The notes below the pieces were generated by a model that was given only the letters and a program-made list of their open reading frames with translations, searched no databases and was not told the origin of the DNA. From an uncultured Dehalococcoidaceae bacterium (GTDB lineage: Bacteria; Chloroflexota; Dehalococcoidia; Dehalococcoidales; RBG-16-60-22): a DNA stretch of 64,000 nucleotides. Both the position numbers and the translations under genes were made by a program. The stretch covers positions 5,384 through 69,383 of the forward strand of contig CAYFHI010000001.1 in assembly GCA_964342875.1 (NCBI GenBank), read 5' to 3'. Every line of letters starts with the position of its first letter. Position 1 is the first letter of the stretch. Below are positions 1 to 64,000 of the stretch, piece after piece.

Positions 1-15
1 CCTGATAGAAATGGT

Positions 16-624
16 CTAAAATTCCCGTCTGCCTTCGATGGCGCGGGTGAGAGTTACATCATCGGCATATTCCAGTTCGGTGCCGAATGGTAGCCCCCGC
101 GCTAAGCAGGTAACTTTAATGCCCAGCGGCGTAATCAGCTGGCTTAGATACATCGCCGTCTGCTCCCCTTCAAGATTGGTGTTGGTTGCTAGGATGACTT
201 CTTCTATCGGGTTGTTCTGGAGTCGGTTCATCAGTTCATGGATTCTTATATTATCGGCACCGATTCCTTCGGTTGGAGATATCGCGCCGTGAAGTACGTG
301 ATACAGTCCTTTGTAGATTCCGGTGTGTTCCAGAGCTAGGATATCCTGTGGTTGTTCCACGATGCAGATGCTGGTGGGTTCGCGCTCGCTGCCGCGACAT
401 ATGGGGCAGGGGTTGGACTCGGTAACATTAAAGCAGGTAGAGCACAGGCTGACTTTCTGCTTCAGAGACAGGATGGCTTCGGTAAGGAGTTTCGCCTGTT
501 CATCCGAATTGCGCAGTAGGTGATAGGTGATTCGCTGGGCACTTTTGGGACCAATGCCTGGTAGCTTACTGAACTCTTGGATGAGCATATTAATGGCATC
601 GACAGATGGGGTGAGACCGTTCAA
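16..624 (-). CDS. recR: Recombination protein RecR
   Basis: 202 aa. HhH motif [13 protein letters not shown]4 zinc finger [16 protein letters not shown] and a Toprim-like C-terminus. Conserved dnaX-ybaB-recR order. Confidence 0.95.
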
Positions 625-646
625 TATCGATTATCCTCGGCTTTCA

Positions 647-952
647 TTAGGTTAATCCCGGGATTTTAAGACCTCCGGTTAATCCGTCGAATTGTTCGGC
701 GGCAGCCTGCTGTGATTTGGTAATGGCTTCACTGACGGCAGTTAAGACTAAGTCTTCAAGAAGTTCTACATCCTCAGGGTTAACCACCTCCGGTGATATC
801 TTGACCGACTGGATTTTCTGCTGTCCGTTTACAGTAACTTTGATGGCGCCACCTCCGGAACTGGCTTTAACGGTCAGTTTCTCCAGCTCTTCCTGGGTCT
901 TCGTCAGCTTTTCCTGGAGTTTTTGCGTCTGTTGCATCAAAAATTTATTCAT
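647..952 (-). CDS. ybaB: YbaB/EbfC family nucleoid-associated protein
   Basis: 101 aa of typical length with a coiled N-terminal half. Lies between dnaX and recR; its start overlaps the dnaX stop. Confidence 0.88.
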   Translation of the reverse strand: MNKFLMQQTQKLQEKLTKTQEELEKLTVKASSGGGAIKVTVNGQQKIQSVKISPEVVNPEDVELLEDLVLTAVSEAITKSQQAAAEQFDGLTGGLKIPGLT

Positions 953-2493
953 TATTCCTCCGCATCGATAATCTGAGCGCCGATTTTCTGGGCAGCTCTC
1001 ACCAGATGGTTGTCTTCCTCCTCATAAATACAGCGTAGCTGACAGGAACGCTCCAGAAAACTGCTGATAATTTTTTCGGCTATCTTAAGGTTTTCTATCT
1101 TTTCCATTTTCTCTATGTGAAACTTATACCTGAAAGATAATACCACTGTGTCATCCTCAATGGCTTTGGCGCTGGCGGTCCTGAGCAGGGCAGCCGCTGG
1201 GGTACGTCCGTAATTATTAGGGGCTTCTTGGATAAGCTGTTTCCATTTCTGTCTCATCCGTTCGATTTCACTATCCAGTTCTGAAGGTAAAGCAGGCTTT
1301 TCTTCGACTTTAGCTGGCGAAGGCACCGGAGTTGGTTTGATAACTGGTTTAGTCTGATCTGTGGGTTCTGGTTTAAAACAGCTAACTAACTCCTTCTTTT
1401 CTTCGCTTTTTTCGGCTGGAGCTAGTGTACTCTCGACCATCGCCAGTTCCAGTGGTAAGGTGGAATAATTATCGAAGCCAATCTCAAGCTGTCCGAAGAG
1501 CTTTATCGCCTTTAACAATTGCGGCAGTGAAACCATTCCCGCAAGCTCTTTGAATTCCTTTTTATCTTCAGCGGTGAGGTCGGCATTTTCACCGGAGCCG
1601 GTTTTGATTAAAAGTAACGACCGAAGATTTTCCACTAGTTCTCGGTTGAACTGGCGTAAATCAAGCCCATCGTTGTTGGCTCTGTTTATAGTGGCTACCC
1701 CGGCGGAAACATCGTTATTTACAATATGACCGATAACCTCTTTGGCTTGCGAGTCGCCGCTGATTCCTAGGATAGACTGGACCTGTTGGAGCTCGATTGC
1801 GGAACCGTAATAGGTAGTTAGTTGCTGTAGGAGGTTTTCGGCGTCGCGGAGACTGCCTGTGGTAGCCTTAGCGATAAGTCTTAATGCTTCTGGCTCTATT
1901 TGGATATTTTCCGTCTCGCAAATATGCGTCAGCTTTGATACCACGTCTACCTGAGAAATGCGGCGAAAGTCGAAACGCTGACAGCGTGACAGGATAGTGG
2001 GTAACAACTTATGGGTTTCAGTCGTTGCCAGGATGAAAATAATATGCAGCGGCGGCTCTTCCAGCGTCTTGAGAAGTGCGTTAGAAGCTTCCTTGGTAAG
2101 CATGTGGACTTCATCGATGATATAGACCTTGTAACGAGCTTGGTTTGGGGAATAACTGGTTTTTTCGCGGAGGTTTCGGATTTCGTCAATGCCGCGGTTA
2201 CTGGCGGCATCAATCTCAATAACATCTAGCGCTTGGCCTCCGGTTATTTCTTGGCATATCGAGCAGGTGTTACATGGTTCTTCCTTACCTTCAGTGGTAA
2301 GGCAATTCACCGCCTTGGCTAAAATACGCCCGCTGCTAGTTTTGCCGGTGCCTCGAGGTCCGCAGAAAAGATAGGCATGAGAAATACGTCCGGTGGCCAA
2401 AGCGCTAAGTAGCGTCCGGGTTACCTGCTCTTGGCCGACTACCTCGGCTAAGAGTTGAGGGCGCCACTTACGATAAAAGACTTCGGAGGCCAT
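952..2493 (-). CDS. dnaX: DNA polymerase III subunit gamma/tau
   Basis: 513 aa. Walker A GPRGTGKTS, Zn module CNTCSIC, DEVHML box and SRC motif SRCQRF. Confidence 0.93.
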   Translation of the reverse strand: MASEVFYRKWRPQLLAEVVGQEQVTRTLLSALATGRISHAYLFCGPRGTGKTSSGRILAKAVNCLTTEGKEEPCNTCSICQEITGGQALDVIEIDAASNRGIDEIRNLREKTSYSPNQARYKVYIIDEVHMLTKEASNALLKTLEEPPLHIIFILATTETHKLLPTILSRCQRFDFRRISQVDVVSKLTHICETENIQIEPEALRLIAKATTGSLRDAENLLQQLTTYYGSAIELQQVQSILGISGDSQAKEVIGHIVNNDVSAGVATINRANNDGLDLRQFNRELVENLRSLLLIKTGSGENADLTAEDKKEFKELAGMVSLPQLLKAIKLFGQLEIGFDNYSTLPLELAMVESTLAPAEKSEEKKELVSCFKPEPTDQTKPVIKPTPVPSPAKVEEKPALPSELDSEIERMRQKWKQLIQEAPNNYGRTPAAALLRTASAKAIEDDTVVLSFRYKFHIEKMEKIENLKIAEKIISSFLERSCQLRCIYEEEDNHLVRAAQKIGAQIIDAEE

Positions 2494-2725
2494 TTTTCTT
2501 TATTCCTACTATAAACATTATACCCTGTAATGACGCGCTTGCCAAAGAGAATAGTGTGCGAAGGCTTCGGATATTACTGTGATTATTGATGTCAATCGGA
2601 AGTTAGCTGCACCCAAAGCGCAACAACATTTATTATACAAAAAGTATACGGTCAGATACCTTCCAACTACGGTTAATAATTTACTTTATTGTAGCGAGAC
2701 CGTTGAATCAGTTTAGATCAGCAAA

Positions 2726-3901
2726 TCACAGTAAAGATGGAATGTCTTTGGAGGTATCTTCCATTGCTTTTAGTCTGACTTCGGTGGCTTCCTGCCTCTT
2801 TTTGGTTTCGGGAATAAGGTCAGTCGATTTGGTATAATAGCCCCTGATTTTTTCCACATCACTGAGCTCGGAAAGAATCACGGTAACGTCTAGCTGCCCT
2901 TTGTCCCTGGGATAGTCACCATTTCTGATAAGAGCTTCCGGTGCCATGTCCCTCATGTAGTCACCCAGTTCCTTAATCATATCCATATTCATCTCTTTAG
3001 CAGGTCCGGAAACAAGATACATGGCTCTCCTCGAATCTACCGGATTGCATTTGAGGGATAATTCGCTGATAGCCTCGTCCATTGCCTGGATGCCCTTTTG
3101 AATCTCAGCGCCCTTCTTTCTGAAGTCATTCCCCCAATCTTGGGGGAATCGGAGTAATGGAACGTCTGCCTTGCCAAAACCGATTACCGTCCAGCCTACC
3201 AGCGTCTGGATGATGTCACCCGCGTCAAGGAGCTTCGACCCGATGTATTTGGGTCTTTTTTCTTCACCGGCGCAGAGCAGGTTGTAAAACGGTTCTGCTA
3301 TCAAAGAATTGATTTTAGAGAGGTTATGTTTGATTGATGAATCCTTTCTGACATATCTTTGATTATCAATAACAAATATGGCATCAGCTACCGAGTAACA
3401 GGATTTAAGGCAGGTAGCCACGTTATAGGCGGTTCTTTCCTCGGTGGTTACCTCATGCTCAAAAGGAAGGACGATAACGTTATAAACTGGTTTATCTAGA
3501 TATCGTTCTTTTATCTGCTGTGTAATAACGGGTATTGAGCCGGAGCCGGTACCACCGGCTGAACCGGCAATGAGAAGGAAGGCATCCGTTTCATAAAAGT
3601 TCTTGGTGGTTCTGATAGCATCAATGACTTTATCGGCATCTTCTTTGGCTACCTCAGCGCCAAGTTCATTTATTTTCCCCACGCCGTGGCCACCGGTTTT
3701 TCTACCACCAATGAGAATTCGGTGCTGGTATCCCTTCGGGATGCCGGTGAGACCGCTCAAATCAGCCGCATCCGTATTTATTGCAAAAGTACCGGTGACT
3801 ATCTGAATTCCGCGTCGGCTTTTCGCCCTTCTATTTAGCTGGGAAAATTCATCGGCAATCTTACCACCACATTGCCCTAACCCTATAACCACTATTTTCA
3901 T
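2726..3901 (-). CDS. Tubulin/FtsZ-superfamily GTPase, CetZ/tubulin-like, paralog 1
   Basis: 391 aa. T1 loop GLGQCGGK, T4 signature GSAGGTGSGS, T7-like LLDAGD, and GGHGVGKINELGAE, VIDNQRY and NGDYPRD motifs. C-terminal tail KDIPSLL. The layout matches my recollection of archaeal CetZ better than FtsZ. Confidence 0.8.
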   Translation of the reverse strand: MKIVVIGLGQCGGKIADEFSQLNRRAKSRRGIQIVTGTFAINTDAADLSGLTGIPKGYQHRILIGGRKTGGHGVGKINELGAEVAKEDADKVIDAIRTTKNFYETDAFLLIAGSAGGTGSGSIPVITQQIKERYLDKPVYNVIVLPFEHEVTTEERTAYNVATCLKSCYSVADAIFVIDNQRYVRKDSSIKHNLSKINSLIAEPFYNLLCAGEEKRPKYIGSKLLDAGDIIQTLVGWTVIGFGKADVPLLRFPQDWGNDFRKKGAEIQKGIQAMDEAISELSLKCNPVDSRRAMYLVSGPAKEMNMDMIKELGDYMRDMAPEALIRNGDYPRDKGQLDVTVILSELSDVEKIRGYYTKSTDLIPETKKRQEATEVRLKAMEDTSKDIPSLL

Positions 3902-3932
3902 AACTCACCTCAACATTAATCGAGTTTTGTTA

Positions 3933-3961
3933 TTTTATACATACCATTGTGAAAATGTCAA
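3933..3961 (-). promoter_or_regulatory. Predicted sigma70-type promoter of tubulin-like paralog 1
   Basis: On the minus strand: TTGACA, 17 nt, TATAAA, about 30 nt upstream of the ATG. AGGTGAG RBS before the start. Confidence 0.45.
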
Positions 3962-4030
3962 TTCCTTTTGGTAAAAAAAGAAATAAAATACTACTATACA
4001 TATTTTTTCAGACAAGTTTATTAATAAATG

Positions 4031-4059
4031 TTGAAAAACTGAACAGTCTATACTAGAAT
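4031..4059 (+). promoter_or_regulatory. Predicted sigma70-type promoter of the 650-aa repeat protein gene (divergent from paralog 1)
   Basis: TTGAAA, 17 nt, TAGAAT, inside an AT-rich 196-bp divergent intergenic region. Confidence 0.45.
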
Positions 4060-4097
4060 GATATGATAGATAAGGATATTAGGGGAAGGGTGATGGT

Positions 4098-6050
4098 ATG
4101 GTACCTAAAGTATTAGAGGATATCAACATAGGTATTGGGTCGGTTGAGAAAGCTGTAGCTAAGGCCGAGCAGCTGAGTAGGGAGGCGAAAGAGGCGGTAG
4201 AGGCTTCTACGAAGGTTTCTCAGCAGGCGGTAAGTCGGGCGGAGCAGATAAGTACAGAGGCGGGAGTGTCGGCGGCAGAATCGGCAAAAGCCGCTCGAGA
4301 AGCGGTAAAGCGTGCTGAGAAACTGAGAAAAGATGCAAAAGAAGCTGTTGAAGCGTCAATAAAAATCTTTGAAGATGCCATACGCCGGGCAGAAGAAGCC
4401 GCCAGAGCGCCGAGAGATTCAGCTGAGGCGACTAAGAAAATCTTTGAGGAAGCGATTAGCCGGGCGGAGAAAATCAGCAAGGAAGCGATGGGAACGGCTG
4501 AGGCGACATTAGTATTGTCTCAGGAAGTATTAACCAGAGTTGATGAAGTAAGTCGGGGAGCCAAAGAAAAATCAGAATACGCCAGAAAAGTAGCTCAGGA
4601 AGCGGTTGATCAGGTTAATGAAGTAAGTCGGATAGCCCGGGAAGCTGCTGAAGTATCGATTAAATCTTCCAGAGAAGTAGCGAGTAAGGCTGAAAAATTA
4701 ACCAAGTTTGCCAGGGAAGACTCTGAAGCGGCTACCAGAGTGGCTAAAGATGCAGCAAATCGGGTGGAAAAGGCGAGTAAAATCACCAAGGATGATGCGG
4801 AAGCATCAGCCAGGGCAGCTGAAGAAGCGACGATACGGGCTGAAGTAACGAGTAAAGTTTCCAAGGAAATTGCTGAAGCAGCGCAGAGAAAATCTGAGGA
4901 GGCGATGAGCCAGACTGAGGAGATAAGTAGGAGAGCCGAAGAGGCGTCAGAGTCATCACAGAAGATGTCACGGGAAGCGCTCAGCAGGATAGAGGAGATA
5001 AGTCGTGAGTCAAGGGAATCAGCTGAAGAATCACAGAAAATATCGCGCGAGGCAATAGAAAGAGCGGATCGGATTAACAGGGAGACGGTAGAAGCAGCAG
5101 AACAGTCTGCAGAACTCTTCCGTGAGGCGATTGATCGGACCGAACAAGTAAGTATTGAAGCAAAGCAAGCGGCGGTAGAATCGGTAGAGGTCTCTCAGGA
5201 AACCATAAGGCGGGCGGAAGAAATAAACAGGGAGGCTAAAGTAACCACCGAAGCGTCAGCAAAAGCGGCTCGTGATGCCGCTGAGACTTCCGTAAAGGCA
5301 TCCCAGGAAGCGATAAGCCGTGCCGAAGAATTAAGTCGGGAGACAAAGGAAAACGCGGAAGTATTCGCAAAAGCAGTAGAAGAAGCGACGGAGACATCAG
5401 CTCGGGCTGCCCGGGAAGCGGCGGAAACATCAAAGAAAGGCTTTGAGGAAGCTATAAGGCGGGCGGAAGAAGTAAACAAAGAAGCTAAAGAAATGGCGAA
5501 AGCAGCAGAAAAAGCGGCTGAAAAAGTATCTGCAGGTTTGATGACAGCTGCGAAAGAATCGGCGAAGGTTACAGTGAAAACCGCCAGAGAAGCTGTCGAA
5601 ACGTCCACAAGGATTGCCAGGGAAGCGGCAGCGCTATCAATACACGCTGTTGAAGAATTAATTAGCCGTGCTGAGACATCCGGTAAAAATGCCAAAGAAA
5701 CGGTAGAAGCGTCCTTAAAAGCCTTTGAAAAAGCGATTATTGAGAATGAGGCGGAGGGTAGAAAATCGGTTGTCACTGATGGTGTCGGTGAGGAATCAGA
5801 AGAAGCTATTGAAAAAGCAATGCCGGGTGATGAAGAAAAAGATGGCGAGGTTGACGCTGATGAGGCTGCGTTAAGGGTATTAGAAGACGCAATAAAACGG
5901 GCTGAAGATACCAAGTCTAAGAAGAAAAAAGGAACCAGAGGAAAGATTGAGACACGACTGGAATCGTTAGCCAAAATGTATGAATCTCAGAAGGGTAAAG
6001 ATGCTAAAGGAAAGTCAGGTGCGGAAGATAATTTGGGGATTGACGCGTAG
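4098..6050 (+). CDS. 650-aa Ala/Glu/Lys/Ser-rich coiled-coil repeat protein, function unknown
   Basis: Long ORF with a GGGGAAGGGTG RBS region. No TM segment or signal peptide seen. Recurring A[VI]xRAE anchor; Lys-rich, charged C-terminus. The antisense ORFs within it are low-complexity mirror artefacts. Confidence 0.85.
   Translation: MVPKVLEDINIGIGSVEKAVAKAEQLSREAKEAVEASTKVSQQAVSRAEQISTEAGVSAAESAKAAREAVKRAEKLRKDAKEAVEASIKIFEDAIRRAEEAARAPRDSAEATKKIFEEAISRAEKISKEAMGTAEATLVLSQEVLTRVDEVSRGAKEKSEYARKVAQEAVDQVNEVSRIAREAAEVSIKSSREVASKAEKLTKFAREDSEAATRVAKDAANRVEKASKITKDDAEASARAAEEATIRAEVTSKVSKEIAEAAQRKSEEAMSQTEEISRRAEEASESSQKMSREALSRIEEISRESRESAEESQKISREAIERADRINRETVEAAEQSAELFREAIDRTEQVSIEAKQAAVESVEVSQETIRRAEEINREAKVTTEASAKAARDAAETSVKASQEAISRAEELSRETKENAEVFAKAVEEATETSARAAREAAETSKKGFEEAIRRAEEVNKEAKEMAKAAEKAAEKVSAGLMTAAKESAKVTVKTAREAVETSTRIAREAAALSIHAVEELISRAETSGKNAKETVEASLKAFEKAIIENEAEGRKSVVTDGVGEESEEAIEKAMPGDEEKDGEVDADEAALRVLEDAIKRAEDTKSKKKKGTRGKIETRLESLAKMYESQKGKDAKGKSGAEDNLGIDA
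4152..5810 (+). repeat. Coding periodic repeat with a 25-residue (75-nt) unit and later 11-residue insertions
   Basis: Anchor hexapeptides start at residues 19, 44, 69, 94, 119, 144, 169, 194, 219, 244, 269, 294, 319, 344 and 369 (15 units at exactly 25 aa). Later anchors are at 405 (+36), 452 (+47), 521 (+69) and 546 (+25). Confidence 0.85.
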
Positions 6051-6328
6051 GATTTTACCGGTAGGATTATTCATATGTTCTATATATGTTACGATAACAA
6101 AAACCCTAATAGAGGAGTTGTTTGGGTAATCGTAATATGTATGGGAAAAGTTATTTGACTTTTCCGGGTAATTAATATAAACTATGCTTCTAAGTAGCTC
6201 TTCATTTTGGGTAGGATATTAGGGTTAATAGGTACGTGTTTCTGTATGCGTATGACGAAAGTACTGGTGCTGGGTATGTAAAAAAGGTGGATAGAACTGA
6301 CAATATGATGGTATAAAGGAGGTACTTT

Positions 6329-6910
6329 GTGGCTAATTCAAAGCGGAAGTTCAAAAAAGTCTCTGATAAAGCGGAAGAGCAGGTAGCTCCATCACTCGAA
6401 GTTCAGGAAGAAGTTCAGGAAGAAGTTCAGGAAGAAGCTCAAGGATATGGTTTAGAAGGTATCTCAGAACGGGTTGAGGAGACTGTTGTGGAAGAATCGG
6501 AAAAAGTAGGTAACCCGCTTGATGAAATGATGGGTCATGCCGAAAGGGCATACGCGGCATATATGGAGGCGGAACGGCAGGTAGCTAGGGCTTACAGGGA
6601 GAATGAGTTGCAGGTAGCCAAGTCTCATAAGAGAGCTAACAATCAAATTCAGAAAGAATATGATGAGACGACCACACAGGCCTTGAAGACGCGCGAAGAA
6701 GCTTTAACTCGGGCAACGGACGCTCGTGAAAAAGCCTGGCAGGAGGCGGAAGCGATTTTTAGCCAGGCTAAAGAGCAGGCTGATAATGAACTTGGGGCGG
6801 TAATGGCAGAAGCGGTAAGGGTAAAGCAGGAGAACTTGGAGAAAGCTTGGAAAGTACGTGACGATACTATTGACCAGGCTTGGCATATTTATTCAAAAAT
6901 GACAAAATAA
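6329..6910 (+). CDS. 193-aa acidic coiled-coil protein, function unknown
   Basis: GTG start 7 nt after AAGGAGG. N-terminal (EEVQ)3 acidic repeat. The C-terminal two thirds is predicted helical with repeated KAW/QAW motifs. Confidence 0.7.
   Translation: MANSKRKFKKVSDKAEEQVAPSLEVQEEVQEEVQEEAQGYGLEGISERVEETVVEESEKVGNPLDEMMGHAERAYAAYMEAERQVARAYRENELQVAKSHKRANNQIQKEYDETTTQALKTREEALTRATDAREKAWQEAEAIFSQAKEQADNELGAVMAEAVRVKQENLEKAWKVRDDTIDQAWHIYSKMTK
6398..6443 (+). repeat. 12-bp tandem repeat (gttcaggaagaa x3 plus a degenerate fourth copy) encoding EEVQEEVQEEVQEEAQ
   Basis: Three perfect contiguous copies at 6401-6436, read directly from the sequence. Confidence 0.85.
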
Positions 6911-6912
6911 GT

Positions 6913-6946
6913 AAAGATGGTACTATGAGCTAGCGCCATCTTTTTC
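6913..6946 (+). terminator. Possible rho-independent terminator after the 193-aa gene
   Basis: Stem AAAGATGG / CCATCTTT with a 15-nt loop, running into TTTTT. The loop is long, so confidence is moderate. Confidence 0.45.
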
Positions 6947-7007
6947 TGTAATAATTGATAATCTGATAAATCCAGAAGTCCGGCTTTTGTCGAAGGTTAA
7001 AGTTCGG

Positions 7008-8183
7008 TTATAACAGAGAGGGGATATCCTTTATCGTGAGGTCAATCCCTCGTTGCTGGTCTACCAAACCATTCTGGCGTTTCTTAAGTGCAGATATTAA
7101 CGAGATTGCTTTAGTGAAGTATCCCCTGATTTTTTCGAGATCACTAAACTCGGATAATACCACGGTAACATCCAGCATACCCCTATCTCTGGGGTAATCA
7201 CCGCTCCTGATAATAGCCTCCGGAGCCATACCCTTTAAATAAGTTCCGAGCGCTTTTATCAGGTCCATACTAATTTCCCTGGCAGGTGCCGATACGAGAT
7301 ACATGGCTCTTTTGGCATCTATGGGGTTACACTTGACTGATAATCCGCTGATAGCTTCATCCATTGCTTGGGTTCCCTTCTGGGTTTCCGTAGCCTTATC
7401 CCTGAAGTCTCGCGCTCCATCGAAGAGCGATTTGAGGAGTGACGTATGAGACTTGCCATAACCTAAAGTTGTCCAGCCGGAGAGCGACTGTATTATATCG
7501 CCGGCATCCAGCATCTTCGCCCCAATGTATTTCGGTTTTTTCTCTTCTCCGGCACAGAGAAGGCTAAAAAACGGCTCCACTATCATCGCGTTGATCTTGG
7601 TCATATTGCTGCTGATCGATGCGTCTTTAGAGAGATATCTTTGGTTATCAACCAGAAATATCGCATCTGCTACTAGATAGCTGGATTTAAGGCATGTGGC
7701 TACGTTATATATGGTTCTATCTTCAGTGGATTCTTCGTGCTCAAATGGAAGGATGATAAGGTTATATACCGGTTTATCTACAAACCGTTCCTTAATTTGC
7801 TGCGTCATAATTGGGATAGAACCGGAGCCAGTACCGCCAGATGCGCCAGCAACGAGCAAGAAGGCATCCGCTTCAGAGAAACGTTTGGTAGTTCTTACCG
7901 TATCAATTATTTTATCGGCATCCTCCTTGGCTATTTCAGCACCCAGCTCATTTATTTTCCCCACGCCGTGGCCACCGGTCTTCCGTCCGCCAATGAGAAT
8001 ACGGTGCTGGTAATCAGACTTTATCGTCGACAGTCCGCTTAAATCAGCTACATCGGTATTAGCAGCATAAGCGCCAACGATGATATCCAGACCACGAGCG
8101 CCGCGTGCTTTCCGGTTCAGCCTTGCAAACTCATCCGTAACCCTACCGCCACATTGTCCAAAACCTAAAACTACTAATTTCAT
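7008..8183 (-). CDS. Tubulin/FtsZ-superfamily GTPase, CetZ/tubulin-like, paralog 2
   Basis: 391 aa, gap-free colinear with paralog 1 (71 of the first 100 residues identical by eye). GFGQCGGR, GASGGTGSGS, MLDAGD, LVDNQRY and SGDYPRD motifs. Identical tail KDIPSLL. Confidence 0.8.
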   Translation of the reverse strand: MKLVVLGFGQCGGRVTDEFARLNRKARGARGLDIIVGAYAANTDVADLSGLSTIKSDYQHRILIGGRKTGGHGVGKINELGAEIAKEDADKIIDTVRTTKRFSEADAFLLVAGASGGTGSGSIPIMTQQIKERFVDKPVYNLIILPFEHEESTEDRTIYNVATCLKSSYLVADAIFLVDNQRYLSKDASISSNMTKINAMIVEPFFSLLCAGEEKKPKYIGAKMLDAGDIIQSLSGWTTLGYGKSHTSLLKSLFDGARDFRDKATETQKGTQAMDEAISGLSVKCNPIDAKRAMYLVSAPAREISMDLIKALGTYLKGMAPEAIIRSGDYPRDRGMLDVTVVLSEFSDLEKIRGYFTKAISLISALKKRQNGLVDQQRGIDLTIKDIPSLL

Positions 8184-8211
8184 AAATAATTACCTAACGT
8201 GCGATTGAACT

Positions 8212-8241
8212 ATTGTAATCATCTTGACGTACAAAAGTCAA
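8212..8241 (-). promoter_or_regulatory. Predicted sigma70-type promoter of tubulin-like paralog 2
   Basis: On the minus strand: TTGACT, 18 nt, TACAAT, about 30 nt upstream of the ATG. Confidence 0.4.
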
Positions 8242-8592
8242 TCTATCCCCTGTTTTTAAGAGGATTCAGGCGTAAGTTCTCTCAAATGGTTGAGTTGTTA
8301 AACGTGATTTATTACATGTTTTCTTAAAAAATACAGGATAGATAAAAACAGGTTAGTAATATTACGTTGGTTCCTTTTTTCAATATCATGTACTATCTCT
8401 TATTATAGCCCACTATCCATAATGGAATTAATCCAGTCAATCAGGTTATTTTTCTCTGCTACTCCTAGTTTTTAATTGTGGCCCCATTTTGTCATTCTGA
8501 GGAAAACCTCCCGAACCGGCTAAAAATATTGATTCTAGTTTTAGTTTTTATTAAGGTTATCTGATATATGCTTATCTTTCATAGTCAGACCG

Positions 8593-9618
8593 TTATCGTC
8601 TGAGTGCCCGTCGGCCGTACTTAAAGCCTTGTTTGCGCCGTTGCAGCATGTCCAGAAATGCCTCAATGCGTGTTTTTTTATGGGTGGTCAGAGAATAATC
8701 GTCATTACCTTCTAATATAAGAAAGGGTAAGTTAATGGCGTTACGAAATATAATGTCGCCGATTCCCCGGTGACAGAATGCCTGTACATAATGAATGACC
8801 CCATCGACCCGTCTTTTGTCGAGCTCCGCGGTGATGTCTTTTAGTCTTTCATGTATTGAGTATGGATAAGTATAGCTGGAATATTGATCTGCTAGAGAGT
8901 TTCCCGCTTCAGGCATCGCAAACTGTCGCTGAATCTCGTTGAATACTATTCTGGCTCCATTGGTCTCAAGATAGGGGAAAAAGTCTCTGGCGTAAACCGG
9001 AGGTACGCCGATATATGCCATCCTGAGATAATCTGCGGGATATGATTGACGCCGCTGGCATTCGGTTAATAGCGTCTTTAATTGAGAGTAATATTCGTGG
9101 TGGTCCCCGTTGAAATCAGACGAGGAAACCAGCCAGTAGTGGTTCTCGCCGCCGCTGACCAGACTATCTTTCCAGGTCAACTCGTCTAGTTCCCGTGCTA
9201 GGTTGCGGCAGGGTTGAAGTTCATCTCTGACTCGGCTTGCCGCTTCTATGCTTGTACCCAGCGTTGCGGCTAATTCCTCTAAGGTCCGCTGCATGATCTC
9301 TGTATTGGGAAATTCAGGATAGGCGAAAGGTATAGCCTTGAGGTTCTTCAGTCTGAGGACTTCCATCAGTATCTTTGTGTTAGAGCAGTCACCAGTAGTA
9401 ACACAGAGGACGGTATCGATTCCATATTCCATACATACCCCATAGATTCCCTTAATCCAGCTGCAGCAGTTAATGGGGAAACCGGCTTTTTCTGCAATGT
9501 GCACCAACCTTTCCGGGTTAGAGTCGTTTATGAAAATATTGTTCAGGTCAACCGGCTGATAGCCGGCGGCAATGAGAACTTCTATGGGAACTGTAGTGGT
9601 GATGCCGATTTTCTTCAT
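8593..9618 (-). CDS. 2-hydroxyacyl-CoA dehydratase (HgdB/D-component) family protein
   Basis: 341 aa. The N-terminal ITTTVPIEVLIAAGYQPV and C-terminal HYVQAFCHRG patterns are typical of the family. No partner subunit or activator is adjacent. Confidence 0.55.
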   Translation of the reverse strand: MKKIGITTTVPIEVLIAAGYQPVDLNNIFINDSNPERLVHIAEKAGFPINCCSWIKGIYGVCMEYGIDTVLCVTTGDCSNTKILMEVLRLKNLKAIPFAYPEFPNTEIMQRTLEELAATLGTSIEAASRVRDELQPCRNLARELDELTWKDSLVSGGENHYWLVSSSDFNGDHHEYYSQLKTLLTECQRRQSYPADYLRMAYIGVPPVYARDFFPYLETNGARIVFNEIQRQFAMPEAGNSLADQYSSYTYPYSIHERLKDITAELDKRRVDGVIHYVQAFCHRGIGDIIFRNAINLPFLILEGNDDYSLTTHKKTRIEAFLDMLQRRKQGFKYGRRALRR

Positions 9619-9663
9619 TCACTTTATTATATCAAATATCAGGTTAGCCGGCAGCGTATAAGT

Positions 9664-11468
<1,805 letters not shown>

Positions 11469-11504
11469 GTTATCTTTATCCTTGACCGGGTACTGTGGAT
11501 TATA

Positions 11505-12110
11505 TTATTGAGTCGGCTCATCGGCAAAAAACTGGTTGTATTTATTCATCGCAGCGGTTAAATCCTCGGAGAGGAAGCAGAGGATAGCCTGGCTGACGGT
11601 AGGGATAACTCGAGCTATAATTCTTCTTTCCTCGGATGTGAAATCAGTTAAGACATAATCAAGCACGACGGATTCTTTATTGGGTAAAGAACTAATAGCA
11701 TCCGGTCGTCCGATACCTACTCTGATTCGGGAGAATTCCCGGCTTTCTAACTGATCGATAACAGAGTTTATACCTTTATGGCCGCCGGAGCCGCCGCCGT
11801 GCCGGATGCGGATTTTACCCAGTGGGGTATCAAGATCGTCATGTATAACCATGAGGTCGTTGAGTTGGACATTAAACTTTTTTACGAGTCGGTTGATCGA
11901 CTGACCACTCAAGTTCATATAGGTCTGGGGTCGGGCAATCACTACCTTATCACTGGCGACTCCACCCGTGCCAGTGCGCGCCAGCCCCTGTTTTTTAAGA
12001 AACCGTATGCCTTGTGTCTTGGCAAAATGGTTTAGGCACATAAAACCGACATTATGGCGGTTATGGGTGTAGCTGGTTCCTGGATTTCCTAGTCCCACTA
12101 TCAGTTTCAT
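11505..12110 (-). CDS. pth: Peptidyl-tRNA hydrolase
   Basis: 201 aa. GLGNPG...Y..NRHNVGF N-terminal signature. Confidence 0.93.
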   Translation of the reverse strand: MKLIVGLGNPGTSYTHNRHNVGFMCLNHFAKTQGIRFLKKQGLARTGTGGVASDKVVIARPQTYMNLSGQSINRLVKKFNVQLNDLMVIHDDLDTPLGKIRIRHGGGSGGHKGINSVIDQLESREFSRIRVGIGRPDAISSLPNKESVVLDYVLTDFTSEERRIIARVIPTVSQAILCFLSEDLTAAMNKYNQFFADEPTQ

Positions 12111-14158
12111 GATTTTGATTCCTTAAGCTTTTCCACAAAAGCTGTTTCATCGAGTATTTCTGTGCCTAGCTTACGGGCTTGGTCAAGCTTTGAACCGGGG
12201 TTGGTGCCGATGACAACGTAATTTGTTTTACGGGTAACATTACTCCCCGTAGAGCCGCCGAGGTTTTTTATCCGGTCTTGAGCTTGTTGCCGGGTAAAAT
12301 CCTCCAGAGTGCCGGTAATGACAAACTGCATCCCCGTCAAGGGTAGGTCGGCAGGTTCAGTTGCCGTTTCCTTCAGCCGGACTCCGGCTTCTATTAGTCT
12401 TTTGACAATATTTTGGTTTTCTTCCTGATTAAAGAAGGTAATGATGCTGTCGGAAATCTTGGGACCGATAGCCGGCATCAACATCAGATGTTCTTTTGAG
12501 GCGCTAGCCAGTTCATCAATGCTTTGGAACTCTTTTGCCAGGATATTCGCCGTCTCATCACCGACGTGGCGTATGCCTAGAGCAAAGATAACCTTCGGGA
12601 AAGGTCTTTCTTTGCTCTTTTCAACGGCTTTGAATATATTACTGATGCTCTTTTCCGCAATTTTTTCTAGGCTGAGAAGCCGTGCTTCCTTACTTCTCAA
12701 GTTATAGATGTCGGCAACATTCTTGACCAACTCTTCTTTCAGTAGGATGGCACTGAGTGCTTTGCCTATTCCTCGTATATCCATTGCTCCTCGTGAGACA
12801 AAGTGCTGCAATCGTTCCTGTACCTGGTCGGGGCAGGCGGTATTGGTGCAGTAATACATAACCTCGCCCTCGGGCTTGATGATGCTGTTTTTCCCACAAG
12901 AAGGGCAGACAGGTTCTCCCTGTTCGTTCTTCAACTTTTCCAGGAGGCTGAACTCCTTTTCCTGTCCGATACGCTTGCTGCTAACCGGACCAACGATTTC
13001 GGGGATTACTTCGCCCGCTCTCTGGACTATTACCGTATCTCCAACGCGGATATCCTTGCGCCTGATATCGTCTTCATTATGTAGGGCAGCCTGCTTTATG
13101 GTTACTCCTCCCATTGATATAGGTTCCAGGATAGCGTAGGGATTAAGTGTACCTGTTCTGCCGACGCTGATGCTAATGTTAAGGAGTCGGGTGGTGCCCT
13201 GGACAGCGGGAAATTTATAGGCGATTGCCCAGCGCGGCTCACGGCCGATATTTCCCAGTCGCTCTTGAAGGTCAAGCTGGTCTATTTTTATCACGACACC
13301 GTCTGTTTCGTAGGGCAGGCTATCTCGTTTTTCCTCACAGGTTTCGTAATACTCTTCAACCTGCTTGATACTGATTAGCTGGCGGTTATTGGGGTTTGTT
13401 TTGAACCCAAGTGATTTAAGGTATTCCAGCGTTTCCCAGTGAGTTGGCGGGACTGCCCTGCCTTCGGCATATCCGAGCATGTAAATATAAATATCTAGCG
13501 GGCGTTTCGCGGTAATGCGAGAGTCCAACAGCCGTACCGAGCCGGCGGCAGCATTGCGCGGGTTGGCAAACTGGGGCAGACCCTCGGCAGCCCGCTCTTG
13601 GTTGAGTTTGTGAAAGCCGGTTTTTGACAGGAAGACTTCTCCCCTGACTTCAAAGCGGGGTGGCGCATCTCTATTTATGGAGGTGGGTATGCTTCTGATG
13701 GTTCTCAAGTTCTGAGTGATATTCTCGCCGTGGAGTCCATCACCGCGGGTGGCGCCAGTGGTTAGCTGCCCGTTAACGTAGGTGAGGGCGACGGCGAAAC
13801 CGTCAATCTTGTACTCACCGATAAAGTTGAATTGTGACTCGTTCGTCAGTTTTAAAGTACGGGCGTACCAGGCGGAGAGTTCGTCTCTGGAAAAAACGTT
13901 GCCTAGCGAGAGCAAAGGTAAAGGGTGCTCCACGATGCCGAAGGCTTCTACCGGAGTCGCTCCGACGCGCTGGGTAGGTGAGTCAGATGTCAGTAACCGC
14001 GGGTACTGCTCTTCAAGCTGCTTCAGTTCCCTCATTAACCCGTCATATCCGCTGTCGCTAATTTCCGGGTTATCCAGAATATAGTATCGGTGGTTGTGGT
14101 GATTAATCTGGTTCTTTAGTTGCTGGATTCTGTTCCTGATTTTGTCCATCTCTGCCAT
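12107..14158 (-). CDS. ligA: NAD-dependent DNA ligase
   Basis: Adenylation motif EYKIDGFA, Zn finger CPSCG...C.N..CP, HhH region and a BRCT-like C-terminus. I moved the start to Met26 of the track ORF (MAEMDKIRNRI...), where homology begins. Confidence 0.94.
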   Translation of the reverse strand: MAEMDKIRNRIQQLKNQINHHNHRYYILDNPEISDSGYDGLMRELKQLEEQYPRLLTSDSPTQRVGATPVEAFGIVEHPLPLLSLGNVFSRDELSAWYARTLKLTNESQFNFIGEYKIDGFAVALTYVNGQLTTGATRGDGLHGENITQNLRTIRSIPTSINRDAPPRFEVRGEVFLSKTGFHKLNQERAAEGLPQFANPRNAAAGSVRLLDSRITAKRPLDIYIYMLGYAEGRAVPPTHWETLEYLKSLGFKTNPNNRQLISIKQVEEYYETCEEKRDSLPYETDGVVIKIDQLDLQERLGNIGREPRWAIAYKFPAVQGTTRLLNISISVGRTGTLNPYAILEPISMGGVTIKQAALHNEDDIRRKDIRVGDTVIVQRAGEVIPEIVGPVSSKRIGQEKEFSLLEKLKNEQGEPVCPSCGKNSIIKPEGEVMYYCTNTACPDQVQERLQHFVSRGAMDIRGIGKALSAILLKEELVKNVADIYNLRSKEARLLSLEKIAEKSISNIFKAVEKSKERPFPKVIFALGIRHVGDETANILAKEFQSIDELASASKEHLMLMPAIGPKISDSIITFFNQEENQNIVKRLIEAGVRLKETATEPADLPLTGMQFVITGTLEDFTRQQAQDRIKNLGGSTGSNVTRKTNYVVIGTNPGSKLDQARKLGTEILDETAFVEKLKESKS

Positions 14159-14242
14159 TCGGTACGCTCGCTGACAAAATTCATATTTTAGTATAACACA
14201 GTGCTTCATCGGGTAGAAGGTAATGAATATCATGAGAAATTA

Positions 14243-14439
14243 AGGTTAATTGCCTTTTTCTGTCTTAACCTCGCCCTCCTAATCCTCCTCTCCAATCAGC
14301 AAGACAGTATGAACCTGCTAGGTTGAGTGCTTTGGAGAGGAGGAGAAATTTGAAGAAGAGGCGAAGCCACTTCTCTCGGTTATTCCTCTTTCCAGCCACT
14401 AAGAGTCCAGATCTGTACATGAAACGGGCTGGAGAGGGG
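14243..14439. repeat. Three consecutive inverted repeats (hairpins) in the cobU-ligA spacer
   Basis: First: AGGTTAA / TTAACCT (14243-14271). Second: a perfect 13-bp pair TCCTCCTCTCCAA / TTGGAGAGGAGGA (14283-14344). Third: CCTCTTTCCAGCC / GGCTGGAGAGGGG (14385-14439), with 2 positions that pair as G-U only in a plus-strand RNA. Confidence 0.7.
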
Positions 14440-14529
14440 TCAGGAGTGAGGTAAACTTGTTAACCAAATGTAGTAAAATCGACATGCTGGATAGCGACGA
14501 ATGAAAAGATAGTTAAGGCTGGTTGGTGC

Positions 14530-15099
14530 TCAGAGAGTCGTTGCCGATTTTATCCGTAGAGGTATGCCTGCTGCCATAAGATAGACCTCATCCACGGTCT
14601 CTGTCAGCATTTGGTTAGTCTTGCCGAGAAGATCTCGATATAACCGGCTGGTATAATCTGTCGGCACTAGGCCGAGTCCAACCTCGTTGGTGACTAAAAT
14701 AAAGCTGGCATTAACCGACTTAAGACACCCGTTAAGTCCACCAATCTCTGCTAGGACCTTTTTTTCGGCTTGCTGGGCATCAATCTGTTCATCAGTATCT
14801 CTGACGTGTTCAAACATAATATTGTTAACCAGAAGGGTGATGCAATCGATAATCACCGTCTGTGATTCACCGATGTTGTTGGTGATAAGCTTACCTAAAT
14901 ACTTGGTGATTTCAAGGGTGGTCCAATCGACTGGTCTTGCTTTCCGGTGCTCCTCGATTCGCTGGCGCATCTCTTCGTCGCTGGCGGTGGCGGTCGCTAC
15001 AAAAAGGATGGGCTTACCTGATTTCAGGGCAAGCTCCATGGCAAAATTACTTTTACCGCTGCGGGCGCCGCCGAGTATTAGAGTGTTAATCTGGCTCAA
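14530..15099 (-). CDS. cobU: Adenosylcobinamide kinase / adenosylcobinamide-phosphate guanylyltransferase
   Basis: 189 aa. P-loop GGARSGKS. Length and layout are typical of CobU/CobP. Confidence 0.85.
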   Translation of the reverse strand: MSQINTLILGGARSGKSNFAMELALKSGKPILFVATATASDEEMRQRIEEHRKARPVDWTTLEITKYLGKLITNNIGESQTVIIDCITLLVNNIMFEHVRDTDEQIDAQQAEKKVLAEIGGLNGCLKSVNASFILVTNEVGLGLVPTDYTSRLYRDLLGKTNQMLTETVDEVYLMAAGIPLRIKSATTL

Positions 15100-15178
15100 C
15101 TCCCTTTATCGTCTTCAAAGGAAAAGGAATATCTTAAAGCAAACGCTGCTATCTCAGCGCTGTAACCGACGATGACGA

Positions 15179-15808
15179 CTATTTTTTGCTCTTTTTGGGT
15201 TTCTCTTCTATTACCGGTTTGCCCAGAACTTCGTCAATAAGGCCGTACTCGACTGCCTGTCCGGGATTAAGATAGAAATCGCGATCGGTATCCTGAGTTA
15301 TCTTTTCGATAGATTGCTCTGTATTTTTAACTAGGATATTTTTGATAATCTCTTGCTGTCGCATAATCTCGCGGGCGGCAATGACAATATCAGCCGCCTG
15401 ACCCTGGGCACCGCCCATCGCCTGGTGCATGTGGATGGTGGCATTGGGCAGGGCATAGCGTTTGCCTTTCTTACCGGCGCAAAGCAGCACCGTACCCATG
15501 CTGGCAGCCAGCCCGACACAGATGGTTGATACATCAGGTCGGATAAGGTTTAATGTGTCATAAATAGCTAGGCCAGCGCTGATGACGCCGCCAGGACTCT
15601 GAATGTACATGCTGATGTCCTTATCAGGGTCTTCACGCTCCAGATAGAGAAGCTGGGCAATGATAGTATTAGCTACGGGGTCGCTGATGGGTGTGAATAA
15701 CATTATTATTCGCTCTTTTAACAGCAGGGAGTATATATCCCAGAATCTTTCACCCTTAGGACCACTCTCCACGACACCGGGGATAATATTCATTGGTTGA
15801 TAATTCAT
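15179..15808 (-). CDS. clpP: ATP-dependent Clp protease proteolytic subunit
   Basis: 209 aa. GLAASMG (Ser) and IHQ-type His motifs. tig-clpP synteny, with an ATGA overlap with tig. Confidence 0.95.
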
Positions 15809-17121
15809 TTTGTTTCCTCCTCATCTTCTGTTTTTACTGTCTCCGTGCCCTTGGCTATTTCCAACAGTCGCTCAATCGTTTTCCTGGTAATTAGTGCCTG
15901 TCTAATTGACTGGCGGAACTGAGGCGCATCTATCAGGTTATTCATCTTATTTGCATTTTCCCCAGCTTTTTTTACCATTCTTTCGACTTCTCTGTCTATG
16001 TCAGAATCGTTTACTTCAATCTTTTCCTCCTCCATCACCTTACCGAGCATAATGCTGCGGGTAACCCTTTTTATGGCAGCGGGTCGCGTATCTTCCCATA
16101 GCTCCTTTTGTGTTTTGTTCGCACTTGCTAGATAACGTTCCAGATCCTTATCGTTCATTTGCAAACGTCTCAACCAATCATTGAAAAGCCGCTCCATTTC
16201 TATTTCTACTAGAATCGGCGGGAATTCCACTTGGGTGAGTTCAACCGCAGCATCGATAACTCTCTCTTCAACGTCAGCACGGGTTTTTTCCTCGGCCCTC
16301 GATTTAAGGTTAGTGGCTACCTCTTCGCGCAGCTTTTCCAGTGTCTCTATTTCAGGATTGATCTGTTTCGCCAGTGTGTCGTCCAAATCAGGGAGATTTT
16401 CCTGTTTGATATCATATATTTTAATCTTGAAAGACGCTTCCTTATCCGCCATTTTGGAGTTGTGAAAATCCTTAGGGGTTCTTAGCTTAAATTCCTTCTC
16501 CTCACCCTTAGTAGTTCCGATCAGTTGCTCGGCAAATCCTGGTACGGGCTCGGTTGAATCAGCCATAACTTGATACCGGGCCCCTTTCTGGTTGATAAAT
16601 GGATTCCCCTCAGCTTCACTTTCAATATCCAGTATCGCTAGGTCTTTGAAGTTTAGTGGTCGCTCCACTGGTTCCCAGATAGAATGTTGATGGCGTAGCT
16701 CCTCCAGGACAGCGTTAATATTTTCCTCAGATACGGTCACCGGCTCCGGATCTATCCGTATCTGCCGGTAATCACCCAGTGTAATCGTGGGTGGTAACGG
16801 CACTATGGCGTTGAATATAACCGGCTCCATCTGGGTTACTTCAATGCGCGGTTTGGAAATAGCTTTAATATCTTGTTCCTTGATTGCCTTTTCATAAGCT
16901 TCCGGTACCAGGTGGTTAACGGCATCTTCAAGGAGATTATCTTTCCCGATGTGACGCTCCAGTATCGAGCGCGGCGCTTTTCCTTTACGAAATCCGGGGA
17001 TATTCGTTTTTTTCGCCAAACGATGGTATGACGCTTCAAGAGACTCGGCTACTTCAGTCGCCTCCATCTCAACCGTTAAAAATGCCTGACAGTCTTCAGT
17101 CTTGTCCCTGGTTACTTTCAC
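15805..17121 (-). CDS. tig: Trigger factor
   Basis: 438 aa. GFRKGKAP ribosome-binding motif and an acidic C-terminus. Confidence 0.93.
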
Positions 17122-18059
17122 TATACCTCCATCAGTTTCGCTTTGCGTTTCTCCTGATAATATCTTAAATATCCGGCGACACTCATATGAACGCTAATCT
17201 CTGCCAAGTATTTATATAATAGTTTGTTTTCCCTGACAGGTTCCAGTTCGGTATATCCTCGGGTAATCATTTTATCTGCCACGCCATTGAATTTCCCATC
17301 GGTAACAGCTGCGTCAACCATCTTTTCCCAGGACTTAATTTTATCTATAGCTAACTCCAGATTTTCGTGAACCTTATCGCTTACTCCGAAGTGAGCGAAA
17401 TACATCCGGTCGGCATTTATACTCATCAGCCAGCGAATTGTATTAATGAAGATTTCGGCGTCAAAATTCGGCGGTGGAGTAGCCGGAAGTAAAATATCGT
17501 TTTCCGGTAAATATATTCCGGCAGCATCACCGGTAAATAATCCGTGGTTTCGAGTTTCATGGATGACCAGTTCGTGGGGAGCATGTCCTGGGGCATCAAT
17601 GCATTGTATCTGTTGGCGGTCACTCAGTTTAATGGTATCACCATCTTTTACTGGTACCAACCGCTTTTCATCAATGGGTACAACCTCTCCGAATCTGGCC
17701 ATCGACTCTTCGCCCTGAACAGCCATAACGCTCTGTACCAGTATTGCTGGATTTACCAGATGCCGGAAGCCTTTATTATGGACGACTACTCTGGCTTTTG
17801 GCATACTTCTAACCAGTGTCCCGGCTCCTCCCGCATGGTCTAAATGGATATGAGTAATAACTATATAGTCGATATCCTCAGGGTTAACACCAATCTCCCT
17901 GATTCCATCCAGAACGGTATTTACCGTAGTGGTTGGGCCGGTGTCTATCAATACCTTTTTTTCTTCATTAAGAAGATAAACGCTTCCCCACCTTGGGATT
18001 GAGTACAGATTGTTATCAATTATATGGACCTTTTCAGCGACTTCTTGTGTGTTAAGCAT
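17121..18059 (-). CDS. MBL-fold metallo-hydrolase
   Basis: 312 aa. HxHxDH motif (THIHLDHAGG). Confidence 0.75.
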   Translation of the reverse strand: MLNTQEVAEKVHIIDNNLYSIPRWGSVYLLNEEKKVLIDTGPTTTVNTVLDGIREIGVNPEDIDYIVITHIHLDHAGGAGTLVRSMPKARVVVHNKGFRHLVNPAILVQSVMAVQGEESMARFGEVVPIDEKRLVPVKDGDTIKLSDRQQIQCIDAPGHAPHELVIHETRNHGLFTGDAAGIYLPENDILLPATPPPNFDAEIFINTIRWLMSINADRMYFAHFGVSDKVHENLELAIDKIKSWEKMVDAAVTDGKFNGVADKMITRGYTELEPVRENKLLYKYLAEISVHMSVAGYLRYYQEKRKAKLMEV

Positions 18060-18062
18060 AAA

Positions 18063-19856
18063 TCATTCGTCTCGCAGGATAATGTGTAATTCTGCCAGCT
18101 GCTCCTCCGTAACCGGGGAAGGTGCTTTAGAGGTCAGGTCAATGGCGCTCTGGTTTTTAGGGAAGGCAACTACCTCTCTGATATTCTCCTCTCCCGCCAG
18201 CAGCATCACGATGCGATCGATACCCGGGGCAATACCTCCGTGTGGCGGAGCGCCATAGTCAAAAGCCTCTAGCAGATGCCCGAAACGCTCTTCGATTTGT
18301 TCGTCAGTATGGCCCAGAAGCCTGAAAATCTTCTTTTGAAGCTCACTTTTGTGAATCCTGATGCTGCCGCTGGATAGTTCATAGCCGTTACATATAAAAT
18401 CATAACTTTTAGCCTTGACTTTTTCGGGAGCCGTGTCCAGAAAAGGGATATCCTCCTCTTTAGGCGCTGTAAACGGGTGGTGTATAGAGTTCCAACATCC
18501 TGCCTTCTTGTCCCATGCCAGCAGGGGGAAATCAACCACAAAAGCAAATGCCAGTGTATCCGGCTCAGTTAGTTTAAGCCGGTGTCCCATTTCTCTCCGT
18601 AGTTCGCCTAGTGTGGTATTGACGAGCTTGGTTTCGCCGGCAACGACGAGTAAAAGGTCCCCCATATTCGCTTCCAGACGTTTTGCCACCCCTTTAATCT
18701 GCTCAAAGGATAAAAACTTGGCTGCCGCCGATTTTACTGTCTCCGGAGTTAATTCGTTTAAATTGCCGGCGGAAGTGCCCAAGGTGATGGTCAGTAGGCC
18801 CCCTGCTCCGAGTTTTTTTGCTATCTGGTTCAGTTCTTCGAGTTGGTGGCGTGAGTAAGCAGCACAACCCGAGGCGTTTATTCCTTTTATGCTCCCGCCC
18901 CCAGCAATAACCGAATTGAAAATCTCAAAATCGCATCCGATGACAATATCCGTGAGGTCCCTGATCTCTAGCCCGAAGCGTAAGTCTGGCTTGTCCGAAC
19001 CGAAACGATCCATAACTTCGGTGTAAGTGAGGCGGGGAAACGGCTTTGTTATACGCATCTCTGGCTTAATTGTTTCCACCATGGTGGTAAACATATCTTC
19101 AACCAATCTAATTATGTCTTTTTCATCGACAAAGCTCATTTCGAGGTCGAGTTGGGTAAATTCCGGCTGACGGTCGGCGCGCGTGTCTTCGTCACGGAAA
19201 CATCGGGCTATCTGGTAGTATTTCTCCAGTCCGGCAACCATCAATAGCTGTTTTAGTTGTTGTGGCGACTGTGGTAAGGCGTAGAACTTGCTGGGGTGAA
19301 GGCGGCTGGGCACTAGGTAATCGCGGGCCCCCTCTGGAGTGCTTTTAATCAGGATTGGCGTATCCACTTCGATAAATCCACGGGTATCCAAGTAATAACG
19401 CATAAACTTTACAATCTGGTGACGCAGCAGTAAATTCTCCTTCATCCGGAGTCGCCGCAGGTCAAGATACCGATATTTAAGCCGGAGGCCTTCCTCTATC
19501 TCAACGTCCTCATTAATATAAAATGGGGGTGTCTTTGACGCATTCAGTATTTCAACATCACGGGCGATAACCTCAACCTCACCGGATGGTAACCTGAGGT
19601 TCTCGGTTCCCGGAGGGCGTAAAGCGACTTCCCCGCTCACCCGGATAACATACTCATTGCGTAGCTCACTGGCGATTTTATGGGATTCTCCGGCGATATC
19701 CGGATTGAATACTATCTGGACGATGCCGTCCCTGTCTCGCAGGTCAATGAATATCAACCCTCCGTGGTCACGTCGTCGGTGTACCCAGCCGGCAAGTGTT
19801 AGTTTAGTCCCAAAATGTTCTTTCCTGGGTTCACCGCAAGTGTGAGTTTTAAGCAA
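18063..19856 (-). CDS. aspS: Aspartate--tRNA ligase
   Basis: 597 aa. FIDLRDR, class II motifs FRDED and GGIAPGIDR, and a bacterial-type insertion domain. Confidence 0.95.
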   Translation of the reverse strand: MLKTHTCGEPRKEHFGTKLTLAGWVHRRRDHGGLIFIDLRDRDGIVQIVFNPDIAGESHKIASELRNEYVIRVSGEVALRPPGTENLRLPSGEVEVIARDVEILNASKTPPFYINEDVEIEEGLRLKYRYLDLRRLRMKENLLLRHQIVKFMRYYLDTRGFIEVDTPILIKSTPEGARDYLVPSRLHPSKFYALPQSPQQLKQLLMVAGLEKYYQIARCFRDEDTRADRQPEFTQLDLEMSFVDEKDIIRLVEDMFTTMVETIKPEMRITKPFPRLTYTEVMDRFGSDKPDLRFGLEIRDLTDIVIGCDFEIFNSVIAGGGSIKGINASGCAAYSRHQLEELNQIAKKLGAGGLLTITLGTSAGNLNELTPETVKSAAAKFLSFEQIKGVAKRLEANMGDLLLVVAGETKLVNTTLGELRREMGHRLKLTEPDTLAFAFVVDFPLLAWDKKAGCWNSIHHPFTAPKEEDIPFLDTAPEKVKAKSYDFICNGYELSSGSIRIHKSELQKKIFRLLGHTDEQIEERFGHLLEAFDYGAPPHGGIAPGIDRIVMLLAGEENIREVVAFPKNQSAIDLTSKAPSPVTEEQLAELHIILRDE

Positions 19857-19931
19857 AACAGCCTCCTAGTAAAATGAAACGCCACTTTAATTATAGCTTA
19901 CTGCGGAGACACACTTCAACCTGAGGGTGCT

Positions 19932-20634
19932 TCAGTAAGGTAGCTTTGCCGCGCCAATGATGAATGGTACCAAGTGCATATGATGCCGTTGCAGTTCGAA
20001 TATTTTGAGTCTGGCGGGTTCAATGCTATCGGTAGTCCTGCGGTTCAGGTAGACAACCCGATCCAAGCCATCGCCATTATGGCGTTAGCGTATTCTGTAT
20101 CCATTTGTGGAAACCGTGATTTGCCTGAACATGTTCGACGAACCGGGAAATTCCGTCCGGTTTAAGGACCCGCTTTACTTCAGACAGAGCCTGAACCGGA
20201 TTCCGCACTGTGCAGAGGGGTTAATGTGGAGATAACGGTATCAAATGAGGCATCGGGAAGCGGCAGCATTTCCGCGGGACGCTGGTGGAATTTCACTCTC
20301 AGCCCTAATTCCTTTACTTTTTTACGAGCCCGCCGGAGTATGAAAGGGTTAGGGTCGATGGCTACAAGGGATACCGACCCTGGATAGTAAGGAAAATTGA
20401 ATCATGTCCCGACTCTGATTTTAAGGATACGCTCCTTAGCCGCATTCGTAAGAGTCTGCGGTAGGTACGCATCATTCCCCGCTCACTGAAGCGTCCCAAG
20501 AAGGCGTACGCCGCCGTGAACCAGTGATGCCCATCGGCATTAAGGGATACGCTCGCTTGTTTATTGAATATCTTCAAAACTTCTGATGAATCATGAAAAA
20601 TTAGGCGTATAGCAGAGAAACACGTAACCGGCAA
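19932..20634 (-). pseudogene. Class I SAM-dependent methyltransferase (Methyltransf_11-like), multiply frameshifted
   Basis: Minus-strand fragments in three frames carry family motifs: ERILKIRVGT* (degraded motif I), [68 protein letters not shown] and HLNRRTTDSIEPARLKIFEL. Confidence 0.7.
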
Positions 20635-20637
20635 CCG

Positions 20638-20949
20638 TTATTTGTTAATAATTAGATTCAACCGGTTTATTGTACCGGTGCCTTTCAGGGTAGAAACCAT
20701 CCCTGTAATGGTCTCAGAGATAATTTTATTGGCGAAAGGAGTCAGTGAAATCACCGCACCGTTAAGATTTAATTTTACCTGTCTCTCTTCATCGATGGAA
20801 AGCTCCAGGTTTTCAATTTTACCTGTTCCCCTCAAACTGCCCAGAATTCCATTGACAATATGCTCTAAAAAACCCTGAGTAAAGTATTTCAGTTTAACGG
20901 GGATATCGTTAACCGTAAGTTCTACCTGTTCTAGCATCGTACTGTCCAC
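20638..20949 (-). CDS. Hypothetical 103-aa protein with internal duplication
   Basis: Two similar halves: GILGSLRGTGKIENLELSI and GMVSTLKGTGTINRLNLII. Co-oriented immediately downstream of the tusA-like gene. Confidence 0.55.
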   Translation of the reverse strand: MDSTMLEQVELTVNDIPVKLKYFTQGFLEHIVNGILGSLRGTGKIENLELSIDEERQVKLNLNGAVISLTPFANKIISETITGMVSTLKGTGTINRLNLIINK

Positions 20950-20963
20950 TTAATACTCCTCTT

Positions 20964-21197
20964 TTAATCGTGCGTCTTCTTTACGTAGACCTTGATTTCC
21001 TCGCCTTCATCTTCTATTCCCAGGAACCCATACCCGGTGGCGTCACACCATGCCGGCATATCCTGCTTTATTCCCTGGTCATCACCTACTACTTCAAGGA
21101 CTTCTCCAGTCTTTAACTGCTTAATCTTCTCGTTAGCTTTGACAATCGGCATTGGGCAATACAGACCCATGCAGTCTAGGGATTGATCTGCCCTCAT
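20964..21197 (-). CDS. tusA: TusA/SirA-family sulfurtransferase
   Basis: 77 aa. Conserved CPxP motif (LYCPMPIV). Confidence 0.85.
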   Translation of the reverse strand: MRADQSLDCMGLYCPMPIVKANEKIKQLKTGEVLEVVGDDQGIKQDMPAWCDATGYGFLGIEDEGEEIKVYVKKTHD

Positions 21198-21231
21198 TTT
21201 CTCCTCCTTGATATGTTATCGAAAACATTGT

Positions 21232-21720
21232 TTAGATAAAAAGGGTAACGCTGGACTTGCGGGCACTATTCAGGAAATAGGCAGCACCAGCCATACTTGT
21301 AATTTCACTGCGGAATGCGTCTTGCTCTGCGGGTAAGCCCATTACCCCGCACGTAGTCGTGCAGGCAATAATTTCTACTCCCATATCATGAGCCATGGTG
21401 ATATATTCGCTGACGGACGGCATATTTGTATCCTTCATCAGTCTCTTCATCATCCATGTGCCCAGCCCAAACATGTTGAATCGGGAAAGTTTCAGTCTCT
21501 CGCTGCCACCTCGGTTTATCGAGTTCAGCATCTTCCTCAACAATCCTTTACTCTTTATACCGTCTTTGTTCTTTTTAACAATATTCAGTCCCCAGAAGGT
21601 AAAGAACATGCTTACCTGCATTCCCATGCTGGCACCGGTGACCGCCAGCATAAAAGCAGCCAGAGCCCTTTCCAGATCTCCACTTAAGACCGCTATCGTA
21701 AGTTTTTCCTTATCAGCCAT
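21232..21720 (-). CDS. DsrE/DsrF-like family protein
   Basis: 162 aa. Layout is like the DsrE/F-related COG2210-type proteins that pair with TusA. Conserved Cys in IIACTTTCGVMG. Confidence 0.65.
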   Translation of the reverse strand: MADKEKLTIAVLSGDLERALAAFMLAVTGASMGMQVSMFFTFWGLNIVKKNKDGIKSKGLLRKMLNSINRGGSERLKLSRFNMFGLGTWMMKRLMKDTNMPSVSEYITMAHDMGVEIIACTTTCGVMGLPAEQDAFRSEITSMAGAAYFLNSARKSSVTLFI

Positions 21721-21744
21721 TTTACCTCTCCTCCCGATTATATC

Positions 21745-21933
21745 CTACCCTTTTATTTGAGTCCCGCAATGCGAGCAAATCTTCTTATCTCGGGGTGTAG
21801 GCGCACGGCAACTGGGACAGTAGAATATGGTTACTTCGCAAGCACCGCAAGTTGGAATCGGATCATTGGCTATTTCCTCGTCACAATAAGGACAAAATCG
21901 TACTTCTTTCTCAATTCTTTGTTTATCTTCCAT
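21745..21933 (-). CDS. Small zinc-ribbon protein (62 aa)
   Basis: Four CxxC pairs: CPYC, CGAC, CPSC and CSHC. I trimmed the start to Met27 of the track ORF because the upstream part overlaps iscU. Confidence 0.5.
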   Translation of the reverse strand: MEDKQRIEKEVRFCPYCDEEIANDPIPTCGACEVTIFYCPSCRAPTPRDKKICSHCGTQIKG

Positions 21934-22330
21934 CCTGCCTGTCCTCCTTATACCTTTCCCTTTTTTTATTCCGGTAATCCTCAATAGCTTTATGCAGAGC
22001 TTGGGCGCCAAGGTTAGAGCAGTGAAACTTGTTCTTGGGTAATCCCTCTAGTTTCTCCGCTACCAGTTGAGGAGTAATTTTCATTCCTTCATCCAATGTT
22101 TTGCCCATTGCCATCTCGCTGACCATGCTGGATACAGCAATCGCTGCCCCACAGCCGAACGTCTTGAATTTTATATCTTCGAGATGGTCATCTTCAACTT
22201 TGATATAAAATGTCATCATATCGCCACATACCGGATTGCCTTCTTCACCGATGCCATCCGGGTTCTCAATTTCTCCTACGTTACGGGGATTCATAAAATG
22301 GTCCATTACTGTTTCGCTATAAATCGGCAT
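21923..22330 (-). CDS. iscU: Fe-S cluster assembly scaffold IscU/NifU N-terminal type
   Basis: Three scaffold Cys motifs: NPVCGDMM, FGCGAAIA and HCSNLG. Start set at Met24 of the track ORF (MPIYSETVMDHF...). Confidence 0.9.
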   Translation of the reverse strand: MPIYSETVMDHFMNPRNVGEIENPDGIGEEGNPVCGDMMTFYIKVEDDHLEDIKFKTFGCGAAIAVSSMVSEMAMGKTLDEGMKITPQLVAEKLEGLPKNKFHCSNLGAQALHKAIEDYRNKKRERYKEDRQDGR

Positions 22331-23519
22331 ATTTACTGCCTCCTTTGCCCGTTTTACTGAATTTTGCATAAAGCGGTGACATCTGCCGTAGCCTGTCAAC
22401 GATGGATGGCATCACCTCAAGAATATAGTCGATGTCCTCAAGTGTATTATCGATACCAAGTGTAAAAAGGATGGAACCCTGAGCAATCTCATGGGGCAAT
22501 CCCATAGCTATAAGCACGTGAGAAGCTTTGAGTGCCCTCGAAGTGCAGGCAGAACCGCTGGAAACGGCAATACCTTTGCTATTTAACATCATGAGCATAG
22601 ATTCACCTTCGATAAATTCAACGCAGCAGCTGACATGTCCGGGAAGGCGATTCCGGGGGTGCCCCGTAACTATTACCCGTTTAATCTTCTCTGGTAACTT
22701 CTTTAATAAGTGGTTACGGAGTTGTGTCAGTTGTTGCGTTCGTGTGACCATGTTTAGTCTGGCCAACTCCGCCGCTTTGCCAAGACCGACGATCGCCGGA
22801 ATATTCTCTGTTCCGGCACGCCGCCCTCCTTCCTGAATACCGCCGTCCAGAAGCGGCATAATGCGCATACCCTTTCGCAGGTAGAGAGCGCTACCTCCCT
22901 TGGGACCGTAGAACTGGTCGCTCGCCAGGCTTAAAGAATCAACTCCCAATTCCTTGACGTTTATCGGTATGTTCCCAACGGTAGCCACCGCATCCGTGTG
23001 GATGGGTATATTATGCTCTCTGGCGATGCTGGCAATCTCCGCTAAAGGTTCAATAGTACCTACTTCTCCGTTAGCGTGCATCACAGAAATTAATCCCGTG
23101 TCTTTTCTGATGCTGCGCTTAACCTCATCGGGATCTACCATGCCGTACTTATCCGCCGGAACCAAAGTCAGCTTAAAGCCCCATTTTCCCAAGGTTCTTG
23201 CCGAGTGGAGCACGGAAAAATGTTCGATGGCCGAAATTACCACATGTTTGCCTTTGGCTTGCTGAGCCAGTGCTATTCCCTTGATGGCAAAGTTATTACT
23301 TTCTGTGCCGCTGCCAGTGAAGATTATCTCTTCGGGACTGGCTCCTATCAGTGAAGCTACCTGTTCTCGTGCTACCTCAATCGCTTCCCTAGAAGCGTCT
23401 CCCCAGTCGTGAAGAGAGGACGGATTGCCAAATGTCTCTCCAAAGTAGGGCATCATCGCATTCCTCACCTCTGAGAGAAGGGGCGTCGCCGAGGCATTAT
23501 CTAAATATACTCTCCTCAT
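22317..23519 (-). CDS. IscS/NifS-family (class V aminotransferase fold) protein lacking the PLP-binding lysine
   Basis: 400 aa, colinear with IscS. The persulfide loop SSGSACTS is retained, but SGHK is ASDQ (D201, Q202) and HxDAxQ is HTDAVAT. Confidence 0.85.
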   Translation of the reverse strand: MRRVYLDNASATPLLSEVRNAMMPYFGETFGNPSSLHDWGDASREAIEVAREQVASLIGASPEEIIFTGSGTESNNFAIKGIALAQQAKGKHVVISAIEHFSVLHSARTLGKWGFKLTLVPADKYGMVDPDEVKRSIRKDTGLISVMHANGEVGTIEPLAEIASIAREHNIPIHTDAVATVGNIPINVKELGVDSLSLASDQFYGPKGGSALYLRKGMRIMPLLDGGIQEGGRRAGTENIPAIVGLGKAAELARLNMVTRTQQLTQLRNHLLKKLPEKIKRVIVTGHPRNRLPGHVSCCVEFIEGESMLMMLNSKGIAVSSGSACTSRALKASHVLIAMGLPHEIAQGSILFTLGIDNTLEDIDYILEVMPSIVDRLRQMSPLYAKFSKTGKGGSKYADL

Positions 23520-23574
23520 TATTATATCTCAACCAAGGACGATAATTCACGATACTTAATAGACACAGCTTGAG

Positions 23575-24102
23575 TTACTCCCTTCCTGTAGTTCCTGCCA
23601 GTATCCTCTTTCGAATTGTTATGAAAAGAGGCTGCTCAATGGCGGTATGTTCCAGCAGTAATTGTCGTGTATGGCTTATATGGGCCCTCATATCATGAGC
23701 GCTGGCTTCCCATCTATGACGTGCCAGCCTGTCGCTAATAAGTTCGGTCACTTGCTTCTTCACATGGGTAAGGCGATCTCTAAAAACTCCATGCTGGAGA
23801 AGCAGAGCTTTCAAGTCGGAAACCAGTTTTTTATCACCGTATCTTTCAAAGACATGTAAAAGGACCGTTTCTTCACGGTTGAAGTGTGCCAGAAGACCTT
23901 GGTTGATTGTATCCAGCGACTCCAGAAACTTTTGTAATCCTTTACCCAAGTCCAATCTGCCAGGCATAAATGCGTCCTTGGCTGCATCTATCCCAGAAAT
24001 CGCAGCAGCGTCACCAAACATCCCATCAAGTTCTTTAAACCTTTTAAAGGCGATCTGGTGTTCTTGAATAATCTGGTCAATCAAGTCCAGGGCTTCCTTC
24101 AT
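23575..24102 (-). CDS. Hemerythrin-like (HHE cation-binding) domain protein
   Basis: 175 aa, helical, with spaced H/E residues (IQEH, HFNREE, LLQH). Weak by-eye call. Confidence 0.45.
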   Translation of the reverse strand: MKEALDLIDQIIQEHQIAFKRFKELDGMFGDAAAISGIDAAKDAFMPGRLDLGKGLQKFLESLDTINQGLLAHFNREETVLLHVFERYGDKKLVSDLKALLLQHGVFRDRLTHVKKQVTELISDRLARHRWEASAHDMRAHISHTRQLLLEHTAIEQPLFITIRKRILAGTTGRE

Positions 24103-24631
24103 TGGTTCCCTCCTACCAAATCAACTGTAAAGCTGCCGGGTTTTGATTGATTGTATCTGAGCAAGAAGATTTTGCATATTCCAGTATGATAACTAGAGAT
24201 AATAAGCCGATTATGGATATAACTGCTGGCTTGAATCATCTTCAATAATAATTGCATTCGCAGTATAGCTTTCCGCCGCTTCCAAAAGAGTCTTCTCATT
24301 GACTGATGACGGGTCTAATATAATCGCTTTGTTCTCATTATCAAAAGCAAAGATCGTCAACGCAATCACCAGCAATTACCCAGGCTAATGCAGAAATCTC
24401 TTTCTACCCGTACTTTCATTATCTTTCGCTGCAACTCTTTTTCTCCTTTGATGTTGCTAGGTTCATTTTAACATACACCACCAACTTTTGCTTTCTACCT
24501 GTCCCCAACTTCATGTCTAACACATATTTTTCTAAGACCTATCATTCTTATCTAAGTATATGCTGCTATCTACGTTAAGGCATATGACATAAGTCATATT
24601 TGATTACTTAGATAAATGGCATTAAAAACTT

Positions 24632-24686
24632 TTGATAAAGTGTATACTGTATGCTACTATGGGGTATATTAGATAACTTTATACCC
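24632..24686 (+). promoter_or_regulatory. Predicted csoR promoter with candidate CsoR operator
   Basis: TTGATA, 17 nt, TACTAT (24632-24660), followed directly by the inverted repeat GGGTATA-N11-TATACCC (24662-24686). This lies inside the 5-prime extension of the track ORF, which supports the downstream start. Confidence 0.4.
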
Positions 24687-24713
24687 TATCGTTTACACAA
24701 GGAGGATTGCAGT

Positions 24714-25007
24714 ATGCCAGCGCCAGGAAGACAATATCAATATACTAAAGATAAAGCGGCTCTACAGACGAGAATGAAAAAAATCGAGGGCCAGGCAAAG
24801 GGTATCCAGCGAATGATTGAAGAAGATCGTTACTGCATTGATATTGTCCAGCAGTTATCTTCTCTTTCCTCAGCGGCTGAAGAGGTGTCTTTACATATTC
24901 TTCAGGCACATATTGAAGGATGCGTAACCAGCGCAATATGTGAACAGAGCGGAGAGAGTTATATTACAGAATTGATGGAAACGATTCGCAAAGCGGTGCG
25001 GCGGTAA
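24714..25007 (+). CDS. csoR: CsoR/RcnR-family metal-sensing transcriptional repressor
   Basis: 97 aa from the ATG at 24714 (AAGGAGG RBS). DUF156 pattern RMKKIEGQAKGIQRMIEEDRYCIDIVQQ with C-H-C ligand positions. Confidence 0.85.
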   Translation: MPAPGRQYQYTKDKAALQTRMKKIEGQAKGIQRMIEEDRYCIDIVQQLSSLSSAAEEVSLHILQAHIEGCVTSAICEQSGESYITELMETIRKAVRR

Positions 25008-25259
25008 CTCCATGAATAATTATAACTTATACTAAATACTTATTGTTGTTAGAATAAATCTAAAGGACGTATTATTTTGAATAAGGGAAGGAATTGTTCC
25101 TGACGACTTTAAACTTGGAGGTGAAGTGGTGGCGAAGGGTAAATACGATACGGCTGTATTCTAGGTAGGGGGGGCGGCGCCAGTTGTTCTTTTTGCAGTA
25201 TCAGTCACTAGGCGGATAAAAGAAATATACCGCTTAAAAATTGGTTGGAGAAAGCTAAT

Positions 25260-27950
25260 ATGAGATCGAATACCATCAAGAAAACAAAGAACGTAATTTT
25301 ACCCATTACAGGGCTGACCTGTGCATCCTGTGTGTCTTACGTGGAAAAGACGCTGAGAGAACTTGACGGCGTCGTCTCGGTCAACGTTAATCTGGCTACG
25401 GAAAAAGCCATTGTGGAATATGATGGTGATAACGCCGATATCAAGATGCTGATTGATGCCATTACCGGTAGCGGTTACGGGGTGACGCCGCAAAAGACAA
25501 CATTTAAAGTAACCGGTATGACCTGTGCTTCCTGCGTGTCCCAGGTGGAGAAAGCTCTGCGGGGACTTAGCGGTGTCGTCTCGGTAAACGTGAATCTGGC
25601 TTCAGAGAAGGCTACCGTTGAATATGATGCTGGTAAAGTCGGTATGGAAGATTTTCGGAAAGTGGTAGAGGGGGCCGGATATGGCGTCGGGGAGGAGATT
25701 GACGCTGAGAGTATCGTCGAGTCTGATGTCGTCTTGGCATCGGCAAATAAAGAGATTCTAACCCTGCGTAGCAAGTTGCTTTTTTCCGGCGTTATGGGCG
25801 CCTATATGATGATTATCGCCATTGCTGAATTGTACGGTGGATCATGGCTGCCGTCTTTTTTCAGTAATCACTATATACTCTGGGTGCTAGCGACGCCGGT
25901 TCAATTCTGGGCAGGCTGGCAATTCTATCGCGGTACGTGGGGGGCATTAAAGCATAAAACATCAAATATGAATACCTTGATTGCCGTGGGGACTTCGGCG
26001 GCTTATTTCTATAGCGTCGTCGCTATCCTAGCTCCCGGGTTCTTCGCCGCCGGTGGTCGGGAAGCAAATGTTTACTTCGACACTGCGGTTATCATTGTCG
26101 CCCTCATTCTGCTGGGGCGCTTCTTGGAAGCACGGGCAAAGGGTAGGACATCAGAGGCAATCAAGAAGTTGGTGGGTATGCAGGCAAAGACAGCTAGGGT
26201 AATGCGCCAGAGTACTGAAACCGATATACCGGTTGAGGAAATAGTCGTTGGGGATATCATCATCGTGCGGCCGGGAGAAAAAATACCGGTGGATGGTGTT
26301 CTCAGAGAAGGACTCTCCGGCGTCGATGAGTCGATGGTTACCGGCGAAAGCATTCCGGTAGAAAAAGGGGTTGGCGACGAGCTTATCGGCGCTACAATTA
26401 ATAAGACCGGTAGTTTTCGTTTTGAAGCTACCAAGGTGGGTACAGACACGGTACTTGCCCAGATTATCAAGTTGGTGGGAGAGGCGCAGGGCAGTAAGGC
26501 ACCCATTCAAAGGCTGGCGGATATCATAGCTGCCTACTTTGTGCCGGCTGTTATCGGTGTGGCTGCAATCACCTTTCTCTCGTGGTATTTATTTGGACCG
26601 GAGCCGGTATTGACCTTTGCTTTGTTAAATTTCGTCGCTGTCATTATCATTGCCTGTCCTTGTGCTCTTGGACTGGCGACCCCTACCGCTATTATGGTAG
26701 GTACCGGCAAGGGAGCCGAAAACGGCGTTCTTATCCGTAGCGGCGAGGCACTGGAGACAGCCCATAAAATAAATGCCATTATCCTCGATAAAACTGGCAC
26801 GTTGACGCAGGGGAAACCGGCGGTAACGGACATTGTAACCGCAGCTAGTTTTAAGGAGGATGAGTTGCTGACGATGATCGCTTCCGCGGAGTGCCGCTCC
26901 GAGCATCCTCTCGGTGAGTCAATAGTCACTGCGGCTAAAGAGAAGGGCCTTAACCTTGTTGATGCCACTGAGTTTAACGCCGTTCCCGGGCATGGCATCG
27001 AAGCCGGAATTGACGGACGCAAGATACTATTAGGTAACATAAAACTGATGAAAGAGCGAAAAATACCACTGGATGGTCTGGAGGAAAGGGCTGTCCAATT
27101 TTCTAACGATGGGAAAACGCCGATGTATATCGCAGTTGATGGCAAGGCGGCAGGACTGGTCGCTGTGGCGGATACCATTAAAGCGGACTCAAAGGGGGCG
27201 GTGGCGGAACTGCAGCGACTCGGTATCGAGGTGGTAATGCTCACCGGTGATAATAAGCGTACCGCCGAAGCTGTAGGTAAACAGGTGGGAATTGATCGTA
27301 TTCTTGCCGAGGTGATGCCGGAGTATAAAGCGCAGGAGGTAAAGAAGCTTCAGGAGGAAGGTGGAGTGGTGGCGATGGTGGGCGACGGCATTAATGATGC
27401 GCCGGCGTTGGCTCAGGCTGACGTGGGGCTTGCCATTGGAACGGGTACTGATGTGGCGATGGAAGCCGCCGATATTATCTTGATGAGCGGTGACCTGTGG
27501 GGGGTGGTTACTGCCATTTCACTAAGTAAGCGGACATTAAGAACCATCAAGCAGAACCTTTTCTTGGCTTTTGCCTACAACGTGTCCTTGATACCAGTGG
27601 CGGCTGGTGTGCTGTACTTTGTTTTCGGGCAGAGTGGAACGCCGCCGGGCTTGCAGTTTTTCCTGGGTGATTTCGGATTTCTGAACCCGATGTTAGCCGC
27701 CGTCGCGATGGCTTCCGGTTCGGTGACAGTAGTCTCTAATTCCCTGCGTTTGAAAAATTTTAAACTTGCCACTCTGGCAAATAAATTAAAAGAGGTTTGT
27801 ATCATGGCTATTGACCCGGTCTGCAAGATGGACGTTGAAGAAAGCACCGCCGCGGTTACCTCTAAATACAAGGGTAAGACCTACTATTTCTGTGCCTTGG
27901 GCTGCAAAAAAGCTTTCGATGGTGACCCAGAGAAATACCTGCTTGAGTAA
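25260..27950 (+). CDS. copA: Copper-translocating P1B-type ATPase with two HMA domains and a C-terminal YHS/TRASH-like domain
   Basis: GLTCASCV and GMTCASCV motifs, TGES, CPC, DKTGT and GDGINDAP. C-terminal extension DPVCKMDV...[15 protein letters not shown] at 25260 preferred over the TTG at 25245 on RBS spacing. Confidence 0.92.
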
Positions 27951-28293
27951 TAGATTCGGAACTGTAATCAGGTACAGAAAATTAGGGTAGGCGATTGAAA
28001 TCTAAGCGGATTATTCCGGTGGAGTACCGTTCTGCATGATTTCCAGGTTGCAGCTTTACTTGCTGGAAGACCATTGCTGATATTCCTTCGCCCATTCTTT
28101 CTGTTCATAAATATAGTCGCACTCTCCACAGATATAGACGGTTTTACCGTTTTTTAATGTTTCACTGACCATTGTCTGATTCCTGAGATATATAGACACA
28201 TTCTAGTTTGAAAACAGGGAAAATGCTAGACTTAGTTATGGGAAGTTACTAAGTTCTCTCTCGTAATCTGATTGTACCTATTAATACATGCCC

Positions 28294-28325
28294 GCCACGC
28301 CACTGGATTCAAGCCAGTGGCGTGG
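28294..28325. repeat. Perfect 13-bp inverted repeat (hairpin) with a 6-nt loop
   Basis: GCCACGCCACTGG attcaa CCAGTGGCGTGGC. No U-tract on either strand. Confidence 0.8.
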
Positions 28326-28736
28326 CAGAATTGGCTTATTCTGTAGTTATTCTAATCATTTTACATGAAAATTCCTCTCCATACACAAGCTTTTCAAATT
28401 CCTCGCCTTCTAAACGGTTGGCACCAATAATGAATTCGTATGATAGATTCTCAAATAGAGGAGGGTTGTCAAGTTGTATAAGGGCTGACAGTTCTCCTTC
28501 ATCACCAGGCCCAGCCTTTACCTACTCTTGAAAGCAGCTTGCTTCACATCTTCTTTAAACTCCCAAGGGTCTGAGACTGTTAGTTCTACCTGTTACTCTT
28601 TAAGCTCATTTTTCATGGTATCTGGCAACATAGTAGTAGAGACTAGCCTCATCAAGTCTCTGACTGGTAAACTTCTTATCCGTACCTAAATCACATTGAC
28701 TATTTCGATAATATCCATACGAGTAGTTCTCAGAAG

Positions 28737-29651
28737 TCATTTTCCCAGTCGCTGTAAATAGCGGTGGGCTTGGAGCGCCGCCTTGGCGCCCTCCCCGGCG
28801 GCAATAATAATCTGCTTCTCAGGTACGTCGGTGACATCTCCGGCAGCATAAAGACCGAGAGCCGTGGTCTCACAAAGACAGCTGACGGGTACCTCTTTCT
28901 GTCTGGTTAATTCAAGGAGTCCGGCTACCGCACTCGAATTGGGTACTAACCCTATCTCGATAAAAACGCCGGTAACATCCAGATTTTTCTTCTCGCCGTT
29001 CTTTACGCTTTTTATGACGATTCCTTTCACCAGGCCATCACCCTCTATTTTCTCGGTATCATATTCAATATAAGTGCTCAGGTTTTTCACACCCGATAGC
29101 TGCTTAGTTAGAACGGGGTCGGCAGTTATCGGGGTCAGCGAAACTAGGTCGACATGCTCGGTAATTTTTATCATGTCCAGAGCCGCCTCGACCGCCGAGT
29201 TGCCGCCGCCTATCACCGCCACTCTCTGCCCGGAGAAAACAGGCCCGTCACAGATGGCGCAATAAGTTACACCCATCCCGGTTAACTCGGCTTCGCCGGG
29301 CACATTTAACTTTCTGGGTTTCTTTCCGGTAGCGAAAACCACTGCTTGTGCCTGGTACTTTTCACCGGAATCAGTGGTGGCTTCGAATCCCCCTTTTATC
29401 GCTGTCAGTTTGGAAACCTTGGGACCAATCTTCTGGTCTACGGGAAACTGGCTCACCTGCGCCTGAAATTTACTTATCAGATCCGGACCTTCGATAAATT
29501 GATAACCAAGATAATTCTCAACGCCCATAGTACTGTTTATCTGGCCACCGATATCACCACTGATGAGAAGGGCCTTTAGCTGTTTGCGTGCAGCATAGAC
29601 AGTGGCGCAAAGTCCCGCGGGACCGCCGCCGATTATTATCAATTCATACAT
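28737..29651 (-). CDS. trxB: Thioredoxin-disulfide reductase
   Basis: GGGPAG FAD motif, redox-active CAICDG and GGGNSAVEAA NADPH motif. Start at MYELIIIGGG (ATG at 29651) with a GGAGG RBS. Confidence 0.9.
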   Translation of the reverse strand: MYELIIIGGGPAGLCATVYAARKQLKALLISGDIGGQINSTMGVENYLGYQFIEGPDLISKFQAQVSQFPVDQKIGPKVSKLTAIKGGFEATTDSGEKYQAQAVVFATGKKPRKLNVPGEAELTGMGVTYCAICDGPVFSGQRVAVIGGGNSAVEAALDMIKITEHVDLVSLTPITADPVLTKQLSGVKNLSTYIEYDTEKIEGDGLVKGIVIKSVKNGEKKNLDVTGVFIEIGLVPNSSAVAGLLELTRQKEVPVSCLCETTALGLYAAGDVTDVPEKQIIIAAGEGAKAALQAHRYLQRLGK

Positions 29652-29701
29652 CTCCCGACCTCCAAACACGGAATTACAACAGGAATTAATTAGCGATAAT
29701 C

Positions 29702-29938
29702 CTATGTCAGCAATCCATCTAATTTTGACTGAACGAAACCTACCATAAGTTCATCACCAACGGTTATTACCGGCACGCCCATCTGTTTGGACTTCCCTAT
29801 CATCTCCTCTAGAGCGACCTTGTCTTCAGCCACATTATGGTCCACGTAAGAGATACCCTTTTGCGAAAGATACTCTTTCGCTCTCTTACAGTAGGGTCAA
29901 GTAGGGGTCGAATAGATAACTATCTTTTTATCAGACAT
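29702..29938 (-). CDS. Glutaredoxin/NrdH-like protein with in-frame TGA at the active site (putative selenoprotein, UPYC)
   Basis: Not in the ORF track. Minus-strand translation is MSDKKIVIYSTPT[TGA]PYCKRAKEYLSQKGISYVDHNVAEDKVALEEMIGKSKQMGVPVITVGDELMVGFVQSKLDGLLT*. The TGA is codon 14 (29897-29899), exactly where the first Cys of CPYC sits. Confidence 0.6.
29846..29889 (-). promoter_or_regulatory. SECIS-like bipartite stem-loop downstream of the Grx TGA
   Basis: Seven nt after UGA: outer stem GUAAGAGA/UCUCUUAC (8 bp), then inner stem GCGAAAGA/UCUUUCGC (8 bp) with a GUA loop and a 9-nt 3-prime bulge. All arms are perfect complements in the sequence. Confidence 0.5.
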
Positions 29939-30454
29939 TTTCTTACCTCTCTCCCGTCATCGATTTGTAATGTAATGCTCGAGACCGTATAGTAGCTCAA
30001 TGGTATAATCTTGTCGGTAAATTTGTCAATTCCGTTGGTTGGACAGTACCGTATCCACGGTTGTATTTAATTCGCTCGTTGTTAGTATGATATACTGGTT
30101 AGAAACGCAGGTATGTAACCTTATAGAGGAGAAAACGGATATCGCTTTGACGATGATAGCTAGCAAATTAAACTTCAAGGCACACTGTAAAACCACGGCG
30201 ATGGCAATAATGCCTCACAGTGGCTTTAACAAAGCGCTGGATATGGTTCTCAGTCTTGATATTCCCTTCAGGCCGCAGCTATCCTATGTGTGATTTAAAT
30301 CATATGCACCCTCGGTTTTATTAATATAGAATCACTATGGCAAAACTATTGGCAGAATAATAATTTAGATTTATTTTCCATTACACCTTAAGAACGGCGA
30401 AATTGTTTCAGGATTCGGAAAGAATGGAATTCATCTGACAGAAGGAGATGGTAA

Positions 30455-30985
30455 ATGGTAACGGAACAGGAAAAAACTGCCGAAGTACTTAAAATGGCTA
30501 TCCAGATGGAAACCGATGGCAAAGAATTCTATTTAAAAGCCAGTAAAAAAAGCTCTAATGACATGGGAAAAACTTTGTTGCAAACACTGGCTAAGGAGGA
30601 AGATTTACATCGGATAAAGTTCCAGGAAATATACGATGCCATCAGTAAAGAAATGGCTTGGCCGACGGTTGATTTGCATCTCGATGGCGGCAAAAACCTG
30701 GAAACTGTATTAGCCACGGCAACTAGGGAAATAAGCTCTGATAACAAGGGGGTTTCAACTGAACTTGAGGCAGTTCAGACGGGGATGGCGATGGAGAATA
30801 AGACCTATGATTTGTATTTTGCCAGAGGTGAAAAAGCCAGCGGTAGTGCCGAGAAAGATTTTTATAAATCATTATCTGTAGAGGAAAGAATACACTACCA
30901 GCTTCTACAGGATTATTATGAATACCTGAAAGACCCGGCGGGGTGGTTTATTAGGAAAGAGCATCCGTCACTGGATGGCGGTTAA
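30455..30985 (+). CDS. Rubrerythrin/ferritin-like diiron-domain protein (no rubredoxin domain)
   Basis: 176 aa. Paired helices with E...ExxH patterns (EEDLHRIKF, EERIHYQLL). Confidence 0.65.
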   Translation: MVTEQEKTAEVLKMAIQMETDGKEFYLKASKKSSNDMGKTLLQTLAKEEDLHRIKFQEIYDAISKEMAWPTVDLHLDGGKNLETVLATATREISSDNKGVSTELEAVQTGMAMENKTYDLYFARGEKASGSAEKDFYKSLSVEERIHYQLLQDYYEYLKDPAGWFIRKEHPSLDGG

Positions 30986-31102
30986 GTAAACAATATAGTG
31001 TACCTCTCTCACGATCAGATGGTAACTACTTTCCTTGTTAATAACTGTGACACCGGAGAGTTTCGAACAGGCAAGGGAGTGGATTTAAAAGGAGATATTT
31101 GA

Positions 31103-32287
31103 ATGAGACCCAGAGAAATAAGGCCTGGGATATATCAGGTTGGAGCGATTGACTGGGACAGGCGGTTATTTGATGCCCTGGTACCTCTCCCTGACGGTAC
31201 CAGCTATAACTCATATTTAGTTAAAGGTAGCCGAAAGACAGCACTTATTGACACAGTAGACTCTTTGATGACAGACGTACTGGTTAACCACCTGGATAAG
31301 CTTGGAATTAAAAGGATAGATTACATTGTCGCTCATCACGCCGAACAGGATCACTCTGGTTCTATTCCCCGTATTATTGAAAAATATCCTCAAGTAAAAA
31401 TCGTTACCTCCCCCAAATGTAAAGGAATGCTTATTGACCTGTTGACTGTGCCGGAAGAGAAATTTGTCACCGTGGATGACCGGGAGACTCTATCACTGGG
31501 GGATAAAACCCTTGAGTTTATCCGCACACCATGGGTTCATTGGCCGGATACTATGGTTACCTATCTAAAAGAAGACAAAATATTATTCACCTGTGATTTC
31601 TTCGGTTCCCATATTGCCGGTAGTGACTTGTATGTGACTGATGAAGGAAAGGTAACTGAAGCTGCCAAGAGATATTATGCCGAAATTATGATGCCTTTCC
31701 GTACCGTTATCCAGAATAACCTGGAAAAAATCAAGGACTATGCCGTTGACTTAATTGCTCCTAGCCATGGCCCGGTTTATGATAAACCGAAATTCATTCT
31801 GAAAGCCTACCGTAGTTGGGTTACTGATGAACCAAAAAACATCGTAGTTTTGCCTTATATTACGATGCATGGTAGCACGCGCCGGATGGTCGAATACTTC
31901 GTCGATGCTTTAATCCAGAGAGGCGTGACGGTGAAACAGTTCGACCTGATAGCAACCGATATGGGTAGACTGGCGATAGCGCTTGTAGATGCTGCCACGC
32001 TAGTCATTGGGACGCCTACCGTTCTCGCCGGTCCGCATCCAAATGCTATTCGCGCCGTTTTCCTGGCAAATGCGCTGAGACCCAATCTAAAATTTGCGTC
32101 GATTATTGGTTCCTATGGCTGGGGGGGGCGTACTGTTGAACAACTGGTCGGCATTATCCCCAATCTGAAGGTAGAACTGTTGGAGCCCGTGCTCTCGAAG
32201 GGTCATCCCAGGGAGGAGATTTTTAAGGCTCTGGATAACCTTGCTGAAACAATTGCCCGAAAACACAAGGAGTATAATTTCAATTAA
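31103..32287 (+). CDS. fprA: FprA-type flavodiiron protein (MBL-like plus flavodoxin-like domains)
   Basis: 394 aa. Diiron motif HHAEQDHSG and a C-terminal flavodoxin-like half. Confidence 0.87.
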   Translation: MRPREIRPGIYQVGAIDWDRRLFDALVPLPDGTSYNSYLVKGSRKTALIDTVDSLMTDVLVNHLDKLGIKRIDYIVAHHAEQDHSGSIPRIIEKYPQVKIVTSPKCKGMLIDLLTVPEEKFVTVDDRETLSLGDKTLEFIRTPWVHWPDTMVTYLKEDKILFTCDFFGSHIAGSDLYVTDEGKVTEAAKRYYAEIMMPFRTVIQNNLEKIKDYAVDLIAPSHGPVYDKPKFILKAYRSWVTDEPKNIVVLPYITMHGSTRRMVEYFVDALIQRGVTVKQFDLIATDMGRLAIALVDAATLVIGTPTVLAGPHPNAIRAVFLANALRPNLKFASIIGSYGWGGRTVEQLVGIIPNLKVELLEPVLSKGHPREEIFKALDNLAETIARKHKEYNFN

Positions 32288-32289
32288 TA

Positions 32290-32850
32290 ATGGTAAGGAG
32301 AGGTCAATACAAAAGGAAAATCATTGGGCTGTTAAATGCTGACCTTCAGGATGAACATAGTGCCATTATCCAGTATCTAGATCAAGCCTACGTAATGCGT
32401 GGAGGCGAAATGTCTTGTGAGGTTGAAGCTATCTACCGGGATGAAATGCGCCATCTGGACTGGCTGGCGAAAGCAATTGTCGAACTCTGCGGCATTCTCA
32501 GCCTGGATAGAAGTAAAATGATGATGAGCGGTAAACGGGTGACCGAGTGGATGAGCAATGACGTGAGCTTGGGAGAGAGTGCCATCATCCAGTACAGGGA
32601 ACAAATAAATCTTATCGATAACCCTAGGATAAAACGACTGCTGAAACGTATCCTTTCGGATGAGGAGGCGCATCGGGATAAATTTACCCAAGATGTGGGG
32701 AACGGATATTATCGGCATGGCGAAACTATTCGGAAACTGAATTGGGCCATAGAGCATGAGTACACCGTCATTCTTCAGTATTTATTCCATTCTTACATGA
32801 CAACCAGCCCGGAAACGAAAAACCAGTTTGAAAACCAGGCGGTTAATTAA
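32290..32850 (+). CDS. Ferritin/bacterioferritin-like protein, apparently the truncated front of a tandem two-domain gene
   Basis: Domain 1 is complete (LNADLQDEHSAIIQYL...RDEMRHLDWLAKAIVELCG...SDEEAHRDKF). Domain 2 starts (LNWAIEHEYTVILQYL) but ends at a TAA that aligns with the Glu of the ExxH motif. Confidence 0.6.
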   Translation: MVRRGQYKRKIIGLLNADLQDEHSAIIQYLDQAYVMRGGEMSCEVEAIYRDEMRHLDWLAKAIVELCGILSLDRSKMMMSGKRVTEWMSNDVSLGESAIIQYREQINLIDNPRIKRLLKRILSDEEAHRDKFTQDVGNGYYRHGETIRKLNWAIEHEYTVILQYLFHSYMTTSPETKNQFENQAVN

Positions 32851-33134
32851 ATGCAGTACCTTGGCTGGCTTGTCGGGAAGCTGGTTGATATGGGCGGCGT
32901 ACCAAATTTGATCGTTCTAGGGAAACCGCCAAAATGCCGCGCGCCAATATCGATATAGAAGAGAAGATGGCTACTAAGTATGGACGCCATAGCATGGAAA
33001 TTGAAGACCCCGACCTGAAAAAACTCCTTCAGCGCATCAGGGATGAGGATAGCGGTCGTATTGACCCGAAAATCAATGAAGACTACCACCATGAGGTGTT
33101 TAATGACCTGCTTCAAGAGGAGGAAGGAAGATAA
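32851..33134 (+). pseudogene. Detached, frameshifted remainder of the second ferritin-like domain
   Basis: Immediately after the TAA: MQYLGWLVGKLVDMGG (compare MRHLDWLAKAIVELCG). A stop and frame change then lead to ...DPDLKKLLQRIRDEDSG... (compare NPRIKRLLKRILSDEEAH). Confidence 0.45.
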
Positions 33135-33182
33135 AAGGTACAAATGTTCTTTTTGTAAATCGGAAGAGGAGGTATTTTTAAC

Positions 33183-33662
33183 ATGCCTGATTCCTTTACC
33201 GGTAATGACCTGATTAATATAGCCATCGGTATCGAAAGAAATGGAATCGCCTTTTACGATATCATGTCCAAGTCGACAGAAAATGCGGAAACCAGCGACA
33301 TTTTTCGCCATCTCGCTCAAATGGAGGGGCAGCATATTCAGATTTTTCAGGGTATGCTTAATGAATCCAATAGATACCTCGAAATAGAAACCAAGGAACA
33401 TATATCTTATCTACAGACGTTAGCCGATAACGCTATTTTCACCGATGAAATGGTCACCAGCGAATTGGCTACCCAGGCGGATAGTGACGTTAAAGCCTTG
33501 GAACTGGCAATCGTTGCCGAAAAGGACTCACTGTTATTTTATTACCAGATGAGGGACATGGTTCCACGGCAGGCATACCCTGAGGTAAATAAGATAATAG
33601 ATGAGGAAAAATCACACTTGAGGCTGCTTTCTGAATTGAAAAAGCGGCTAGCGGCTATTTAA
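33183..33662 (+). CDS. Rubrerythrin/ferritin-like domain protein
   Basis: 159 aa. IAIGIERNGIAFY...LAQMEGQHIQIF...AIVAEKDSLLFY...EEKSHLRLL four-helix pattern. Confidence 0.62.
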   Translation: MPDSFTGNDLINIAIGIERNGIAFYDIMSKSTENAETSDIFRHLAQMEGQHIQIFQGMLNESNRYLEIETKEHISYLQTLADNAIFTDEMVTSELATQADSDVKALELAIVAEKDSLLFYYQMRDMVPRQAYPEVNKIIDEEKSHLRLLSELKKRLAAI

Positions 33663-33950
33663 CCTAGGGATATTTATCGTGTTAGAAGCGAAGATACTAA
33701 ATGAATACCATAATGTGGCAATAGGCGGCTTATCTTCTCAAGCCGGAGTGGTCCAGCAACCGCGTACTCAGCGAAAACGAGCTGGCGATGGCATGGTTCT
33801 AAAGTAGGTACGTGGCTACCATTGCTAAAAAACTGGCAGCGAAATGATCCGGTGATAATATAAGAGGCACAACAAGGTGGAGCAGGTAGTCTTCTATGCT
33901 TCACCTGAACAAACAGGTAATTATAAAAATATGTGCTTCGGGGATTTAGA

Positions 33951-34487
33951 ATGACGCTCGCTCACGGTAATAGCTTTGAACCGGCACAATTTCTGGTGGA
34001 AAATACCGGACTCTTGCCGAAAGGGAGAGTCCTTGATGTGGCTATGGGCGTCGGAAGAAATGCGGTTTATCTGGCTAAGATAGGTTTCAATGTAGAAGGT
34101 ATTGACAGGTCTCCGGAAGCAGTTGCCTCTGCCCGGGAAGTGGCGCAAAATGCCGGGGTATCTATCAAAGCACAGCTTGCTGACCTTGAAGATGATTATT
34201 CAACTGAAAAGAGCGTCTATGATGTGGTCATCTGCTTTAATTATTTGCAGCGTTCCCTGATACCGCAGATTAAGAGTGGGCTGCGAAAAGGTGGAATGGT
34301 AGTCTATGAAACCTTTATCATCGACCAGGTACAATGGGGAAAACCAAAAAACCCGGATTACTTGTTAAAACATAATGAACTTGTTGACATGTTTGGTAGC
34401 TTCCGGTGTCTCCGGTATCGTGAGGGAATCATCGGGGTGGGAGGAAATAGGCGGGCTGTTGCCAGTATAGTTGCTGAAAAGGTGTAA
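33951..34487 (+). CDS. Class I SAM-dependent methyltransferase
   Basis: Motif I VLDVAMGVGRNAVYLA and post-I/II motifs. ATG at 33951 preferred over the GTG at 33933. Confidence 0.8.
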   Translation: MTLAHGNSFEPAQFLVENTGLLPKGRVLDVAMGVGRNAVYLAKIGFNVEGIDRSPEAVASAREVAQNAGVSIKAQLADLEDDYSTEKSVYDVVICFNYLQRSLIPQIKSGLRKGGMVVYETFIIDQVQWGKPKNPDYLLKHNELVDMFGSFRCLRYREGIIGVGGNRRAVASIVAEKV

Positions 34488-34578
34488 GTGTTTACGGGTG
34501 AGGGTATTAGCGGATGCTGAAGGATTGTGGAGGACTTAGCTGATACGGATGAAAAGAATTAAAAGGAGATAGTTCACT

Positions 34579-35889
34579 ATGGCGAAAAAATTTATTATTG
34601 TTTTGTTTGTTATTTTGGCATGGCTGGGTGCTGGACACGGCTATTACTCATACACACTTAATCAGCAGATTGATTCATTAACTGAACAATTGACATCTTT
34701 TCAGATGGAGCAAAGCGCACAGCTTGGTGCCATTAACGATGGACTTGCCGCCAATCTCCCCAGGATTGCAGGACTGGAAGCAGAAACCAGCAGAATCCAG
34801 GAAAGTGTCGGGAAACTTGAATCAGAGTTAAATGAAGCCAGGAAGGGCATCGATAAAATAGGGAATGAAGTGCACGAAACGCAATTAAGAGTGGCAATGG
34901 CCGAATATGAAATTGGAGGAACCATCGTCAACATTGACACCCTAAAAGACGAAATATCTTCTACCACTGCTGAATTTTCCAAGTCCCAGATAAATGCGCA
35001 AATGGTGTATGAACAGGTCTTCCGGGCTACGGTCAGGGTTACCGATGGAGAAAGCACAATAGGTTCCGGTTTTATCTTTGATAACGAGGCGCGTGTCGTG
35101 ACGGCTCACCATGTTATCGAAAATTTGTCTGAAATACACATTGTTTTTCCGGATGGGAAAACTTCCAGGGCGGAGGTTACAGGCAGTTCTCGTGACGCTG
35201 ATGTTGCCGTTCTTACCCTTAACGACAAACCGGTTATTGAAGCGCTGGTAATGGCAGACTCTTCGGAGTTAAAAATCGGGGAACCGGTGGTCGCAATCGG
35301 TAATCCCTTTGAACTGTCGGAAACATTAACGGCTGGTATTGTCAGCCAGGTTAGCCGTACGGCGGAATTAGGTACTGACATCCCGGCGCGCAGGATTGAT
35401 AATCTAATCCAGTTTGATGCCGCTGCTAATTCCGGTAACTCTGGAGGTGCCCTAGTGAATTCCAGAGGCGAGGTTGTGGGGATGGTTATTGCCAGGGTTA
35501 ACCCGAATAAAGGAGACGGAGTCTATTATGCCGTCTCTGCAAATAAGGTTAAAAAGGTTGCCGCTTCACTCATTGATCGGGGATTTTTTGACTATCCCTG
35601 GCTCGGTGTTTCGGTAAGTGATATTACCCCGAAATTCGCTCAGGAAGAAGCCCTTGAGTCAGTACACGGTGTTGTGATAAGAGGAGTTTCGTCAGGTGGT
35701 CCGGCGGCGGCGTCTGGGATTAAAGTTGATGATATTTTGGTGTCTATCGACGGGATGATAATCCATGACGTAAGTGGCCTTACATCTTATCTGGGAGAGT
35801 ATGCAATCCCCGGTGACTTGGCAACAATAATATTAATCCGGGGCACTGATAATCTTGATCTATCCGTGGAAATAGGCAAACGTCCTTAA
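34579..35889 (+). CDS. HtrA/DegP-family (S1C) serine protease with N-terminal TM/coiled coil and C-terminal PDZ
   Basis: 436 aa. Triad contexts TAHHVI, DADVAVL and GNSGGAL. PDZ-like C-terminus. Confidence 0.85.
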   Translation: MAKKFIIVLFVILAWLGAGHGYYSYTLNQQIDSLTEQLTSFQMEQSAQLGAINDGLAANLPRIAGLEAETSRIQESVGKLESELNEARKGIDKIGNEVHETQLRVAMAEYEIGGTIVNIDTLKDEISSTTAEFSKSQINAQMVYEQVFRATVRVTDGESTIGSGFIFDNEARVVTAHHVIENLSEIHIVFPDGKTSRAEVTGSSRDADVAVLTLNDKPVIEALVMADSSELKIGEPVVAIGNPFELSETLTAGIVSQVSRTAELGTDIPARRIDNLIQFDAAANSGNSGGALVNSRGEVVGMVIARVNPNKGDGVYYAVSANKVKKVAASLIDRGFFDYPWLGVSVSDITPKFAQEEALESVHGVVIRGVSSGGPAAASGIKVDDILVSIDGMIIHDVSGLTSYLGEYAIPGDLATIILIRGTDNLDLSVEIGKRP

Positions 35890-35955
35890 TAGCTGGAAAT
35901 ATCGGCGTGCGACGTAATAATTTTAGCCAAGAAATAAACAGTCCGGCATCCAAAA

Positions 35956-36516
35956 TCAACTGACTTTGCCGTATCTGATGAATGCGTAGATCTTTTTCCT
36001 GAACATCAGAACCAGTCCGAACCAGAGTAGTATTATCAATCCGATAATCTCAGGTACGAATACGCCGGGATCTGCCAGCAAACTATGAAATATATTCGTT
36101 ATCCAACCAGATAGATTTAACCGGTCAACGACAAAACCGAATAGGGGCCAGAACAAGGTTTGTGGAGTATTTCACATCCGGTCAAGAATCAGATGTGTGA
36201 ACGTGCCAAGGGCAAGGGTTAATGGCTAGTTTTTATCATGGCGCTGATGCAAATAAATCCCGGCTGCGCTAATCAGGACGAGGGACAAAAGCCTATGGCC
36301 GTATATCCTGCCGTTACTCAGGGTCTCACTGAGAAATACCTGTCCTACCTGTTTGTCAATAATGTCCGGGAGGAGCGAGCCGACCATGAGAAGCCTTACG
36401 TTCAGGTACTCTCCTGCTGAAGTAATCCATGTTTTTTTAATTATTCCCCAGAGCGTATGATATAGCAGCTGTCGCCCCAAGAGTAATTCCGGTATGTCCG
36501 AATAATAGCATGTCAT
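35956..36516 (-). pseudogene. DUF457/YdjM-like membrane metal-dependent hydrolase interrupted by two in-frame stops
   Basis: Track ORFs 36226-36516 and 35956-36156 share one frame. The connecting text reads ...HQRHDKN[TAG]PLTLALGTFTHLILDRM[TGA]NTPQTLFWPLFGFV..., so family-like sequence continues across both stops. Confidence 0.55.
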
Positions 36517-37159
36517 TTTTTAGAGAGTTACAGGTTTGAGGCCTGCATGGCCTATATTCCTTTCGGTATGAAAAAGATGTCTGGTAGTGTACTGTTGTTG
36601 CCTGATTTTTGCTTTTTATAGTCTACAAATTCCCTGTCGCCAAAATGATTAGCAAACTAGAAGAGGTAATGAAAAAGAATATGGCGAGAATTCTCAAGTA
36701 TATTATACTTGCTTTTTCCATTCAAGGTTTATTATGCTTGATTGACCAATAGTAGAATCTTGTATTAATATTATCTTTACCTTGCAACCTTTCCAACTAA
36801 TTAATATACAAATTAGAAAACCGCTTAAGTGATCTCCCGGTTCGTTTTGGGAGAATGGCGAAATATAAACCAATAATCCAGAATATAGCGAGTATCAAGA
36901 TTGTCACGTCTATTAACATTAAACTACCTTCTCACTATCTGAATTGTTTCCAACATCTTTTAAGACCGTTCTTAGGATCAGTATTCTTTTGCTAGACATA
37001 TTCTAACCTATTTTCGGCTATCGGGAACACTGGTCTTGAAAAGTAATCGAATCGTTAATAGGAAAATCGATGAGAAAGTATGATCCCATATCCCCAAATG
37101 GGTCCTCTCTCTTGACGGCTCTACTTGTAGCGGATAGACTGGGAGAGAGTCAGTGAATA

Positions 37160-37747
37160 ATGAAAATAATTGGACTTACCGGTGGTATAGGAAGTGGCAA
37201 AAGCACTGTTGCCCGCTTCCTGACAGAACTAGGTGCCGTTGTTCTGGACGCGGACAAAATAGGGCATAAGTTACTATTGTCCGGCGGTGGGGCATGGCAG
37301 CCGGTAGTCGACGCTTTCGGTAAACAAGTTGTTGCTCCAAACGGAGATATCGACCGTCAAGAGCTGGGTCAAAAAGTTTTTGCCGATTCGGAAGCAAGAA
37401 TTCGGTTGAATCGGATAATGCACCCCTTGATATTTGATGTGGTAAAAGCTCAACTTCAGGAATACCGGCAGAAGGGAGCAATCGTTGTCGTCATTGAAGC
37501 GCCACTCTTGCTGGAAGCAGCTTGGAAATCGGTGGTTGACGAGGTCTGGGTTACCGTAGCCTCCGAGAGCACGATTCTTAAACGACTCAGGGAAAGAGCC
37601 GGGTTAATCGGGCAGGAGGTTCGGGCTCGCATCGGTGCGCAATTACCTTCCGACATTCGAATACATCAAGCCGACATCGTCATTGATACCGATTGTAGCC
37701 TTGATGAGTTAAAAGTAAAGACGAAAAAGCTCTGGGAATGGCTCTAG
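37160..37747 (+). CDS. coaE: Dephospho-CoA kinase
   Basis: 195 aa. P-loop GLTGGIGSGKST. Confidence 0.92.
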   Translation: MKIIGLTGGIGSGKSTVARFLTELGAVVLDADKIGHKLLLSGGGAWQPVVDAFGKQVVAPNGDIDRQELGQKVFADSEARIRLNRIMHPLIFDVVKAQLQEYRQKGAIVVVIEAPLLLEAAWKSVVDEVWVTVASESTILKRLRERAGLIGQEVRARIGAQLPSDIRIHQADIVIDTDCSLDELKVKTKKLWEWL

Positions 37748-37768
37748 GGATAAAACAATTAATAGCTG

Positions 37769-38602
37769 TCAGTGGATGGCTATCGGTCTTTTGTTCTTGA
37801 TAATTGCGATTTTTTCAGCAGGCCCGCTGAAAAAGTAACCTGAGCCTCCCTCCGCCACTAGGCGCATAAATCCGGCGGCGTCATTAACTTTAATTCCTCC
37901 CAGTACCGTGACTCCCCGGGAGAAAAAAGGCTCTGGCCAGAGACTGGCGGTTGGCCCTGCCAAGATGATTTCGCCGGCATTACTGCATAGTTGGAGTAAT
38001 TCGTCGAATCCGCCTTCTACCAGTGCCGATCCGGTAATAATAGCTATATTTGCCTGAGGAAGTACTTCCTCGATAGAATCTGGAGATACCCAAAGCGATA
38101 GCTCGTCTTTTTTCAGGGACTCCGGATGCTTGTCGATAATCCTTAAATTAGCCCCCTGTTTCCTGAGTTTCTGGATGAAAGGAATAAAGGCTCCTACCAT
38201 GACTATTTTATCCGGTGCCTCGATTTTTACCATATCTAGGGCATCCGCTTTAGGCAGTATTTCCCCTCCTGGGATGGCTCTTTCCGCCATCAGGCAGGCA
38301 GAAAGAGCGTTAAGAGTAGCTATACCTATGGCGCGCCGCAGGCGAAAAGGGCTCGTAGCCTGGCGTGCCGTCTCCCAGGCATCACGCTCCCTGAGGTGCC
38401 CCGCTTCTGGTAGTTCCTTTGCCGAGCGCGGACAACATACCGTATCCGAAAGGTCGCGGGGGGTGAAGGCTGTTCCAACGTGATTGCTGGATAGTCTTAC
38501 AGCGGTGTAAAATACACCGACGCATATCTCAGCGGTTTTAAGGGGTCGATGATTGAGTCCGGTTGCCAGCGAGCCAATCAATTCGTCAACAAGCATTACC
38601 AC
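37769..38602 (-). CDS. DUF4213/DUF364-like Rossmann-type protein (putative metal/cofactor handling)
   Basis: 277 aa. The N-terminal VGVFYTAVRLSSNHVGTAFT and C-terminal ...IAIITGSALVEG pattern resembles the DUF364 family. By-eye call. Confidence 0.45.
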   Translation of the reverse strand: MVMLVDELIGSLATGLNHRPLKTAEICVGVFYTAVRLSSNHVGTAFTPRDLSDTVCCPRSAKELPEAGHLRERDAWETARQATSPFRLRRAIGIATLNALSACLMAERAIPGGEILPKADALDMVKIEAPDKIVMVGAFIPFIQKLRKQGANLRIIDKHPESLKKDELSLWVSPDSIEEVLPQANIAIITGSALVEGGFDELLQLCSNAGEIILAGPTASLWPEPFFSRGVTVLGGIKVNDAAGFMRLVAEGGSGYFFSGPAEKIAIIKNKRPIAIH

Positions 38603-38804
38603 CTCTCTGGTATATTCTTACACCCGTATATATTTTAACATACTCGTTATCTGCCATCAATGAGTCCGTTCGAATGGTTCTATTTGCATTTGGTTGATAG
38701 TCTTGCCTCACCACTGACCCTTCTACAAGCTTAAAAACAATAAGACTATGGTCATTTAACCAGTGTTTGGGAGTGGGGTAGGGCAATAACTAATTATTCG
38801 GGTA

Positions 38805-39101
38805 TTAACCGCCACTTATAATGTAGGCTATTACTGCGATAGATAATTCGCTATTAGTCTTTAACATCGTATTTGATCCATCAATTTCACTAATATTGTG
38901 GCCATCAAGTTGTATTATTGTCAAGGGCCGAAGTTGCCAATCAGGGGTTAGAATATTGTCTTTGAACTCATTACCGTATTTCTTAACCAATAAACGCAAC
39001 AAATCTCCCACTGTAGCGTTATCCGAGATATGATACTCCTTATCTCGGTTGCCTACAATGTGTTGGAGCAAACCATAATATGTAATTTTTACCTTACCCA
39101 T
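38805..39101 (-). CDS. MoaD/ThiS-family ubiquitin-like sulfur-carrier protein (C-terminal GG)
   Basis: 98 aa. Beta-grasp-like pattern ending ...IISGG*. Confidence 0.62.
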   Translation of the reverse strand: MGKVKITYYGLLQHIVGNRDKEYHISDNATVGDLLRLLVKKYGNEFKDNILTPDWQLRPLTIIQLDGHNISEIDGSNTMLKTNSELSIAVIAYIISGG

Positions 39102-39218
39102 GTGTTAGGGGCTCCCTGTTCATTCTAACGTGGATAAAAAGCAAGCGGCATGAAATTGGCAGGCCATACTTCAAAGCGGTCTAATGTTATTTCTTTCTTC
39201 TTATCTATCTTTACAATC

Positions 39219-39824
39219 CTAGTCAATATAATAGACTGACGGATTAGTACCTAATTCTGCCTGAAGCTGAATACCTCTCCTTTCCCTGATTAATTGTGAG
39301 ACCTCACTTGCCGGGTCGTCGAGGTTACCAAAGATGCACGCTTTTGTAGGACAGGTAATCACACAAGCCGGTTCCAGCCCCTGTTCTAGCCGACGAAAAC
39401 AGAAATCACATTTCTGCACTGTTGCCCTCTGGAAATCTTGAGGTGCCGTTACTTCATAGGGATTGAGTCCCTTCGGGAAATAGGTCTTATCCTTGGGCTT
39501 CCCCCAGTAAAATCGGCTTCCATAAGGACACGCCATCATACAGGTACGACACCCGATGCAGATATCATAATCCACATAAACTATGTCGTCATCTCGCTTC
39601 GCGGTTGCCCCGGTAGGGTAAATATCGTGGCAGGGAGGTTCCTGACAATGGTAACAAAGCGTTGGAAGGTAGGTTCTGTTGACTGAAGGGTATTTCCCTT
39701 CTTCCTTCTCTATTACCCGTGCCCAGAAAACTGGCGGTGGGGTTTTATTCTCGACTTTGCAAGCCATCAGGCAAGCGTAACAACCGATGCTTCTTTTTAG
39801 GTCCAATATCATTTCGTATCTCAC
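39219..39824 (-). CDS. 4Fe-4S ferredoxin-type electron-transfer subunit of a DMSO-reductase-family enzyme
   Basis: 201 aa with four Cys groups. Groups III (CIGCRTCMMACP) and IV (CDFC...CVITCP) are canonical. Group I reads SIGCYACLMAC and group II CYHCQEPPCHDIYP. Confidence 0.85.
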   Translation of the reverse strand: MRYEMILDLKRSIGCYACLMACKVENKTPPPVFWARVIEKEEGKYPSVNRTYLPTLCYHCQEPPCHDIYPTGATAKRDDDIVYVDYDICIGCRTCMMACPYGSRFYWGKPKDKTYFPKGLNPYEVTAPQDFQRATVQKCDFCFRRLEQGLEPACVITCPTKACIFGNLDDPASEVSQLIRERRGIQLQAELGTNPSVYYID

Positions 39825-39826
39825 TT

Positions 39827-42412
39827 TTACCTCTCAGCGACGGCGCGAACTTTTACTTTTATACAGGTATCCATTGCTTGGGTAACTGGGTCTATAGTTT
39901 CCAAACTAGCCCTGAGCAGAGTGTTATAGTGGACACCTTTACCTTTGGCGGTAGTTAGTCTGGCTGCCCAATGACCAAAGCAACCAGCAATCCCGATTAC
40001 TTCGGGGTGGATACCTTCAGTAAGTTTGATTCTCCCCGTTACTTTGTCACCCGATTTGGTTTCAAGTGACACTATGGCTCCGTCTTTAATCCCCTTCTTT
40101 TTGGCTATTCCAGCATTCATAAGGATGTTGTAGGCAGAGGGGTGATATTCACTTACTTCATTCAGCCATGGATTGTTACCCGTAATTGAGAAAGTATGAA
40201 ATGCGATTTTATAGTTAACGGCGTACAGATCAAACTCCGGTTCTTTTTCTTCATAAGCGGGACATGGTTTCCAATCAGGGAGTGGTTGATAATCGGAAAC
40301 ATCCCACTGCTTGATGCCCATCTCTTCAGTTACCCGCTTTACGCCTTCACCCACTTTAATGATATGCTCCAGATAAATTGGCGTTCTCGCCTGGAAGAAT
40401 TGCGTCGGGTAGACCTCCTCAACCTTCTTGGGCCATTTTATAAAACCGTTCTCCTTAAACCACGCAAGGTCATGCTCGGGATTGAATTCACTTACTATCA
40501 GTCGCTCGCATATTTCTTCCCAGGTGTATTTTTTGTTGATGTCAAGTTTGTAAGGTTCGTGTATGTCATAAGAAAGGTTAAGCATATGGTAAATATCTCC
40601 CAGAAAGCCTACTCTTTCCGCTATTTCCAAAAGAACTTCATTCCAATTTCTCACACCGGGAGGAGCCTCTACCACTGGCTGTCTGATTTGGAAACACCAA
40701 TCATTAGCCAGTCCCACCGGGTTCTGCTCACTTTCGCCGCTCACTCCTGCCTCCAGCTTCTCCAGGAAGTGACTATCTGGCAGAACTATGTCGGCCATTT
40801 CCGTAGTCTCATCAATCTCAACAGCGAATGATACCACCATATCGAATTTCCTGAACCATTCGGCTCGTTGCTCAGGGTTGCCCGTGGTCATCATAAGATT
40901 GGTACGGCTTTGAAACAGAACTTCAGGTTTATAAGGGAATTTAAACTCTTTGGGATTCAGTATATTGAGCAGACCCATAGGCTCCACAACCACAGCCATT
41001 GGAGTGAGTTCTCGCAAAAATACATTTTCGGGAGGTGCTGCCTCGGGGGGTGGGTAGGGACTTGTCTTTGACTTTAATATACGTCCTCCGGGCACCATCA
41101 TTCCATCTTGGCTCATACTATAACTCCAGCTGAAGTTGGCCAATTTATTGGGTAAAAGCACGGGGCAAACACCCACACTTCCTCCAGGCATGCCAACATT
41201 ACCGATAATGATATTTAACAACTGAATAGCAAAGCAATTCAGCAGAGAGTGCTTATGCTGAGAGGGGCCCTTCCTGTTATGGGCACAAGCAGGCCTATAA
41301 GGAAGCTCTTTCCCGTCAATCACAATGGTACTTCCTATTCTGGCAGCTTCGCCAAATTCTGTGGCAATTCGACGTATTGTCTCTGCTGGTACGGTAGTTA
41401 TCTCAGAAGCATATTCGCAAGTATACTTCTTTACATGCTCTTTTAGTAGTTCGAATGAAGGTCTACCAGTAATGCCATTTACCTTGTAGCTTCCCTCTAA
41501 GGCAAAGTCCTTTATGGACGGATCATCATAATATTTCGCCTTTCCGTCTGTAGTGTCCCATACTAAGGGTTTAGAGTTATCTTCGTCTCTGATATAATGT
41601 CCATCCGGACCAATAAGGTAAGATCCATTCGCGTATTTTTTTAAAAACTCGGCATCATAGATCCCCAGTTCGTTGAGAAGGACATTAATCATTGCCAATA
41701 CGAAGGCAGCGTCTGTGCCTGGTCTTAGCGGTATCCACTCGTCAGCTTTGGCAGCTGCCGGACCTAATATGGGGTCGACGGCGATGTGTTTCATCCCTCT
41801 GCTCTTGGCATCGGCAGTGACCTCACTTGCTATCATGGCATGTTCGCCTATCGCGTGACCGCTTTGAGCGCCAAATAGAATCAGGTAGTTACAATGATGC
41901 ACATCAACTTCCTTAGCAAATGCCCCCGTTGTAATATAGGAAATTGGATGCAGTCCGTTACCACAGAACCAATCGGCGGCGCCCACTGATAAGTTTGGCA
42001 TCTTTGGTGTTCCGAAAGCCAGCATAAAAGTTCCTCTCATAGCCACCTGATTTGCAAGATCGAAAGACTCCCATACCAGTTTCCTCGGGTCCTCTTTTCT
42101 GATTTTCTTTAACTTTTGTGATATTGTATCAAGTGCCTCATTCCAACTGATCTCCTCCCATTGTGGGTCTACCCCTTTACCTTTCTCAGGATTTGTCCTC
42201 TTGAGTGGAGTTTTCAGGCGGTCCGGACTGTAGAGGTTCATTATGGCGGCATTCCCCTTGGCACATAATCTGCCCTCGTTGTTAGGACAATCCGTGTTGC
42301 CCTCTATCTTCGTTGCCACTCCATCAACAACATGTACTTTTGTCCCGCACCCGTTGTAACACATGCTGCAACACGTTTTTATCCATTCATCTCTGACGGT
42401 TTTGCTTTCCAT
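39827..42412 (-). CDS. Molybdopterin (Mo/W-bisPGD) oxidoreductase catalytic subunit, cytoplasmic type
   Basis: 861 aa. N-terminal FS0 motif CCSMCYNGCGTKV...C. No twin-arginine signal. DMSO-reductase-family length and domain order. Substrate unknown. Confidence 0.85.
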   Translation of the reverse strand: MESKTVRDEWIKTCCSMCYNGCGTKVHVVDGVATKIEGNTDCPNNEGRLCAKGNAAIMNLYSPDRLKTPLKRTNPEKGKGVDPQWEEISWNEALDTISQKLKKIRKEDPRKLVWESFDLANQVAMRGTFMLAFGTPKMPNLSVGAADWFCGNGLHPISYITTGAFAKEVDVHHCNYLILFGAQSGHAIGEHAMIASEVTADAKSRGMKHIAVDPILGPAAAKADEWIPLRPGTDAAFVLAMINVLLNELGIYDAEFLKKYANGSYLIGPDGHYIRDEDNSKPLVWDTTDGKAKYYDDPSIKDFALEGSYKVNGITGRPSFELLKEHVKKYTCEYASEITTVPAETIRRIATEFGEAARIGSTIVIDGKELPYRPACAHNRKGPSQHKHSLLNCFAIQLLNIIIGNVGMPGGSVGVCPVLLPNKLANFSWSYSMSQDGMMVPGGRILKSKTSPYPPPEAAPPENVFLRELTPMAVVVEPMGLLNILNPKEFKFPYKPEVLFQSRTNLMMTTGNPEQRAEWFRKFDMVVSFAVEIDETTEMADIVLPDSHFLEKLEAGVSGESEQNPVGLANDWCFQIRQPVVEAPPGVRNWNEVLLEIAERVGFLGDIYHMLNLSYDIHEPYKLDINKKYTWEEICERLIVSEFNPEHDLAWFKENGFIKWPKKVEEVYPTQFFQARTPIYLEHIIKVGEGVKRVTEEMGIKQWDVSDYQPLPDWKPCPAYEEKEPEFDLYAVNYKIAFHTFSITGNNPWLNEVSEYHPSAYNILMNAGIAKKKGIKDGAIVSLETKSGDKVTGRIKLTEGIHPEVIGIAGCFGHWAARLTTAKGKGVHYNTLLRASLETIDPVTQAMDTCIKVKVRAVAER

Positions 42413-42798
42413 AATAATAACTCCCTCCTAACGTGAGTTGTGCTTATCAACACCGGCGTCCAATGTGTTTATTATTTTCACTGTCTTTGAAAGTTTTTAA
42501 GCACCTCTCTTGTAGCTTTGAATAAGATAGAGGTTACCTCACTAAAGGTCGTAACAATAAATTCCCAAACGGTGGTAATAATGGTCGCGGGCGTTACCAG
42601 AACCAATACTGTGGTTTGTGTAAATAGCTATCTAGATTATAATACCAATTAAGTGTTGAGGCAAATTCTGGTTCAATCGTTAAACTAGAAATAACAGAAG
42701 TCATTTATTCATTCTTAATATAAATGGAGGGGGATTAAGATAGTGAGGTAATAGGATTGAGGCAACCAGAACCAAACAGAGCCGGGTCGGATTAGTAT

Positions 42799-42828
42799 TT
42801 GACACTCTGTGGGTGTAACTGGTAGAAT
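42799..42828 (+). promoter_or_regulatory. Predicted promoter of rplU-rpmA-rpmE
   Basis: TTGACA, 18 nt, TAGAAT, 18 nt upstream of the AGGAGG RBS region. Confidence 0.45.
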
Positions 42829-42845
42829 ATTCAAGTCTAGGAGGT

Positions 42846-43235
42846 ATGAGAATTTACGCAATTGTTGAAACTGGCGGCAAACAGTATAAGATAATCCAGG
42901 GACAGACCATCGATGTCGACCGTCTAGAAGTGGGCGAGGGTAGTACCGTCGAACTGGATAAAGTGTTGCTTATTGGGGATGGTGACAAAGTTACGGTTGG
43001 TAACCCGGTTATTGAAGGGGCAAAGGTCGTGACTACTTCTCGTGGCGAGGGTAGAAATAAAAAAATAATTGTTCTCAAGTTCAAGCCCAAGGTACGATAT
43101 ACCCGGAAAAACGGGCACCGTCAGTTTTATACGAGGTTGGCTGTCGATAAAATAGTGGTACCCGGGGTAATGGAGGGGAAGCCGAGGAAAAAAGTAAGAC
43201 GGAGTAAAAAAGAGGTAAAACCGGATGGCTCATAA
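42846..43235 (+). CDS. rplU: 50S ribosomal protein L21 (with Lys-rich C-terminal extension)
   Basis: [16 protein letters not shown]-terminus. 129 aa. Confidence 0.95.
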
Positions 43236-43479
43236 GAAGGGTGGCGGTAGTAGCCGCAACGGTCGTGACAGCCAATCAAAACGTCTCGGGGTGAAGAGAT
43301 ACGCGGGGCAAATTGTGAATGCCGGGACTATTCTGGTCCGGCAACGAGGCACGCGTATTCATGCGGGTAACAACGTTGGTGTTGGCAAGGATCACACTCT
43401 TTTTGCCCTTGTTAACGGCATTGTTAAGTATGAACCAGCTAGAGAAAAACGGAGGAAGGTTAGTGTTTACACTTCCTGA
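43225..43479 (+). CDS. rpmA: 50S ribosomal protein L27
   Basis: [16 protein letters not shown] signature. Confidence 0.96.
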
Positions 43480-43484
43480 ATGAC

Positions 43485-43691
43485 ATGAAAGAAAAAATTC
43501 ACCCGAAATATTTTCCCGATGCTCAGGTGGTATGTTCATGTGGTAATACCTTTACCACTGGTTCTACCAGGAAGCAACTGAAAGTAGAGCTGTGTAGTAA
43601 ATGTCACCCGTTTTTCACCGGGGCACAGCGGATGCTGGATACCACCGGGCGGGTGGAGCGATTTAAGAAACGCTATAAGATGGAAGGCTAA
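43485..43691 (+). CDS. rpmE: 50S ribosomal protein L31 (Zn-binding type)
   Basis: MKEKIHPKY start with CSCG...[10 protein letters not shown]. Confidence 0.95.
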
Positions 43692-43710
43692 CTGAATCTA
43701 AAGGAAGGGT

Positions 43711-43747
43711 AGGAGCGGATTATGATTTAGCCGCTCCTTTTTTATTT
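43711..43747 (+). terminator. Rho-independent terminator after rpmE
   Basis: Stem AGGAGCGG / CCGCTCCT (8 bp) followed by TTTTTTATTTT. Confidence 0.75.
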
Positions 43748-43751
43748 TCAT

Positions 43752-44645
43752 ATGTCCAAAAGAACATATTATGGCGGTCAGGCGGTTATTGAAGGTGTCA
43801 TGATGCGGGGGCGGAAAGCTGCGGTTACCGTAGTACGCCGACCCAGTGGTGGGCTGGCTATGGATATTAAACCGCTTTCTGTTTTTTTTACCAGCCGGAT
43901 GAGGAAAGTGCCGTTACTCAGAGGTATCATTATCTTAACAGAAGCTATGATACTGGGTGTGAAAAGCCTGCTTTTCTCCGCCAGCGTTGCTCTGGAAGAA
44001 GAAGAGGAGGAGCTTTCCGGAAAATCGATATGGATTATGCTTGGCATGGCTCTTATTCTCGTGGTTGGTTTATTTTTTATGGCACCCCTGTTCCTCACTA
44101 AGCTGGGAAATCCTTATATACATACCTCCATTGTTTTCCACCTCGTTGAAGGTGTTGTACGACTTGTTATTTTTTTTGCTTATCTGAAGTTGGTTTCCCT
44201 GATCCCTGATATTAAGCGCGTTTTTACCTACCATGGTGCCGAGCATATGACGGTAAATGCCTATGAAGACGGGGTTTCTCTGGAAGTTGAGGCGGTGAGA
44301 AAATATAATACGGCGCATACACGCTGTGGTACCAGCTTTCTGTTTGTCGTATTGATTATCGCCATCGTCGTTTTTGCCATTATCGGGCGGCCGTCGCTCT
44401 GGCTGATGGCGTTATCACGAATCATCCTTATACCGGTTATCGCCGCTCTCGGTTACGAGGCCATTTATTTCGGGGCGAGATATGTTCATAATGTATTTGT
44501 CAGGTTTTTTCTCGCTCCGGGGTTACTCTTACAGAGGTTAACCACCGGTGAACCGGATGATACCCAGCTGGAGGTTGCAGTAGCGGCTTTAAAAAAGGTT
44601 ATTGAGATTGATCAGCTTGAGGAAGTGCCTCAGGCTGTTTCTTGA
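43752..44645 (+). CDS. DUF1385 (YqhQ-like) membrane protein
   Basis: 297 aa. YGGQAVIEGVMMRG N-terminus, HGAEH motif and multiple TM helices. Confidence 0.75.
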   Translation: MSKRTYYGGQAVIEGVMMRGRKAAVTVVRRPSGGLAMDIKPLSVFFTSRMRKVPLLRGIIILTEAMILGVKSLLFSASVALEEEEEELSGKSIWIMLGMALILVVGLFFMAPLFLTKLGNPYIHTSIVFHLVEGVVRLVIFFAYLKLVSLIPDIKRVFTYHGAEHMTVNAYEDGVSLEVEAVRKYNTAHTRCGTSFLFVVLIIAIVVFAIIGRPSLWLMALSRIILIPVIAALGYEAIYFGARYVHNVFVRFFLAPGLLLQRLTTGEPDDTQLEVAVAALKKVIEIDQLEEVPQAVS

Positions 44646-44977
44646 CCTTCTGTATTACTATTTTCCGCGGGTAGTTGTTGAAAAAAGCAGGTCTTGTTAC
44701 CGGTATGGCACACCGGTCCCATTGGTTTTGCTGTTACCAGAATGGTATCGCTGTCACAGTCTTTCCAGACCGAACGCACTAACAGTCGGTTGCCAGAGGT
44801 AGCTCCTTTGTGCCATAGCTCCTGACGTCGGCGACTGTAAAACCATACTTCGCCGCTGGATAATGTCCGCCGCAGTGATTTCTCGTTCATGTAGCCCAGC
44901 ATGAGGACTTCGCCGGTGTCCGTATTCTGAATAATAGCGGGAATGAGTCCTTTTTCATCAAACTTTATATTTTTCAT
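44630..44977 (-). CDS. hisI: Phosphoribosyl-AMP cyclohydrolase
   Basis: 115 aa. GLIPAIIQ...MLGYMN...WFYSRRRQELWHKG...DCD...CHTG pattern. Confidence 0.9.
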   Translation of the reverse strand: MKNIKFDEKGLIPAIIQNTDTGEVLMLGYMNEKSLRRTLSSGEVWFYSRRRQELWHKGATSGNRLLVRSVWKDCDSDTILVTAKPMGPVCHTGNKTCFFQQLPAENSNTEGQETA

Positions 44978-45004
44978 TCACTGAAAACCTTTATCCTATT
45001 CATA

Positions 45005-45724
45005 TTACGTTTGGTTGATGTCAGCGATAGCCTGTTTCAGTTTGATGTCTCCGGTATAGAGCGCTTTGCCGACAATAGCTCCTTCCACACCGAGTTTCGA
45101 CAGTATTTTGAGGTGCTGCAACGACGAAATTCCACCGGCAGCAATAACAGGCAGTCGTATATTTCCAACTATTTCGGCAATTGCCGTAAAATTAGGCTCA
45201 GTGAGGGTGCCGTCACGGTTTATGTCAGTGAAAATAAATCGTTCTACACCGAAAGGTATCATCGATTTAGCAAACTCCGTAGCGTCCAGTTCCGTTTCCT
45301 GCTTCCACCCGTAAGTAGCCATGTATCCTTCACGGGCGTCAATGCCGATAATAATCGATTCTTTGAATTTGCGACAGGTTTCTTTAACAAGGCTGGGATT
45401 CTCCACGGCAGCGGTACCCAGAACGACGCGTTCGATGCCGGCTTTAAGTAATTCCTCTATTGTCGCCAGTTGGCGGATGCCGCCTCCTAGTTGAGTAGGG
45501 ATGAGCATGGCATTGGCTATTTCTTTTATAATCGCGATATTGTGAAGCTCGCCCGTCGCCGCGCCATCGAGATCGACGATGTGCAGTCGTGGTGCGCCTA
45601 ACGATTGCCACTTCAAGGCGACTTCCAGTGGGTCTTCGGAGAATACTGTTTCCTTGTCATAATCGCCTTGATAGAGGCGTACACATCGTCCATCCCTGAG
45701 GTCTATAGCCGGAATTATTTCTAT
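45005..45724 (-). CDS. hisA: 1-(5-phosphoribosyl)-5-[(5-phosphoribosylamino)methylideneamino]imidazole-4-carboxamide isomerase, non-canonical start
   Basis: The track ORF begins at an internal TTG (MKWQS...). In-frame upstream sequence IEIIPAIDLRDGRCVRLYQGDYDKETVFSEDPLEVA is the conserved HisA N-terminus. The frame is closed by a TAG at 45728-45730, with only AAA ATA GAA ATA ATT codons after it. Confidence 0.82.
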   Translation of the reverse strand: MEIIPAIDLRDGRCVRLYQGDYDKETVFSEDPLEVALKWQSLGAPRLHIVDLDGAATGELHNIAIIKEIANAMLIPTQLGGGIRQLATIEELLKAGIERVVLGTAAVENPSLVKETCRKFKESIIIGIDAREGYMATYGWKQETELDATEFAKSMIPFGVERFIFTDINRDGTLTEPNFTAIAEIVGNIRLPVIAAGGISSLQHLKILSKLGVEGAIVGKALYTGDIKLKQAIADINQT

Positions 45725-45745
45725 TTTCTAATCCCTTACAGATTA

Positions 45746-47317
45746 TTACAGATTAATATTGGAATATTTCCGCCAAGGTTTAGCGTTAAATGCTTTGTTA
45801 TCTTTGTTTTTATTTGTTAGAATATCCAGCGCTCTGTTTATGACCTTTCTGGTATCACTGGGCATGATAACATCATCAATGTAACCCCGTTCTGCTCCGA
45901 AATAAGGGTTTTCATATATGTCATCGTACTCTTTTATCCTCTTGGTTCGAGTTTCTTCGGGATTTTCTGATTCCCTTATTTCCCTGGCAAAGATGACACT
46001 GGCAGCGGTTTCAGCTCCGACGATGGTAACCCGGGCTGTTGGCCAGGCAAAGACGAGGTCGGCACCGATGCCTTTGTCCAGCATCCCGTAGTGAGCGCCC
46101 GCATAAGATTTCCTCAGCATAATTGAAATCAGCGGAATGGTAGCATCTGCCCAGGCGAAAAGTAGTTTAGCGCCGTGCCGTAGGATGCCTTTCCAGTCTT
46201 GGTCCGAACCTATCATATATCCGGGGCAGTCTCCAAGGGTAACCACCGGAATATTAAAAAGGTCGCAGGTTCTGATAAATCTAGCACCTTTATCGGCAGC
46301 ATCACAATCTATGATTCCCGAGGCGACCGCTGGTTGGTTTGCCCAGAGACCCACTACGCGTCCGTTAAAGCGGGCAAAACCGGTTATTGTTGTCCTCGCA
46401 TGTTTTCCTAATGTTTCAACAAAATATCCATCGTCTACAATCGCTTTTATCACCTTGAACATATCGTATGGCTGCGTTGGACGGTCGGGTATTATAGTAT
46501 CCAGCTCAGGGCATATTCTTTCCGGATCGTCTCTGCATGTGAGCCGCGGTGGTATTTCCCGGTTATTTGAAGGCAATAAAGATAACAGTTCTTTGCCTTT
46601 GTCCAGACAGTCCTTATCATCTTCGGCGAGTATGTGTGTCTGTCCTGACTTAACGGCGTGGGCTTTCCATCCCGAAAGGTCTTCAAGGTTGATTTCTTCC
46701 CCGAGCTGCGTTTTGACAAAGGCAGGACCGGCTATTCCCATAAATCCGGTGTTTTTACATTGGATAAGGAAGTCCTGCATTATCGGGTGATATGCCTGAC
46801 CACCCAGGCAAGGACCCATCAGTAGGGCAATCTGGGGGATTATGCCAGATGCTTCAATTTGAACCCGGAATAAATTACCGTACACTTCTAGTGAATCCAT
46901 CCCTTCCTGGAGTCGGGCGCCTCCGGAGTCGTTCATACCAACAACTGGCCAACCCATCCCCTTAGCGAACTCAATGGCACGGATCTCTTTTAAGCCATGA
47001 TATTCGCCAAAGGTTCCTGCCATTGCCATATAATCTTCAGCGAAGGCAACCACAGGCCTGCCGTTTACCATGCCGTAACCGGTGACCACCCCTTCAGCCG
47101 GTATCTCTTTCTTATCCATTCCAAAATGAACGGTGCGGTGTTTGACGAAAAGTCCTATCTCTGTGAAGGTATCGGGATCGAAAAAGTAATCTATTCTTTC
47201 CCGCGCTGTCCATTGCCCTTTCTGGTGGCGCTTTTCAATGGCAGCGGGGCCACCCATAGCCAAGATTTTATCTCGCTTTTCCCTATATTTTTCAAGTAGC
47301 TCTTCAGTTGTCGCCAT
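45746..47317 (-). CDS. Acyl-CoA carboxylase carboxyltransferase subunit (propionyl-CoA carboxylase beta / methylmalonyl-CoA decarboxylase alpha family)
   Basis: 523 aa. Two crotonase-like CT halves and motifs such as GGARLQEG and RKSYAGAHYGM-type. Confidence 0.87.
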   Translation of the reverse strand: MATTEELLEKYREKRDKILAMGGPAAIEKRHQKGQWTARERIDYFFDPDTFTEIGLFVKHRTVHFGMDKKEIPAEGVVTGYGMVNGRPVVAFAEDYMAMAGTFGEYHGLKEIRAIEFAKGMGWPVVGMNDSGGARLQEGMDSLEVYGNLFRVQIEASGIIPQIALLMGPCLGGQAYHPIMQDFLIQCKNTGFMGIAGPAFVKTQLGEEINLEDLSGWKAHAVKSGQTHILAEDDKDCLDKGKELLSLLPSNNREIPPRLTCRDDPERICPELDTIIPDRPTQPYDMFKVIKAIVDDGYFVETLGKHARTTITGFARFNGRVVGLWANQPAVASGIIDCDAADKGARFIRTCDLFNIPVVTLGDCPGYMIGSDQDWKGILRHGAKLLFAWADATIPLISIMLRKSYAGAHYGMLDKGIGADLVFAWPTARVTIVGAETAASVIFAREIRESENPEETRTKRIKEYDDIYENPYFGAERGYIDDVIMPSDTRKVINRALDILTNKNKDNKAFNAKPWRKYSNINL

Positions 47318-47557
47318 TATAATACTCCTTCTTGTTTCTTAACCTGTGTTAGAGTGGTTTGAGTACGAAAATAATAATCACCATTCGACCAAGGCCATTA
47401 TATCACTTTAGCTTTATTAAGGACAATGTTATTGACAGCGTCAGATAGGAGGGTTGATAATATTACTAAGAAAATAATCCGGTTTTATTTAAAGCATTAA
47501 CATAATAATTTATTGGCTATTTAGCTGGAATAAAGCGAAGGAGGTGGCTGAAAGAAA

Positions 47558-48319
47558 ATGAAGCTATGGTATGGACAACCAGTACCGTTTTTGAAGGAGG
47601 AGGAGTCCTTTTCCACTATATTGGAGGAAAATATGAAAGATATGGCGGGAGATGGGACTACAGTTGATGTTAAGTGGCTTAATGATGGTTATTCGGACCC
47701 TACATTTACCTGGACGGAGATGTATAATGCCGTGGAAGGGGTCAAGCGCTACTACGAAGCTTGGAAAACCGGATATGACGGTGTTATTATTGGCTGCTCA
47801 CATGACCCGGGGTTGAAGGAAACTCGCAGTATCATAGATATTCCTGTGGTTGGAGTATTGGAATCGGCTCTTTTACTTGCCTCTTGCCTGGGATACCGCT
47901 TTTCAGTTATCGCTCTTCATCAATCAGCCAAGTCGGCGCTGACCGACACGATAAAGAGATACGGTCTAGCTGATAAGCTTGCTAGTATAAGGAGTCTCAA
48001 TATGGGTCCTCTGGAATCAGCCGAAAAACACTCGGAGCCAGCAACAATGGTTGACCTGTTTCGTGAGAAAGCCGTCAAGGCGATAAAAGAAGATGAAGCT
48101 GAGGTAATAATTCCTGGCTGCACCATCGTCAGCACTTTACTTACCTCTCAGAAGGTCTTTGCAATAGATGAAGTACCGATTATAGATCCTGTTTATGCCG
48201 GTATCAAAATGGCGGAAGTCATGGTGGATTTAAAAAAGAAGCGTGGAACGGGAGTCTGCCGGGCGGGTATCTATGCGGCGGCTACCGACTGGGAAAAAGT
48301 AAAGCAGATAGGTTTTTAA
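47558..48319 (+). CDS. Asp/Glu/hydantoin racemase family protein
   Basis: 253 aa. GCSHDPGL and IIPGCT cysteine-containing motifs in the two pseudo-symmetric halves. Confidence 0.62.
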   Translation: MKLWYGQPVPFLKEEESFSTILEENMKDMAGDGTTVDVKWLNDGYSDPTFTWTEMYNAVEGVKRYYEAWKTGYDGVIIGCSHDPGLKETRSIIDIPVVGVLESALLLASCLGYRFSVIALHQSAKSALTDTIKRYGLADKLASIRSLNMGPLESAEKHSEPATMVDLFREKAVKAIKEDEAEVIIPGCTIVSTLLTSQKVFAIDEVPIIDPVYAGIKMAEVMVDLKKKRGTGVCRAGIYAAATDWEKVKQIGF

Positions 48320-48412
48320 TTCGATGTTTCTATTTGAACATATTGGTTTGCCGTCGGCGTCTTGAATATAATATTTCTCATGCTATAAAATTATTGTGAT
48401 ACTAGGAAATGC

Positions 48413-48706
48413 TTGACAAATGAAGCTAATTATGCTTTAATAATAGTTAAGAGGCCTTGATAATCTGAATAGTGCTTCAGGAGGGAGAGTATGAGGCTTC
48501 ACATGGTATTTGGAGTTTGGCAAGTAGATAGTTAGTGCCCCGTTTACAGGCGGGGCGGTTGGAACTCGAACTCGACTCGGTACATTAGGTTGGAGACTAA
48601 TCTCTTGAGTGAGAAGTTCGTTCGGTGATTATCATCGACAAAGAGTTGGGTTTGGGGAGGGACTCATGGTAAGTGGGGGTTGCGGTAGTGACCCCCACTT
48701 TTTTTA
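48413..48706 (+). other. Orphan promoter-to-terminator unit (candidate sRNA or leader peptide transcript)
   Basis: TTGACA, 17 nt, TTTAAT (48413-48441). GGAGGG RBS plus the 14-codon ORF MRLHMVFGVWQVDS. Hairpin GCCCCG/CGGGGC. Strong terminator AGTGGGGGT/ACCCCCACT followed by TTTTTTTA (48672-48706). No long ORF. Confidence 0.3.
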
Positions 48707-48714
48707 TTTGGTAA

Positions 48715-49010
48715 TCAATGCCACTGCTTATTGCTTTGGTGTCCTCATACCCTGCCGGACGAAAATACACTGACTGTCGCAACATGGACACCATCTCATG
48801 CTACATATTTCTGCCTCCACGAGTACCTTGCGGATAGACTGGCGTCATCTGAGTTAATCCCAGTACCCTGTCCAGTTCTCGATAGGCCAGTAGCCCTGTA
48901 TTCGAGGTGATCCTGGCTGGTCCCGTGGAACTCTAGCCTCAGCCGATTGTCAAATTGGAGTTTTAGTGCCTCCTTAGACTTTTCACCCTTTGGGTTCCTC
49001 CAACTAGCAC
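48715..49010 (-). mobile_element. Truncated, frameshifted IS1380-family (DDE_Tnp_1_4-like) transposase N-terminal remnant
   Basis: Minus-strand fragments LQFDNRLRLEFHG / ITSNTGLLAYRELDRVLGLT / GRNM*HEMVSMLRQSVYFRPAGYEDTKA match the family N-terminal pattern (..TSdAGLL..RElD..LGL...LLRQ..Y.RlAGYEDtND). The rest of the transposase is absent. Confidence 0.5.
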
Positions 49011-49525
49011 CGTCTAATGTGGAAAAACGGGTGGCTTTTGAAGCTATTTTACCATTAATGCCTGCCTATACCCCCATTTTGATATGGGAAATCTGGATTA
49101 AGATAGATTAGACAGTATGTTTAATTTTCTGGTCCGTCCAGTACAGTTCTTTTCAGTAAACCATGTTAAAACTGGGTAACATCCTCGTCGTAAATAGTGT
49201 TCTCAGCCCCCAGTAGGGATGATATTAGCGCTTCTCGGTAAATTTTTTCAACGTCCGGTAACAGGTCTTCCAAACTGAAATGATCAGGGGGAATAGTTGT
49301 ATTCTCGGTCTGTGCCCTTATCAGCAGGGCAGTCTGAACGCCCTATAGTAACAGTCTGCTAATAATTGTTCCGGGGTATTTTGACAGGTAATTATGAAGA
49401 CCGAGATAAAAACTATAAAGAGTCCATAAAGGTCTGTTTAAGGTTCTATAAAGAATTAGCCTTCGCAGGTAATTCTTGACATTGCGCTTTACGTATATCT
49501 AAAATAACGGGGATGAGAAACGCTG

Positions 49526-50194
49526 ATGATAGAACGTAATATTAGCCGGGTAGTTCCTGCTATTCTCACTGATGACCCTAAAACCCTGGAGACATTAGTT
49601 CGACAGTCAGAGACATTTACCGATTATGTGCAGATTGACATCATGGATGGCAGGTTTGTTCCTTCTTCCAGCATTACAGTGAAGCACCTGTCCGTCTTGG
49701 AGACAAAACTGAGCTGGGAAGCTCACCTGATGGTAAAGTCCCCCGAGGTTTACTTGGAAGATTTTAAAAAGGCGGGGGCTCAAAAAATTGTATTTCATTA
49801 TGAAGCAACGGATTCGCCGGGGGAAGTTGTTTCTTTGGTTAGGGATTTTGGACTGAATGTGGGGATAGCGGTTAATCCGGAGACTCCAATATCTGCCGTT
49901 TTACGCTTGGCGGATAAAATCGACAGCATACTTTTTCTGGCCGTTCATCCCGGTTTCTACGGGGCGAAATTCATACCTGAAGTCCTAGATAAGCTGATGG
50001 AATTTCGCCGTGTCAGGTCTGATGTAGAGATAGGTATTGACGGCGGAATAAAAGAAGGCAATATTGCTCGGATTGCGCAGTGTGGGGCTGATGTAATCTT
50101 TGTTGGCAGTGCTATCTATTTACAGCCGGAACCAGGTGAAAGTTTCCGTCATCTCCGGGTTCTGGCAGAGCAGGGATCATGGAACCGGGTCTAA
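49526..50194 (+). CDS. rpe: Ribulose-phosphate 3-epimerase family protein
   Basis: 222 aa. VQIDIMDGRFVP motif and TIM-barrel length. Confidence 0.82.
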   Translation: MIERNISRVVPAILTDDPKTLETLVRQSETFTDYVQIDIMDGRFVPSSSITVKHLSVLETKLSWEAHLMVKSPEVYLEDFKKAGAQKIVFHYEATDSPGEVVSLVRDFGLNVGIAVNPETPISAVLRLADKIDSILFLAVHPGFYGAKFIPEVLDKLMEFRRVRSDVEIGIDGGIKEGNIARIAQCGADVIFVGSAIYLQPEPGESFRHLRVLAEQGSWNRV

Positions 50195-50224
50195 CCGAAT
50201 CAGACTACTGAAAAAGTCCTCGGT

Positions 50225-50857
50225 TTATCTCCCTAAGCAGGTGGTCGGTGGGAACAATTCTGTCATATAAGTAGTTCCAAGAATAAGTGTCGATATCTGG
50301 TTTGCAACGCAGGCATACCTGATGGCCTCGATGGGTACAATCATGTCATCATGAAGAAGTCTAACTGGATTACCGCTAAGTGGATAGTATAAAGTGAAAG
50401 CATCACCGAGCATCTCTTTATACATCTCGTAATGTTTATACCAGGTGTTAATGAACTCGTATTTATAAAACGGTTTGCTTTTTGGTTCCTAAGGTCGGCA
50501 TAGCCGCTCCAAGACAGTCCGTATTGCTCACGCTGCTGATTAGCAAATAATTGTTGTAGTCTATCAATGTTTTGTTCTTGTAAGGCCTCACTAATTGGAC
50601 GCATATTTAGGTCTATGGATTTCTGCCAATGAAGCCCTACCTAGTATTCTGAGGGTGCGGTTTTTGTCCTCTTTAGCCTTAGTATATGCTGCGATAATAC
50701 GTTCTACCATTCTTCGAGGCAAAATGTTTTTCTCGTGGTCGGCAAATCCTATTTCTAGCCTAGGTATGGCTTTATAATTGCGATACTTCAGGAAGTATTC
50801 CGTCAAGACTTTAACAGTTTCGCGTACGCTATAACCTAGTATCAATCTTTCAAACAT
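50225..50857 (-). pseudogene. Frameshifted gene of unknown function (three serial ORFs in different frames)
   Basis: Track ORFs 50591-50857, 50341-50604 and 50225-50425 abut or overlap head-to-tail on one strand in three frames. That pattern is typical of a single disrupted gene. Confidence 0.4.
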
Positions 50858-51182
50858 CGTTCACTTGTCATTAAAATCTTCATCACCAGACATTTCTTCT
50901 ACGCCGGTAAAGACTGGGTCAAATGACCTAACGGACACGTACTAACTCCTTCGGCAATTGCGATACGACTGGGAAATACACAATTGGAGTTGTTGCAACC
51001 TTGTTGTCACATGAGGTGTCGTGAAGCTCATCCCAAGTGTAAATACTATAAAATACGACTTCGCCCATCTCAGTCACTGCCGCTTTCCCCTCCAATACTC
51101 GAGAATAGATGGCTGAGGAGAAGTGGTTCTGGTATGGTCCATTGCATCCCTTCCACGTGAGGCCGTTGTTAAAGTTGACTCG

Positions 51183-51494
51183 CTATTCGTCTTCACCACC
51201 CCACTTCTGCATTACCTCCTTCAGTTTCTGCGCCAGCCCCGGATTTGAGCGCAGTCGTTCAATGAAGACAGGACAACCTTCCAGTAATGAATTTTGCGCT
51301 GAAGTTGCCATGCTTGACAAAAGGTTCTGTAGGCTGATGTCATTTGGCTGAGGAATATTTATCCCTGGTGCCGCTGATTCCATCTGGCGGCGGATATCTT
51401 CAGCGGTAAATCTCATCGGTATTACACAGGATTTATACCAGGGGCATTCCTTGCACTGGACTATACCGTAGGCTTCATTAAGAATATCCCCCAT
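51183..51494 (-). CDS. Hypothetical 103-aa four-cysteine protein
   Basis: CKECPWYKSC...C pattern (C14, C17, C23, C74). Co-oriented downstream of ccdA-tlpA. Confidence 0.5.
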   Translation of the reverse strand: MGDILNEAYGIVQCKECPWYKSCVIPMRFTAEDIRRQMESAAPGINIPQPNDISLQNLLSSMATSAQNSLLEGCPVFIERLRSNPGLAQKLKEVMQKWGGEDE

Positions 51495-51559
51495 ATAAGC
51501 ACCTCTCTTTATAAAAATTTTTGGGAACTATATACTTATTTGACCTAATTTTTAATATA

Positions 51560-52084
51560 TTATTGTGCGAGCTTGGCGAGTCCCCGCTCTATTTCTATCA
51601 CGCTGGAAAAAGAACCGATTTTGATTTCTCGTATTATACCCGTATTATCGATGAAAAAAGTAGTGGGGATAGCTCGGATGTTATAAGCCGTGGCTACCGA
51701 CTGTTCAATGTCAAGCAGCACTGGGAACGTAAGCCCGTTTCCCTGCATAAATTTTTCAGCTGTGGAAGGCCCTTCACCAATATTAATCGTCAGAATTATG
51801 GCTGGTTGCGGTTGTCCTGTTTGTCTTTTATATACTGTCTGTATCAACTGCATTTCTTCCCGGCACGGACCGCACCAGCTTGCCCAGAAGTTAATAAATA
51901 CTGGTTGGCCATTTAATCCGCTAAGCGAAACAGCCTCATTATCGAGGTCATAAAGCGTCAAATCAGGTGCTATTTTCCCAACCTGCGGGCCTTGCGTATT
52001 GGATTCACCACATCCCGTTATAACTAGTATGGTAATTAACAGGACTAGGGTAGTCACTAATTGTATTTTACGTTTATTTTCCAT
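51560..52084 (-). CDS. TlpA/ResA-family thiol:disulfide oxidoreductase lipoprotein
   Basis: 174 aa. Lipobox VITGC and thioredoxin motif WASWCGPC. Confidence 0.86.
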   Translation of the reverse strand: MENKRKIQLVTTLVLLITILVITGCGESNTQGPQVGKIAPDLTLYDLDNEAVSLSGLNGQPVFINFWASWCGPCREEMQLIQTVYKRQTGQPQPAIILTINIGEGPSTAEKFMQGNGLTFPVLLDIEQSVATAYNIRAIPTTFFIDNTGIIREIKIGSFSSVIEIERGLAKLAQ

Positions 52085-52105
52085 AATTACCTCCGAAAAG
52101 TATGT

Positions 52106-52804
52106 TCACGAAGTAATTGATAAGAGCCAGGGCAGGCGGTTGGTTAGAACCAGTAAGCCAACAGCGATAAGCAAGAAACCGCTGATAATATGGAACAGGC
52201 CAGAATAACGGTGGATGCGTTTAAATATTGGCGCAACAGCATTAAAAGCAGCTCCGATAATCAGGAAAGGAAGCCCCAAACCCAGGGAGTATATAGCCAG
52301 CAGGTAAGCCCCCTGCCATATACTGGCAGAATTCATGGCGAGGGTCAGGATACCTCCCAGTATGGGGCCGACACAAGCTGTCCACGCCATCGAAAAGACG
52401 GCTCCGGTTAAAAAAGCTCGCAAATAGCCGGTTTTTTGACTCAAAGATGGGGTAAGGCGTTTTTCATAGTTGAGCCATGGTACTTTTAGAGCAACCAGTA
52501 AAAATACGCCGAAGGCAATCAAGAGGCTGCCCGCAATATTATTGAGCAACGCCTGGTTGGGATTAATGATGAAACTGGTAAGCCCAGCAATTACTCCTAG
52601 GGTAATAAAAATTATGGAAAAACCGACCACAAAGCTGAGGGAGCGTAAAAAAATGGAAATCCGGTTTTTGTTGAGTCCGGCGTTATTAATCTCAGGTCCG
52701 TAAAGGTTTGATAAATATACGGGCGCCATAGGAAGCACACACGGCGAGAGAAATGATAATAACCCGGCAACAAAGGCAACCGTTATTGAAATGTTTTCCG
52801 TCAT
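52106..52804 (-). CDS. ccdA: Cytochrome c biogenesis/thiol-disulfide transporter CcdA (DsbD transmembrane domain)
   Basis: 232 aa. Six TM helices with conserved Cys in LSPCVLP and WTACVGP. Confidence 0.87.
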   Translation of the reverse strand: MTENISITVAFVAGLLSFLSPCVLPMAPVYLSNLYGPEINNAGLNKNRISIFLRSLSFVVGFSIIFITLGVIAGLTSFIINPNQALLNNIAGSLLIAFGVFLLVALKVPWLNYEKRLTPSLSQKTGYLRAFLTGAVFSMAWTACVGPILGGILTLAMNSASIWQGAYLLAIYSLGLGLPFLIIGAAFNAVAPIFKRIHRYSGLFHIISGFLLIAVGLLVLTNRLPWLLSITS

Positions 52805-53126
52805 TTTACTCCTTAATCATCATTAGTTATTAAGTAGAGTCGGGATTGCTTTATTGAAATTGTCATTTTCTTACAGGGAACCTTGTGCAGATGGGATAAA
52901 CAAGGCAGCATACCCCTGTAATCATTGTATAACTTATTCAGCTTTTATTTCTACTCAGACAACATATTGGACGTATTGAGAGTTCGGAAAATAATTGACT
53001 ATAGACAATTCTCCGACTGCGTTCTATAATTTTAATTAAATACCCGTTTTAAGGTCGAAAGATAATTATTACAATGACAGGAGGAACCGGAGACTGCAAC
53101 GGGGATTTTAGCAAAAGGGGGGAAAG

Positions 53127-53414
53127 ATGCCTATCTATATTATGTTGACAAATTTAACTGACGAAGGAAGAAAAACAATAAAGTCAAATCCGCAGCGGAT
53201 TAAAGAGGTAAATAAAGAAGTAGAAGCAATGGGCGTGAAAATACTGGACCAGTATGCTCTTCTTGGCCAGTATGATTTTATTAACATTCTGGAAGCCGCC
53301 AATAACGAGGTCGTGTCCAGGATGGCGATAGAACTTGGTTCCCGGGGAACTCTTCAGACGACGACTCTGGCAGCAATGAAACTCGACGAGTTTGTAAACA
53401 GTCTGAAGAAGTGA
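53127..53414 (+). CDS. GYD domain-containing protein
   Basis: 95 aa. The LLGQYDFINILEA pattern contains the family GxYD core. Confidence 0.78.
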   Translation: MPIYIMLTNLTDEGRKTIKSNPQRIKEVNKEVEAMGVKILDQYALLGQYDFINILEAANNEVVSRMAIELGSRGTLQTTTLAAMKLDEFVNSLKK

Positions 53415-53498
53415 CCTTTTTTCTATTGATAGTTGGGTCGGTGCCCCCTGTTGCTATTGGTATGAACTATCAAACCGACAAACCGAGGGAGGAAAGCC

Positions 53499-54229
53499 AT
53501 TAAACCTCTGTGCTTTACCCAGATTTCGCTTTATCAGTCCTGTCCTCTATGCTATAAGCTACAATACATTGACGGACTTACGGCCGCGTAAAAATGGTAT
53601 TTTAGCTTTGGCATAACGCTGCACCGCTGCGTGGAGTATTTTTACAAGGTGAACGTGCCTCCACCGCCATCTTTAGATGATCTGTTGCAGTTTTATCGCA
53701 AGAATTGGATTTCTAGGGGATATCAATCAGCCGCCGAAAATAAAAAATATAAGGACTACGGGCAGGATATTCTGACTAGGTTCTGGGAAGCTCATAGCTC
53801 TGATTTTCGGTTGCCGTTAGCGGTAGAACGAGTGTTTTATATCGATATTGATGGGGTGAAGCTGAGGGGTTTTATGGACAGGGTAGATAAGCTTGAGAGC
53901 GGTGGTTTCTCGATAGTTGACTTTAAGACGAATCAGGGTCTTTTCACTAACGACGATCTGGAGAACGATCTTCAGCTGACGATATATCAAATGGCGGCAG
54001 AGCAAACCTGGCAGCTTCCGGTGGAGAGGTTGACGCTCTATGCAGCTGCCAGCCGAGGGATGCGGCCTAGCTTGGGCAGGTAAGACGGATGGTATTGGAA
54101 GTGGCGGAAAACATTGCCAGACAGAATTTCCCGGCGACTGAAAACCAGTATTGCCCCTGTGATTTCCCGGAGCGTTGTCCTTATTATCGCCAACAGTATA
54201 TGGAAACGGTGCCGGAATTAGCCCGGTAG
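53499..54229 (+). pseudogene. PD-(D/E)XK (Cas4/RecB-like) nuclease with an in-frame TAA and a frameshift
   Basis: N-terminus IKPLCFTQISLYQSCPLCYKLQYIDGLTAA[TAA 53589]KWYFSFGITLHRCVEYFY continues in the same frame into track ORF 53631-54083 (...GFMDRVDKL..IVDFKT..Q). The C-terminal Fe-S Cys cluster ...NFPATENQYCPCDFPERCPYY is in another frame. Confidence 0.6.
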
Positions 54230-54250
54230 GAGCTTCTTCCGGGATTCGTT

Positions 54251-54622
54251 GTGGCTGACGCTGTTGAAAGCTATGTTTCTCTTCAACAGGAAATTAAGGA
54301 GATTCAGCTTAAGCGAGATTTTGTTAAGAAGGCAATCATTGATTATTGCCAGAGCGAGGGATTAAACCGGGTCTATGGCAATATACATGCCATTACCTGC
54401 AAATTGATTGAGAGGACCGACTTCAGCGAGGAGGAGGTCAAAGCACTACTTGAACCGGAGGGTCTCTGGGACAAAGTGTTAAGTTTCGACCCGTCACGTC
54501 TCAAGTTGCTACTCGCTGACGGGGAAGTAGCTGAAGATATTAAAAACCGACTGGAAACTTTGAAACGGATTGTCCCTACTCATACCCAGCTATGGGTAAA
54601 AAAACTTGCCGAAGAAGAATAA
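54251..54622 (+). CDS. Hypothetical 123-aa protein
   Basis: GTG-start ORF directly downstream of, and in frame with, the nuclease stop (TAG at 54227). No recognisable motif. Confidence 0.4.
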   Translation: MADAVESYVSLQQEIKEIQLKRDFVKKAIIDYCQSEGLNRVYGNIHAITCKLIERTDFSEEEVKALLEPEGLWDKVLSFDPSRLKLLLADGEVAEDIKNRLETLKRIVPTHTQLWVKKLAEEE

Positions 54623-54694
54623 GCCGATGACATCTACACCAAAATATATATGCTCAAAGGCTTGTATTATTATCTAGATTAGCGTATGCTGAAA

Positions 54695-54835
54695 CCAATT
54701 GAATAGGTAACTGGGGTGCCCGAACGTAAGTGAGGGCCTAACTGGAAAGCAAGCCGGTGAGAGACCGGCGCGGCCGCGCCACTGTGATTGATGGGGATAC
54801 CATTAAAAGTCAGAACGCCAGCCCTTTAGTATCCT
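54695..54835 (+). promoter_or_regulatory. Cobalamin (B12) riboswitch aptamer upstream of cbiB
   Basis: Elements appear in the correct order: GGAAAGC..GCCGGTGAGAGACCGGC..GCCGCGCCACTGT core, then the B12-box-like AAAAGTCAGAACGCCAGCC. It sits 120 nt upstream of cbiB. Confidence 0.75.
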
Positions 54836-54882
54836 ACACGCTCCGCGGGGAGGGGTAGGAATTTTTGTTACGCAATTATTCC

Positions 54883-54908
54883 CCTCGCCGCCGGGTGAGG
54901 TTTTTTTT
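54883..54908 (+). terminator. Riboswitch expression-platform terminator
   Basis: Stem CCTCGCC/GGTGAGG (7 bp including one G-U) with tetraloop GCCG and T8. The upstream GAGGGG could pair alternatively with CCCCTC. Confidence 0.7.
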
Positions 54909-54952
54909 AATATCAAACCAGTAATATATCAGGGAGGCGCCGGTTAACATCT

Positions 54953-55885
54953 ATGGAGATAATATTGTTATTGACTTTAGCCATTGCCATTGATTTAGCC
55001 CTGGGCGAACCGGCACGCTTTATTCATCCCGTAGTCTGGATGGGTAAAGTCATGTCATTATTGGAAAAAGGTAATAAAGGTAAGTCGCCCATCATACAAT
55101 TTATTTACGGCTCGGGAATAGTCCTGTTTAACATCGGGCTCTTTGCCGTTCCTGTTTATTTGATACTTCTCTATCTAAAGAATCTCAACTTTATAGCTTA
55201 CATAGTTGCTGCTGCGGTGCTGCTGAAGCCTACTTTTTCTCTAAAGGAGTTGCGCCGGGCAGCGCTTAAAGTCAAGAGGTGTATCGTCGAGGATAAACTC
55301 GATGAAGCGCGCGTTGATCTCCGTTCTTTGGTCAGTCGCGATACTGCAAAATTACCAAAACCCTTACTTATTTCAGCCGTTGTGGAGTCGGTGGCGGAAA
55401 ACGCCGGTGACAGCTTTGTTGCTCCCCTTTTCTACTTTCTGCTGCTGGGGGTTCCCGGAGCCATCGCTTACCGGGTGGTTAATACGATGGATGCCATGAT
55501 TGGCTATCACGGAAAATACGAATTTCTGGGCAAGTTCGCCAGCAGACTGGACGATATACTCAATTTCGTACCGGCGAGGTTAACGGCGCTGCTGCTGGTG
55601 CTGGCTGCCTTTTTGCTGAGAAAGGATGGTCGAAATGCCTTGCAGGTTGCCTTTAAGGAGCATTCCAGAACGGAGAGCCCGAATGCCGGCTGGCCGATTG
55701 CCGCCGTTGCCGGTGCCCTTAATGTACAATTGGGGAAGGTGGGTCAGTACACACTGGGAACGATGACTACCGCTCTTATATCGGAGACCATCGCTGTTGC
55801 TTTGAACTTAATGCTGGTGGCAATGATAATCTGGGTGTTAATCTGCCTGCTGGCAGGAGGGACTCAAGTTGTCCTTAGAGCCTAA
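54953..55885 (+). CDS. cbiB: Adenosylcobinamide-phosphate synthase
   Basis: 310 aa membrane protein. Motifs HPVVWMG, N-terminal LGEP, and ESPNAGWP. Confidence 0.9.
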   Translation: MEIILLLTLAIAIDLALGEPARFIHPVVWMGKVMSLLEKGNKGKSPIIQFIYGSGIVLFNIGLFAVPVYLILLYLKNLNFIAYIVAAAVLLKPTFSLKELRRAALKVKRCIVEDKLDEARVDLRSLVSRDTAKLPKPLLISAVVESVAENAGDSFVAPLFYFLLLGVPGAIAYRVVNTMDAMIGYHGKYEFLGKFASRLDDILNFVPARLTALLLVLAAFLLRKDGRNALQVAFKEHSRTESPNAGWPIAAVAGALNVQLGKVGQYTLGTMTTALISETIAVALNLMLVAMIIWVLICLLAGGTQVVLRA

Positions 55886-56957
55886 AGACGAAATGAAAAA
55901 CCTGGAAGCCTGTCCTCACGGCGGTATCGATTACGCCGAGTTAAGAGCCATGGGTTCGACCCCTGATGATGTTCTCGATTTCAGTGTTTGCTTCAACCCG
56001 TTCATGCCCCCGCCGGGAGTAAACCGGGTTCTGCAAGATATCCTTATTAACCGGTACCCCGATTCCGAAGCGACCGAGTTGCGGCAGCATCTCTCGGCAA
56101 AATTGGGAGTGCCACCGGACAGTTTATTGGCGGGTAGCGGCAGTATAGAGTTAATTCGTATCATTGCTTTGACCTACTTCAGGAAGGGTGATTCCGTCCT
56201 GATAATCGAACCAACATTCGGCGAATATGAAACTAATTGTCGGCTTGTCGGAGCGCGGGTGGTAAAGCAGCGATTGAGGGAAGAAGATGGCTTTAAATTG
56301 GGGATGGAAGAAACACTCGACCTTATCCGGCAATACCACCCGCGTGGGGTTTTTATCTGCAATCCCAATAATCCCACAGGGCGCTATATTAACCGGCGGG
56401 AGATTGAGACAATACTAAATGCCATCGGGGGTAACCTGCTCATTCTCGACGAAGCCTATTTTGCCTTTACCGGGGAAAACTTGTCGGCTGTCGAATTAAT
56501 TTCAAAGGGCAACATCGTTGTTTTACGCTCTTTGACTAAGGACTATGGATTGGCGGGATTGCGCCTTGGCTATGCTGTTGCCCGTCCGGAGATTATCCAT
56601 AACCTGCGTCGTGTCTGCCCGCCTTGGAATGTCAATATCGTTGCTCAGAAAGTAGGTATAGCGGCGTTGGCGGATTTGGACTATCTAGAATGGACCCAGC
56701 AAAAAATAAGGGAGGTGAAGCAGTTTCTCATAGATGAACTGACACGGCTTGGATTACTGTTATTGCCATCGGACACCAATTATTTTCTGGTTAGAGTAGA
56801 TAATGCCACAGAGTTTCGTGTTGCTTTGCTTAAATATGGCATCCTAGTGCGGGACTGCACGTCTTTCGGGCTGCCGCAGTATATTAGAATCGCTCCTCTT
56901 GCTATGCCTGACTGCCAAAAACTTATTGACGCAGTCCGGGCAATAAAGAACATATGA
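55869..56957 (+). CDS. cobD: L-threonine-O-3-phosphate decarboxylase (HisC-like aminotransferase fold)
   Basis: 362 aa. PLP Lys context SLTKDYGLAGLRLGY. TTG start preceded by GGAGGG. Placed between cbiB and cobT. Confidence 0.82.
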   Translation: MSLEPKDEMKNLEACPHGGIDYAELRAMGSTPDDVLDFSVCFNPFMPPPGVNRVLQDILINRYPDSEATELRQHLSAKLGVPPDSLLAGSGSIELIRIIALTYFRKGDSVLIIEPTFGEYETNCRLVGARVVKQRLREEDGFKLGMEETLDLIRQYHPRGVFICNPNNPTGRYINRREIETILNAIGGNLLILDEAYFAFTGENLSAVELISKGNIVVLRSLTKDYGLAGLRLGYAVARPEIIHNLRRVCPPWNVNIVAQKVGIAALADLDYLEWTQQKIREVKQFLIDELTRLGLLLLPSDTNYFLVRVDNATEFRVALLKYGILVRDCTSFGLPQYIRIAPLAMPDCQKLIDAVRAIKNI

Positions 56958-57442
56958 GGATGTTAAATAACGGCATCTATGAGGAATTACAATCTGATAT
57001 GATACAATGTATTTATATAATTACAAACGCATTGCGGTGGTATAGTGATGGTAGCCAATAAAAAGGGTATCATCTAGGGCAACGGCGGGATACAGGAATT
57101 TATTTTCGGTCGACTTACCAGGGCAGCCTATGATGTGGCTGAGGCATCACACATAAGGACTGAAAGTATTACCCTTGCCTGGCGCCTCAGTGGTTGATAA
57201 ATGCCAGAATTACGATATTTGTATTATTAACTGTCCCGCCGAGGCTCTGGACAGACCGGAGACGGGCGTACCTTATAATAATTAATAAGTTCGCCTGTTG
57301 TGCTTTTTGAAGTGAGTCTGGAGGTTGTTCTGAGTCCATGCGATCTTGCCCGACGGGTATTTTAAAATCAGATAATGCAATAAAGAAACTGAAAGGTTTA
57401 AGTTTAATACAAACTGATAACAGTATAACGGAAAGGAGAAAC

Positions 57443-58510
57443 ATGGCCGACCTTAAGCGAATAATTGAGATGATTACTCCTCTTGACACAGAGAGGATGG
57501 ATGAAACTCGGGCGCGGCAGGACATATTAACGAAGCCGCAGGGCAGCTTGGGTAGGCTGGAAGAACTGTCTATCCAGTTGGCGGGTATTCAGGGCAAAGC
57601 TAATCCGGAAATTAAGCAAAAAGCCATTATTACTATGGCGGGAGACCATGGTGTGGTTGACGAGAAAGTAGGTAACTGGCCACAGGAAATTACAGCTCAG
57701 ATGGTCTATAATTTCCTCCGCGGTGGAGCCGGAATTAATGTACTGGCACGGCAAGCCGGCGCTAGGGTAGTGGTGGTGGATATGGGGGTAGCATCTGACC
57801 TAAAACCTGACCCTCAACTTTTAGTGAGGAAAATTGGCTACGGTACCCGGAATATGTGCTTGGGTCCGGCGATGACGGTAGAACAGGCAGTCAAGTCAAT
57901 TGAGGCGGGAATTGAGATAGTGACCGATGAATTAAAAAAGGGCATTGATATCGTCGGCACTGGCGATATGGGTATCGGTAATACTACGGCAAGTAGTGCT
58001 ATCTGTGCCGTAATGACCGGAAAAACGGTAGCCGAGGTTACCGGCAGAGGCACTGGCCTGACCGATGAACAGCTTGCCCGTAAAGTAGGGGTAATTGAAC
58101 GAGCCTTGGCGAAAAATAACCTCGATTCGTCTCAGTCCCTGGACGTCCTGGCGAAGGTAGGAGGCTTTGAGATTGGGGGGCTGGTGGGGGTAATTCTGGC
58201 AGCTGCTGCCTATCGTGTACCGGTGGCTATTGACGGCTTTATCTCCGGAGCAGCCGCCCTTATTGCCTCAGCGCTGGCGCCAGGAGTCAAGGGATTTCTT
58301 ATTGCTGCTCATGTTTCTGCGGAAACCGGTCACCGGATAATACTTGAACATCTGGGACATAAGCCGTTGCTTGATTTGGACATGCGTCTGGGTGAGGGCA
58401 CTGGCGCGGTACTGGGTATATTCTTGGCTGAGGCTTCCGCCCGGATTCTGGCGGAGATGTCGACTTTTGCCGAAGCCGGTGTATCAGAAGGAGATGGGTC
58501 GGTAAAATGA
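57443..58510 (+). CDS. cobT: Nicotinate-nucleotide--dimethylbenzimidazole phosphoribosyltransferase
   Basis: Start at MADLKRIIE (AAAGGAG RBS). Motifs KPQGSLGRLEEL and GDMGIGNTT. Confidence 0.92.
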   Translation: MADLKRIIEMITPLDTERMDETRARQDILTKPQGSLGRLEELSIQLAGIQGKANPEIKQKAIITMAGDHGVVDEKVGNWPQEITAQMVYNFLRGGAGINVLARQAGARVVVVDMGVASDLKPDPQLLVRKIGYGTRNMCLGPAMTVEQAVKSIEAGIEIVTDELKKGIDIVGTGDMGIGNTTASSAICAVMTGKTVAEVTGRGTGLTDEQLARKVGVIERALAKNNLDSSQSLDVLAKVGGFEIGGLVGVILAAAAYRVPVAIDGFISGAAALIASALAPGVKGFLIAAHVSAETGHRIILEHLGHKPLLDLDMRLGEGTGAVLGIFLAEASARILAEMSTFAEAGVSEGDGSVK

Positions 58511-59262
58511 GCTTTTTCGCGGCCCTGCAATTTCTGACCGTTATCCCCGTGCCATGGTGGCATAAAGACAGCCCGGAGGAACTGGGGCGTTCCATAGTAT
58601 ATTTCCCAGTAGTTGGTCTGATTATCGGATTTATCTTGGCCGGTTCACACTGGCTTTTCGGGCTTTTTCTACCCTTTCCCTTAGTGAATGCATTACTACT
58701 TGTAGTTCTGGTAATAATTACCGGGGCACTGCATCTTGATGGATTTGTGGATACCTGTGATGGGGCTGGCAGTCGGGGTACCACTGAGGATAGGTGGAAG
58801 GTGATGCACGATAGCCGGGTTGGTGCTTTTGGCATCATCGGTGTCGTGTTACTGTTGCTGGTTAAGTATGTCGCTTTAAGTAGTACTCCCGGATATTTAA
58901 CAGTGATGGTTCTTGTCTTTATGCCGGTGGTAAGTCGCTGGGTAATGGTTTATGTTATTTTCGCCTTTCCGTATGCCCGTCCATCCGGTTTGGGGAAGGT
59001 GTTTAAACAGGCAGCCAGATGGCCTAGATTTACGATCGCCACGTTACTGGTTTTCATTGTAGCTGTGGTTTTAATACCGTTGGTTCATCTGGCTGCGATG
59101 GTAATAGTGATAGGTGTCTGGATTATCTCTACCCTGGTAGCATTTTATATTAAGAATAAATTCTCCGGGTTTACCGGTGATACCTATGGCGCTATTAATG
59201 AAATAGCTGAAGTGAGTACTCTTCTTTTAATTATTCTACTGGCACGACTTGGATTAACCTAG
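58507..59262 (+). CDS. cobS: Adenosylcobinamide-GDP ribazoletransferase (cobalamin synthase)
   Basis: 251 aa multi-TM protein. TGALHLDGFVDTCDG motif. ATGA overlap with cobT. Confidence 0.9.
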   Translation: MSFFAALQFLTVIPVPWWHKDSPEELGRSIVYFPVVGLIIGFILAGSHWLFGLFLPFPLVNALLLVVLVIITGALHLDGFVDTCDGAGSRGTTEDRWKVMHDSRVGAFGIIGVVLLLLVKYVALSSTPGYLTVMVLVFMPVVSRWVMVYVIFAFPYARPSGLGKVFKQAARWPRFTIATLLVFIVAVVLIPLVHLAAMVIVIGVWIISTLVAFYIKNKFSGFTGDTYGAINEIAEVSTLLLIILLARLGLT

Positions 59263-59276
59263 TCGGGAGGGGGAGA

Positions 59277-59906
59277 TTGTCAAAGTTATTATTGGTACGT
59301 CACGGTAATACAAAATTAAACAGCCACGAAAGGTTCTGGGGGCAAACTGACGTTGAACTAGGTGTTGATGGGATAGAGCAGGTGGAGAGATTACGAGACC
59401 GACTGGCATCATTCAAGATTGACGCTATCTATGCCAGTAATCTTTTCCGTACTAGGGTAACTGCTGAGATTATTGGTGCCAGACAAAAGTCGGATATTGT
59501 GATCTGTGCCGAGTTGGGTGAGATTAACTTTGGATATATCGAGGGACTGACGTTCGAAGAAATAAGCCAGCGCCATCCGGAGCTGGCGGTAAGGTTAGCC
59601 GACTGGAGTATCAGTCCTGAGTTTCCCGGAGGAGAAAGTTTTAAGGATTTTAATAAGAGAGTTAGAAAATTTATTCCCAAGCTTGAGAGCCATGCGCCGG
59701 AGGAAACGATACTTATCGTCGCCCATGCCGGCTCACTGCGTCTTTTAATATGCAATTTGATGAAGATTTACGTACGATTCTGGCGGCAGATGCGCCTAGA
59801 GTTGGCTTCATTGAGTATTTTGGAGACACATCCGCATGGTGCAACCCTGATGCGGTTAAATGATATTTCTCATCTGGAAACGCAGGAGATAAATCGTAAG
59901 CTCTGA
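59277..59906 (+). CDS. cobC: Alpha-ribazole phosphatase (histidine phosphatase family)
   Basis: 209 aa. LVRHGNT catalytic RHG motif. TTG start. Placed after cobS. Confidence 0.8.
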   Translation: MSKLLLVRHGNTKLNSHERFWGQTDVELGVDGIEQVERLRDRLASFKIDAIYASNLFRTRVTAEIIGARQKSDIVICAELGEINFGYIEGLTFEEISQRHPELAVRLADWSISPEFPGGESFKDFNKRVRKFIPKLESHAPEETILIVAHAGSLRLLICNLMKIYVRFWRQMRLELASLSILETHPHGATLMRLNDISHLETQEINRKL

Positions 59907-59943
59907 CCGCGATTGTTTTTCGATAACCTACTGGCTGCATCTG

Positions 59944-60774
59944 TTATGATAGGGTTTCCTTTACCTGCTCATTGATTTCTTCAGTTAGGTCATAGCCGTT
60001 AATTGGCTTGTTAGCAGCATTCACAACCTGTTCGTCATCGGTGATTTTCACCCTTCCTTGGCTGAAAGCTTTTATAGTGGATATTATCAGAGGAAGCTCC
60101 CGGGCGAAACCGTGCTGTCGGATAGTCTGGAATAAATTATTGTTTTCACCTTGGTCTTTCCTGATTTTGTCTATGGGATAACCCCTTATCTCGTCCCAAT
60201 ATCTGTCAAAAGGTTCCCCCCTGATTGGGAATGTGCAGTAAGTTGCTGGCGGTCCCTTGTCAAGCTCAGGGATTACCAGGTGCATTATCACTCCAGTGGT
60301 TTCAGCTTCGTGCTCTATCAGCTGCCAGATAACCTCTTTCCAGGTGCCAGTCGGTCCGCCCGGTGCTGCCGGATGAAGGTTAATCATATCGTATTTTCGG
60401 CACAGCTCTGGCCCGACAATCAGCATGTAACCGGCAAGGATGCACAGGTCTGGACGAAAATCCTGGAGACGCGCCATTACCTCCCTATCATAGTCAAGCC
60501 GCCATGCGGGTAAAGCATTTGGGTCGCTGCCATCGGATTGTCCTTTTTTGAAGTGCTGGTATGAGAAACTGACGAGGGGAATATTGCAATTTTCAATCAT
60601 ATCCAAAAACGTGTCCGTGACTTCAGTTTCACCGCGTTCACGACTGCAGAAAATAAAGGCTATCTCCGCTTCTATATCACCCGATTTGATACTGTTCTGT
60701 ACTACCTTGAGAAGTCCTTGAGAGCCCTTGCCTCTGCCTGTAGAAAACCATCCAAGTTGACAAGGATCGCTCAT
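59944..60774 (-). CDS. Formyltransferase-family protein (PurN-like fold)
   Basis: NLHPAAPGGPTG...TGVIMHLVIPELDKGP matches the formyl_trans_N catalytic pattern. ATG at 60774 preferred over the TTG at 60786. Confidence 0.62.
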   Translation of the reverse strand: MSDPCQLGWFSTGRGKGSQGLLKVVQNSIKSGDIEAEIAFIFCSRERGETEVTDTFLDMIENCNIPLVSFSYQHFKKGQSDGSDPNALPAWRLDYDREVMARLQDFRPDLCILAGYMLIVGPELCRKYDMINLHPAAPGGPTGTWKEVIWQLIEHEAETTGVIMHLVIPELDKGPPATYCTFPIRGEPFDRYWDEIRGYPIDKIRKDQGENNNLFQTIRQHGFARELPLIISTIKAFSQGRVKITDDEQVVNAANKPINGYDLTEEINEQVKETLS

Positions 60775-60812
60775 TTTCACCCCCAATTATTTTTACGGCC
60801 GTATTTCAGGCG

Positions 60813-61457
60813 TTAAAAATGCTTCTTAAGCCTTGCCAGGACGCTGTGAAAATGTGTAAGTGGGTTTGTCCTGTGTCCGGAAATATTACCATTGTTTAAA
60901 ATCTGAAGAAAGTCGTCTCTGCCGGTAAATTCAAGCATTTCAACGTAAGCATTTCCTATCTCGTGCAGGCTATGGGCATCACTGCCGGCGCTTTTGGCAA
61001 TGCCGTGCTTTTCAGCGAAAGCCTCGGCTTTATTGGAACTTCGCAGAAGAGGATCTCTGGCATTGAACACTTCCATAACGTCAATCTGTCCCACAATTTC
61101 TTCTATTTTTTTACTGTTCAGGGCCGATCCCCTAACCGTGTCAAAGGGGTGTGGTATGCAAACTAGGCCACCCTGAGATCTTATCTGAGAAAGCACCTCT
61201 TCTACCGATTGCCCGCTGGATATGGTCTCCTTGAGGAACATCCCCATAATCTCTCCGTGAGGGGTAAGTATTTCCTCGGAGACAATTACGCTGAAAGGTG
61301 CCAACTGTTGCATCTTTAAGGCGCCCTCGATAGTGCCGTGGTCGGCAATGTTAACGCAGTTTATCCCTAATGCCAGACAGCGATTGATAATTTTATCTAG
61401 AGGCGCATCGCAGTCCATTGAATATTTGGTGTGGATATGAAGGTCAGCTTTCAGCAA
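60813..61457 (-). CDS. PHP-domain metal-dependent phosphoesterase
   Basis: 214 aa. ADLHIHTKYS N-terminal His motif plus later HP and DAH motifs. Confidence 0.75.
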   Translation of the reverse strand: MLKADLHIHTKYSMDCDAPLDKIINRCLALGINCVNIADHGTIEGALKMQQLAPFSVIVSEEILTPHGEIMGMFLKETISSGQSVEEVLSQIRSQGGLVCIPHPFDTVRGSALNSKKIEEIVGQIDVMEVFNARDPLLRSSNKAEAFAEKHGIAKSAGSDAHSLHEIGNAYVEMLEFTGRDDFLQILNNGNISGHRTNPLTHFHSVLARLKKHF

Positions 61458-61468
61458 TTTGGTTGATA

Positions 61469-62026
61469 TTAGCTGCTCCTTTCCAGATAACTGGCGGTTC
61501 GAGTATCAATCTTGAGGATATCTCCTTCGTTAACAAACAGTGGGACTTGCACCGTCAGTCCTGTCTCCAGTGTGGCAAGCTTGGTACCGCCGGTGGCGGT
61601 ATCGCCTTTGAAACCAGGATCGGTTTTAGTGACCTCAAGTTCAATTGTGATGGGCAATTCAATACTAACAAATTTACCCTTATAACTCGATATATTAACG
61701 GAAATACCCTCTTTTAAGTATTTAAGATCGTCGCTAAGTTGGCTGGCAGTAAGCGGTGTCTGCTCAAAGCTCTCCTCATCCATAAAATAATAGAGTTCGC
61801 CTTCGTTATAAAGGTACCGTTGTGTGTGGGAGTCAATCCTCGCCCTGACTAGCCTCTCATTGGATTGAAAGCTTCGTTCCATAGTATGACCGGCATTGAT
61901 GTCACGGAGTTTTACCTTGGCCAGGGCGGTTCGCTTCATTTTTACATGCTGATAGTCGATAACCTGTAACAGTTTGCCGTCCAGTTCAATAATGATCCCT
62001 TTTCTTAGTTCACTTCCGCTAATCAT
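61469..62026 (-). CDS. efp: Elongation factor P (atypical beta3-beta4 loop)
   Basis: 185 aa, colinear with EF-P (TDPGFKGDTATGGTKLATLETG). The loop reads HVKMKRTALAKVKLR instead of the usual VKPGKGQAFARVKLR. Confidence 0.9.
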   Translation of the reverse strand: MISGSELRKGIIIELDGKLLQVIDYQHVKMKRTALAKVKLRDINAGHTMERSFQSNERLVRARIDSHTQRYLYNEGELYYFMDEESFEQTPLTASQLSDDLKYLKEGISVNISSYKGKFVSIELPITIELEVTKTDPGFKGDTATGGTKLATLETGLTVQVPLFVNEGDILKIDTRTASYLERSS

Positions 62027-63108
62027 AATAAACCCTTTCTCGCTTTTGAAATCGCGGTAACTTTGCCTTTTTCCAGTATTACGAGGTCTTCAATTCTTAC
62101 CCCTCCCCAACCGGGGAGATAGATGCCAGGTTCGATGCTAAAAACCATATCAGAAGTAAGTGTCTCGGTAGAACCGGGCCCTAGGCAGGGCGATTCATGG
62201 GACGCTAGCCCGATGCCGTGTCCGAGGGCATGCCCGAAATTTTCTTCATAACCTGCTTGCTCAATAACCGTCCTAGCAAGGCTGTCCGCCTGCTCACCGG
62301 ACATACCCTCCTTTATTATAGCCACAGCCGTTAGCTGGGCGCAATGGACAACGTCATATATTTTTTTAAAATTAGCGTCAGGGTCGCCGAGACAAATGGT
62401 GCGGCTCAGGTCGCTGCAATAGTTTCCAATTCTGGCTCCAATATCAATAATAACCGGCTCTCCGGGACTAATGGTGCGCTGGGAGGGCTTGGCGTGAGGC
62501 AGGGCAGCGTTAGGTCCTGAAGCGACAATAATATCAAATGGCAGCGACTGGCTGCCGTTCTCCCGCAGAATTTTCTCCAGTTCCCAAGCGACGTTAATTT
62601 CAGTCATGCCGGCGTGGATGGTATCTTCAATGTATTCAATGGCGTTATCGCTTATGCCGGCGGCTCGGGTAATACACTCAATTTCTTCAGGTTCTTTTAT
62701 CATCCGCAGGGATTCTACTAGGTCGTCAACAGGGGTAAGCTTTAGCGGAAGGTTCTGTTTCTTGAGTGTTTCGCTTAACTGCTGGTACTGGGAAGAGGTA
62801 ATGTGCCTCGCCTCGAATCCCAGTCTGTTCAAATTTAATCCACCTGTCAGTTCCGGGAACCAGCTTGCAATACCGTTAGTTATTCTGAAAATTTTATAAC
62901 CGGGCGCCTGTACCTTCGCCTGCTCGATGTATCGGAAATCGGTAGCTAAGATGGCATCTTTCTTCGTAATCAGCAGAAAACCGGCAGAGCCATTAAATTC
63001 GGAAATGTAGTATCTGTTCTCAGGTTGAGAGATAAATATAGCGTCAATCTCTCTCCTCTCTAAACTGTCACGCAGTTTTTGCAACCTGCTAGCTATCTTC
63101 AGTTTCAT
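62023..63108 (-). CDS. pepP: Xaa-Pro aminopeptidase (M24B)
   Basis: 361 aa. Metal ligand contexts DIGA, HGIGL, SIEPG and RIED. Confidence 0.87.
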   Translation of the reverse strand: MKLKIASRLQKLRDSLERREIDAIFISQPENRYYISEFNGSAGFLLITKKDAILATDFRYIEQAKVQAPGYKIFRITNGIASWFPELTGGLNLNRLGFEARHITSSQYQQLSETLKKQNLPLKLTPVDDLVESLRMIKEPEEIECITRAAGISDNAIEYIEDTIHAGMTEINVAWELEKILRENGSQSLPFDIIVASGPNAALPHAKPSQRTISPGEPVIIDIGARIGNYCSDLSRTICLGDPDANFKKIYDVVHCAQLTAVAIIKEGMSGEQADSLARTVIEQAGYEENFGHALGHGIGLASHESPCLGPGSTETLTSDMVFSIEPGIYLPGWGGVRIEDLVILEKGKVTAISKARKGLL

Positions 63109-64000
63109 CTTTTCCTGCTCGCGCCATCGGGTGCGCCGAAAGGTATATTTTTTTTGCCTGGCTTTTGGTTACGTGTGTATAAATCTGAGTAGAGGACAGA
63201 CTGGTATGCCCTAAAAGCTCCTGGACAACCCTGAGGTCGGCACCCCCGTCAAGAAGATGCGTGGCGAAGGTGTGGCGTAGCATATGCGGGTGTACCTTTT
63301 TATCCAGAATTACGGCGTACTTTTCAAGGATTTTCTGCACTCGGCGTGCCGGAAGGCGTTCTCCATAACGGTTCAGGAATAATGCTTGACTCTTCTTATT
63401 GTTCAGCAGCCGGGATCTGCCCAGGCTAATGAATACGTTCAGTGCCTGTGCTGCCGGTTCGCCTACCAAGACAATACGCTCTTTCGCCCCCTTACCCCAG
63501 ATCCGGATTTCATTGGTATCAAGATTGACTTGGTCGAGGTCAAGGCTAACTAGCTCGCTCACTCGGAGACCGGAAGCGTAGAGTAATTCAAGTAAAGCAC
63601 GGTCGCGCTGACCTTCCGGTTTGGATAAATCAGGAGATTCGATAAGCGTCCTTACCTCATCGATACTGAGAAAAGAGGGCAGGCGTTTATCCAGCTTTGG
63701 TGAAGGGGCATTCTTCAGCGGATTGGCAGGTAGTATGCTCTCCCGTTCCAAGTAGCGGTAGAAGGAGCGAATCGCCGATTGCTTACTGGCGATGCTCGTT
63801 TTGGATAGTCCCTGCTCGACAAGGTAGGATAGGTAGCTGCGCCAAACATGCCTGTCCACTTCCTTTAAGGAACCGATCCCTTTTTGTCTCATAAAACCGA
63901 CAAAGTCGAGTAAAACGGCGGAATACAGGCGTACAGTGTGAGGTGAAGTATTGCGTTCTGCCTGTAGATAGTCGATATATCGCTTAAAGATTTTCTGCAT
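63089..64000 (-). CDS. Tyrosine recombinase XerC/XerD family (the ATG lies at the window edge, so the N-terminus may be incomplete)
   Basis: 303 aa. R...HMLRHTFATHLL...GHTSLSSTQIYTHV catalytic pattern. Confidence 0.87.
   Translation of the reverse strand: MQKIFKRYIDYLQAERNTSPHTVRLYSAVLLDFVGFMRQKGIGSLKEVDRHVWRSYLSYLVEQGLSKTSIASKQSAIRSFYRYLERESILPANPLKNAPSPKLDKRLPSFLSIDEVRTLIESPDLSKPEGQRDRALLELLYASGLRVSELVSLDLDQVNLDTNEIRIWGKGAKERIVLVGEPAAQALNVFISLGRSRLLNNKKSQALFLNRYGERLPARRVQKILEKYAVILDKKVHPHMLRHTFATHLLDGGADLRVVQELLGHTSLSSTQIYTHVTKSQAKKIYLSAHPMARAGKDETEDS

Follow-up and report, generated by a model that had tools for sequence, protein, structure and literature searches.

Two CetZ-type GTPases bracket two predicted coiled-coil proteins in a conserved Dehalococcoidales locus: a candidate bacterial cytoskeletal module

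Introduction

What might a tubulin-like protein usually called archaea-specific, CetZ, be doing in a wall-less Dehalococcoidales bacterium, and why should two copies of its gene enclose a pair of long helical proteins? An earlier note on this DNA, made from the letters, had proposed that two CetZ/tubulin-like GTPases and the two coiled-coil proteins between them form an undescribed cytoskeletal cassette in an otherwise housekeeping neighbourhood. The neighbourhood is as described: recR, ybaB, dnaX, enolase, pth and ligA are all present in the window, by which we mean the whole 64-kb stretch of DNA analysed.

The Dehalococcoidales have lost the dcw/peptidoglycan genes whilst keeping mraZ-mraW-ftsA-ftsZ, and they possess an S-layer (PMC10608941). 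In Dehalococcoides mccartyi, a canonical FtsZ (DET0343) is encoded next to FtsA, and two further proteins are also called 'FtsZ'; no canonical ftsZ was found in the 64-kb window. The extra "FtsZ/tubulin" proteins of D. mccartyi have been detected in proteomes, and in co-cultures, in which disc-shaped cells become barrel-shaped, a 'tubulin/GTPase', an 'FtsZ' and a neighbouring hypothetical protein were less abundant or undetected (PMC8163811). By annotation, these "tubulin/FtsZ" proteins probably belong to the same family as the two GTPases described here.

How much of this is new? CetZ-like proteins in the Chloroflexota-Dehalococcoidia were listed by Santana-Molina et al. 2023, whose CetZ_C model matches them (PMC9871819), and IMG names some family members "tubulin-like protein CetZ"; for these proteins, then, the word "undescribed" does not hold. 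It does hold for the cassette with its two coiled-coil partners, of which we found no description in the searchable literature, and it is the cassette and these partners that are new.

Results

Two paralogous GTPases share a complete motif series

GTPase A (2726..3901 (-)) belongs to a dnaX-proximal orthologue group and GTPase B (7008..8183 (-)) to one adjoining CC193, the smaller of the two helical proteins. The earlier estimate of two colinear, gap-free proteins of 391 aa, about two-thirds identical, proved accurate: BLASTP aligns them with 264/391 identical residues (68%), 84% positives and 0 gaps, and 71 residues are identical within residues 1-100. Every motif that had been read from the sequence is found in both paralogs at the same residue numbers, namely the T1 motif G(L/F)GQCGG(K/R) (residues 7-14), GGHGVGKINELGAE (70-83), the T4 motif GGTGSGS (116-122), DNQRY (179-183), the T7-loop LDAGD with D226 and D229 (225-229; located by motif search at 3215..3229 (-) in A and 7497-7511 in B) and GDYPRD (328-333). 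The T1, T4 and T7 motifs are intact in both, and as far as sequence can tell the tubulin/FtsZ-type nucleotide pocket is complete in A and B, with the T7 catalytic Asp present. The catalytic residue E218 of Haloferax volcanii CetZ1, mutation of which stabilises filaments and blocks function, aligns with D229 of GTPase A, a position occupied by Asp in 23/25 members of the bacterial clade. Each protein finishes in a long helix followed by a hydrophobic KDIPSLL tail (2729..2749 (-) in A, from a motif search; 7011-7031 (-) in B), which is near-invariant in 96 orthologues, including 38 A-position orthologues; in CetZ1, the C-terminal LESLF is needed for rod formation.

Sequence profiles and predicted structure place A and B with CetZ

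Are these proteins FtsZ, as many source annotations of family members ('cell division protein FtsZ') would have it? In profile searches, both GTPases match Pfam Tubulin (117 bits for A, 103 for B) and CetZ_C (59 and 60 bits) above cut-off, that of CetZ_C being 21.6 bits, whereas the FtsZ model TIGR00065 scores 71 and 55 bits, far under its equivalog cut-off of 295. Neither FtsZ_C nor Tubulin_C appears among their Pfam matches at E <= 1, and Tubulin_2 stays sub-threshold at 14.8 bits (cut-off 27). A phmmer search of the PDB with A returns CetZ1 (4B46) at 3.7e-44, CetZ2 at 9e-30 and Methanosaeta CetZ at 2.6e-14, followed by FtsZ (6e-12 at best) and tubulins (~1e-6 to 1e-7). The structural comparison that the earlier note had proposed gives the same ranking: the AF2 model of A (pLDDT 91.5) retrieves CetZ1 (4B46 first), CetZ2 and Methanosaeta CetZ at the top of the Foldseek ranks, with a target-normalised TM of 0.92 for CetZ1 and CetZ2 vs ~0.82 for FtsZ. 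CetZ_C is detected in 52/53 diverse family members. In a neighbour-joining tree with bootstraps, E. coli FtsZ, the sole FtsZ included, branches off on a long stem as outgroup to every CetZ-like sequence, and the bacterial proteins form a separate clade (88% bootstrap) that excludes the Haloferax, Thermococcus and Bathyarchaeia representatives. Profiles, PDB sequence matches and predicted fold all assign A and B to the CetZ type, and not to FtsZ, tubulin or TubZ.

The two are also distinct orthologous groups, each strongly conserved in sequence. In the locus tree, the A-position proteins group into a single clade and the B-position proteins into another, of 58; 162/391 positions are >=95% conserved in both groups, and A and B can be told apart at no more than 7 positions, which fall mainly within the C-terminal domain and terminal helix rather than at the GTP interface.

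Two predicted helical proteins lie between the GTPase genes

The two coiled-coil-type ORFs noted between the GTPases (650 and 193 aa) are real. CC650 (4098..6050 (+)) is an Ala/Glu/Lys-rich protein of 650 aa, predicted to form a long amphipathic helix or coiled-coil rod. Autocorrelation, with peaks at lags 25, 50, 75 etc., reveals a 25-residue repeat array over residues 16-545 (4143..5732 (+)), a region with a hydrophobic periodicity of 3.58 residues, close to 25/7 (power 526 vs a median of 4), and a Gly+Pro content of 1.3%. A conserved C-terminal motif, KIETRLESLAKMYE (5943..5984 (+)), follows a Lys-rich stretch, and the motif KIExRLExLAxMYE is kept in 11/11 full-length orthologues examined. 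At the same position elsewhere, full-length orthologues span 658-847 aa with conserved N- and C-termini, and the copy in GCA_030153525.1, called independently, is 669 aa long and has no Pfam match. CC650 itself matches no Pfam or NCBIfam family above cut-off; its match to Phasin_2 is sub-threshold (E = 4e-4).

CC193 (6329..6910 (+)) comprises 193 aa: its N-terminal tip is basic, its acidic linker variable and its 130-residue helix conserved. AF2 models residues 63-192 (6515-6904 (+)) as one helix with pLDDT above 90, and the N-terminus as disordered; the alignment of its relatives (A2) holds 27 invariant columns. A metagenome scan returned 286 related loci. In locus L064, one paralogue occurs with no tubulin gene nearby, and a further protein joins a CC193-like helix to a PAS domain. 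Pfam, NCBIfam and further database searches detected no homologues of known function for CC650 or CC193, and EzrA, ZapA and ZapB are absent from their Pfam matches at E <= 1.

The four-gene order and its promoters are conserved

Is the arrangement more than an accident of one genome? The four-gene order recurs well beyond the window, in ~40 independent MAG and metagenome loci, with the same order and orientation in 11 GTDB-species genomes and in one independently annotated NCBI assembly (GCA_030153525.1); the closest loci are from Dehalococcoidales and Dehalococcoidaceae MAGs. Viewed from the CC193 side, among metagenome loci with enough flank, a convergent B-type gene lies 3' in 45/47, CC650 is present in 28/30 and the A gene in 25/26. 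Wherever a locus was long enough to reveal one, no fifth gene was detected within the block, while the flanks vary: HGD-D occurs in some loci and is missing from others, and some contain inserted GAPDH or metallo-beta-lactamase genes. The loci have diverged considerably, with dnaX 57-64% and CC650 34-45% identical, and they share most of the gene order of the entire ligA-pth-eno...dnaX-ybaB-recR block. Exceptions exist. One locus (L018) keeps B-CC193-CC650 together, and neither an A-type gene nor dnaX was detected close by; single-tubulin-gene loci are devoid of either coiled-coil gene; and distant family members (38-56% identity) occupy unrelated contexts without coiled-coil neighbours, one of them adjoining an IS66 transposase. 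The GC content of the cassette is like that of its surroundings.

Separate sigma70-like promoters had been predicted for both GTPase genes and CC650, and a promoter-like site is indeed present upstream of each. That of A (3932..3961 (-)) consists of TTGACA, an 18-nt spacer and TAAAAT, 11/12 consensus positions; that of CC650 (4031..4059 (+)), divergent from A, and that of B (8212..8241 (-)) each match 10/12. An alignment of 38 orthologous intergenic regions shows both A hexamers conserved, together with the CC650 hexamers TTGAAA and TAGAAT. Between the convergent CC193 and B genes lies a terminator-like hairpin with a T-run (6913..6945 (+)): the RNA fold of 6900-7015 has a 9+3 bp stem followed by UUUUU (z = -2.6), and a consensus terminator scan made no call at this hairpin.

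Discussion

On balance, we think it probable that this locus is a Dehalococcoidales-specific cytoskeletal module for shape or division, in which two CetZ-type GTPases would form membrane filaments served by rod-like accessory proteins. Each paralog would polymerise head-to-tail in a GTP-dependent manner, with filament turnover driven by GTP hydrolysis at the subunit interface, in both respects as in H. volcanii CetZ1; given their near-identical interface regions, A and B can probably co-assemble or bundle. The filaments would lie under the membrane of peptidoglycan-free, S-layer-bounded cells, and could organise cell shape, envelope or division alongside the canonical FtsA-FtsZ encoded elsewhere. 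CC650 could be a rod of up to ~75 nm, should its repeat array form a single uninterrupted helix, and CC193 one of ~19 nm; we posit that both are filament-associated spacers, cross-linkers or tethers, and that the KDIPSLL tail may serve as a docking or self-association peptide. As for the four-gene filament system that the earlier note envisaged, the gene arrangement is indeed conserved, and we infer, from synteny alone, that the coiled-coil genes are functionally linked to the GTPases; the distant members without such neighbours and the off-locus CC193 paralogue count against that link.

Could the coiled-coil genes instead be unrelated passengers (e.g. stress-protective, phasin/LEA-like amphipathic-helix proteins) beside a real CetZ-like cytoskeleton? 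We regard this as possible and give it some weight: the ligA-to-recR block is largely syntenic within one lineage and the cassette order may therefore reflect conservation by descent, whilst the sub-threshold Phasin_2 match, the CC193 paralogue far from tubulin genes, the PAS-fused segment and the distant CetZ-like homologues without coiled-coil neighbours all point the same way. Yet the core admits no extra genes while its flanks gain and lose them, L018 retains both coiled-coil genes with B where A is missing, the one-tubulin loci are without both, the order has outlasted considerable divergence of the loci, and A and CC650 have a conserved divergent promoter region in common. It is unlikely, to our mind, that A and B constitute an obligate heteropolymer after the logic of alpha/beta-tubulin or BtubA/BtubB, with the coiled-coil proteins as a BtubC-like accessory factor. 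Two distinct orthologous groups are certainly retained together across the lineage, linked in one locus, and their core surfaces are nearly identical; with so many positions conserved in both groups, the A and B interfaces should therefore be mutually compatible. However, both paralogs carry a complete pocket and the T7 Asp, and so display no alpha/beta-type asymmetry; the few discriminating positions lie mainly away from the GTP interface, each gene has its own promoter and the two stand at opposite ends of the block, and some relatives have a single copy at the locus, with B lacking an adjacent A in L018.

The two remaining readings concern the GTPases themselves. That A and B are a duplicated, diverged FtsZ forming a division ring, as most databases annotate, is very improbable: the DIPSLL tail does resemble the FtsZ C-terminal peptide, DIPAFL, and FtsZ folds nearly equal CetZ folds in Foldseek scores, but the TIGR00065 scores fall far short, CetZ_C is found where no FtsZ_C match appears at E <= 1, CetZ structures lead every FtsZ by ~30 orders of magnitude in sequence E-value, the one FtsZ in the tree lies outside all CetZ-like sequences, and elsewhere in their genomes Dehalococcoidales retain a canonical, ftsA-linked ftsZ (PMC10608941). 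Scarcely credible is a TubZ/PhuZ-like DNA-segregation or mobile-element module inserted in the chromosome, to which one might assign the weak Tubulin_2 match, a weak PHROG match of unknown function and the IS66 transposase beside one distant homologue; the cassette has a fixed chromosomal place among housekeeping genes in dozens of MAGs and a GC content that blends in, Tubulin_2 falls well below its cut-off, we saw no integrase, TubR-like gene or repeat centromere, and searches with PADLOC and PHROG returned no match and no meaningful match, respectively. We thus retain the CetZ-type cytoskeletal module as our preferred reading, and a block so conserved across the lineage points to an unstudied bacterial cytoskeleton.

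How does such a module compare with known systems? Haloferax volcanii CetZ1 and CetZ2 (4B46, 4B45) share its two-domain architecture of Tubulin GTPase and CetZ_C, are the best match to A and B in sequence and fold, display the same overall motif series, and likewise end in a long helix and short hydrophobic tail (LESLF in CetZ1, DIPSLL here). Genomes of either kind commonly carry several paralogues, and archaeal hosts too have an S-layer, no murein and can be disc-shaped. Unlike in the archaea, the host here is a member of the Chloroflexota, the proteins form their own clade, the T1 loop reads GQCGG rather than GQAGG, the T7 catalytic residue is Asp where CetZ1 has Glu (Asp is also common among archaeal representatives), and the gene neighbourhood differs.

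FtsZ has coiled-coil regulators of its own, ZapA, ZapB and EzrA, and its C-terminal peptide binds FtsA, ZipA or SepF. The likeness lies in a tubulin-superfamily GTPase beside long helical proteins and in an extreme C-terminal short motif, D-I-P-x-(F/L)-L, whereas A and B are not FtsZ by any family test run, and their genes lie outside the dcw/ftsA cluster. BtubA and BtubB of Prosthecobacter are true tubulins. Like A and B, they are encoded in a bacterial locus by a pair of paralogous tubulin-superfamily genes other than ftsZ, accompanied by an accessory gene (for BtubC), and such loci were probably gained or kept apart from the main FtsZ system; in contrast, A and B match tubulins only at ~1e-6, both look catalytically complete, and BtubC is unrelated to CC650 and CC193.

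Closer to home, the Dehalococcoidia CetZ-like group of Santana-Molina et al. (PMC9871819), bacterial and matched by the CetZ C-terminal model, is evidently the same family. The probable homologues, by annotation, in D. mccartyi (DET0589/DET0636, btf_0551/btf_0595) are expressed proteins that carry the annotation FtsZ or tubulin/GTPase and differ from the FtsZ encoded beside ftsA; unlike A and B, their two genes lie ~45 genes apart by locus-tag number and do not bracket two genes. Those papers contain no analysis of orthologous groups, coiled-coil neighbours, tail motif or cassette. Finally, coiled-coil genes often lie beside CetZ-like and tubulin-like genes in archaea (PMC9871819). At the archaeal CetZ-like, Halo.Tub and OdinTubulin loci, as here, tubulin-like genes, sometimes near-tandem, adjoin uncharacterised coiled-coil proteins, although the tubulin subfamilies there are other ones, in another domain of life, and the coiled-coil likeness is one of description.

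Family assignment of the two GTPases

The two 391-aa ORFs that the earlier note had described as a CetZ-like pair, paralog A (2726-3901(-), on the dnaX side) and paralog B (7008-8183(-)), align end to end without a single gap, with 264/391 identical residues (68%) and 84% positives; over residues 1-100 the identity is exactly 71/100, the figure counted in that note. All the motifs named there occur in both proteins under the same residue numbers: G(L/F)GQCGG(K/R) at residues 7-14, GGHGVGKINELGAE at 70-83, GGTGSGS at 116-122, DNQRY at 179-183, LDAGD at 225-229 and GDYPRD at 328-333. Between the paralogs, on the + strand, lie the ORFs of the two proposed coiled-coil proteins, CC650 (650 aa, 4098-6050) and CC193 (193 aa, 6329-6910). 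Sigma70-like matches were recovered upstream of the three genes for which they had been predicted, i.e. paralog A (3961..3932(-), 11/12 consensus positions), CC650 (4031..4059(+), 10/12) and paralog B (8241..8212(-), 10/12). Across 38 aligned orthologous intergenic regions the matches of A and CC650 are conserved, which makes them more than chance resemblances to the consensus. A hairpin followed by a T-run (6913-6945) separates the convergent CC193 and paralog B genes.

The assignment to CetZ rather than FtsZ held up by profile, sequence and fold, and we regard a CetZ-like identity of A and B as close to certain. The Tubulin/FtsZ GTPase domain PF00091 scores 117 bits in A and 103 in B (cut-off 33), and the CetZ_C domain PF21011, present in 52 of the 53 family members scanned, is matched over profile positions 2-178 of 180 with 59.3 and 59.8 bits (cut-off 21.6). 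A phmmer search of the PDB places H. volcanii CetZ1 (4B46) first, at 3.7e-44 over residues 1-366, followed by CetZ2 (4B45) at 9e-30 and Methanosaeta CetZ (3ZID) at 2.6e-14, with the best FtsZ at 6e-12, whilst gamma-tubulin, Asgard and Odin tubulin chains match through the GTPase domain alone (1e-5 to 1e-7); the identities of 4B46 and 4B45 are confirmed in the literature (PMC9856176). When paralog A was modelled with AlphaFold2 from a 53-sequence alignment (mean pLDDT 91.5), the model retrieved CetZ1, CetZ2 and Methanosaeta CetZ as the first three PDB structures in Foldseek, with a target-normalised TM-score of 0.92 for CetZ1 and CetZ2 versus ~0.82 for FtsZ structures. In the T7 loop, D229 of LDAGD corresponds in the alignments to E218 of CetZ1 and to D212 of E. 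coli FtsZ. Mutation of the catalytic E218 of CetZ1 hyperstabilises its polymers and blocks rod formation (bioRxiv 10.1101/2024.04.08.588506), and given this alignment both A and B look catalytically complete.

A plain duplication of ftsZ is what many database entries would seem to imply. However, the FtsZ equivalog TIGR00065 falls far short of its cut-off (71.4 and 54.8 bits versus 295.2), neither FtsZ_C nor Tubulin_C is among the Pfam matches of A and B at E <= 1, and the neighbours are dnaX, enolase and a gene of the 2-hydroxyglutaryl-CoA dehydratase D-component (HGD-D) family, not an ftsA/dcw or mraZ-rsmH-ftsA-ftsZ context; we therefore hold such a duplication to be very improbable. A TubZ-like mobile module is scarcely credible: the TubZ-type profile Tubulin_2 (PF13809) stays below its cut-off (14.8 and 12.7 bits versus 27), searches of PHROGs and PADLOC gave nothing meaningful, and the gene context is chromosomal and housekeeping. 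It follows from the CetZ-like assignment that the widespread label "cell division protein FtsZ" is wrong for genes of this family.

Hosts and position in the superfamily

The first homologue search returned 6400 matches at E <= 0.001, in which all the named close matches are from Chloroflexota, Dehalococcoidia or Dehalococcoidales, i.e. from bacterial and not archaeal hosts, under labels such as "cell division GTPase FtsZ", "tubulin/FtsZ family protein" or, in IMG, "tubulin-like protein CetZ". All 21 related loci in GTDB-species genomes likewise belong to Dehalococcoidales, Dehalococcoidaceae or Dehalococcoidia MAGs. The neighbourhood is indeed housekeeping, as had been stated, with bacterial genes including dnaX, recR, ybaB and trigger factor in the window, together with cobalamin salvage genes typical of Dehalococcoidia.

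When A and B were compared by phmmer with the 323 stop-to-stop ORFs of the window, only A and B themselves were found, and thus no canonical ftsZ lies in this stretch. Members of the order do keep one, in another part of the genome: Dehalococcoidales have lost dcw and peptidoglycan genes, retain mraZ-mraW-ftsA-ftsZ together and carry an Archaea-like S-layer (PMC10608941). In D. mccartyi 195, FtsZ (DET0343) adjoins FtsA (DET0342), and two more "FtsZ" genes, DET0589 and DET0636, are annotated (PMC5102406). In strain BTF08, the "tubulin/GTPase" btf_0551, the "FtsZ" btf_0595 and the hypothetical protein btf_0548, which is encoded near btf_0551, are abundant in pure culture, where cells are discs, and lower or not quantified in co-cultures, where cells are barrel-shaped (PMC8163811). 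We infer that these extra D. mccartyi "FtsZ" or tubulin proteins belong to the same family as A and B, in which case the proteomics would offer an indirect hint at a role of CetZ-like proteins in cell shape.

Searched exhaustively with HMMER, 1.84 billion cluster representatives yielded 75 clusters at E <= 1e-30 and 292 at E <= 1e-10. In a neighbour-joining tree with 100 bootstraps, comprising 71 full-length representatives, A, B, CetZ1, CetZ2 and E. coli FtsZ (its sequence checked against PDB chains), A and B group in one clade with the Dehalococcoidia proteins P0160 and P0173 and some deeper members, the other set containing CetZ1 and CetZ2 along with P0300, a CetZ from Thermococcus, and P0248, from Bathyarchaeia. 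The bacterial-type clade is monophyletic in 88/100 bootstraps, whereas the archaeal set is monophyletic against it in only 15/100, so that the bacterial clade may be either sister to archaeal CetZ or nested within it. At least one of the deep clade members is bacterial by its context of FtsH and MacB-type neighbours. P0180, a deep member with 38% identity and a tail of LPSLL plus an acidic end, is followed immediately by a tandem pair of FtsH genes (L105/L106 7001-12312). The T7 residue was considered as a marker of the two sides and rejected, Asp rather than Glu being found in 27 of 49 archaeal representatives. Within the canonical CetZ clade, the Thermococcales CetZs are deepest (Brown & Duggin 2023), and the Dehalococcoidia group has been termed 'CetZ-like' and paraphyletic (Santana-Molina et al. 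2023, PMC9871819), with which our placement agrees.

Conservation of the four-gene block

The arrangement seen in the window recurs in relatives, as the earlier note had asked to be checked: the order eno-(HGD-D)-B-CC193-CC650-A-dnaX-ybaB-recR is identical in 11 Dehalococcoidales loci from GTDB-species genomes. In the independent NCBI annotation of GCA_030153525.1 all four genes are called, the 176-aa and 669-aa products being without a Pfam match. A metagenome scan seeded with the CC193 alignment yielded 286 related loci, of which 80 were retrieved; among these, a convergent B-type gene is present in 45 of the 47 loci with at least 1.5 kb downstream of CC193, CC650 in 28/30 with at least 3 kb upstream, and an A-type gene in 25/26 with at least 4.6 kb upstream. 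Surveys for homologues of the window's genes revealed no fifth gene inside this core. The flanks vary: some loci have the HGD-D gene and others do not, and some carry inserted GAPDH or metallo-beta-lactamase genes. In the window, the double-cubane-like HGD-D family gene (8593-9618(-)) adjoins paralog B; since it is missing from some orthologous loci, although present in many, we place it outside the conserved core.

In L018, B, CC193 and CC650 are still linked, and neither an A-type gene nor dnaX was detected nearby. Both coiled-coil genes are missing from five loci in which only one tubulin gene lies between HGD-D (or enolase) and dnaX. Shortened copies of B are also on record, one lacking residues ~27-146 in a single MAG (L006 4168-5080) and one called as 318 aa on a JGI contig (L108 6058-7014), the near-identical NCBI contig encoding the full 391 aa (L109 5839-7014); errors of assembly or occasional pseudogenisation would explain them. 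When 104 tubulin genes from the surveyed loci were placed in a tree, those at the A position (38) and at the B position (58) formed separate clades, which indicates that the duplication is old within the lineage and that both copies have been maintained.

Two long helical proteins

CC650 is rich in Ala (21%) and in charged residues (~40%), with a Gly+Pro content of 1.3% over residues 16-545. Autocorrelation is highest at lags of 25, 50, 75 and further multiples, with at least 15 units in register, and its hydrophobic periodicity of 3.58 residues is close to 25/7, so that each unit can be interpreted as three heptads plus a four-residue stutter. These features would be expected if the protein forms an amphipathic helix or coiled coil that is very long and nearly straight; were the helix continuous, it might reach up to ~75 nm. 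Full-length orthologues span 658-847 aa (a contig-truncated copy, L004, has 530), consistent with a repeat region of varying length, and share a conserved N-terminus and a C-terminal KIExRLExLAxMYE after a Lys-rich stretch. Long, Ser/Ala-rich antisense ORFs run through the CC650 gene (4220-5974(-), e.g. 5195-5974 with 259 aa), where the GC skew is +0.30; in all likelihood they merely reflect the GA-rich repeat.

In CC193, a basic tip at the N-terminus is followed by an acidic, variable linker and then by a conserved C-terminal region in which 27 positions are invariant. From a 3-sequence alignment, AlphaFold predicts residues 63-192 as a single uninterrupted helix (pLDDT > 90). Neither protein has a convincing family in Pfam, NCBIfam, PHROGs, PADLOC or the PDB, and no match to EzrA, ZapA, ZapB or SepF was found in Pfam/NCBIfam at E <= 1; the PDB returned designed helical bundles only, and a tape-measure match from the PDB, PHROGs and PADLOC searches was discarded as spurious. 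The homologue search with CC650 was uninformative, with 8000 low-complexity candidates and none at E <= 1e-10, and a word-indexed search with CC193 found only two homologues, the metagenome pattern scan succeeding in its place.

The conserved CC193 helix also forms the C-terminal half of P0357, a 319-aa Dehalococcoidales protein annotated as PAS-domain containing, with 40% identity over 151 residues including the motifs AERAYAAYMDAERQVA and AWxIYSK; this fusion suggests that the helix is a reusable module. In L064, a 167-aa CC193 paralogue (3412-3915) sits beside tatC in a 9.9-kb locus without a tubulin gene, and a 383-aa Glu/Lys-rich coiled-coil ORF (5677-6828) lies 1.8 kb downstream of it.

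Divergence of the paralogs and a shared C-terminal tail

Across the A and B groups, 162 of 391 positions are at least 95% conserved in both. Only seven cleanly discriminate between the groups, six of them in the C-terminal domain or terminal helix and none at the nucleotide pocket; a heterodimer signature of the alpha/beta type was rejected for this reason. The terminal (linker) helix, residues 350-384 in the paralog A model, has different consensus sequences in A and B, and may confer paralog-specific contacts. A similarity of the M-loop to the LLSRL tip of CetZ1 was also set aside: hydrophobic residues are present, and the alignment there is too unreliable to serve as evidence.

Both groups share a near-invariant C-terminal end, KDIPSLL, and distant Dehalococcoidia homologues have related tails such as DIPTLL, ELPLLL and ELPNL. 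In FtsZ of E. coli and of Klebsiella the terminal sequence is DYLDIPAFLRKQAD, and the FtsZ C-terminal peptide binds FtsA, ZipA and other partners. A short hydrophobic tail after a long terminal helix is common to A/B and CetZ1 (LESLF), and changing the CetZ1 tail from LESLF to AESGG abolishes rod formation (bioRxiv 10.1101/2024.04.08.588506). By analogy with these tails, the most plausible interpretation of KDIPSLL is that of a conserved peptide, common to both paralogs, for docking or self-association.

Possible functions of the cassette

Two CetZ-type GTPases and two long helical proteins thus form a conserved block in a wall-less lineage that also possesses FtsA and FtsZ. We envisage that the paralogs could make GTP-dependent filaments below the membrane, separately or together, with turnover depending on D229; the CC650 and CC193 rods would act as spacers, cross-linkers or tethers, and the tail would recruit a partner, for which a coiled-coil protein, FtsA, SepF and, as has been proposed for CetZ1, the adjoining subunit are candidates. 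Such a system could control cell shape, envelope organisation or division; for shape or division specifically, we see the chances as evenly balanced.

That the coiled-coil genes encode functional partners of the GTPases seems to us somewhat more probable than not, given their retention in nearly all the loci with sufficient flanking sequence. Against this stand the CC193 paralogue of L064 without a tubulin gene, the CC193-like helix fused to a PAS domain and the distant family members (38-56% identity) in unrelated contexts, all of which would suit unrelated passengers, a possibility that we consider unlikely but deserving of some weight. A and B might also be obligate partners in a heteropolymer, as their long joint maintenance would allow; with no discriminating position at the nucleotide pocket, we rate this as unlikely, and it would in any case be a variant of the filament reading and not in contradiction with it. 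One distant family member, with 56% identity and the tail ELPNL (L020 10001-11176), is preceded by two large acidic proteins of 1152 and 556 aa (3390-9599) with N-terminal signal-like segments and C-terminal membrane anchors, which may be envelope or S-layer-type proteins.

Extending the filament reading, it is tempting to speculate that a wall-less order bounded by an S-layer runs a CetZ cytoskeleton in archaeal style, gained from or shared with archaea: the paralogs would co-assemble as membrane-associated filaments or sheets, which giant rods of 25-residue repeats would measure out and cross-link, setting disc shape or division in place of a peptidoglycan scaffold. In this full form we consider the scenario unlikely. 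If true, CetZ would not be archaea-specific, and both the function of CetZ and tubulin-associated rod proteins would have a bacterial model.

Other features of the window

A tRNA scan of the surroundings of the locus for an island border found none, and the sole match of an Rfam scan is a distant cobalamin riboswitch (RF00174, 54697-54842(+), 32.6 bits, just over the gathering score). Genes for CbiB/CobD, an aminotransferase and CobT (DBI_PRT) lie downstream of it (54953-58510), and cobU at 14530-15099; taken together, these look like a corrinoid salvage and remodelling set typical of Dehalococcoidia. An oxidative-stress cluster (28737-33401) encodes a thioredoxin-reductase-like flavoprotein, rubrerythrin, a flavodiiron/ODP protein and a ferritin-like protein, and hemerythrin and copper P-type ATPase genes are found at 23575-27950. 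The ligA ORF (12107-14233(-)) starts 25 codons upstream of the position from which all orthologues align, and its true start is therefore probably the Met at residue 26.

Comparison with known CetZ systems

The claim that the cassette was undescribed stands in part. CetZ-like proteins in Dehalococcoidia had already been reported (Santana-Molina et al. 2023, PMC9871819) and related proteins appear in proteomes, so a CetZ-like family in bacteria is not new; the cassette itself appears to be, since in the searchable literature we found no description of the A and B orthologous groups, their shared tail, the 25-residue-repeat rod, the single-helix protein or the conservation of the block. It is a good candidate for experimental follow-up and no categorical surprise.

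In reviews CetZ continues to be described as specific to archaea, and how it acts is just beginning to be understood, in Haloferax. Here is a large and strongly conserved bacterial branch (~75 clusters at 50% identity, E <= 1e-30) in hosts that retain defined disc shapes despite the loss of peptidoglycan. It offers an independent test of CetZ-type filament function in a wall-less cell, two candidates for filament-associated proteins whose architecture is a very regular repeat of 25 residues, and a data point on the transfer of cytoskeletal genes between domains of life; the relevance of Dehalococcoidia to bioremediation, and their abundance in sediments and the subsurface, lend their cell biology practical interest. 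Archaeal CetZ-like and tubulin-like genes often have coiled-coil genes as neighbours (Santana-Molina et al., PMC9871819), a useful precedent for the cassette, and the proteins of the bacterial clade differ from typical archaeal CetZ only modestly, for instance by a Cys in the T1 loop where the archaeal proteins have Ala.

Follow-up and report, generated by a model that had tools for sequence, protein, structure and literature searches.

Paired CetZ-like proteins of Dehalococcoidales end in a conserved peptide that resembles the docking motif of FtsZ

Eukaryotic tubulins carry C-terminal tails that are exposed on the outer filament surface and recruit partner proteins, and the CetZ proteins are usually presented as a cell-shape cytoskeleton specific to archaea. 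The C-terminal tail of CetZ1 (LESLF) has been described and is needed for rod formation, its mutation abolishing rods, and its authors suggest that within the polymer this tail touches the adjacent subunit (bioRxiv 10.1101/2024.04.08.588506). CetZ-like proteins of Dehalococcoidia have already been noted as well: Santana-Molina et al. list Chloroflexota-Dehalococcoidia sequences among the 'other CetZ-like proteins', which form sparse paraphyletic groups (PMC9871819). Because of this placement, the proteins described here appear to be best named CetZ-like rather than CetZ, and membership of the canonical euryarchaeal clade is not claimed. No dedicated study of Dehalococcoidia CetZ homologues was found in the searchable literature, which holds passing mentions only, and the existing annotation of such genes is "cell division protein FtsZ".

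Two CetZ-like genes are present in the window, the whole 64-kb stretch of DNA that was analysed (Table 1). Their products share 264 of 391 residues (68%, gap-free, BLASTP), and both exceed the Pfam cut-offs for Tubulin (PF00091; 116.7 bits for paralogue 1 and 103.1 bits for paralogue 2, cut-off 33) and CetZ_C (PF21011; 59.3 bits and 59.8 bits, gathering cut-off 21.6), the CetZ_C matches spanning nearly the whole profile in both paralogues. The nucleotide-binding signature GGTGSG is found at residues 116-121 of either protein. The AF2 model of paralogue 1 has a mean pLDDT of 90.8, and in Foldseek ranks 1-4 in the PDB were taken by CetZ1 (4b46), CetZ2 (4b45) and M. thermophila CetZ (3zid), with FtsZ structures ranking below; the match to CetZ1 4b46 of H. 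volcanii reached a target TM-score of 0.93 at 29% identity. The CetZ/tubulin-like core that the initial annotation had proposed was thereby confirmed by profiles and by fold. The FtsZ equivalog TIGR00065 was reached by neither protein (71.4 bits for paralogue 1 and 54.8 bits for paralogue 2, cut-off 295.2), while a genuine Dehalococcoidales FtsZ in locus L080 scored 413.9 bits. FtsZ identity was rejected for both paralogues on the grounds of these sub-cut-off scores and of a locus without adjoining ftsA. A hydrophobic, basic M-loop-like segment is seen at residues 246-258. The D. mccartyi orthologues are DET0589 and DET0636, btf_0551 also being a tubulin-like protein of that species, and the 80 genome loci that were used all come from Dehalococcoidales or Dehalococcoidia MAGs.

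Table 1. Positions of the CetZ-like genes, their C-terminal elements and the two coiled-coil neighbours in the window.
Feature	Coordinates	Strand	Remark
CetZ-like paralogue 1	2726-3901	minus	391 aa ORF; copy adjoining dnaX-ybaB-recR
Paralogue 1 tail codons (KDIPSLL, residues 385-391)	2729-2749	minus	
Paralogue 1 C-terminal helix (residues 350-384)	2750-2854	minus	AF2 prediction
Paralogue 1 spacer, core to tail (residues 361-384)	2750-2821	minus	distal part of the helix
cc650, 650-aa alpha-helical repeat protein	4098-6050	plus	divergent from paralogue 1; candidate partner
cc193, 193-aa, predicted single long helix	6329-6910	plus	convergent with paralogue 2; candidate partner
CetZ-like paralogue 2	7008-8183	minus	391 aa ORF
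Paralogue 2 tail codons (KDIPSLL)	7011-7031	minus	

Both proteins end in the same peptide, KDIPSLL. The C-terminus of paralogue 1 is ...MEDTSKDIPSLL and that of paralogue 2 is ...GIDLTIKDIPSLL, each directly followed by the stop codon (2726-2728 and 7008-7010, respectively); the positions quoted earlier for the two peptides correspond exactly to the seven tail codons, on the minus strand, which had been left unstated. While the last seven residues are identical between the paralogues (7/7), only seven of the 24 residues at positions 361-384 are shared (29%; L362, I363, K367, K368, R369, Q370 and T383), and if the tail drifted like these preceding residues, full identity would be expected in about 2 of 10,000 cases according to our own arithmetic. 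The tail codons read AAA GAC ATT CCA TCT TTA CTG in one paralogue and AAG GAT ATC CCC TCT CTG TTA in the other, and thus six of the seven are unlike, every change being synonymous. These codons bear on the idea that the identical tails reflect coincidence, recent gene conversion or a C-terminal degradation signal without a role in assembly, which we regard as hardly credible. Conversion would be helped by a distance of merely about 3 kb between the genes, but besides the synonymous codon differences the flanking DNA is unrelated, and the duplication is old, older than the sampled genomes: all 51 copies at the paralogue-2 position form one clade in the tree, none of the 58 copies at the paralogue-1 position falls inside it, and the tail is retained in both paralogue clades. 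Chance is excluded by conservation across more than 100 genomes, and both gene conversion and chance were refuted by the tail conservation, the codon differences and the clade tree. As is generally known, non-polar C-termini can serve as protease tags, and clpP lies within the window, though it is a housekeeping gene; a degradation signal would leave unexplained why the tail matches the docking motif of FtsZ and why CetZ1 requires its tail. Given synonymous differences at six of the seven codons, it is selection, not gene conversion, that maintains the peptide.

The same picture was obtained with a wider set of homologues. All 120 of the closest database homologues carry [KR][DEN][IV]PSLL either at the C-terminus or one residue short of it, an extra final residue (S, G or Q) following L-L in a minority, and D[IVLM]P[SAT][FL]L is C-terminal in 119 of the 132 CetZ-like ORFs from 81 Dehalococcoidales sources. 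Across 130 unique Dehalococcoidales homologues, column entropy is 0.24 bits in the tail, 0.75 bits in the core and 1.40 bits in residues 361-384; P388 and L390 are invariant and the Asp is near-invariant, which makes the tail the most conserved segment of these proteins. The alignment of orthologues that had been recommended as a check therefore returned a conserved tail behind a variable segment. Poor conservation of the roughly 25 residues before the tail, also claimed initially, agrees with their 29% identity and 1.40 bits but does not extend to L362, I363, K367, K368, R369 and Q370, which are conserved in both groups and make up a sub-motif L-I-x-x-x-K-K-R-Q common to them. Among 72 full-length divergent representatives of the family, 40 were found without even a relaxed form of the motif.

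AF2 predicted one continuous helix over residues 350-384 (pLDDT 75-91), whereas the last seven residues were non-helical and unstructured (pLDDT about 49). An unstructured tail on a long helix, as modelled here, is what would be expected of an exposed linear motif. Of the FtsZ tail architecture put forward in the initial annotation, the conserved C-terminal peptide behind a less conserved spacer was retained; the spacer of 24 aa is partly conserved and predicted to be helical, unlike the long disordered linker of FtsZ. The predicted structure also bears on a function of the tail as a direct membrane-targeting sequence, comparable to those of FtsA and MinD, which are basic-hydrophobic amphipathic helices of some 10 residues or more located at a terminus. 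I387, L390 and L391 extend the i, i+3, i+7 hydrophobic pattern of the preceding helix, and the termini of some FtsZ proteins bind membranes directly (PMC12583498). However, the conserved stretch has just seven residues and lacks a basic or aromatic cluster, its Pro is invariant and breaks helices, its Asp is nearly invariant, AF2 placed no helix in it, and the M-loop-like segment at residues 246-258 is a better candidate for contact with the envelope (compare the CetZ1 M-loop, bioRxiv 10.1101/2024.04.08.588506). On these sequence grounds we rejected a helix that targets the membrane directly, a very improbable reading.

A CetZ/tubulin-like core with an FtsZ-like docking peptide had been regarded as an unusual chimera. 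This view had to be abandoned, since many members of the CetZ branch, though not all, have a spacer and then a conserved peptide with L-L or L-F at its end. A Haloplanus CetZ cluster has a variable acidic linker and then an invariant L[TI]DDRIDGLL, other clusters end in DIDSLL, DIESLL or DIDSLF, and one Bathyarchaeia homologue ends in SKDIPPLL, which weakens the candidate explanation of the Pro-containing tail as a bacteria-specific adaptation. KDIPSLL is thus a lineage-specific variant of a known CetZ-family feature and no chimera. Because related tails occur in archaea, with KDIPPLL in Bathyarchaeia, the resemblance to FtsZ may be due to common descent, and the Pro form is not purely bacterial.

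Related tails are found in archaeal CetZ proteins whatever FtsZ anchors the host carries, and to our knowledge archaea are without FtsA. This would agree with a role of the tail in polymer assembly, in which it would attach to the next subunit along the outside of a protofilament or sheet, the paralogues either co-assembling or sharing a lattice contact. The fold is nearest to CetZ1 and CetZ2, and the GGTGSG signature kept by both paralogues is compatible with co-polymerisation. On the other hand, a pure lattice contact is not expected to match the docking motif of the cognate FtsZ so closely, and the tail is missing from many family members; it is also unstructured in the AF2 monomer, although a monomer model is silent on the polymer. 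Such an assembly role is considered rather unlikely.

The resemblance to the FtsZ motif D-I-P-x-F-L, in turn, was substantiated by FtsZ tails of the same lineage and by the near-absence of the pattern elsewhere. In 77 sequences the Dehalococcoidales FtsZ tail is EEELD[VIM]P[SA]FLRR, the cognate FtsZ having the tail EEELDVPSFLRR with the peptide EEELDVPSFLRRPLF. The pattern D[IVLM]P[SAT][FL]L is present in 90 of 96 FtsZ ORFs and, in about 586,000 residues, in only four unrelated ORFs, where it is never C-terminal. The cognate FtsZ runs on past the F-L core (RRPLFSHRRQ...), and the basic residues following the tail core are absent in the CetZ-like proteins, which end with L-L or one residue later. 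The suggested search for ftsA was successful: in every Dehalococcoidales locus with sequence upstream of ftsZ, ftsA is found directly beside it on that side, and FtsA of this lineage scores above the TIGR01174 cut-off. In L080 the ftsA gene spans 7408-8625. In only two loci, L080 and L081, does a CetZ-like gene directly follow ftsA-ftsZ; with these exceptions the true mraZ-rsmH-...-ftsA-ftsZ cluster lies elsewhere in the genome, apart from the CetZ-like pair. A Pfam search that covered most of the larger ORFs of the window gave no match to FtsA, FtsZ_C, SepF or ZipA, and in a Pfam search of most window ORFs there was no EzrA above threshold, the N-terminus of an HtrA protease giving one sub-threshold EzrA-like coiled coil. 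ORFs at 53.6-58.5 kb, guessed by their size to be mraZ-rsmH-ftsA-ftsZ, were identified by Pfam as a nuclease fragment and cobalamin genes. SepF is listed for a number of phyla in a published survey, a list that omits Chloroflexi (PMC8178401).

We favour, with a probability of roughly 45%, the explanation that KDIPSLL is the Dehalococcoidales form of the conserved C-terminal peptide of much of the CetZ branch and of FtsZ, and that one receptor serves both filaments. As a short linear motif for interaction, the peptide would cap a helical stalk of about 35 residues that projects from the tubulin-like core, and strong purifying selection has kept it in both paralogues since the old duplication. 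In the most economical reading, the same receptor would recruit filaments of both proteins. That a partner is bound at all, and that it is shared, is what we infer, and a shared partner seems reasonable. The leading candidate for the receptor would be FtsA, to which the tail of FtsZ binds and which serves as a membrane anchor, because the lineage FtsZ tail has the core D-[IV]-P-S-[FL]-L, ftsA is always beside ftsZ and SepF is unreported for the phylum; that the receptor is specifically FtsA is conceivable but somewhat doubtful. The binding mode could not equal that of FtsZ, as the peptide ends in L-L and lacks the basic residues of FLRRPLF....

Tight synteny with two coiled-coil proteins argues against this docking explanation, as these may be partners instead. 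About 55 to 64 of the 81 Dehalococcoidales sources keep the order paralogue 2, cc193, cc650, paralogue 1; by tblastn, cc650 was found in 64 of the 81, its position unchanged, and cc193 in 56. The former consists of repeats of about 25 residues with a hydrophobic period of 3.58, is conserved over its first 150 residues, bears a C-terminal motif, and gave a sub-threshold match to Phasin_2 alone in Pfam and none in NCBIfam. In cc193 the motifs PLDEVMxQAExAYAAYMEAERQVA and DTIEQAWxIYSK are conserved, and single-sequence AF2 predicted a helix over residues 43-192 (pLDDT about 96). No match to cc193 was obtained in Pfam or NCBIfam; against PDB sequences its profile recovered nothing but designed helical bundles and other hits due to composition, and the sole result in PHROGs, a tape-measure protein, was likewise compositional. 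The tail might dock on cc650 or cc193 and thereby join both CetZ-like filaments into one structure. Both neighbours are long and helical, as expected for cytoskeletal cross-linkers, and in D. mccartyi the conditions under which the product of the tubulin-like gene was abundant in the proteome also gave high amounts of a hypothetical protein encoded near that gene (PMC8163811). However, neither cc650 nor cc193 has a recognisable peptide-binding domain or known homologue, and the tail is unchanged in single-copy genomes whose sequenced flanks, of up to 10 kb where the contig allows, contain no coiled-coil genes, which makes docking on these proteins quite improbable. The fuller proposal, in which the CetZ-like pair acts with two dedicated coiled-coil proteins and an FtsZ-tail mimic docks on FtsA in the peptidoglycan-free Dehalococcoidales, is unlikely to hold in all its parts.

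In the CetZ-like proteins of Dehalococcoidia the most conserved feature is a C-terminal peptide of seven residues that matches the docking motif of the host FtsZ, and the two paralogous genes form, with those of the two coiled-coil proteins, a module that is conserved. A vague FtsZ annotation is thereby turned into a testable hypothesis on envelope organisation in wall-less, disc-shaped organohalide-respiring bacteria. If docking on FtsA is true, an archaeal-type cell-shape cytoskeleton would be tied to the division anchor, competing or cooperating with FtsZ, and the CetZ-type cytoskeleton of wall-less bacteria would share the membrane anchor of the divisome. If the partner is not FtsA, a bacterial data point on what CetZ tails bind would still be gained.

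Compared with known systems, the tail differs from those of eukaryotic tubulins, long poly-acidic stretches that vary and carry post-translational modifications, whereas the motif here is short, fixed and hydrophobic. Archaeal FtsZ also has an acidic-hydrophobic C-terminal peptide that tethers the filament to a membrane anchor: its C-terminal domain (the 'GID' motif; M. smithii NEDQLDDFIDGIF) binds SepF, a partner unreported for Chloroflexi (PMC8178401). The consensus is unlike the Pro-containing tail described here, and its composition is resembled by the archaeal CetZ tails DIDSLF and RIDGLL. With the conserved C-terminal peptide of FtsZ (CTP or CCTP), which binds FtsA, ZipA, SepF and other partners, the CetZ-like tail shares the core and spacing D-[IV]-P-S-[FL]-L and the location at or near the C-terminus behind a less conserved spacer; the lineage FtsZ sequence LDVPSFLRR matches, and the receptor FtsA occurs in the lineage. 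The carrier differs, being CetZ-like here, as does the spacer, a predicted helix of 24 aa instead of a long disordered linker. A basic extension follows F-L in FtsZ, whereas the CetZ-like peptide stops at L-L. Archaeal CetZ tails (H. volcanii CetZ1 ...LESLF; haloarchaeal ...DDRIDGLL) belong to the same fold and the same family. Their third position is mostly Asp, Glu or Gly, whereas Pro is invariant here and occurs in one Bathyarchaeia homologue, and host and context differ as well, with two paralogues and two coiled-coil genes placed by dnaX in a bacterium. The layout is the same, a variable and often charged spacer followed by an acidic-hydrophobic peptide ending in L-L or L-F, and in CetZ1 this tail is functionally required.

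Both CetZ-like paralogues of the window were found to end in the peptide KDIPSLL. The coordinates assigned to this tail in the initial annotation correspond to exactly seven codons on the reverse strand of each gene, and the last seven residues are identical in the two proteins, confirming the observation of a shared tail. The paralogues align without gaps over their full 391 residues (68% identity); in the spacer between core and tail (residues 361-384) 7 of 24 positions agree, which bears out the reported poor conservation ahead of the tail. The tail codons read AAA GAC ATT CCA TCT TTA CTG versus AAG GAT ATC CCC TCT CTG TTA, with synonymous differences at six of the seven, and the flanks 3' of the two genes are unrelated to each other. 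The identity of the tails is therefore held by selection at the peptide level. Gene conversion as their source was ruled out by the same codon differences and unrelated flanks.

Features of the window with their coordinates
Feature	Coordinates	Strand	Description
Paralogue 1	2726..3901	minus	ORF, 391 codons; C-terminus MEDTSKDIPSLL, then stop
Paralogue 2	7008..8183	minus	ORF, 391 codons; C-terminus GIDLTIKDIPSLL, then stop
Tails	2729-2749; 7011-7031	minus	residues 385-391
Basic patches	2792-2818; 7074-7100	minus	residues 362-370
M-loop-like segments	about 3128-3166; about 7410-7448	minus	residues 246-258
cc650	4098-6050	plus	helical repeat protein, 650 aa
cc193	6329-6910	plus	helical protein, 193 aa
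Four-gene module	2726-8183		both paralogues, cc650, cc193
Cobalamin genes	14530-15099; 54953-59906		salvage and lower ligand
Metal-efflux unit	24651-27950	plus	repressor, then P-type ATPase
HtrA-type protease	34579-35889	plus	trypsin and PDZ domains

Both paralogues scored above the curated cut-offs of the Pfam Tubulin and CetZ C-terminal domains, while their FtsZ equivalog scores (71 and 55 bits) were far under the cut-off of 295. Paralogue 1 was modelled with AlphaFold2 from a 34-sequence alignment (mean pLDDT 90.8), and the model matched H. volcanii CetZ1 best among PDB structures (4b46, target TM-score 0.93), followed by CetZ2 (4b45) and M. thermophila CetZ (3zid), with every FtsZ structure lower. 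Database names of close homologues place the source in Chloroflexota/Dehalococcoidales. Likewise, 78 of 80 related genome loci stem from Dehalococcoidales or Dehalococcoidia MAGs, and the two labelled Deltaproteobacteria are probably mis-binned. CetZ-like sequences have already been recorded in Chloroflexota-Dehalococcoidia (Santana-Molina et al., 2023; PMC9871819), and the annotation of D. mccartyi contains two extra "FtsZ" genes beyond the true ftsA-ftsZ pair (PMC5102406).

The 120 nearest database homologues (77-99% identity) all carried the pattern [KR][DEN][IV]PSLL at the C-terminus, followed by at most one residue. The 80 loci and the window, 81 sources in all, gave 132 CetZ-like ORFs, and for the 130 unique full-length sequences the mean column entropy was 0.75 bits in the core (residues 1-349), 1.40 in the spacer and 0.24 in the tail, with P388 and L390 invariant; the proposed tail thus withstands alignment of its orthologues. 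In a neighbour-joining tree all 51 copies in the position of paralogue 2 formed one clade, which included none of the 58 dnaX-adjacent copies, indicating that the duplication predates the sampled genomes, and both lineages have retained the tail since. Two additional copies have decayed tails and offer natural variants for probing tail function: a third, unlinked copy in CP070645.1 (locus L077, 10001-11173; ...ASTAIPSL) and a tandem divergent copy, 43% identical (locus L071, 8764-9933; GDELPTLD). Degenerate as well is SKDLP[ST]LE, the tail of a Dehalococcoidia cluster further away (55% identity, 269 members).

In the model of paralogue 1, residues 350-384 form a continuous predicted helix (pLDDT 75-91), and the last seven residues are non-helical (pLDDT about 49). 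L362, I363, K367, K368, R369 and Q370 in the first half of the spacer are conserved across both paralogue groups, so that the second half alone is paralogue-specific. These residues make up a basic patch, L-I-x-x-x-K-K-R-Q, kept while the remaining spacer diverges. The predicted anatomy is a core, a helical stalk and an exposed peptide, with no long disordered linker in between. Hence, of the FtsZ-style linker and peptide initially proposed, the conserved terminal peptide was recovered, whereas the linker was not, as the spacer is short, partly conserved and predicted to be helical.

A contig with mraZ-rsmH-ftsA-ftsZ (L080), whose FtsZ and FtsA scored above NCBIfam equivalog cut-offs, carries directly downstream a CetZ-like gene with the C-terminus SKNIPTLL. 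Using this FtsZ as query, 80 metagenomic loci were obtained. The 77 complete FtsZ C-termini all share EEELD[VIM]P[SA]FLRRPLFSHRRQ, behind which about 25 further residues form a basic extension, and ftsA lies directly upstream of ftsZ wherever sequence is available there. The pattern D[IVLM]P[SAT][FL]L was present in 119 of 132 CetZ-like ORFs, in each case C-terminally, and in 90 of 96 FtsZ ORFs, but in only 8 of 2,025 other ORFs (at least 150 aa; four truncated CetZ-like fragments and four internal matches). Given these frequencies, the suggested resemblance to the FtsZ docking motif is real and specific and, judged from sequence, the conserved tail shares its motif with the host's own FtsZ. 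The extension beyond the docking peptide in Dehalococcoidales FtsZ (L080-L160) is unusually long, conserved and basic (FLRRPLFSHRRQAITPSTKLVKTPLRTPVR), which makes the peptide internal in FtsZ and terminal in the CetZ-like proteins. A CetZ-like gene immediately 3' of the division cluster is rare (L080, 5811-11176, and L081); in other loci with sequence downstream of ftsZ, nrdR or unidentified genes follow, and many contigs stop at ftsZ.

Chloroflexi are not listed in a published survey of SepF-bearing phyla (PMC8178401), and Dehalococcoidales have lost peptidoglycan synthesis, yet retained mraZ-mraW-ftsA-ftsZ (PMC10608941). FtsA is thus the sole known FtsZ-tail receptor documented in this lineage. 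Among most larger ORFs of the window, no Pfam match to FtsA, FtsZ_C, SepF or ZipA was obtained. An invariant, exposed seven-residue peptide on a helical stalk, which is under purifying selection in two old paralogues and matches the docking peptide of the cognate FtsZ in a lineage that possesses FtsA, may act as a short linear docking motif bringing filaments of both paralogues to one receptor. We rank FtsA first among the candidates for this role (probability about 0.3, by our judgement). That the receptor is common to both paralogues, as first implied, is a candidate idea.

Most loci repeat one gene order: paralogue 2, then cc193 and cc650, both encoded on the opposite strand, then paralogue 1 and dnaX-ybaB-recR; cc650 was detected in 64 and cc193 in 56 of the 81 sources, contig ends cutting many loci. 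This four-gene module (also L001-L079), adjoining dnaX-ybaB-recR, has the look of a gene set dedicated to a cytoskeleton; no description of it was found in the searchable literature. Each gene has a promoter-like site of its own (consensus matches only). cc650 comprises about 20 tandem repeats of roughly 25 residues (hydrophobic period 3.58; peaks of identity autocorrelation at 25, 50 and 75 residues), and Ala, Glu, Lys and Ser are abundant in it; conservation covers the first 150 residues and a short C-terminal motif, and the database search returned a single, sub-threshold match, Phasin_2. cc193 is predicted to be helical without a break over about 150 residues; it carries two invariant motifs, PLDEVMxQAExAYAAYMEAERQVA and DTIEQAWxIYSK, and had no homologue in Pfam, NCBIfam or PDB sequences. 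Docking of the tail on these coiled-coil neighbours ranks behind FtsA and self-association: the tail is unchanged in genomes with one dnaX-adjacent CetZ-like gene whose sequenced flanks are free of coiled-coil genes, which is a weak argument against the neighbours as its receptor.

Elsewhere in the window, the HtrA-type protease carries at its N-terminus about 130 residues of coiled coil, whose match to EzrA (23 bits, under the 39.6 cut-off) is probably compositional. The cobalamin genes (cobU; cbiB/cobD, an aminotransferase, cobT-like DBI_PRT, cobS and a histidine phosphatase) fit with the corrinoid dependence of Dehalococcoidia. A CsoR-type metal-sensing repressor and a heavy-metal P-type ATPase (HMA domains, YHS domain) constitute a metal-efflux unit.

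Direct membrane targeting by the tail is unlikely, as the peptide is short, contains an invariant Pro and Asp and is not predicted to be helical. At the tip of the loop equivalent to the CetZ1 M-loop (low pLDDT), hydrophobic and basic residues are conserved: one paralogue group has P-[LIM]-[FIL]-[KR]-[LFW]-P, the other S-[LFI]-F-K-S-[LF]-[FL]. In CetZ1 the tip LLSRL is required for envelope association (bioRxiv 10.1101/2024.04.08.588506), and by analogy this segment is a better candidate for envelope contact than the tail.

Of the 150 relatives that a full scan of 1.84 billion cluster representatives yielded, 72 reach 340 aa or more. The tails include DIPLLL, DIPTLL, DLPSLLD, GLPSLLETEED and EVPSLL... 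as well as DIDSLL, DIESLL, IDPLF, DIDSLF and LEPLF. Within the last 14 residues, the strict motif [DEN][ILV][PDE]xL[LFI] was found in 12 of 72 representatives versus 7 of 2040 background ORFs, and a relaxed form in 32 versus 127. The terminal motif is thus strongly enriched across the CetZ-like family, though not universal. In a Haloplanus cluster named "Tubulin-like protein CetZ", an acidic linker of variable sequence precedes an invariant L[TI]DDRIDGLL, and a Candidatus Bathyarchaeia homologue ends in SKDIPPLL. H. volcanii CetZ1 has a short conserved extreme C-terminus with exposed hydrophobics, LESLF, whose change to AESGG abolished rod development and which may touch the adjacent subunit (bioRxiv 10.1101/2024.04.08.588506). 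By analogy, the tail could mediate self-association within the polymer, a reading that we rank just behind FtsA; beyond these two and the coiled-coil neighbours, the remaining probability falls to some other partner. The tail provides a simple experimental handle on a bacterial CetZ-like system with no dedicated study in the searchable literature.

Archaeal FtsZ tails are likewise acidic-hydrophobic (M. smithii NEDQLDDFIDGIF; H. volcanii FtsZ1 ...LEDIDYVE). Similar tails in CetZ relatives, archaeal CetZ and archaeal FtsZ make this layout a common property of the FtsZ/CetZ branch, so that the "unusual chimera" of the initial annotation, whose interpretation is partly supported overall, gives way to a local variant of a format common in the CetZ family. 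Two points speak against strict equivalence with the FtsZ peptide: the CetZ-like tail stops at L-L, whereas FtsZ has basic residues beyond F-L, and tails like it occur in archaea, which are without FtsA. A single residue separates DIPSLL from the archaeal-type DIDSLL, and common descent, possibly with some tuning toward the motif of bacteria, would account for the tail better than domain shuffling.

Follow-up and report, generated by a model that had tools for sequence, protein, structure and literature searches.

A hendecad-quantised helical rod protein with a 25-residue repeat, encoded between CetZ-like tubulin genes in Dehalococcoidales

Tropomyosin and nebulin are periodic rods that lie along actin filaments, and SF-assemblin is a coiled coil with a 29-residue repeat that forms microtubule-associated striated fibres. 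The helical partners of bacterial tubulin homologues include ZapB and EzrA, which act on FtsZ, and BtubC, the partner of BtubA/B; to our knowledge, none of these three carries a 25-residue repeat or shows hendecad quantisation. The CetZ family of tubulins is known mainly from archaea. Streptococcal M proteins, of which M6 has 25-residue B repeats, are dimeric; they carry a signal peptide and an LPXTG motif, are secreted and become anchored in the wall, and their near-identical DNA repeats vary in number by recent recombination. FilP and Scy of Streptomyces have a 51-residue unit and a hydrophobic period of ~3.64 residues. As summarised in PMC9858780, which cites Walshaw, Gillespie & Kelemen 2010, they are long cytoskeletal rods with a compound heptad/hendecad repeat and alanine-rich cores, in which the addition of hendecads changes the length; according to the same source, hendecad cores in dimers, such as those of FilP and Scy, require small residues. 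CetZ-like groups have already been noted in Dehalococcoidia, without the gene module reported below (PMC9871819), and we found no description in the literature of partners or functions for these bacterial CetZ-like tubulins.

The window, a stretch of 64,000 nucleotides from an uncultured Dehalococcoidaceae bacterium, encodes a long repetitive protein, here called the rod, within such a module (Table 1). In 12 genomes, the genes for a CetZ-like tubulin, the large rod, a small pure-hendecad protein and a second CetZ-like tubulin follow one another in this order. Among metagenomic loci, a tubulin gene lies downstream of the rod gene in 45/45 and upstream in 32/35, and the small rod gene directly follows the large one at 66 of 68 loci, so that the flanking by tubulin-like genes pointed out in a preliminary description of this DNA recurs as a conserved gene order. 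Both CetZ-like paralogues exceed the Pfam cut-offs (PF00091, 116.7 and 103.1 bits; PF21011, CetZ_C, 59.3 and 59.8 bits with a cut-off of 21.6), and the second is convergent with the small rod gene. Their best solved relatives are Haloferax CetZ1 and CetZ2 (PDB codes 4B46 and 4B45), matched over the full length with E = 2e-43. Tubulin GTPase and CetZ_C domains are common to both sets of proteins, but the genes described here differ in their bacterial host, in forming two conserved paralogues around two rod genes, and in the FtsZ-like C-terminal DIPSLL peptide of their products.

Table 1. Features of the rod locus, in coordinates of the window.
Feature	Position	Strand	Description
CetZ-like tubulin-family GTPase, paralogue 1	2726..3901	-	391 aa; divergent from rod gene; C-terminal KDIPSLL
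Divergent promoter-like sites, 196-bp spacer	3932..4059	TTGACA-18-TAAAAT on - (3961..3932); TTGAAA-17-TAGAAT on + (4031..4059)	consensus matches only
Rod protein gene	4098..6050	+	650 aa; acidic; no signal peptide or transmembrane segment
N-terminal in-phase block	4152..5267	+	residues 19-390; indel-free run of 15 units of 25 residues (7+7+11) with a hydrophobic period of 3.57
Codon of Pro105	4410..4412	+	unit 5, column 5; invariant in 11 aligned orthologues; at predicted helix break 104-107
Junction after residue 328	5081..5082	+	closest relatives L106 and L108 carry an extra 47-residue block (12+11+11+13)
Inserted hendecad 1, AKAARDAAETS	5259..5291	+	residues 388-398
C-terminal rod block	5268..5753	+	residues 391-552; 25-residue units broken up by hendecads; hydrophobic period ~3.61
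Inserted hendecads 2 and 3, AKAVEEATETS and ARAAREAAETS	5367..5432	+	residues 424-445
Four consecutive hendecads	5508..5639	+	residues 471-514: EKAAEKVSAGL, MTAAKESAKVT, VKTAREAVETS, TRIAREAAALS
Acidic linker	5754..5927	+	residues 553-610; poorly conserved; low predicted confidence
Conserved C-terminal motif KIETRLESLAKMYESQK	5943..5993	+	residues 616-632; family signature [KR][IVM]ExRLxxLxxMY
Second rod gene	6329..6910	+	193 aa; ~11 pure hendecads (hydrophobic period 3.66) after a basic N-terminus and an acidic linker
CetZ-like tubulin-family GTPase, paralogue 2	7008..8183	-	391 aa; 68% identical to paralogue 1; C-terminal KDIPSLL

The rod contains 127 Ala, 119 Glu, 66 Lys, 62 Ser and 53 Arg residues. 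Read directly, its sequence begins with MVPKVLEDINIGIGSVEK, without a signal peptide, and holds no LPXTG motif in its 650 residues; the protein is cytoplasmic and acidic. It resembles M6 in its 25-residue tandem repeats and its proposed non-ideal coiled coil, but differs from M proteins in its location and in having old repeats that are fixed in number. No Pfam family reached its own cut-off and NCBIfam gave no match; only sub-threshold Pfam matches, to Phasin_2 and BORCS6, were returned, and no match to DivIVA or a related family was obtained at E <= 0.1. A word-indexed protein search with the entire rod produced 8000 candidates, none of them significant, as composition dominates. Only 48 matches were obtained among 1.84 billion representative proteins, and the orthologues range from 630 to 907 residues, a variation that sits in the C-terminal half.

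An autocorrelation scored with BLOSUM62 has its maximum at lag 25, where z = 19.4 relative to 200 shuffles; harmonics follow at 50, 75 and 100, and lags of 11, 14, 36 and 47 give side peaks. The 25-residue period first proposed for the span 4152-5810 (residues 19-571) is thereby borne out. When the sequence is set out in rows of 25, no indel interrupts the alignment of residues 1-400, and the family consensus of the unit is ISKEAREAAEASAKAAQEAISRAEE. The anchors listed in the preliminary description, at residues 19, 44 and so on to 369 and then at 405, 452, 521 and 546, are correctly placed; the pattern given for them, A[VIL]xR[AVIT][ED], fits strictly at 7 of the first 15 and at 405 and 452, the remaining anchors being degenerate versions in the same column. 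The later spacings of 36 (12+11+13), 47 (12+11+11+13), 69 (12+4x11+13) and 25 residues follow the claimed rule of 25 + n x 11, with 1, 2, 4 and 0 inserted 11-mers, respectively. The spacing of 69 arises from the run of four consecutive hendecads, and the three 11-mers named earlier were located at residues 388-398, 424-434 and 435-445.

Fourier analysis of hydrophobicity gives a peak of 3.57 residues, equal to 25/7, for residues 19-390 and one of 3.60-3.62 for the C-terminal part, which is enriched in hendecads; this agrees with the suggested build from heptads and hendecads. Each peak is single and sharp, and both are common to 12/12 orthologues. The two periods in the rod of the window (3.57, and ~3.61 over residues 391-547) lie within the sustained apolar range of 3.5-3.67 that marks non-heptad coiled coils. 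Each 25-residue unit corresponds to seven helical turns (7+7+11), and the rod is one nearly unbroken amphipathic α-helix of ~535 residues, which would measure ~80 nm if extended. The idea of a nearly untwisted structure holds for the C-terminal part only, as the N-terminal block at 25/7 would still be a left-handed supercoil; taking the value of 3.63 residues per turn from PMC9858780, we calculate a pitch ~2.3x the canonical one. For coiled-coil theory the rod is a natural example of unusual clarity: its 25/7 periodicity is maintained over 12-15 units across species, its length has been edited almost only in 11-residue units, and one molecule displays a graded change from 3.57 to ~3.6 residues per turn.

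A helical wheel compiled from 744 units has an uncharged arc of ~160°. Large hydrophobic residues occupy only columns 1 (79%) and 20 (75%) of the unit, the positions of the arc between them are 73-90% Ala, Ser, Thr or Gly, and the basic columns 6 and 22 stand at the edges. The two hydrophobic ridges are ~115° apart, wider than in a classical two-stranded a/d core, and the rod is hendecad-containing and alanine-cored in the manner set out for FilP and Scy in PMC9858780. We propose that the helix and at least one other of its kind form a coiled coil around an alanine/serine core, probably in a parallel, in-register arrangement. The resulting rod would be gently left-handed over its N-terminal ~300-370 residues and nearly straight in the C-terminal part that is enriched in hendecads. 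A closely similar rod of 25-mers and 11-mers lies between the PAS and HisKA domains of the histidine kinase P0019. Kinases of this type work as parallel dimers, and the PAS-HisKA linker position is normally a helix-helix interface.

The same wheel is also class-A-like, in that its Ala/Ser/Thr-rich face is weakly hydrophobic, is bordered by basic residues on either side and lies opposite acidic ones. The rod could thus be a surface-active helix of the apolipoprotein, LEA, phasin or perilipin type, lying unpaired and flat on a membrane or another hydrophobic surface and possibly tethering CetZ-like filaments there. Its 11-residue modules, a periodicity near that of a straight helix, and sub-threshold matches to Phasin_2 (PF09361; 20.9 bits against a gathering cut-off of 24.9) and, in the relative P0028, to ApoLp-III point in this direction. 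However, the dominant repeat is 25 residues, 11 appearing as a sub-module of it and not as the 11- or 22-residue repeat of apolipoproteins and LEA proteins, and the dominant hydrophobic period is 3.57 rather than the 3.67 of lipid-bound 11/3 helices. The lack of any Pfam family above cut-off and the use of a closely similar repeat as a kinase linker also speak against a surface helix, as does, more weakly, a net charge of -17 (pI 5.2), a poor match for the anionic membranes of bacteria. We regard this arrangement as unlikely.

In an AlphaFold2 monomer model of low confidence (pLDDT 64, pTM 0.32), the rod is helical over residues 2-556 save for six short breaks (56, 104-107, 227-230, 381-384, 445-449 and 529), at which the helix is folded back on itself with its segments packed together. 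The chain might accordingly form antiparallel helical bundles, such as a spectrin/EzrA-like arch or an apolipophorin-like bundle, far shorter than 80 nm; the invariance of Pro105 and a stripe of small residues in the unit (A5/A9, S12/A16, A19/A23) that suits close, Alacoil-like antiparallel packing fit this picture. Yet the predicted breaks are irregular, leaving helices of 27 to 150 residues, and for this reason, together with the low confidence, we discarded the model's topology as evidence for folding back. Pro105 aside, loop-like positions are neither recurrent nor conserved, and the hydrophobic phase stays coherent across all predicted breaks. A Foldseek comparison of the model with the PDB returned no match at E <= 0.001, hence no bundle-repeat homologue, the best matches being chemoreceptors, BAR domains and pore-forming toxins with E > 0.2, to which no meaning attaches. 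A folded-back chain is in our judgement distinctly improbable, and Pro105 is a candidate for a conserved kink in the rod. Given the Ala/Ser core and the analogous linker of the P0019 kinase, we lean towards a coiled-coil oligomer over a lipid-bound or self-folded helix.

The lengths of the orthologues were analysed with a cyclic 25-column profile in which free jumps were allowed. The 12 genomic orthologues contain 101 phase shifts, 49 of +11 and 33 of +22 (82/101 together). In 39 non-redundant metagenomic orthologues with 321 shifts, +11 occurs 158 times, +22 114 times, +8 (=33) 18 times and +19 (=44) 5 times; shifts of n x 11 thus account for 295/321, and +11 or +22 for 272/321. A model-free test on 58 proteins placed 204 of 211 strict-anchor spacings of up to 80 residues on nine values of the form 25a+11b, for which the chance expectation is ~12%. 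The possibility that the +11 shifts are an artefact of the 11/14 pseudo-symmetry of the profile was rejected, as a compensating +14 occurs in 0/321 cases and profile-free alignments give indels of 11 and 47 residues. Compared with an orthologue of 70% identity, the sole indel of the rod is one of 47 residues (25+11+11), seen independently of the profile, and the unbroken 15-unit run in the window reflects this quantised indel after residue 328. Evolution has edited the length of the rod almost exclusively in 11-residue units; the rod tolerates only whole-hendecad or whole-unit changes, and its apolar stripe therefore stays in register.

At the DNA level, the units are as diverged as had been stated: copies are 60-77% identical at spacings of 75, 150, 33, 108 and 141 nt, Tandem Repeats Finder reported no 75-nt array in the rod gene, and, as an example of the short recurring stretches mentioned earlier, AGGCGGGCGGAAGAA is present exactly twice, at 5208 and 5457. 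Orthologues are 42-47% identical when the same unit is compared, versus 32-37% for shifted units. Moreover, 9/10 orthologues are free of gaps across 300 residues at ~45% identity, from which we conclude that the phase is kept by selection and not by recent expansion, as originally suggested. We have high confidence that the protein is a helical rod of 25/7 periodicity whose indels are hendecad-quantised and subject to selection.

The acidic linker that follows the rod accepts non-quantised length changes, such as a 2-residue indel relative to L106. In the C-terminal motif beyond it, R620, L621, L624, M627 and Y628 are invariant, with a basic stretch before the motif and an acidic tail after it, and the motif is a candidate docking helix. 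The same motif occurs in L022, a family member of 26% identity from an unrelated gene neighbourhood, where one CetZ-like gene lies next to it. No tubulin gene is in view near the divergent relatives P0003 and P0004, whose contigs are short, and the contigs of P0041 and P0019 are too short or carry no tubulin gene. At the corresponding locus, related Dehalococcoidaceae have a single CetZ-like gene and no rod gene, so that CetZ-like function in general does not depend on the rod.

A low-complexity, charged spacer, largely disordered or a single α-helix (SAH) and with no specific partner, would make the adjacency to tubulin genes incidental. The extreme composition (Ala, Glu, Lys, Arg and Ser ~66%) and the fast evolution (~44% identity between orthologues versus 76-80% for the neighbouring tubulins) would agree with this, as would a PDB sequence search in which no natural relative has a solved structure and the matches, which are due to composition, are designed helical proteins and bundles only. 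SAH domains, however, lack a hydrophobic seam, and that of the rod is strong and sharp. Quantised indels, an invariant C-terminal motif, a gene order kept in nearly all visible loci and the independent association in L022 are likewise at odds with such a spacer, which we consider very improbable.

From the gene order, we take the rod to be a probable, previously undescribed partner of a tubulin-like cytoskeleton in one group of Dehalococcoidales, and a functional partnership with the CetZ-like proteins, for which the link is synteny, appears reasonably likely. The rod, the small all-hendecad protein and the two flanking GTPases may constitute one cytoskeletal module of a Dehalococcoidales subclade, in which the rod would bundle, space or anchor tubulin-like filaments. 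Docking would fall to its conserved C-terminal helix (RLxxLxxMY) and acidic tail, which a flexible linker joins to the rod. In Dehalococcoides mccartyi, whose cells are reported as disc-shaped, a tubulin/GTPase and a hypothetical protein encoded nearby occur in abundance, and the levels of both fall when the cells turn from discs into barrels (PMC8163811). As a whole, an alanine-cored, weakly supercoiled coiled-coil rod working with CetZ-like filaments is the explanation we favour, if by a modest degree of confidence, its function being read from synteny only. ZapB, EzrA and BtubC are likewise non-enzymatic helical proteins encoded with, or acting on, a polymer of the FtsZ/tubulin family, and paired tubulin paralogues are common to BtubA/B and this module; the polymer genes here are nonetheless CetZ-like, unlike FtsZ or BtubA/B, and neither Pfam nor PDB searches link the rod to ZapB, EzrA or BtubC in sequence or domains. 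The resemblance to FilP and Scy is also one of architecture, for the two Streptomyces proteins have a longer, hendecad-dominated repeat, an N-terminal DivIVA-like motif that Pfam does not find in the rod, DivIVA at hyphal tips as their partner in place of tubulin homologues, and no detectable sequence homology to the rod.

Tubulin/FtsZ-type protofilaments have a subunit repeat of 40-44 Å. The rise of ~37 Å per 25 residues in the rod does not match this value, and total length varies among orthologues, so that the helical ruler previously suggested is not supported as one of fixed length. Long α-helices, a strict super-repeat without indels and a connection to a cytoskeletal polymer, here through synteny, are shared with tropomyosin, nebulin and SF-assemblin, but the repeat of those proteins equals the subunit spacing of the polymer, and the rod varies in total length between orthologues. 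Should the rod bind filaments, prokaryotes would have a counterpart of the periodic filament-binding rods known from eukaryotes. The module offers four concrete proteins for study, namely two CetZ-like paralogues and two rod proteins outside all Pfam and NCBIfam models.

The cultivated members of the lineage (D. mccartyi) lack a peptidoglycan wall. A bolder and rather doubtful proposal is a four-component tubulin-type cytoskeleton, in which the two CetZ-like proteins would assemble into a polymer, perhaps a heteropolymer, and the rod, together with the small hendecad protein, would form the remainder. Through its C-terminal motif, the rod would join the filaments, co-assembling along or between them as a prokaryotic analogue of microtubule-associated proteins, and its invariant 12-unit block would set a fixed spacing of ~45 nm that shapes the wall-less, disc-shaped cell of Dehalococcoidales.

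The rod gene encodes an acidic protein (net charge -23; pI 5.2 for the rod part) composed of 20% Ala, 18% Glu, 10% Lys, 10% Ser and 8% Arg, in which no signal peptide or membrane segment was found along the 650 residues. Its main part is a helical rod, ~535 residues long, that is conserved among orthologues, has a periodicity of 25/7 and varies in length in quanta of 11 residues (hendecads); a conserved motif lies near the C-terminus. Two CetZ-like GTPases and a second, smaller hendecad protein are encoded together with it in a module that is itself conserved (see table). The local GC skew (0.30) and AT skew (0.36) of the gene arise because its codons are purine-rich, as do the long stop-free antisense ORFs lying over it, which are most likely artefacts created by the repeated GCN/GAR codons rather than true genes.

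Features of the rod gene, its product and the neighbouring genes (nucleotide positions count within the window)
Feature	Position	Strand	Remarks
CetZ-like paralogue 1	2726..3901	minus	391 aa; Tubulin and CetZ_C domains above Pfam cut-offs
CetZ-like C-termini with DIPSLL tail	2726-2746, 7008-7028	minus	
Rod gene	4098..6050	plus	single ORF, 650 aa; encloses the range of the preliminary description (4152-5810, rod residues 19-571)
Pro105 codon	4410-4412		column 5 of unit 5, mid-helix; invariant in all aligned orthologues
Acidic linker	rod residues 553-610		downstream of rod part; poorly conserved
Conserved motif KIETRLESLAKMYESQK	rod residues 616-632		R620, L621, L624, M627 and Y628 invariant
Charged tail	rod protein C-terminus		beyond motif KIETRLESLAKMYESQK
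Long antisense ORFs	4220-4480, 4610-4864, 5195-5974	minus	over rod gene; up to 259 aa
Small rod gene	6329..6910	plus	193 aa; between rod gene and second tubulin gene
12-nt tandem repeat GAAGTTCAGGAA	6398-6441		near-perfect, 3.7 copies with 96% matches; source of the EVQE repeats in the acidic linker of the small protein
CetZ-like paralogue 2	7008..8183	minus	391 aa; Tubulin and CetZ_C domains above Pfam cut-offs

When rod residues 1-400 are written in rows of 25, the register is kept with no insertion or deletion, and the BLOSUM62 autocorrelation of residues 1-560 is strongest at lag 25, where it reaches z = 19.4 relative to 200 shuffled sequences; harmonics follow at 50, 75 and 100, and there are side peaks at 11, 14, 36, 39, 47 and 61. 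The 25-residue period claimed in the preliminary description is thus borne out. All 15 first anchors listed there share one column, but only seven match the strict regular expression, the others being degenerate. A position-specific matrix derived from the units places all of them from residue 26 to 376 at phase 0, and beyond residue 376 the phase steps by +11, +22, +22 and +22. Split manually, residues 376-411 read as 12+11+13, 412-458 as 12+11+11+13 and 459-527 as 12+4x11+13, followed by a plain 25-mer at 528-552; this reproduces exactly the later spacings of 36, 47, 69 and 25 given previously, and the three 11-mers quoted with them lie at residues 388-398, 424-434 and 435-445. The DNA units are as diverged as had been stated: Tandem Repeats Finder detects no array of 75-nt period in the gene, the gapless repeat families share 60-77% identity at spacings of 75, 150, 300, 33, 108 and 141 nt, and the 15-mer AGGCGGGCGGAAGAA occurs twice.

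In the Fourier transform of hydrophobicity, residues 19-390 give rise to a single sharp peak, which lies at 3.57 residues per turn (25/7); the 25-residue unit therefore makes seven turns, 7+7+11, in agreement with the heptad and hendecad build proposed earlier. For residues 391-547 the peak lies at ~3.61, the hendecad-enriched C-terminal part shifting towards 36/10 = 3.6. Projected onto a 25/7 wheel, the unit (consensus ISKEAREAAEASAKAAQEAISRAEE, from 744 in-phase units of 58 family members) displays an uncharged arc of ~160°, on which large hydrophobic residues are concentrated at column 1 (79%) and column 20 (75%), ~115° apart. The columns between them are 73-90% A/S/T/G and form three small-xxx-small pairs (5/9, 12/16, 19/23). 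The arc is edged on its two sides by basic columns 6 and 22, and acidic columns 4, 7, 10, 18 and 24 are found opposite it. The rod is probably a coiled-coil oligomer; a lipid- or surface-bound amphipathic helix and a fold-back helical bundle are less likely alternatives. Small residues such as alanine are needed in the hendecad cores of dimers, as in FilP and Scy (PMC9858780), and the A/S stripe of the rod agrees with this demand. Analogy with the linker of the histidine kinase P0019 favours a parallel, in-register dimer; higher-order or antiparallel packing is possible, being compatible with the 115° ridge separation. Relative to a helix free of distortion, with 3.63 residues per turn (PMC9858780), a periodicity of 25/7 corresponds by our calculation to left-handed supercoiling with a pitch of ~220 residues (~33 nm), compared with ~98 residues for heptads; at 3.61 residues per turn the rod would be essentially straight. 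A single-sequence AlphaFold2 model of low confidence (pLDDT 64, pTM 0.32) is helical over nearly all of residues 2-556; the six breaks in it are irregular and include one at Pro105, which may form a conserved kink or hinge.

Through the flanking tubulin-like gene we retrieved 21 genomic loci, all from Dehalococcoidales, the order to which the source bacterium of the window belongs; 12 of the loci carry a rod orthologue (658-847 aa, best lag again 25). Over window residues 19-318 the multiple alignment is gapless in nine of ten orthologues at ~45% identity, and the tenth has a 3-residue gap, equivalent to 22-25. Between orthologues the same unit is 42-47% identical, compared with 32-37% for shifted units; the array is therefore older than these species, each unit having been conserved individually. 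We conclude that the register of the repeat is under selection, as had been suggested. An incidental low-complexity spacer is a further, less likely reading of the rod.

Length changes were analysed with a cyclic-profile Viterbi procedure allowing free jumps, applied to two protein sets. The genomic set (the window rod and 11 orthologues) contains 101 phase shifts, 49 of +11 and 33 of +22. A metagenome scan seeded with the C-terminal motif returned 80 further loci and 39 non-redundant complete proteins, in which 321 shifts divide into 158 of +11, 114 of +22, 18 of +8 (=33) and five of +19 (=44), among other values, with none of +14 or +3. The first in-phase block spans 286-314 residues (12 units) in 28 of these 39 proteins and 15 units in the window rod. 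Without recourse to any model, 204 of the 211 spacings of up to 80 residues between strict anchors equal one of the nine values 25a+11b. The closest relatives, loci L106 and L108, have tubulins 90-91% and rods 70% identical to those of the window; in the rod the only difference in length is one block of exactly 47 residues (12+11+11+13), and the acidic linker shows a 2-residue indel. We conclude from these comparisons that the hendecad is the preferred step of length change; other sizes that would keep the face, for example 7 or 18, are rare.

The module order of tubulin, rod, small rod and tubulin is kept wherever contigs extend far enough: downstream of the rod gene the small gene is present in 66/68 loci and the tubulin gene in 45/45, with the divergent tubulin gene upstream in 32/35, counts that are conditional on the rod, by which the loci were chosen. 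In L106 and L108 a GAPDH gene lies between HGD-D and the second tubulin gene; it is absent from the window. The two CetZ-like proteins are 68% identical and belong to two paralogue classes conserved by position; Haloferax CetZ (4B46 and 4B45) is the nearest solved relative of both. The small rod protein, for which no Pfam family was found, has a basic N-terminus and an acidic linker followed by ~11 pure hendecads (period 3.66) with conserved aromatics (AYAAYMDAERQVAKAY ... QAWxIYSKIAR). Its 12-nt repeat expanded recently at the DNA level, whereas the repeats within the rod gene are old and diverged. Other Dehalococcoidaceae (L012, L014, L015, L016, L019) carry one CetZ-like gene between GAPDH/HGD-D/enolase and dnaX-recR, without rod genes, so that the module is a lineage-specific elaboration comprising a tubulin duplication and two rod genes. 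An independent case is the divergent family member P0028, with 487 aa and 26% identity, which shares both the best lag of 25 and the C-terminal motif; its gene adjoins a single, convergent CetZ-like gene of 379 aa in a quite different neighbourhood (L022:6001-10642), from which the small hendecad gene is absent; a gene for an SMC_N/AAA_23 protein follows immediately past the CetZ-like gene.

Nearly all of the ~90 CetZ-like homologues examined (L012-L019, L022, L026-L105) end in (K/R)DIPSLL, including most single-copy proteins and that of L022; L020 and L021 (KELPNL) are exceptions. This tail resembles the conserved C-terminal peptide of FtsZ (DIPxF/LL), which recruits anchors and regulators, and the likeness suggests that the bacterial CetZ-like proteins may use it, in the manner of FtsZ, to dock onto a partner. 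The rod would partner CetZ-like filaments as a bundler, spacer or anchor, with its C-terminal helix as the docking site. A strict version of the ruler envisaged previously is not supported: total length ranges from 630 to 907 aa, and 37 Å per unit departs from the protofilament repeat of tubulin/FtsZ type (40-44 Å). Disc-shaped cells of D. mccartyi from pure culture are rich in a non-FsZ tubulin/GTPase and in a hypothetical protein encoded nearby; in barrel-shaped cells from co-culture, both are lower or were not quantified (PMC8163811). This pattern is suggestive of such a partnership by analogy, in a different genus and with a putative gene correspondence to the module.

HMMER, run exhaustively against 1.84 billion representative proteins, returned only 48 matches at E <= 0.001, most of them fragments of the rod family, with the C-terminal motif in at least 21. 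No Pfam family reaches its own cut-off with the rod protein, NCBIfam gave no match, and no natural relative was found in the PDB. CetZ-like proteins of Dehalococcoidia have been noted previously (PMC9871819), and compound heptad/hendecad rods are already known from FilP and Scy; in comparison, the rod family itself, its 25-residue 7+7+11 unit kept in phase across species, its hendecad-quantised evolution and its constant association with a second hendecad protein and a pair of CetZ-like paralogues appear to be undescribed, and are relevant to the fields of prokaryotic cytoskeletons and coiled coils. The kinase P0019 (L109:1975-4605; receiver-PAS-[11-mers + 25-mers]-HisKA-HATPase) has a linker of ~375 residues in which 11-mers precede ~ten 25-mers that closely resemble the unit of the rod (SQEAIARAEEEVRLAREEAEAVKTA), and the same type of repeat thus serves as a very long signalling stalk. 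The whole rod domain of the small protein is fused within a PAS-sensor protein of Dehalococcoidales (P0169). P0001, which joins a short-chain-dehydrogenase N-terminus to the C-terminal half of the rod, probably results from chimeric assembly or faulty gene calling, and the rod gene at L008:2336-4879 contains a run of N within the repeat region that represents an assembly gap or a masked stretch.
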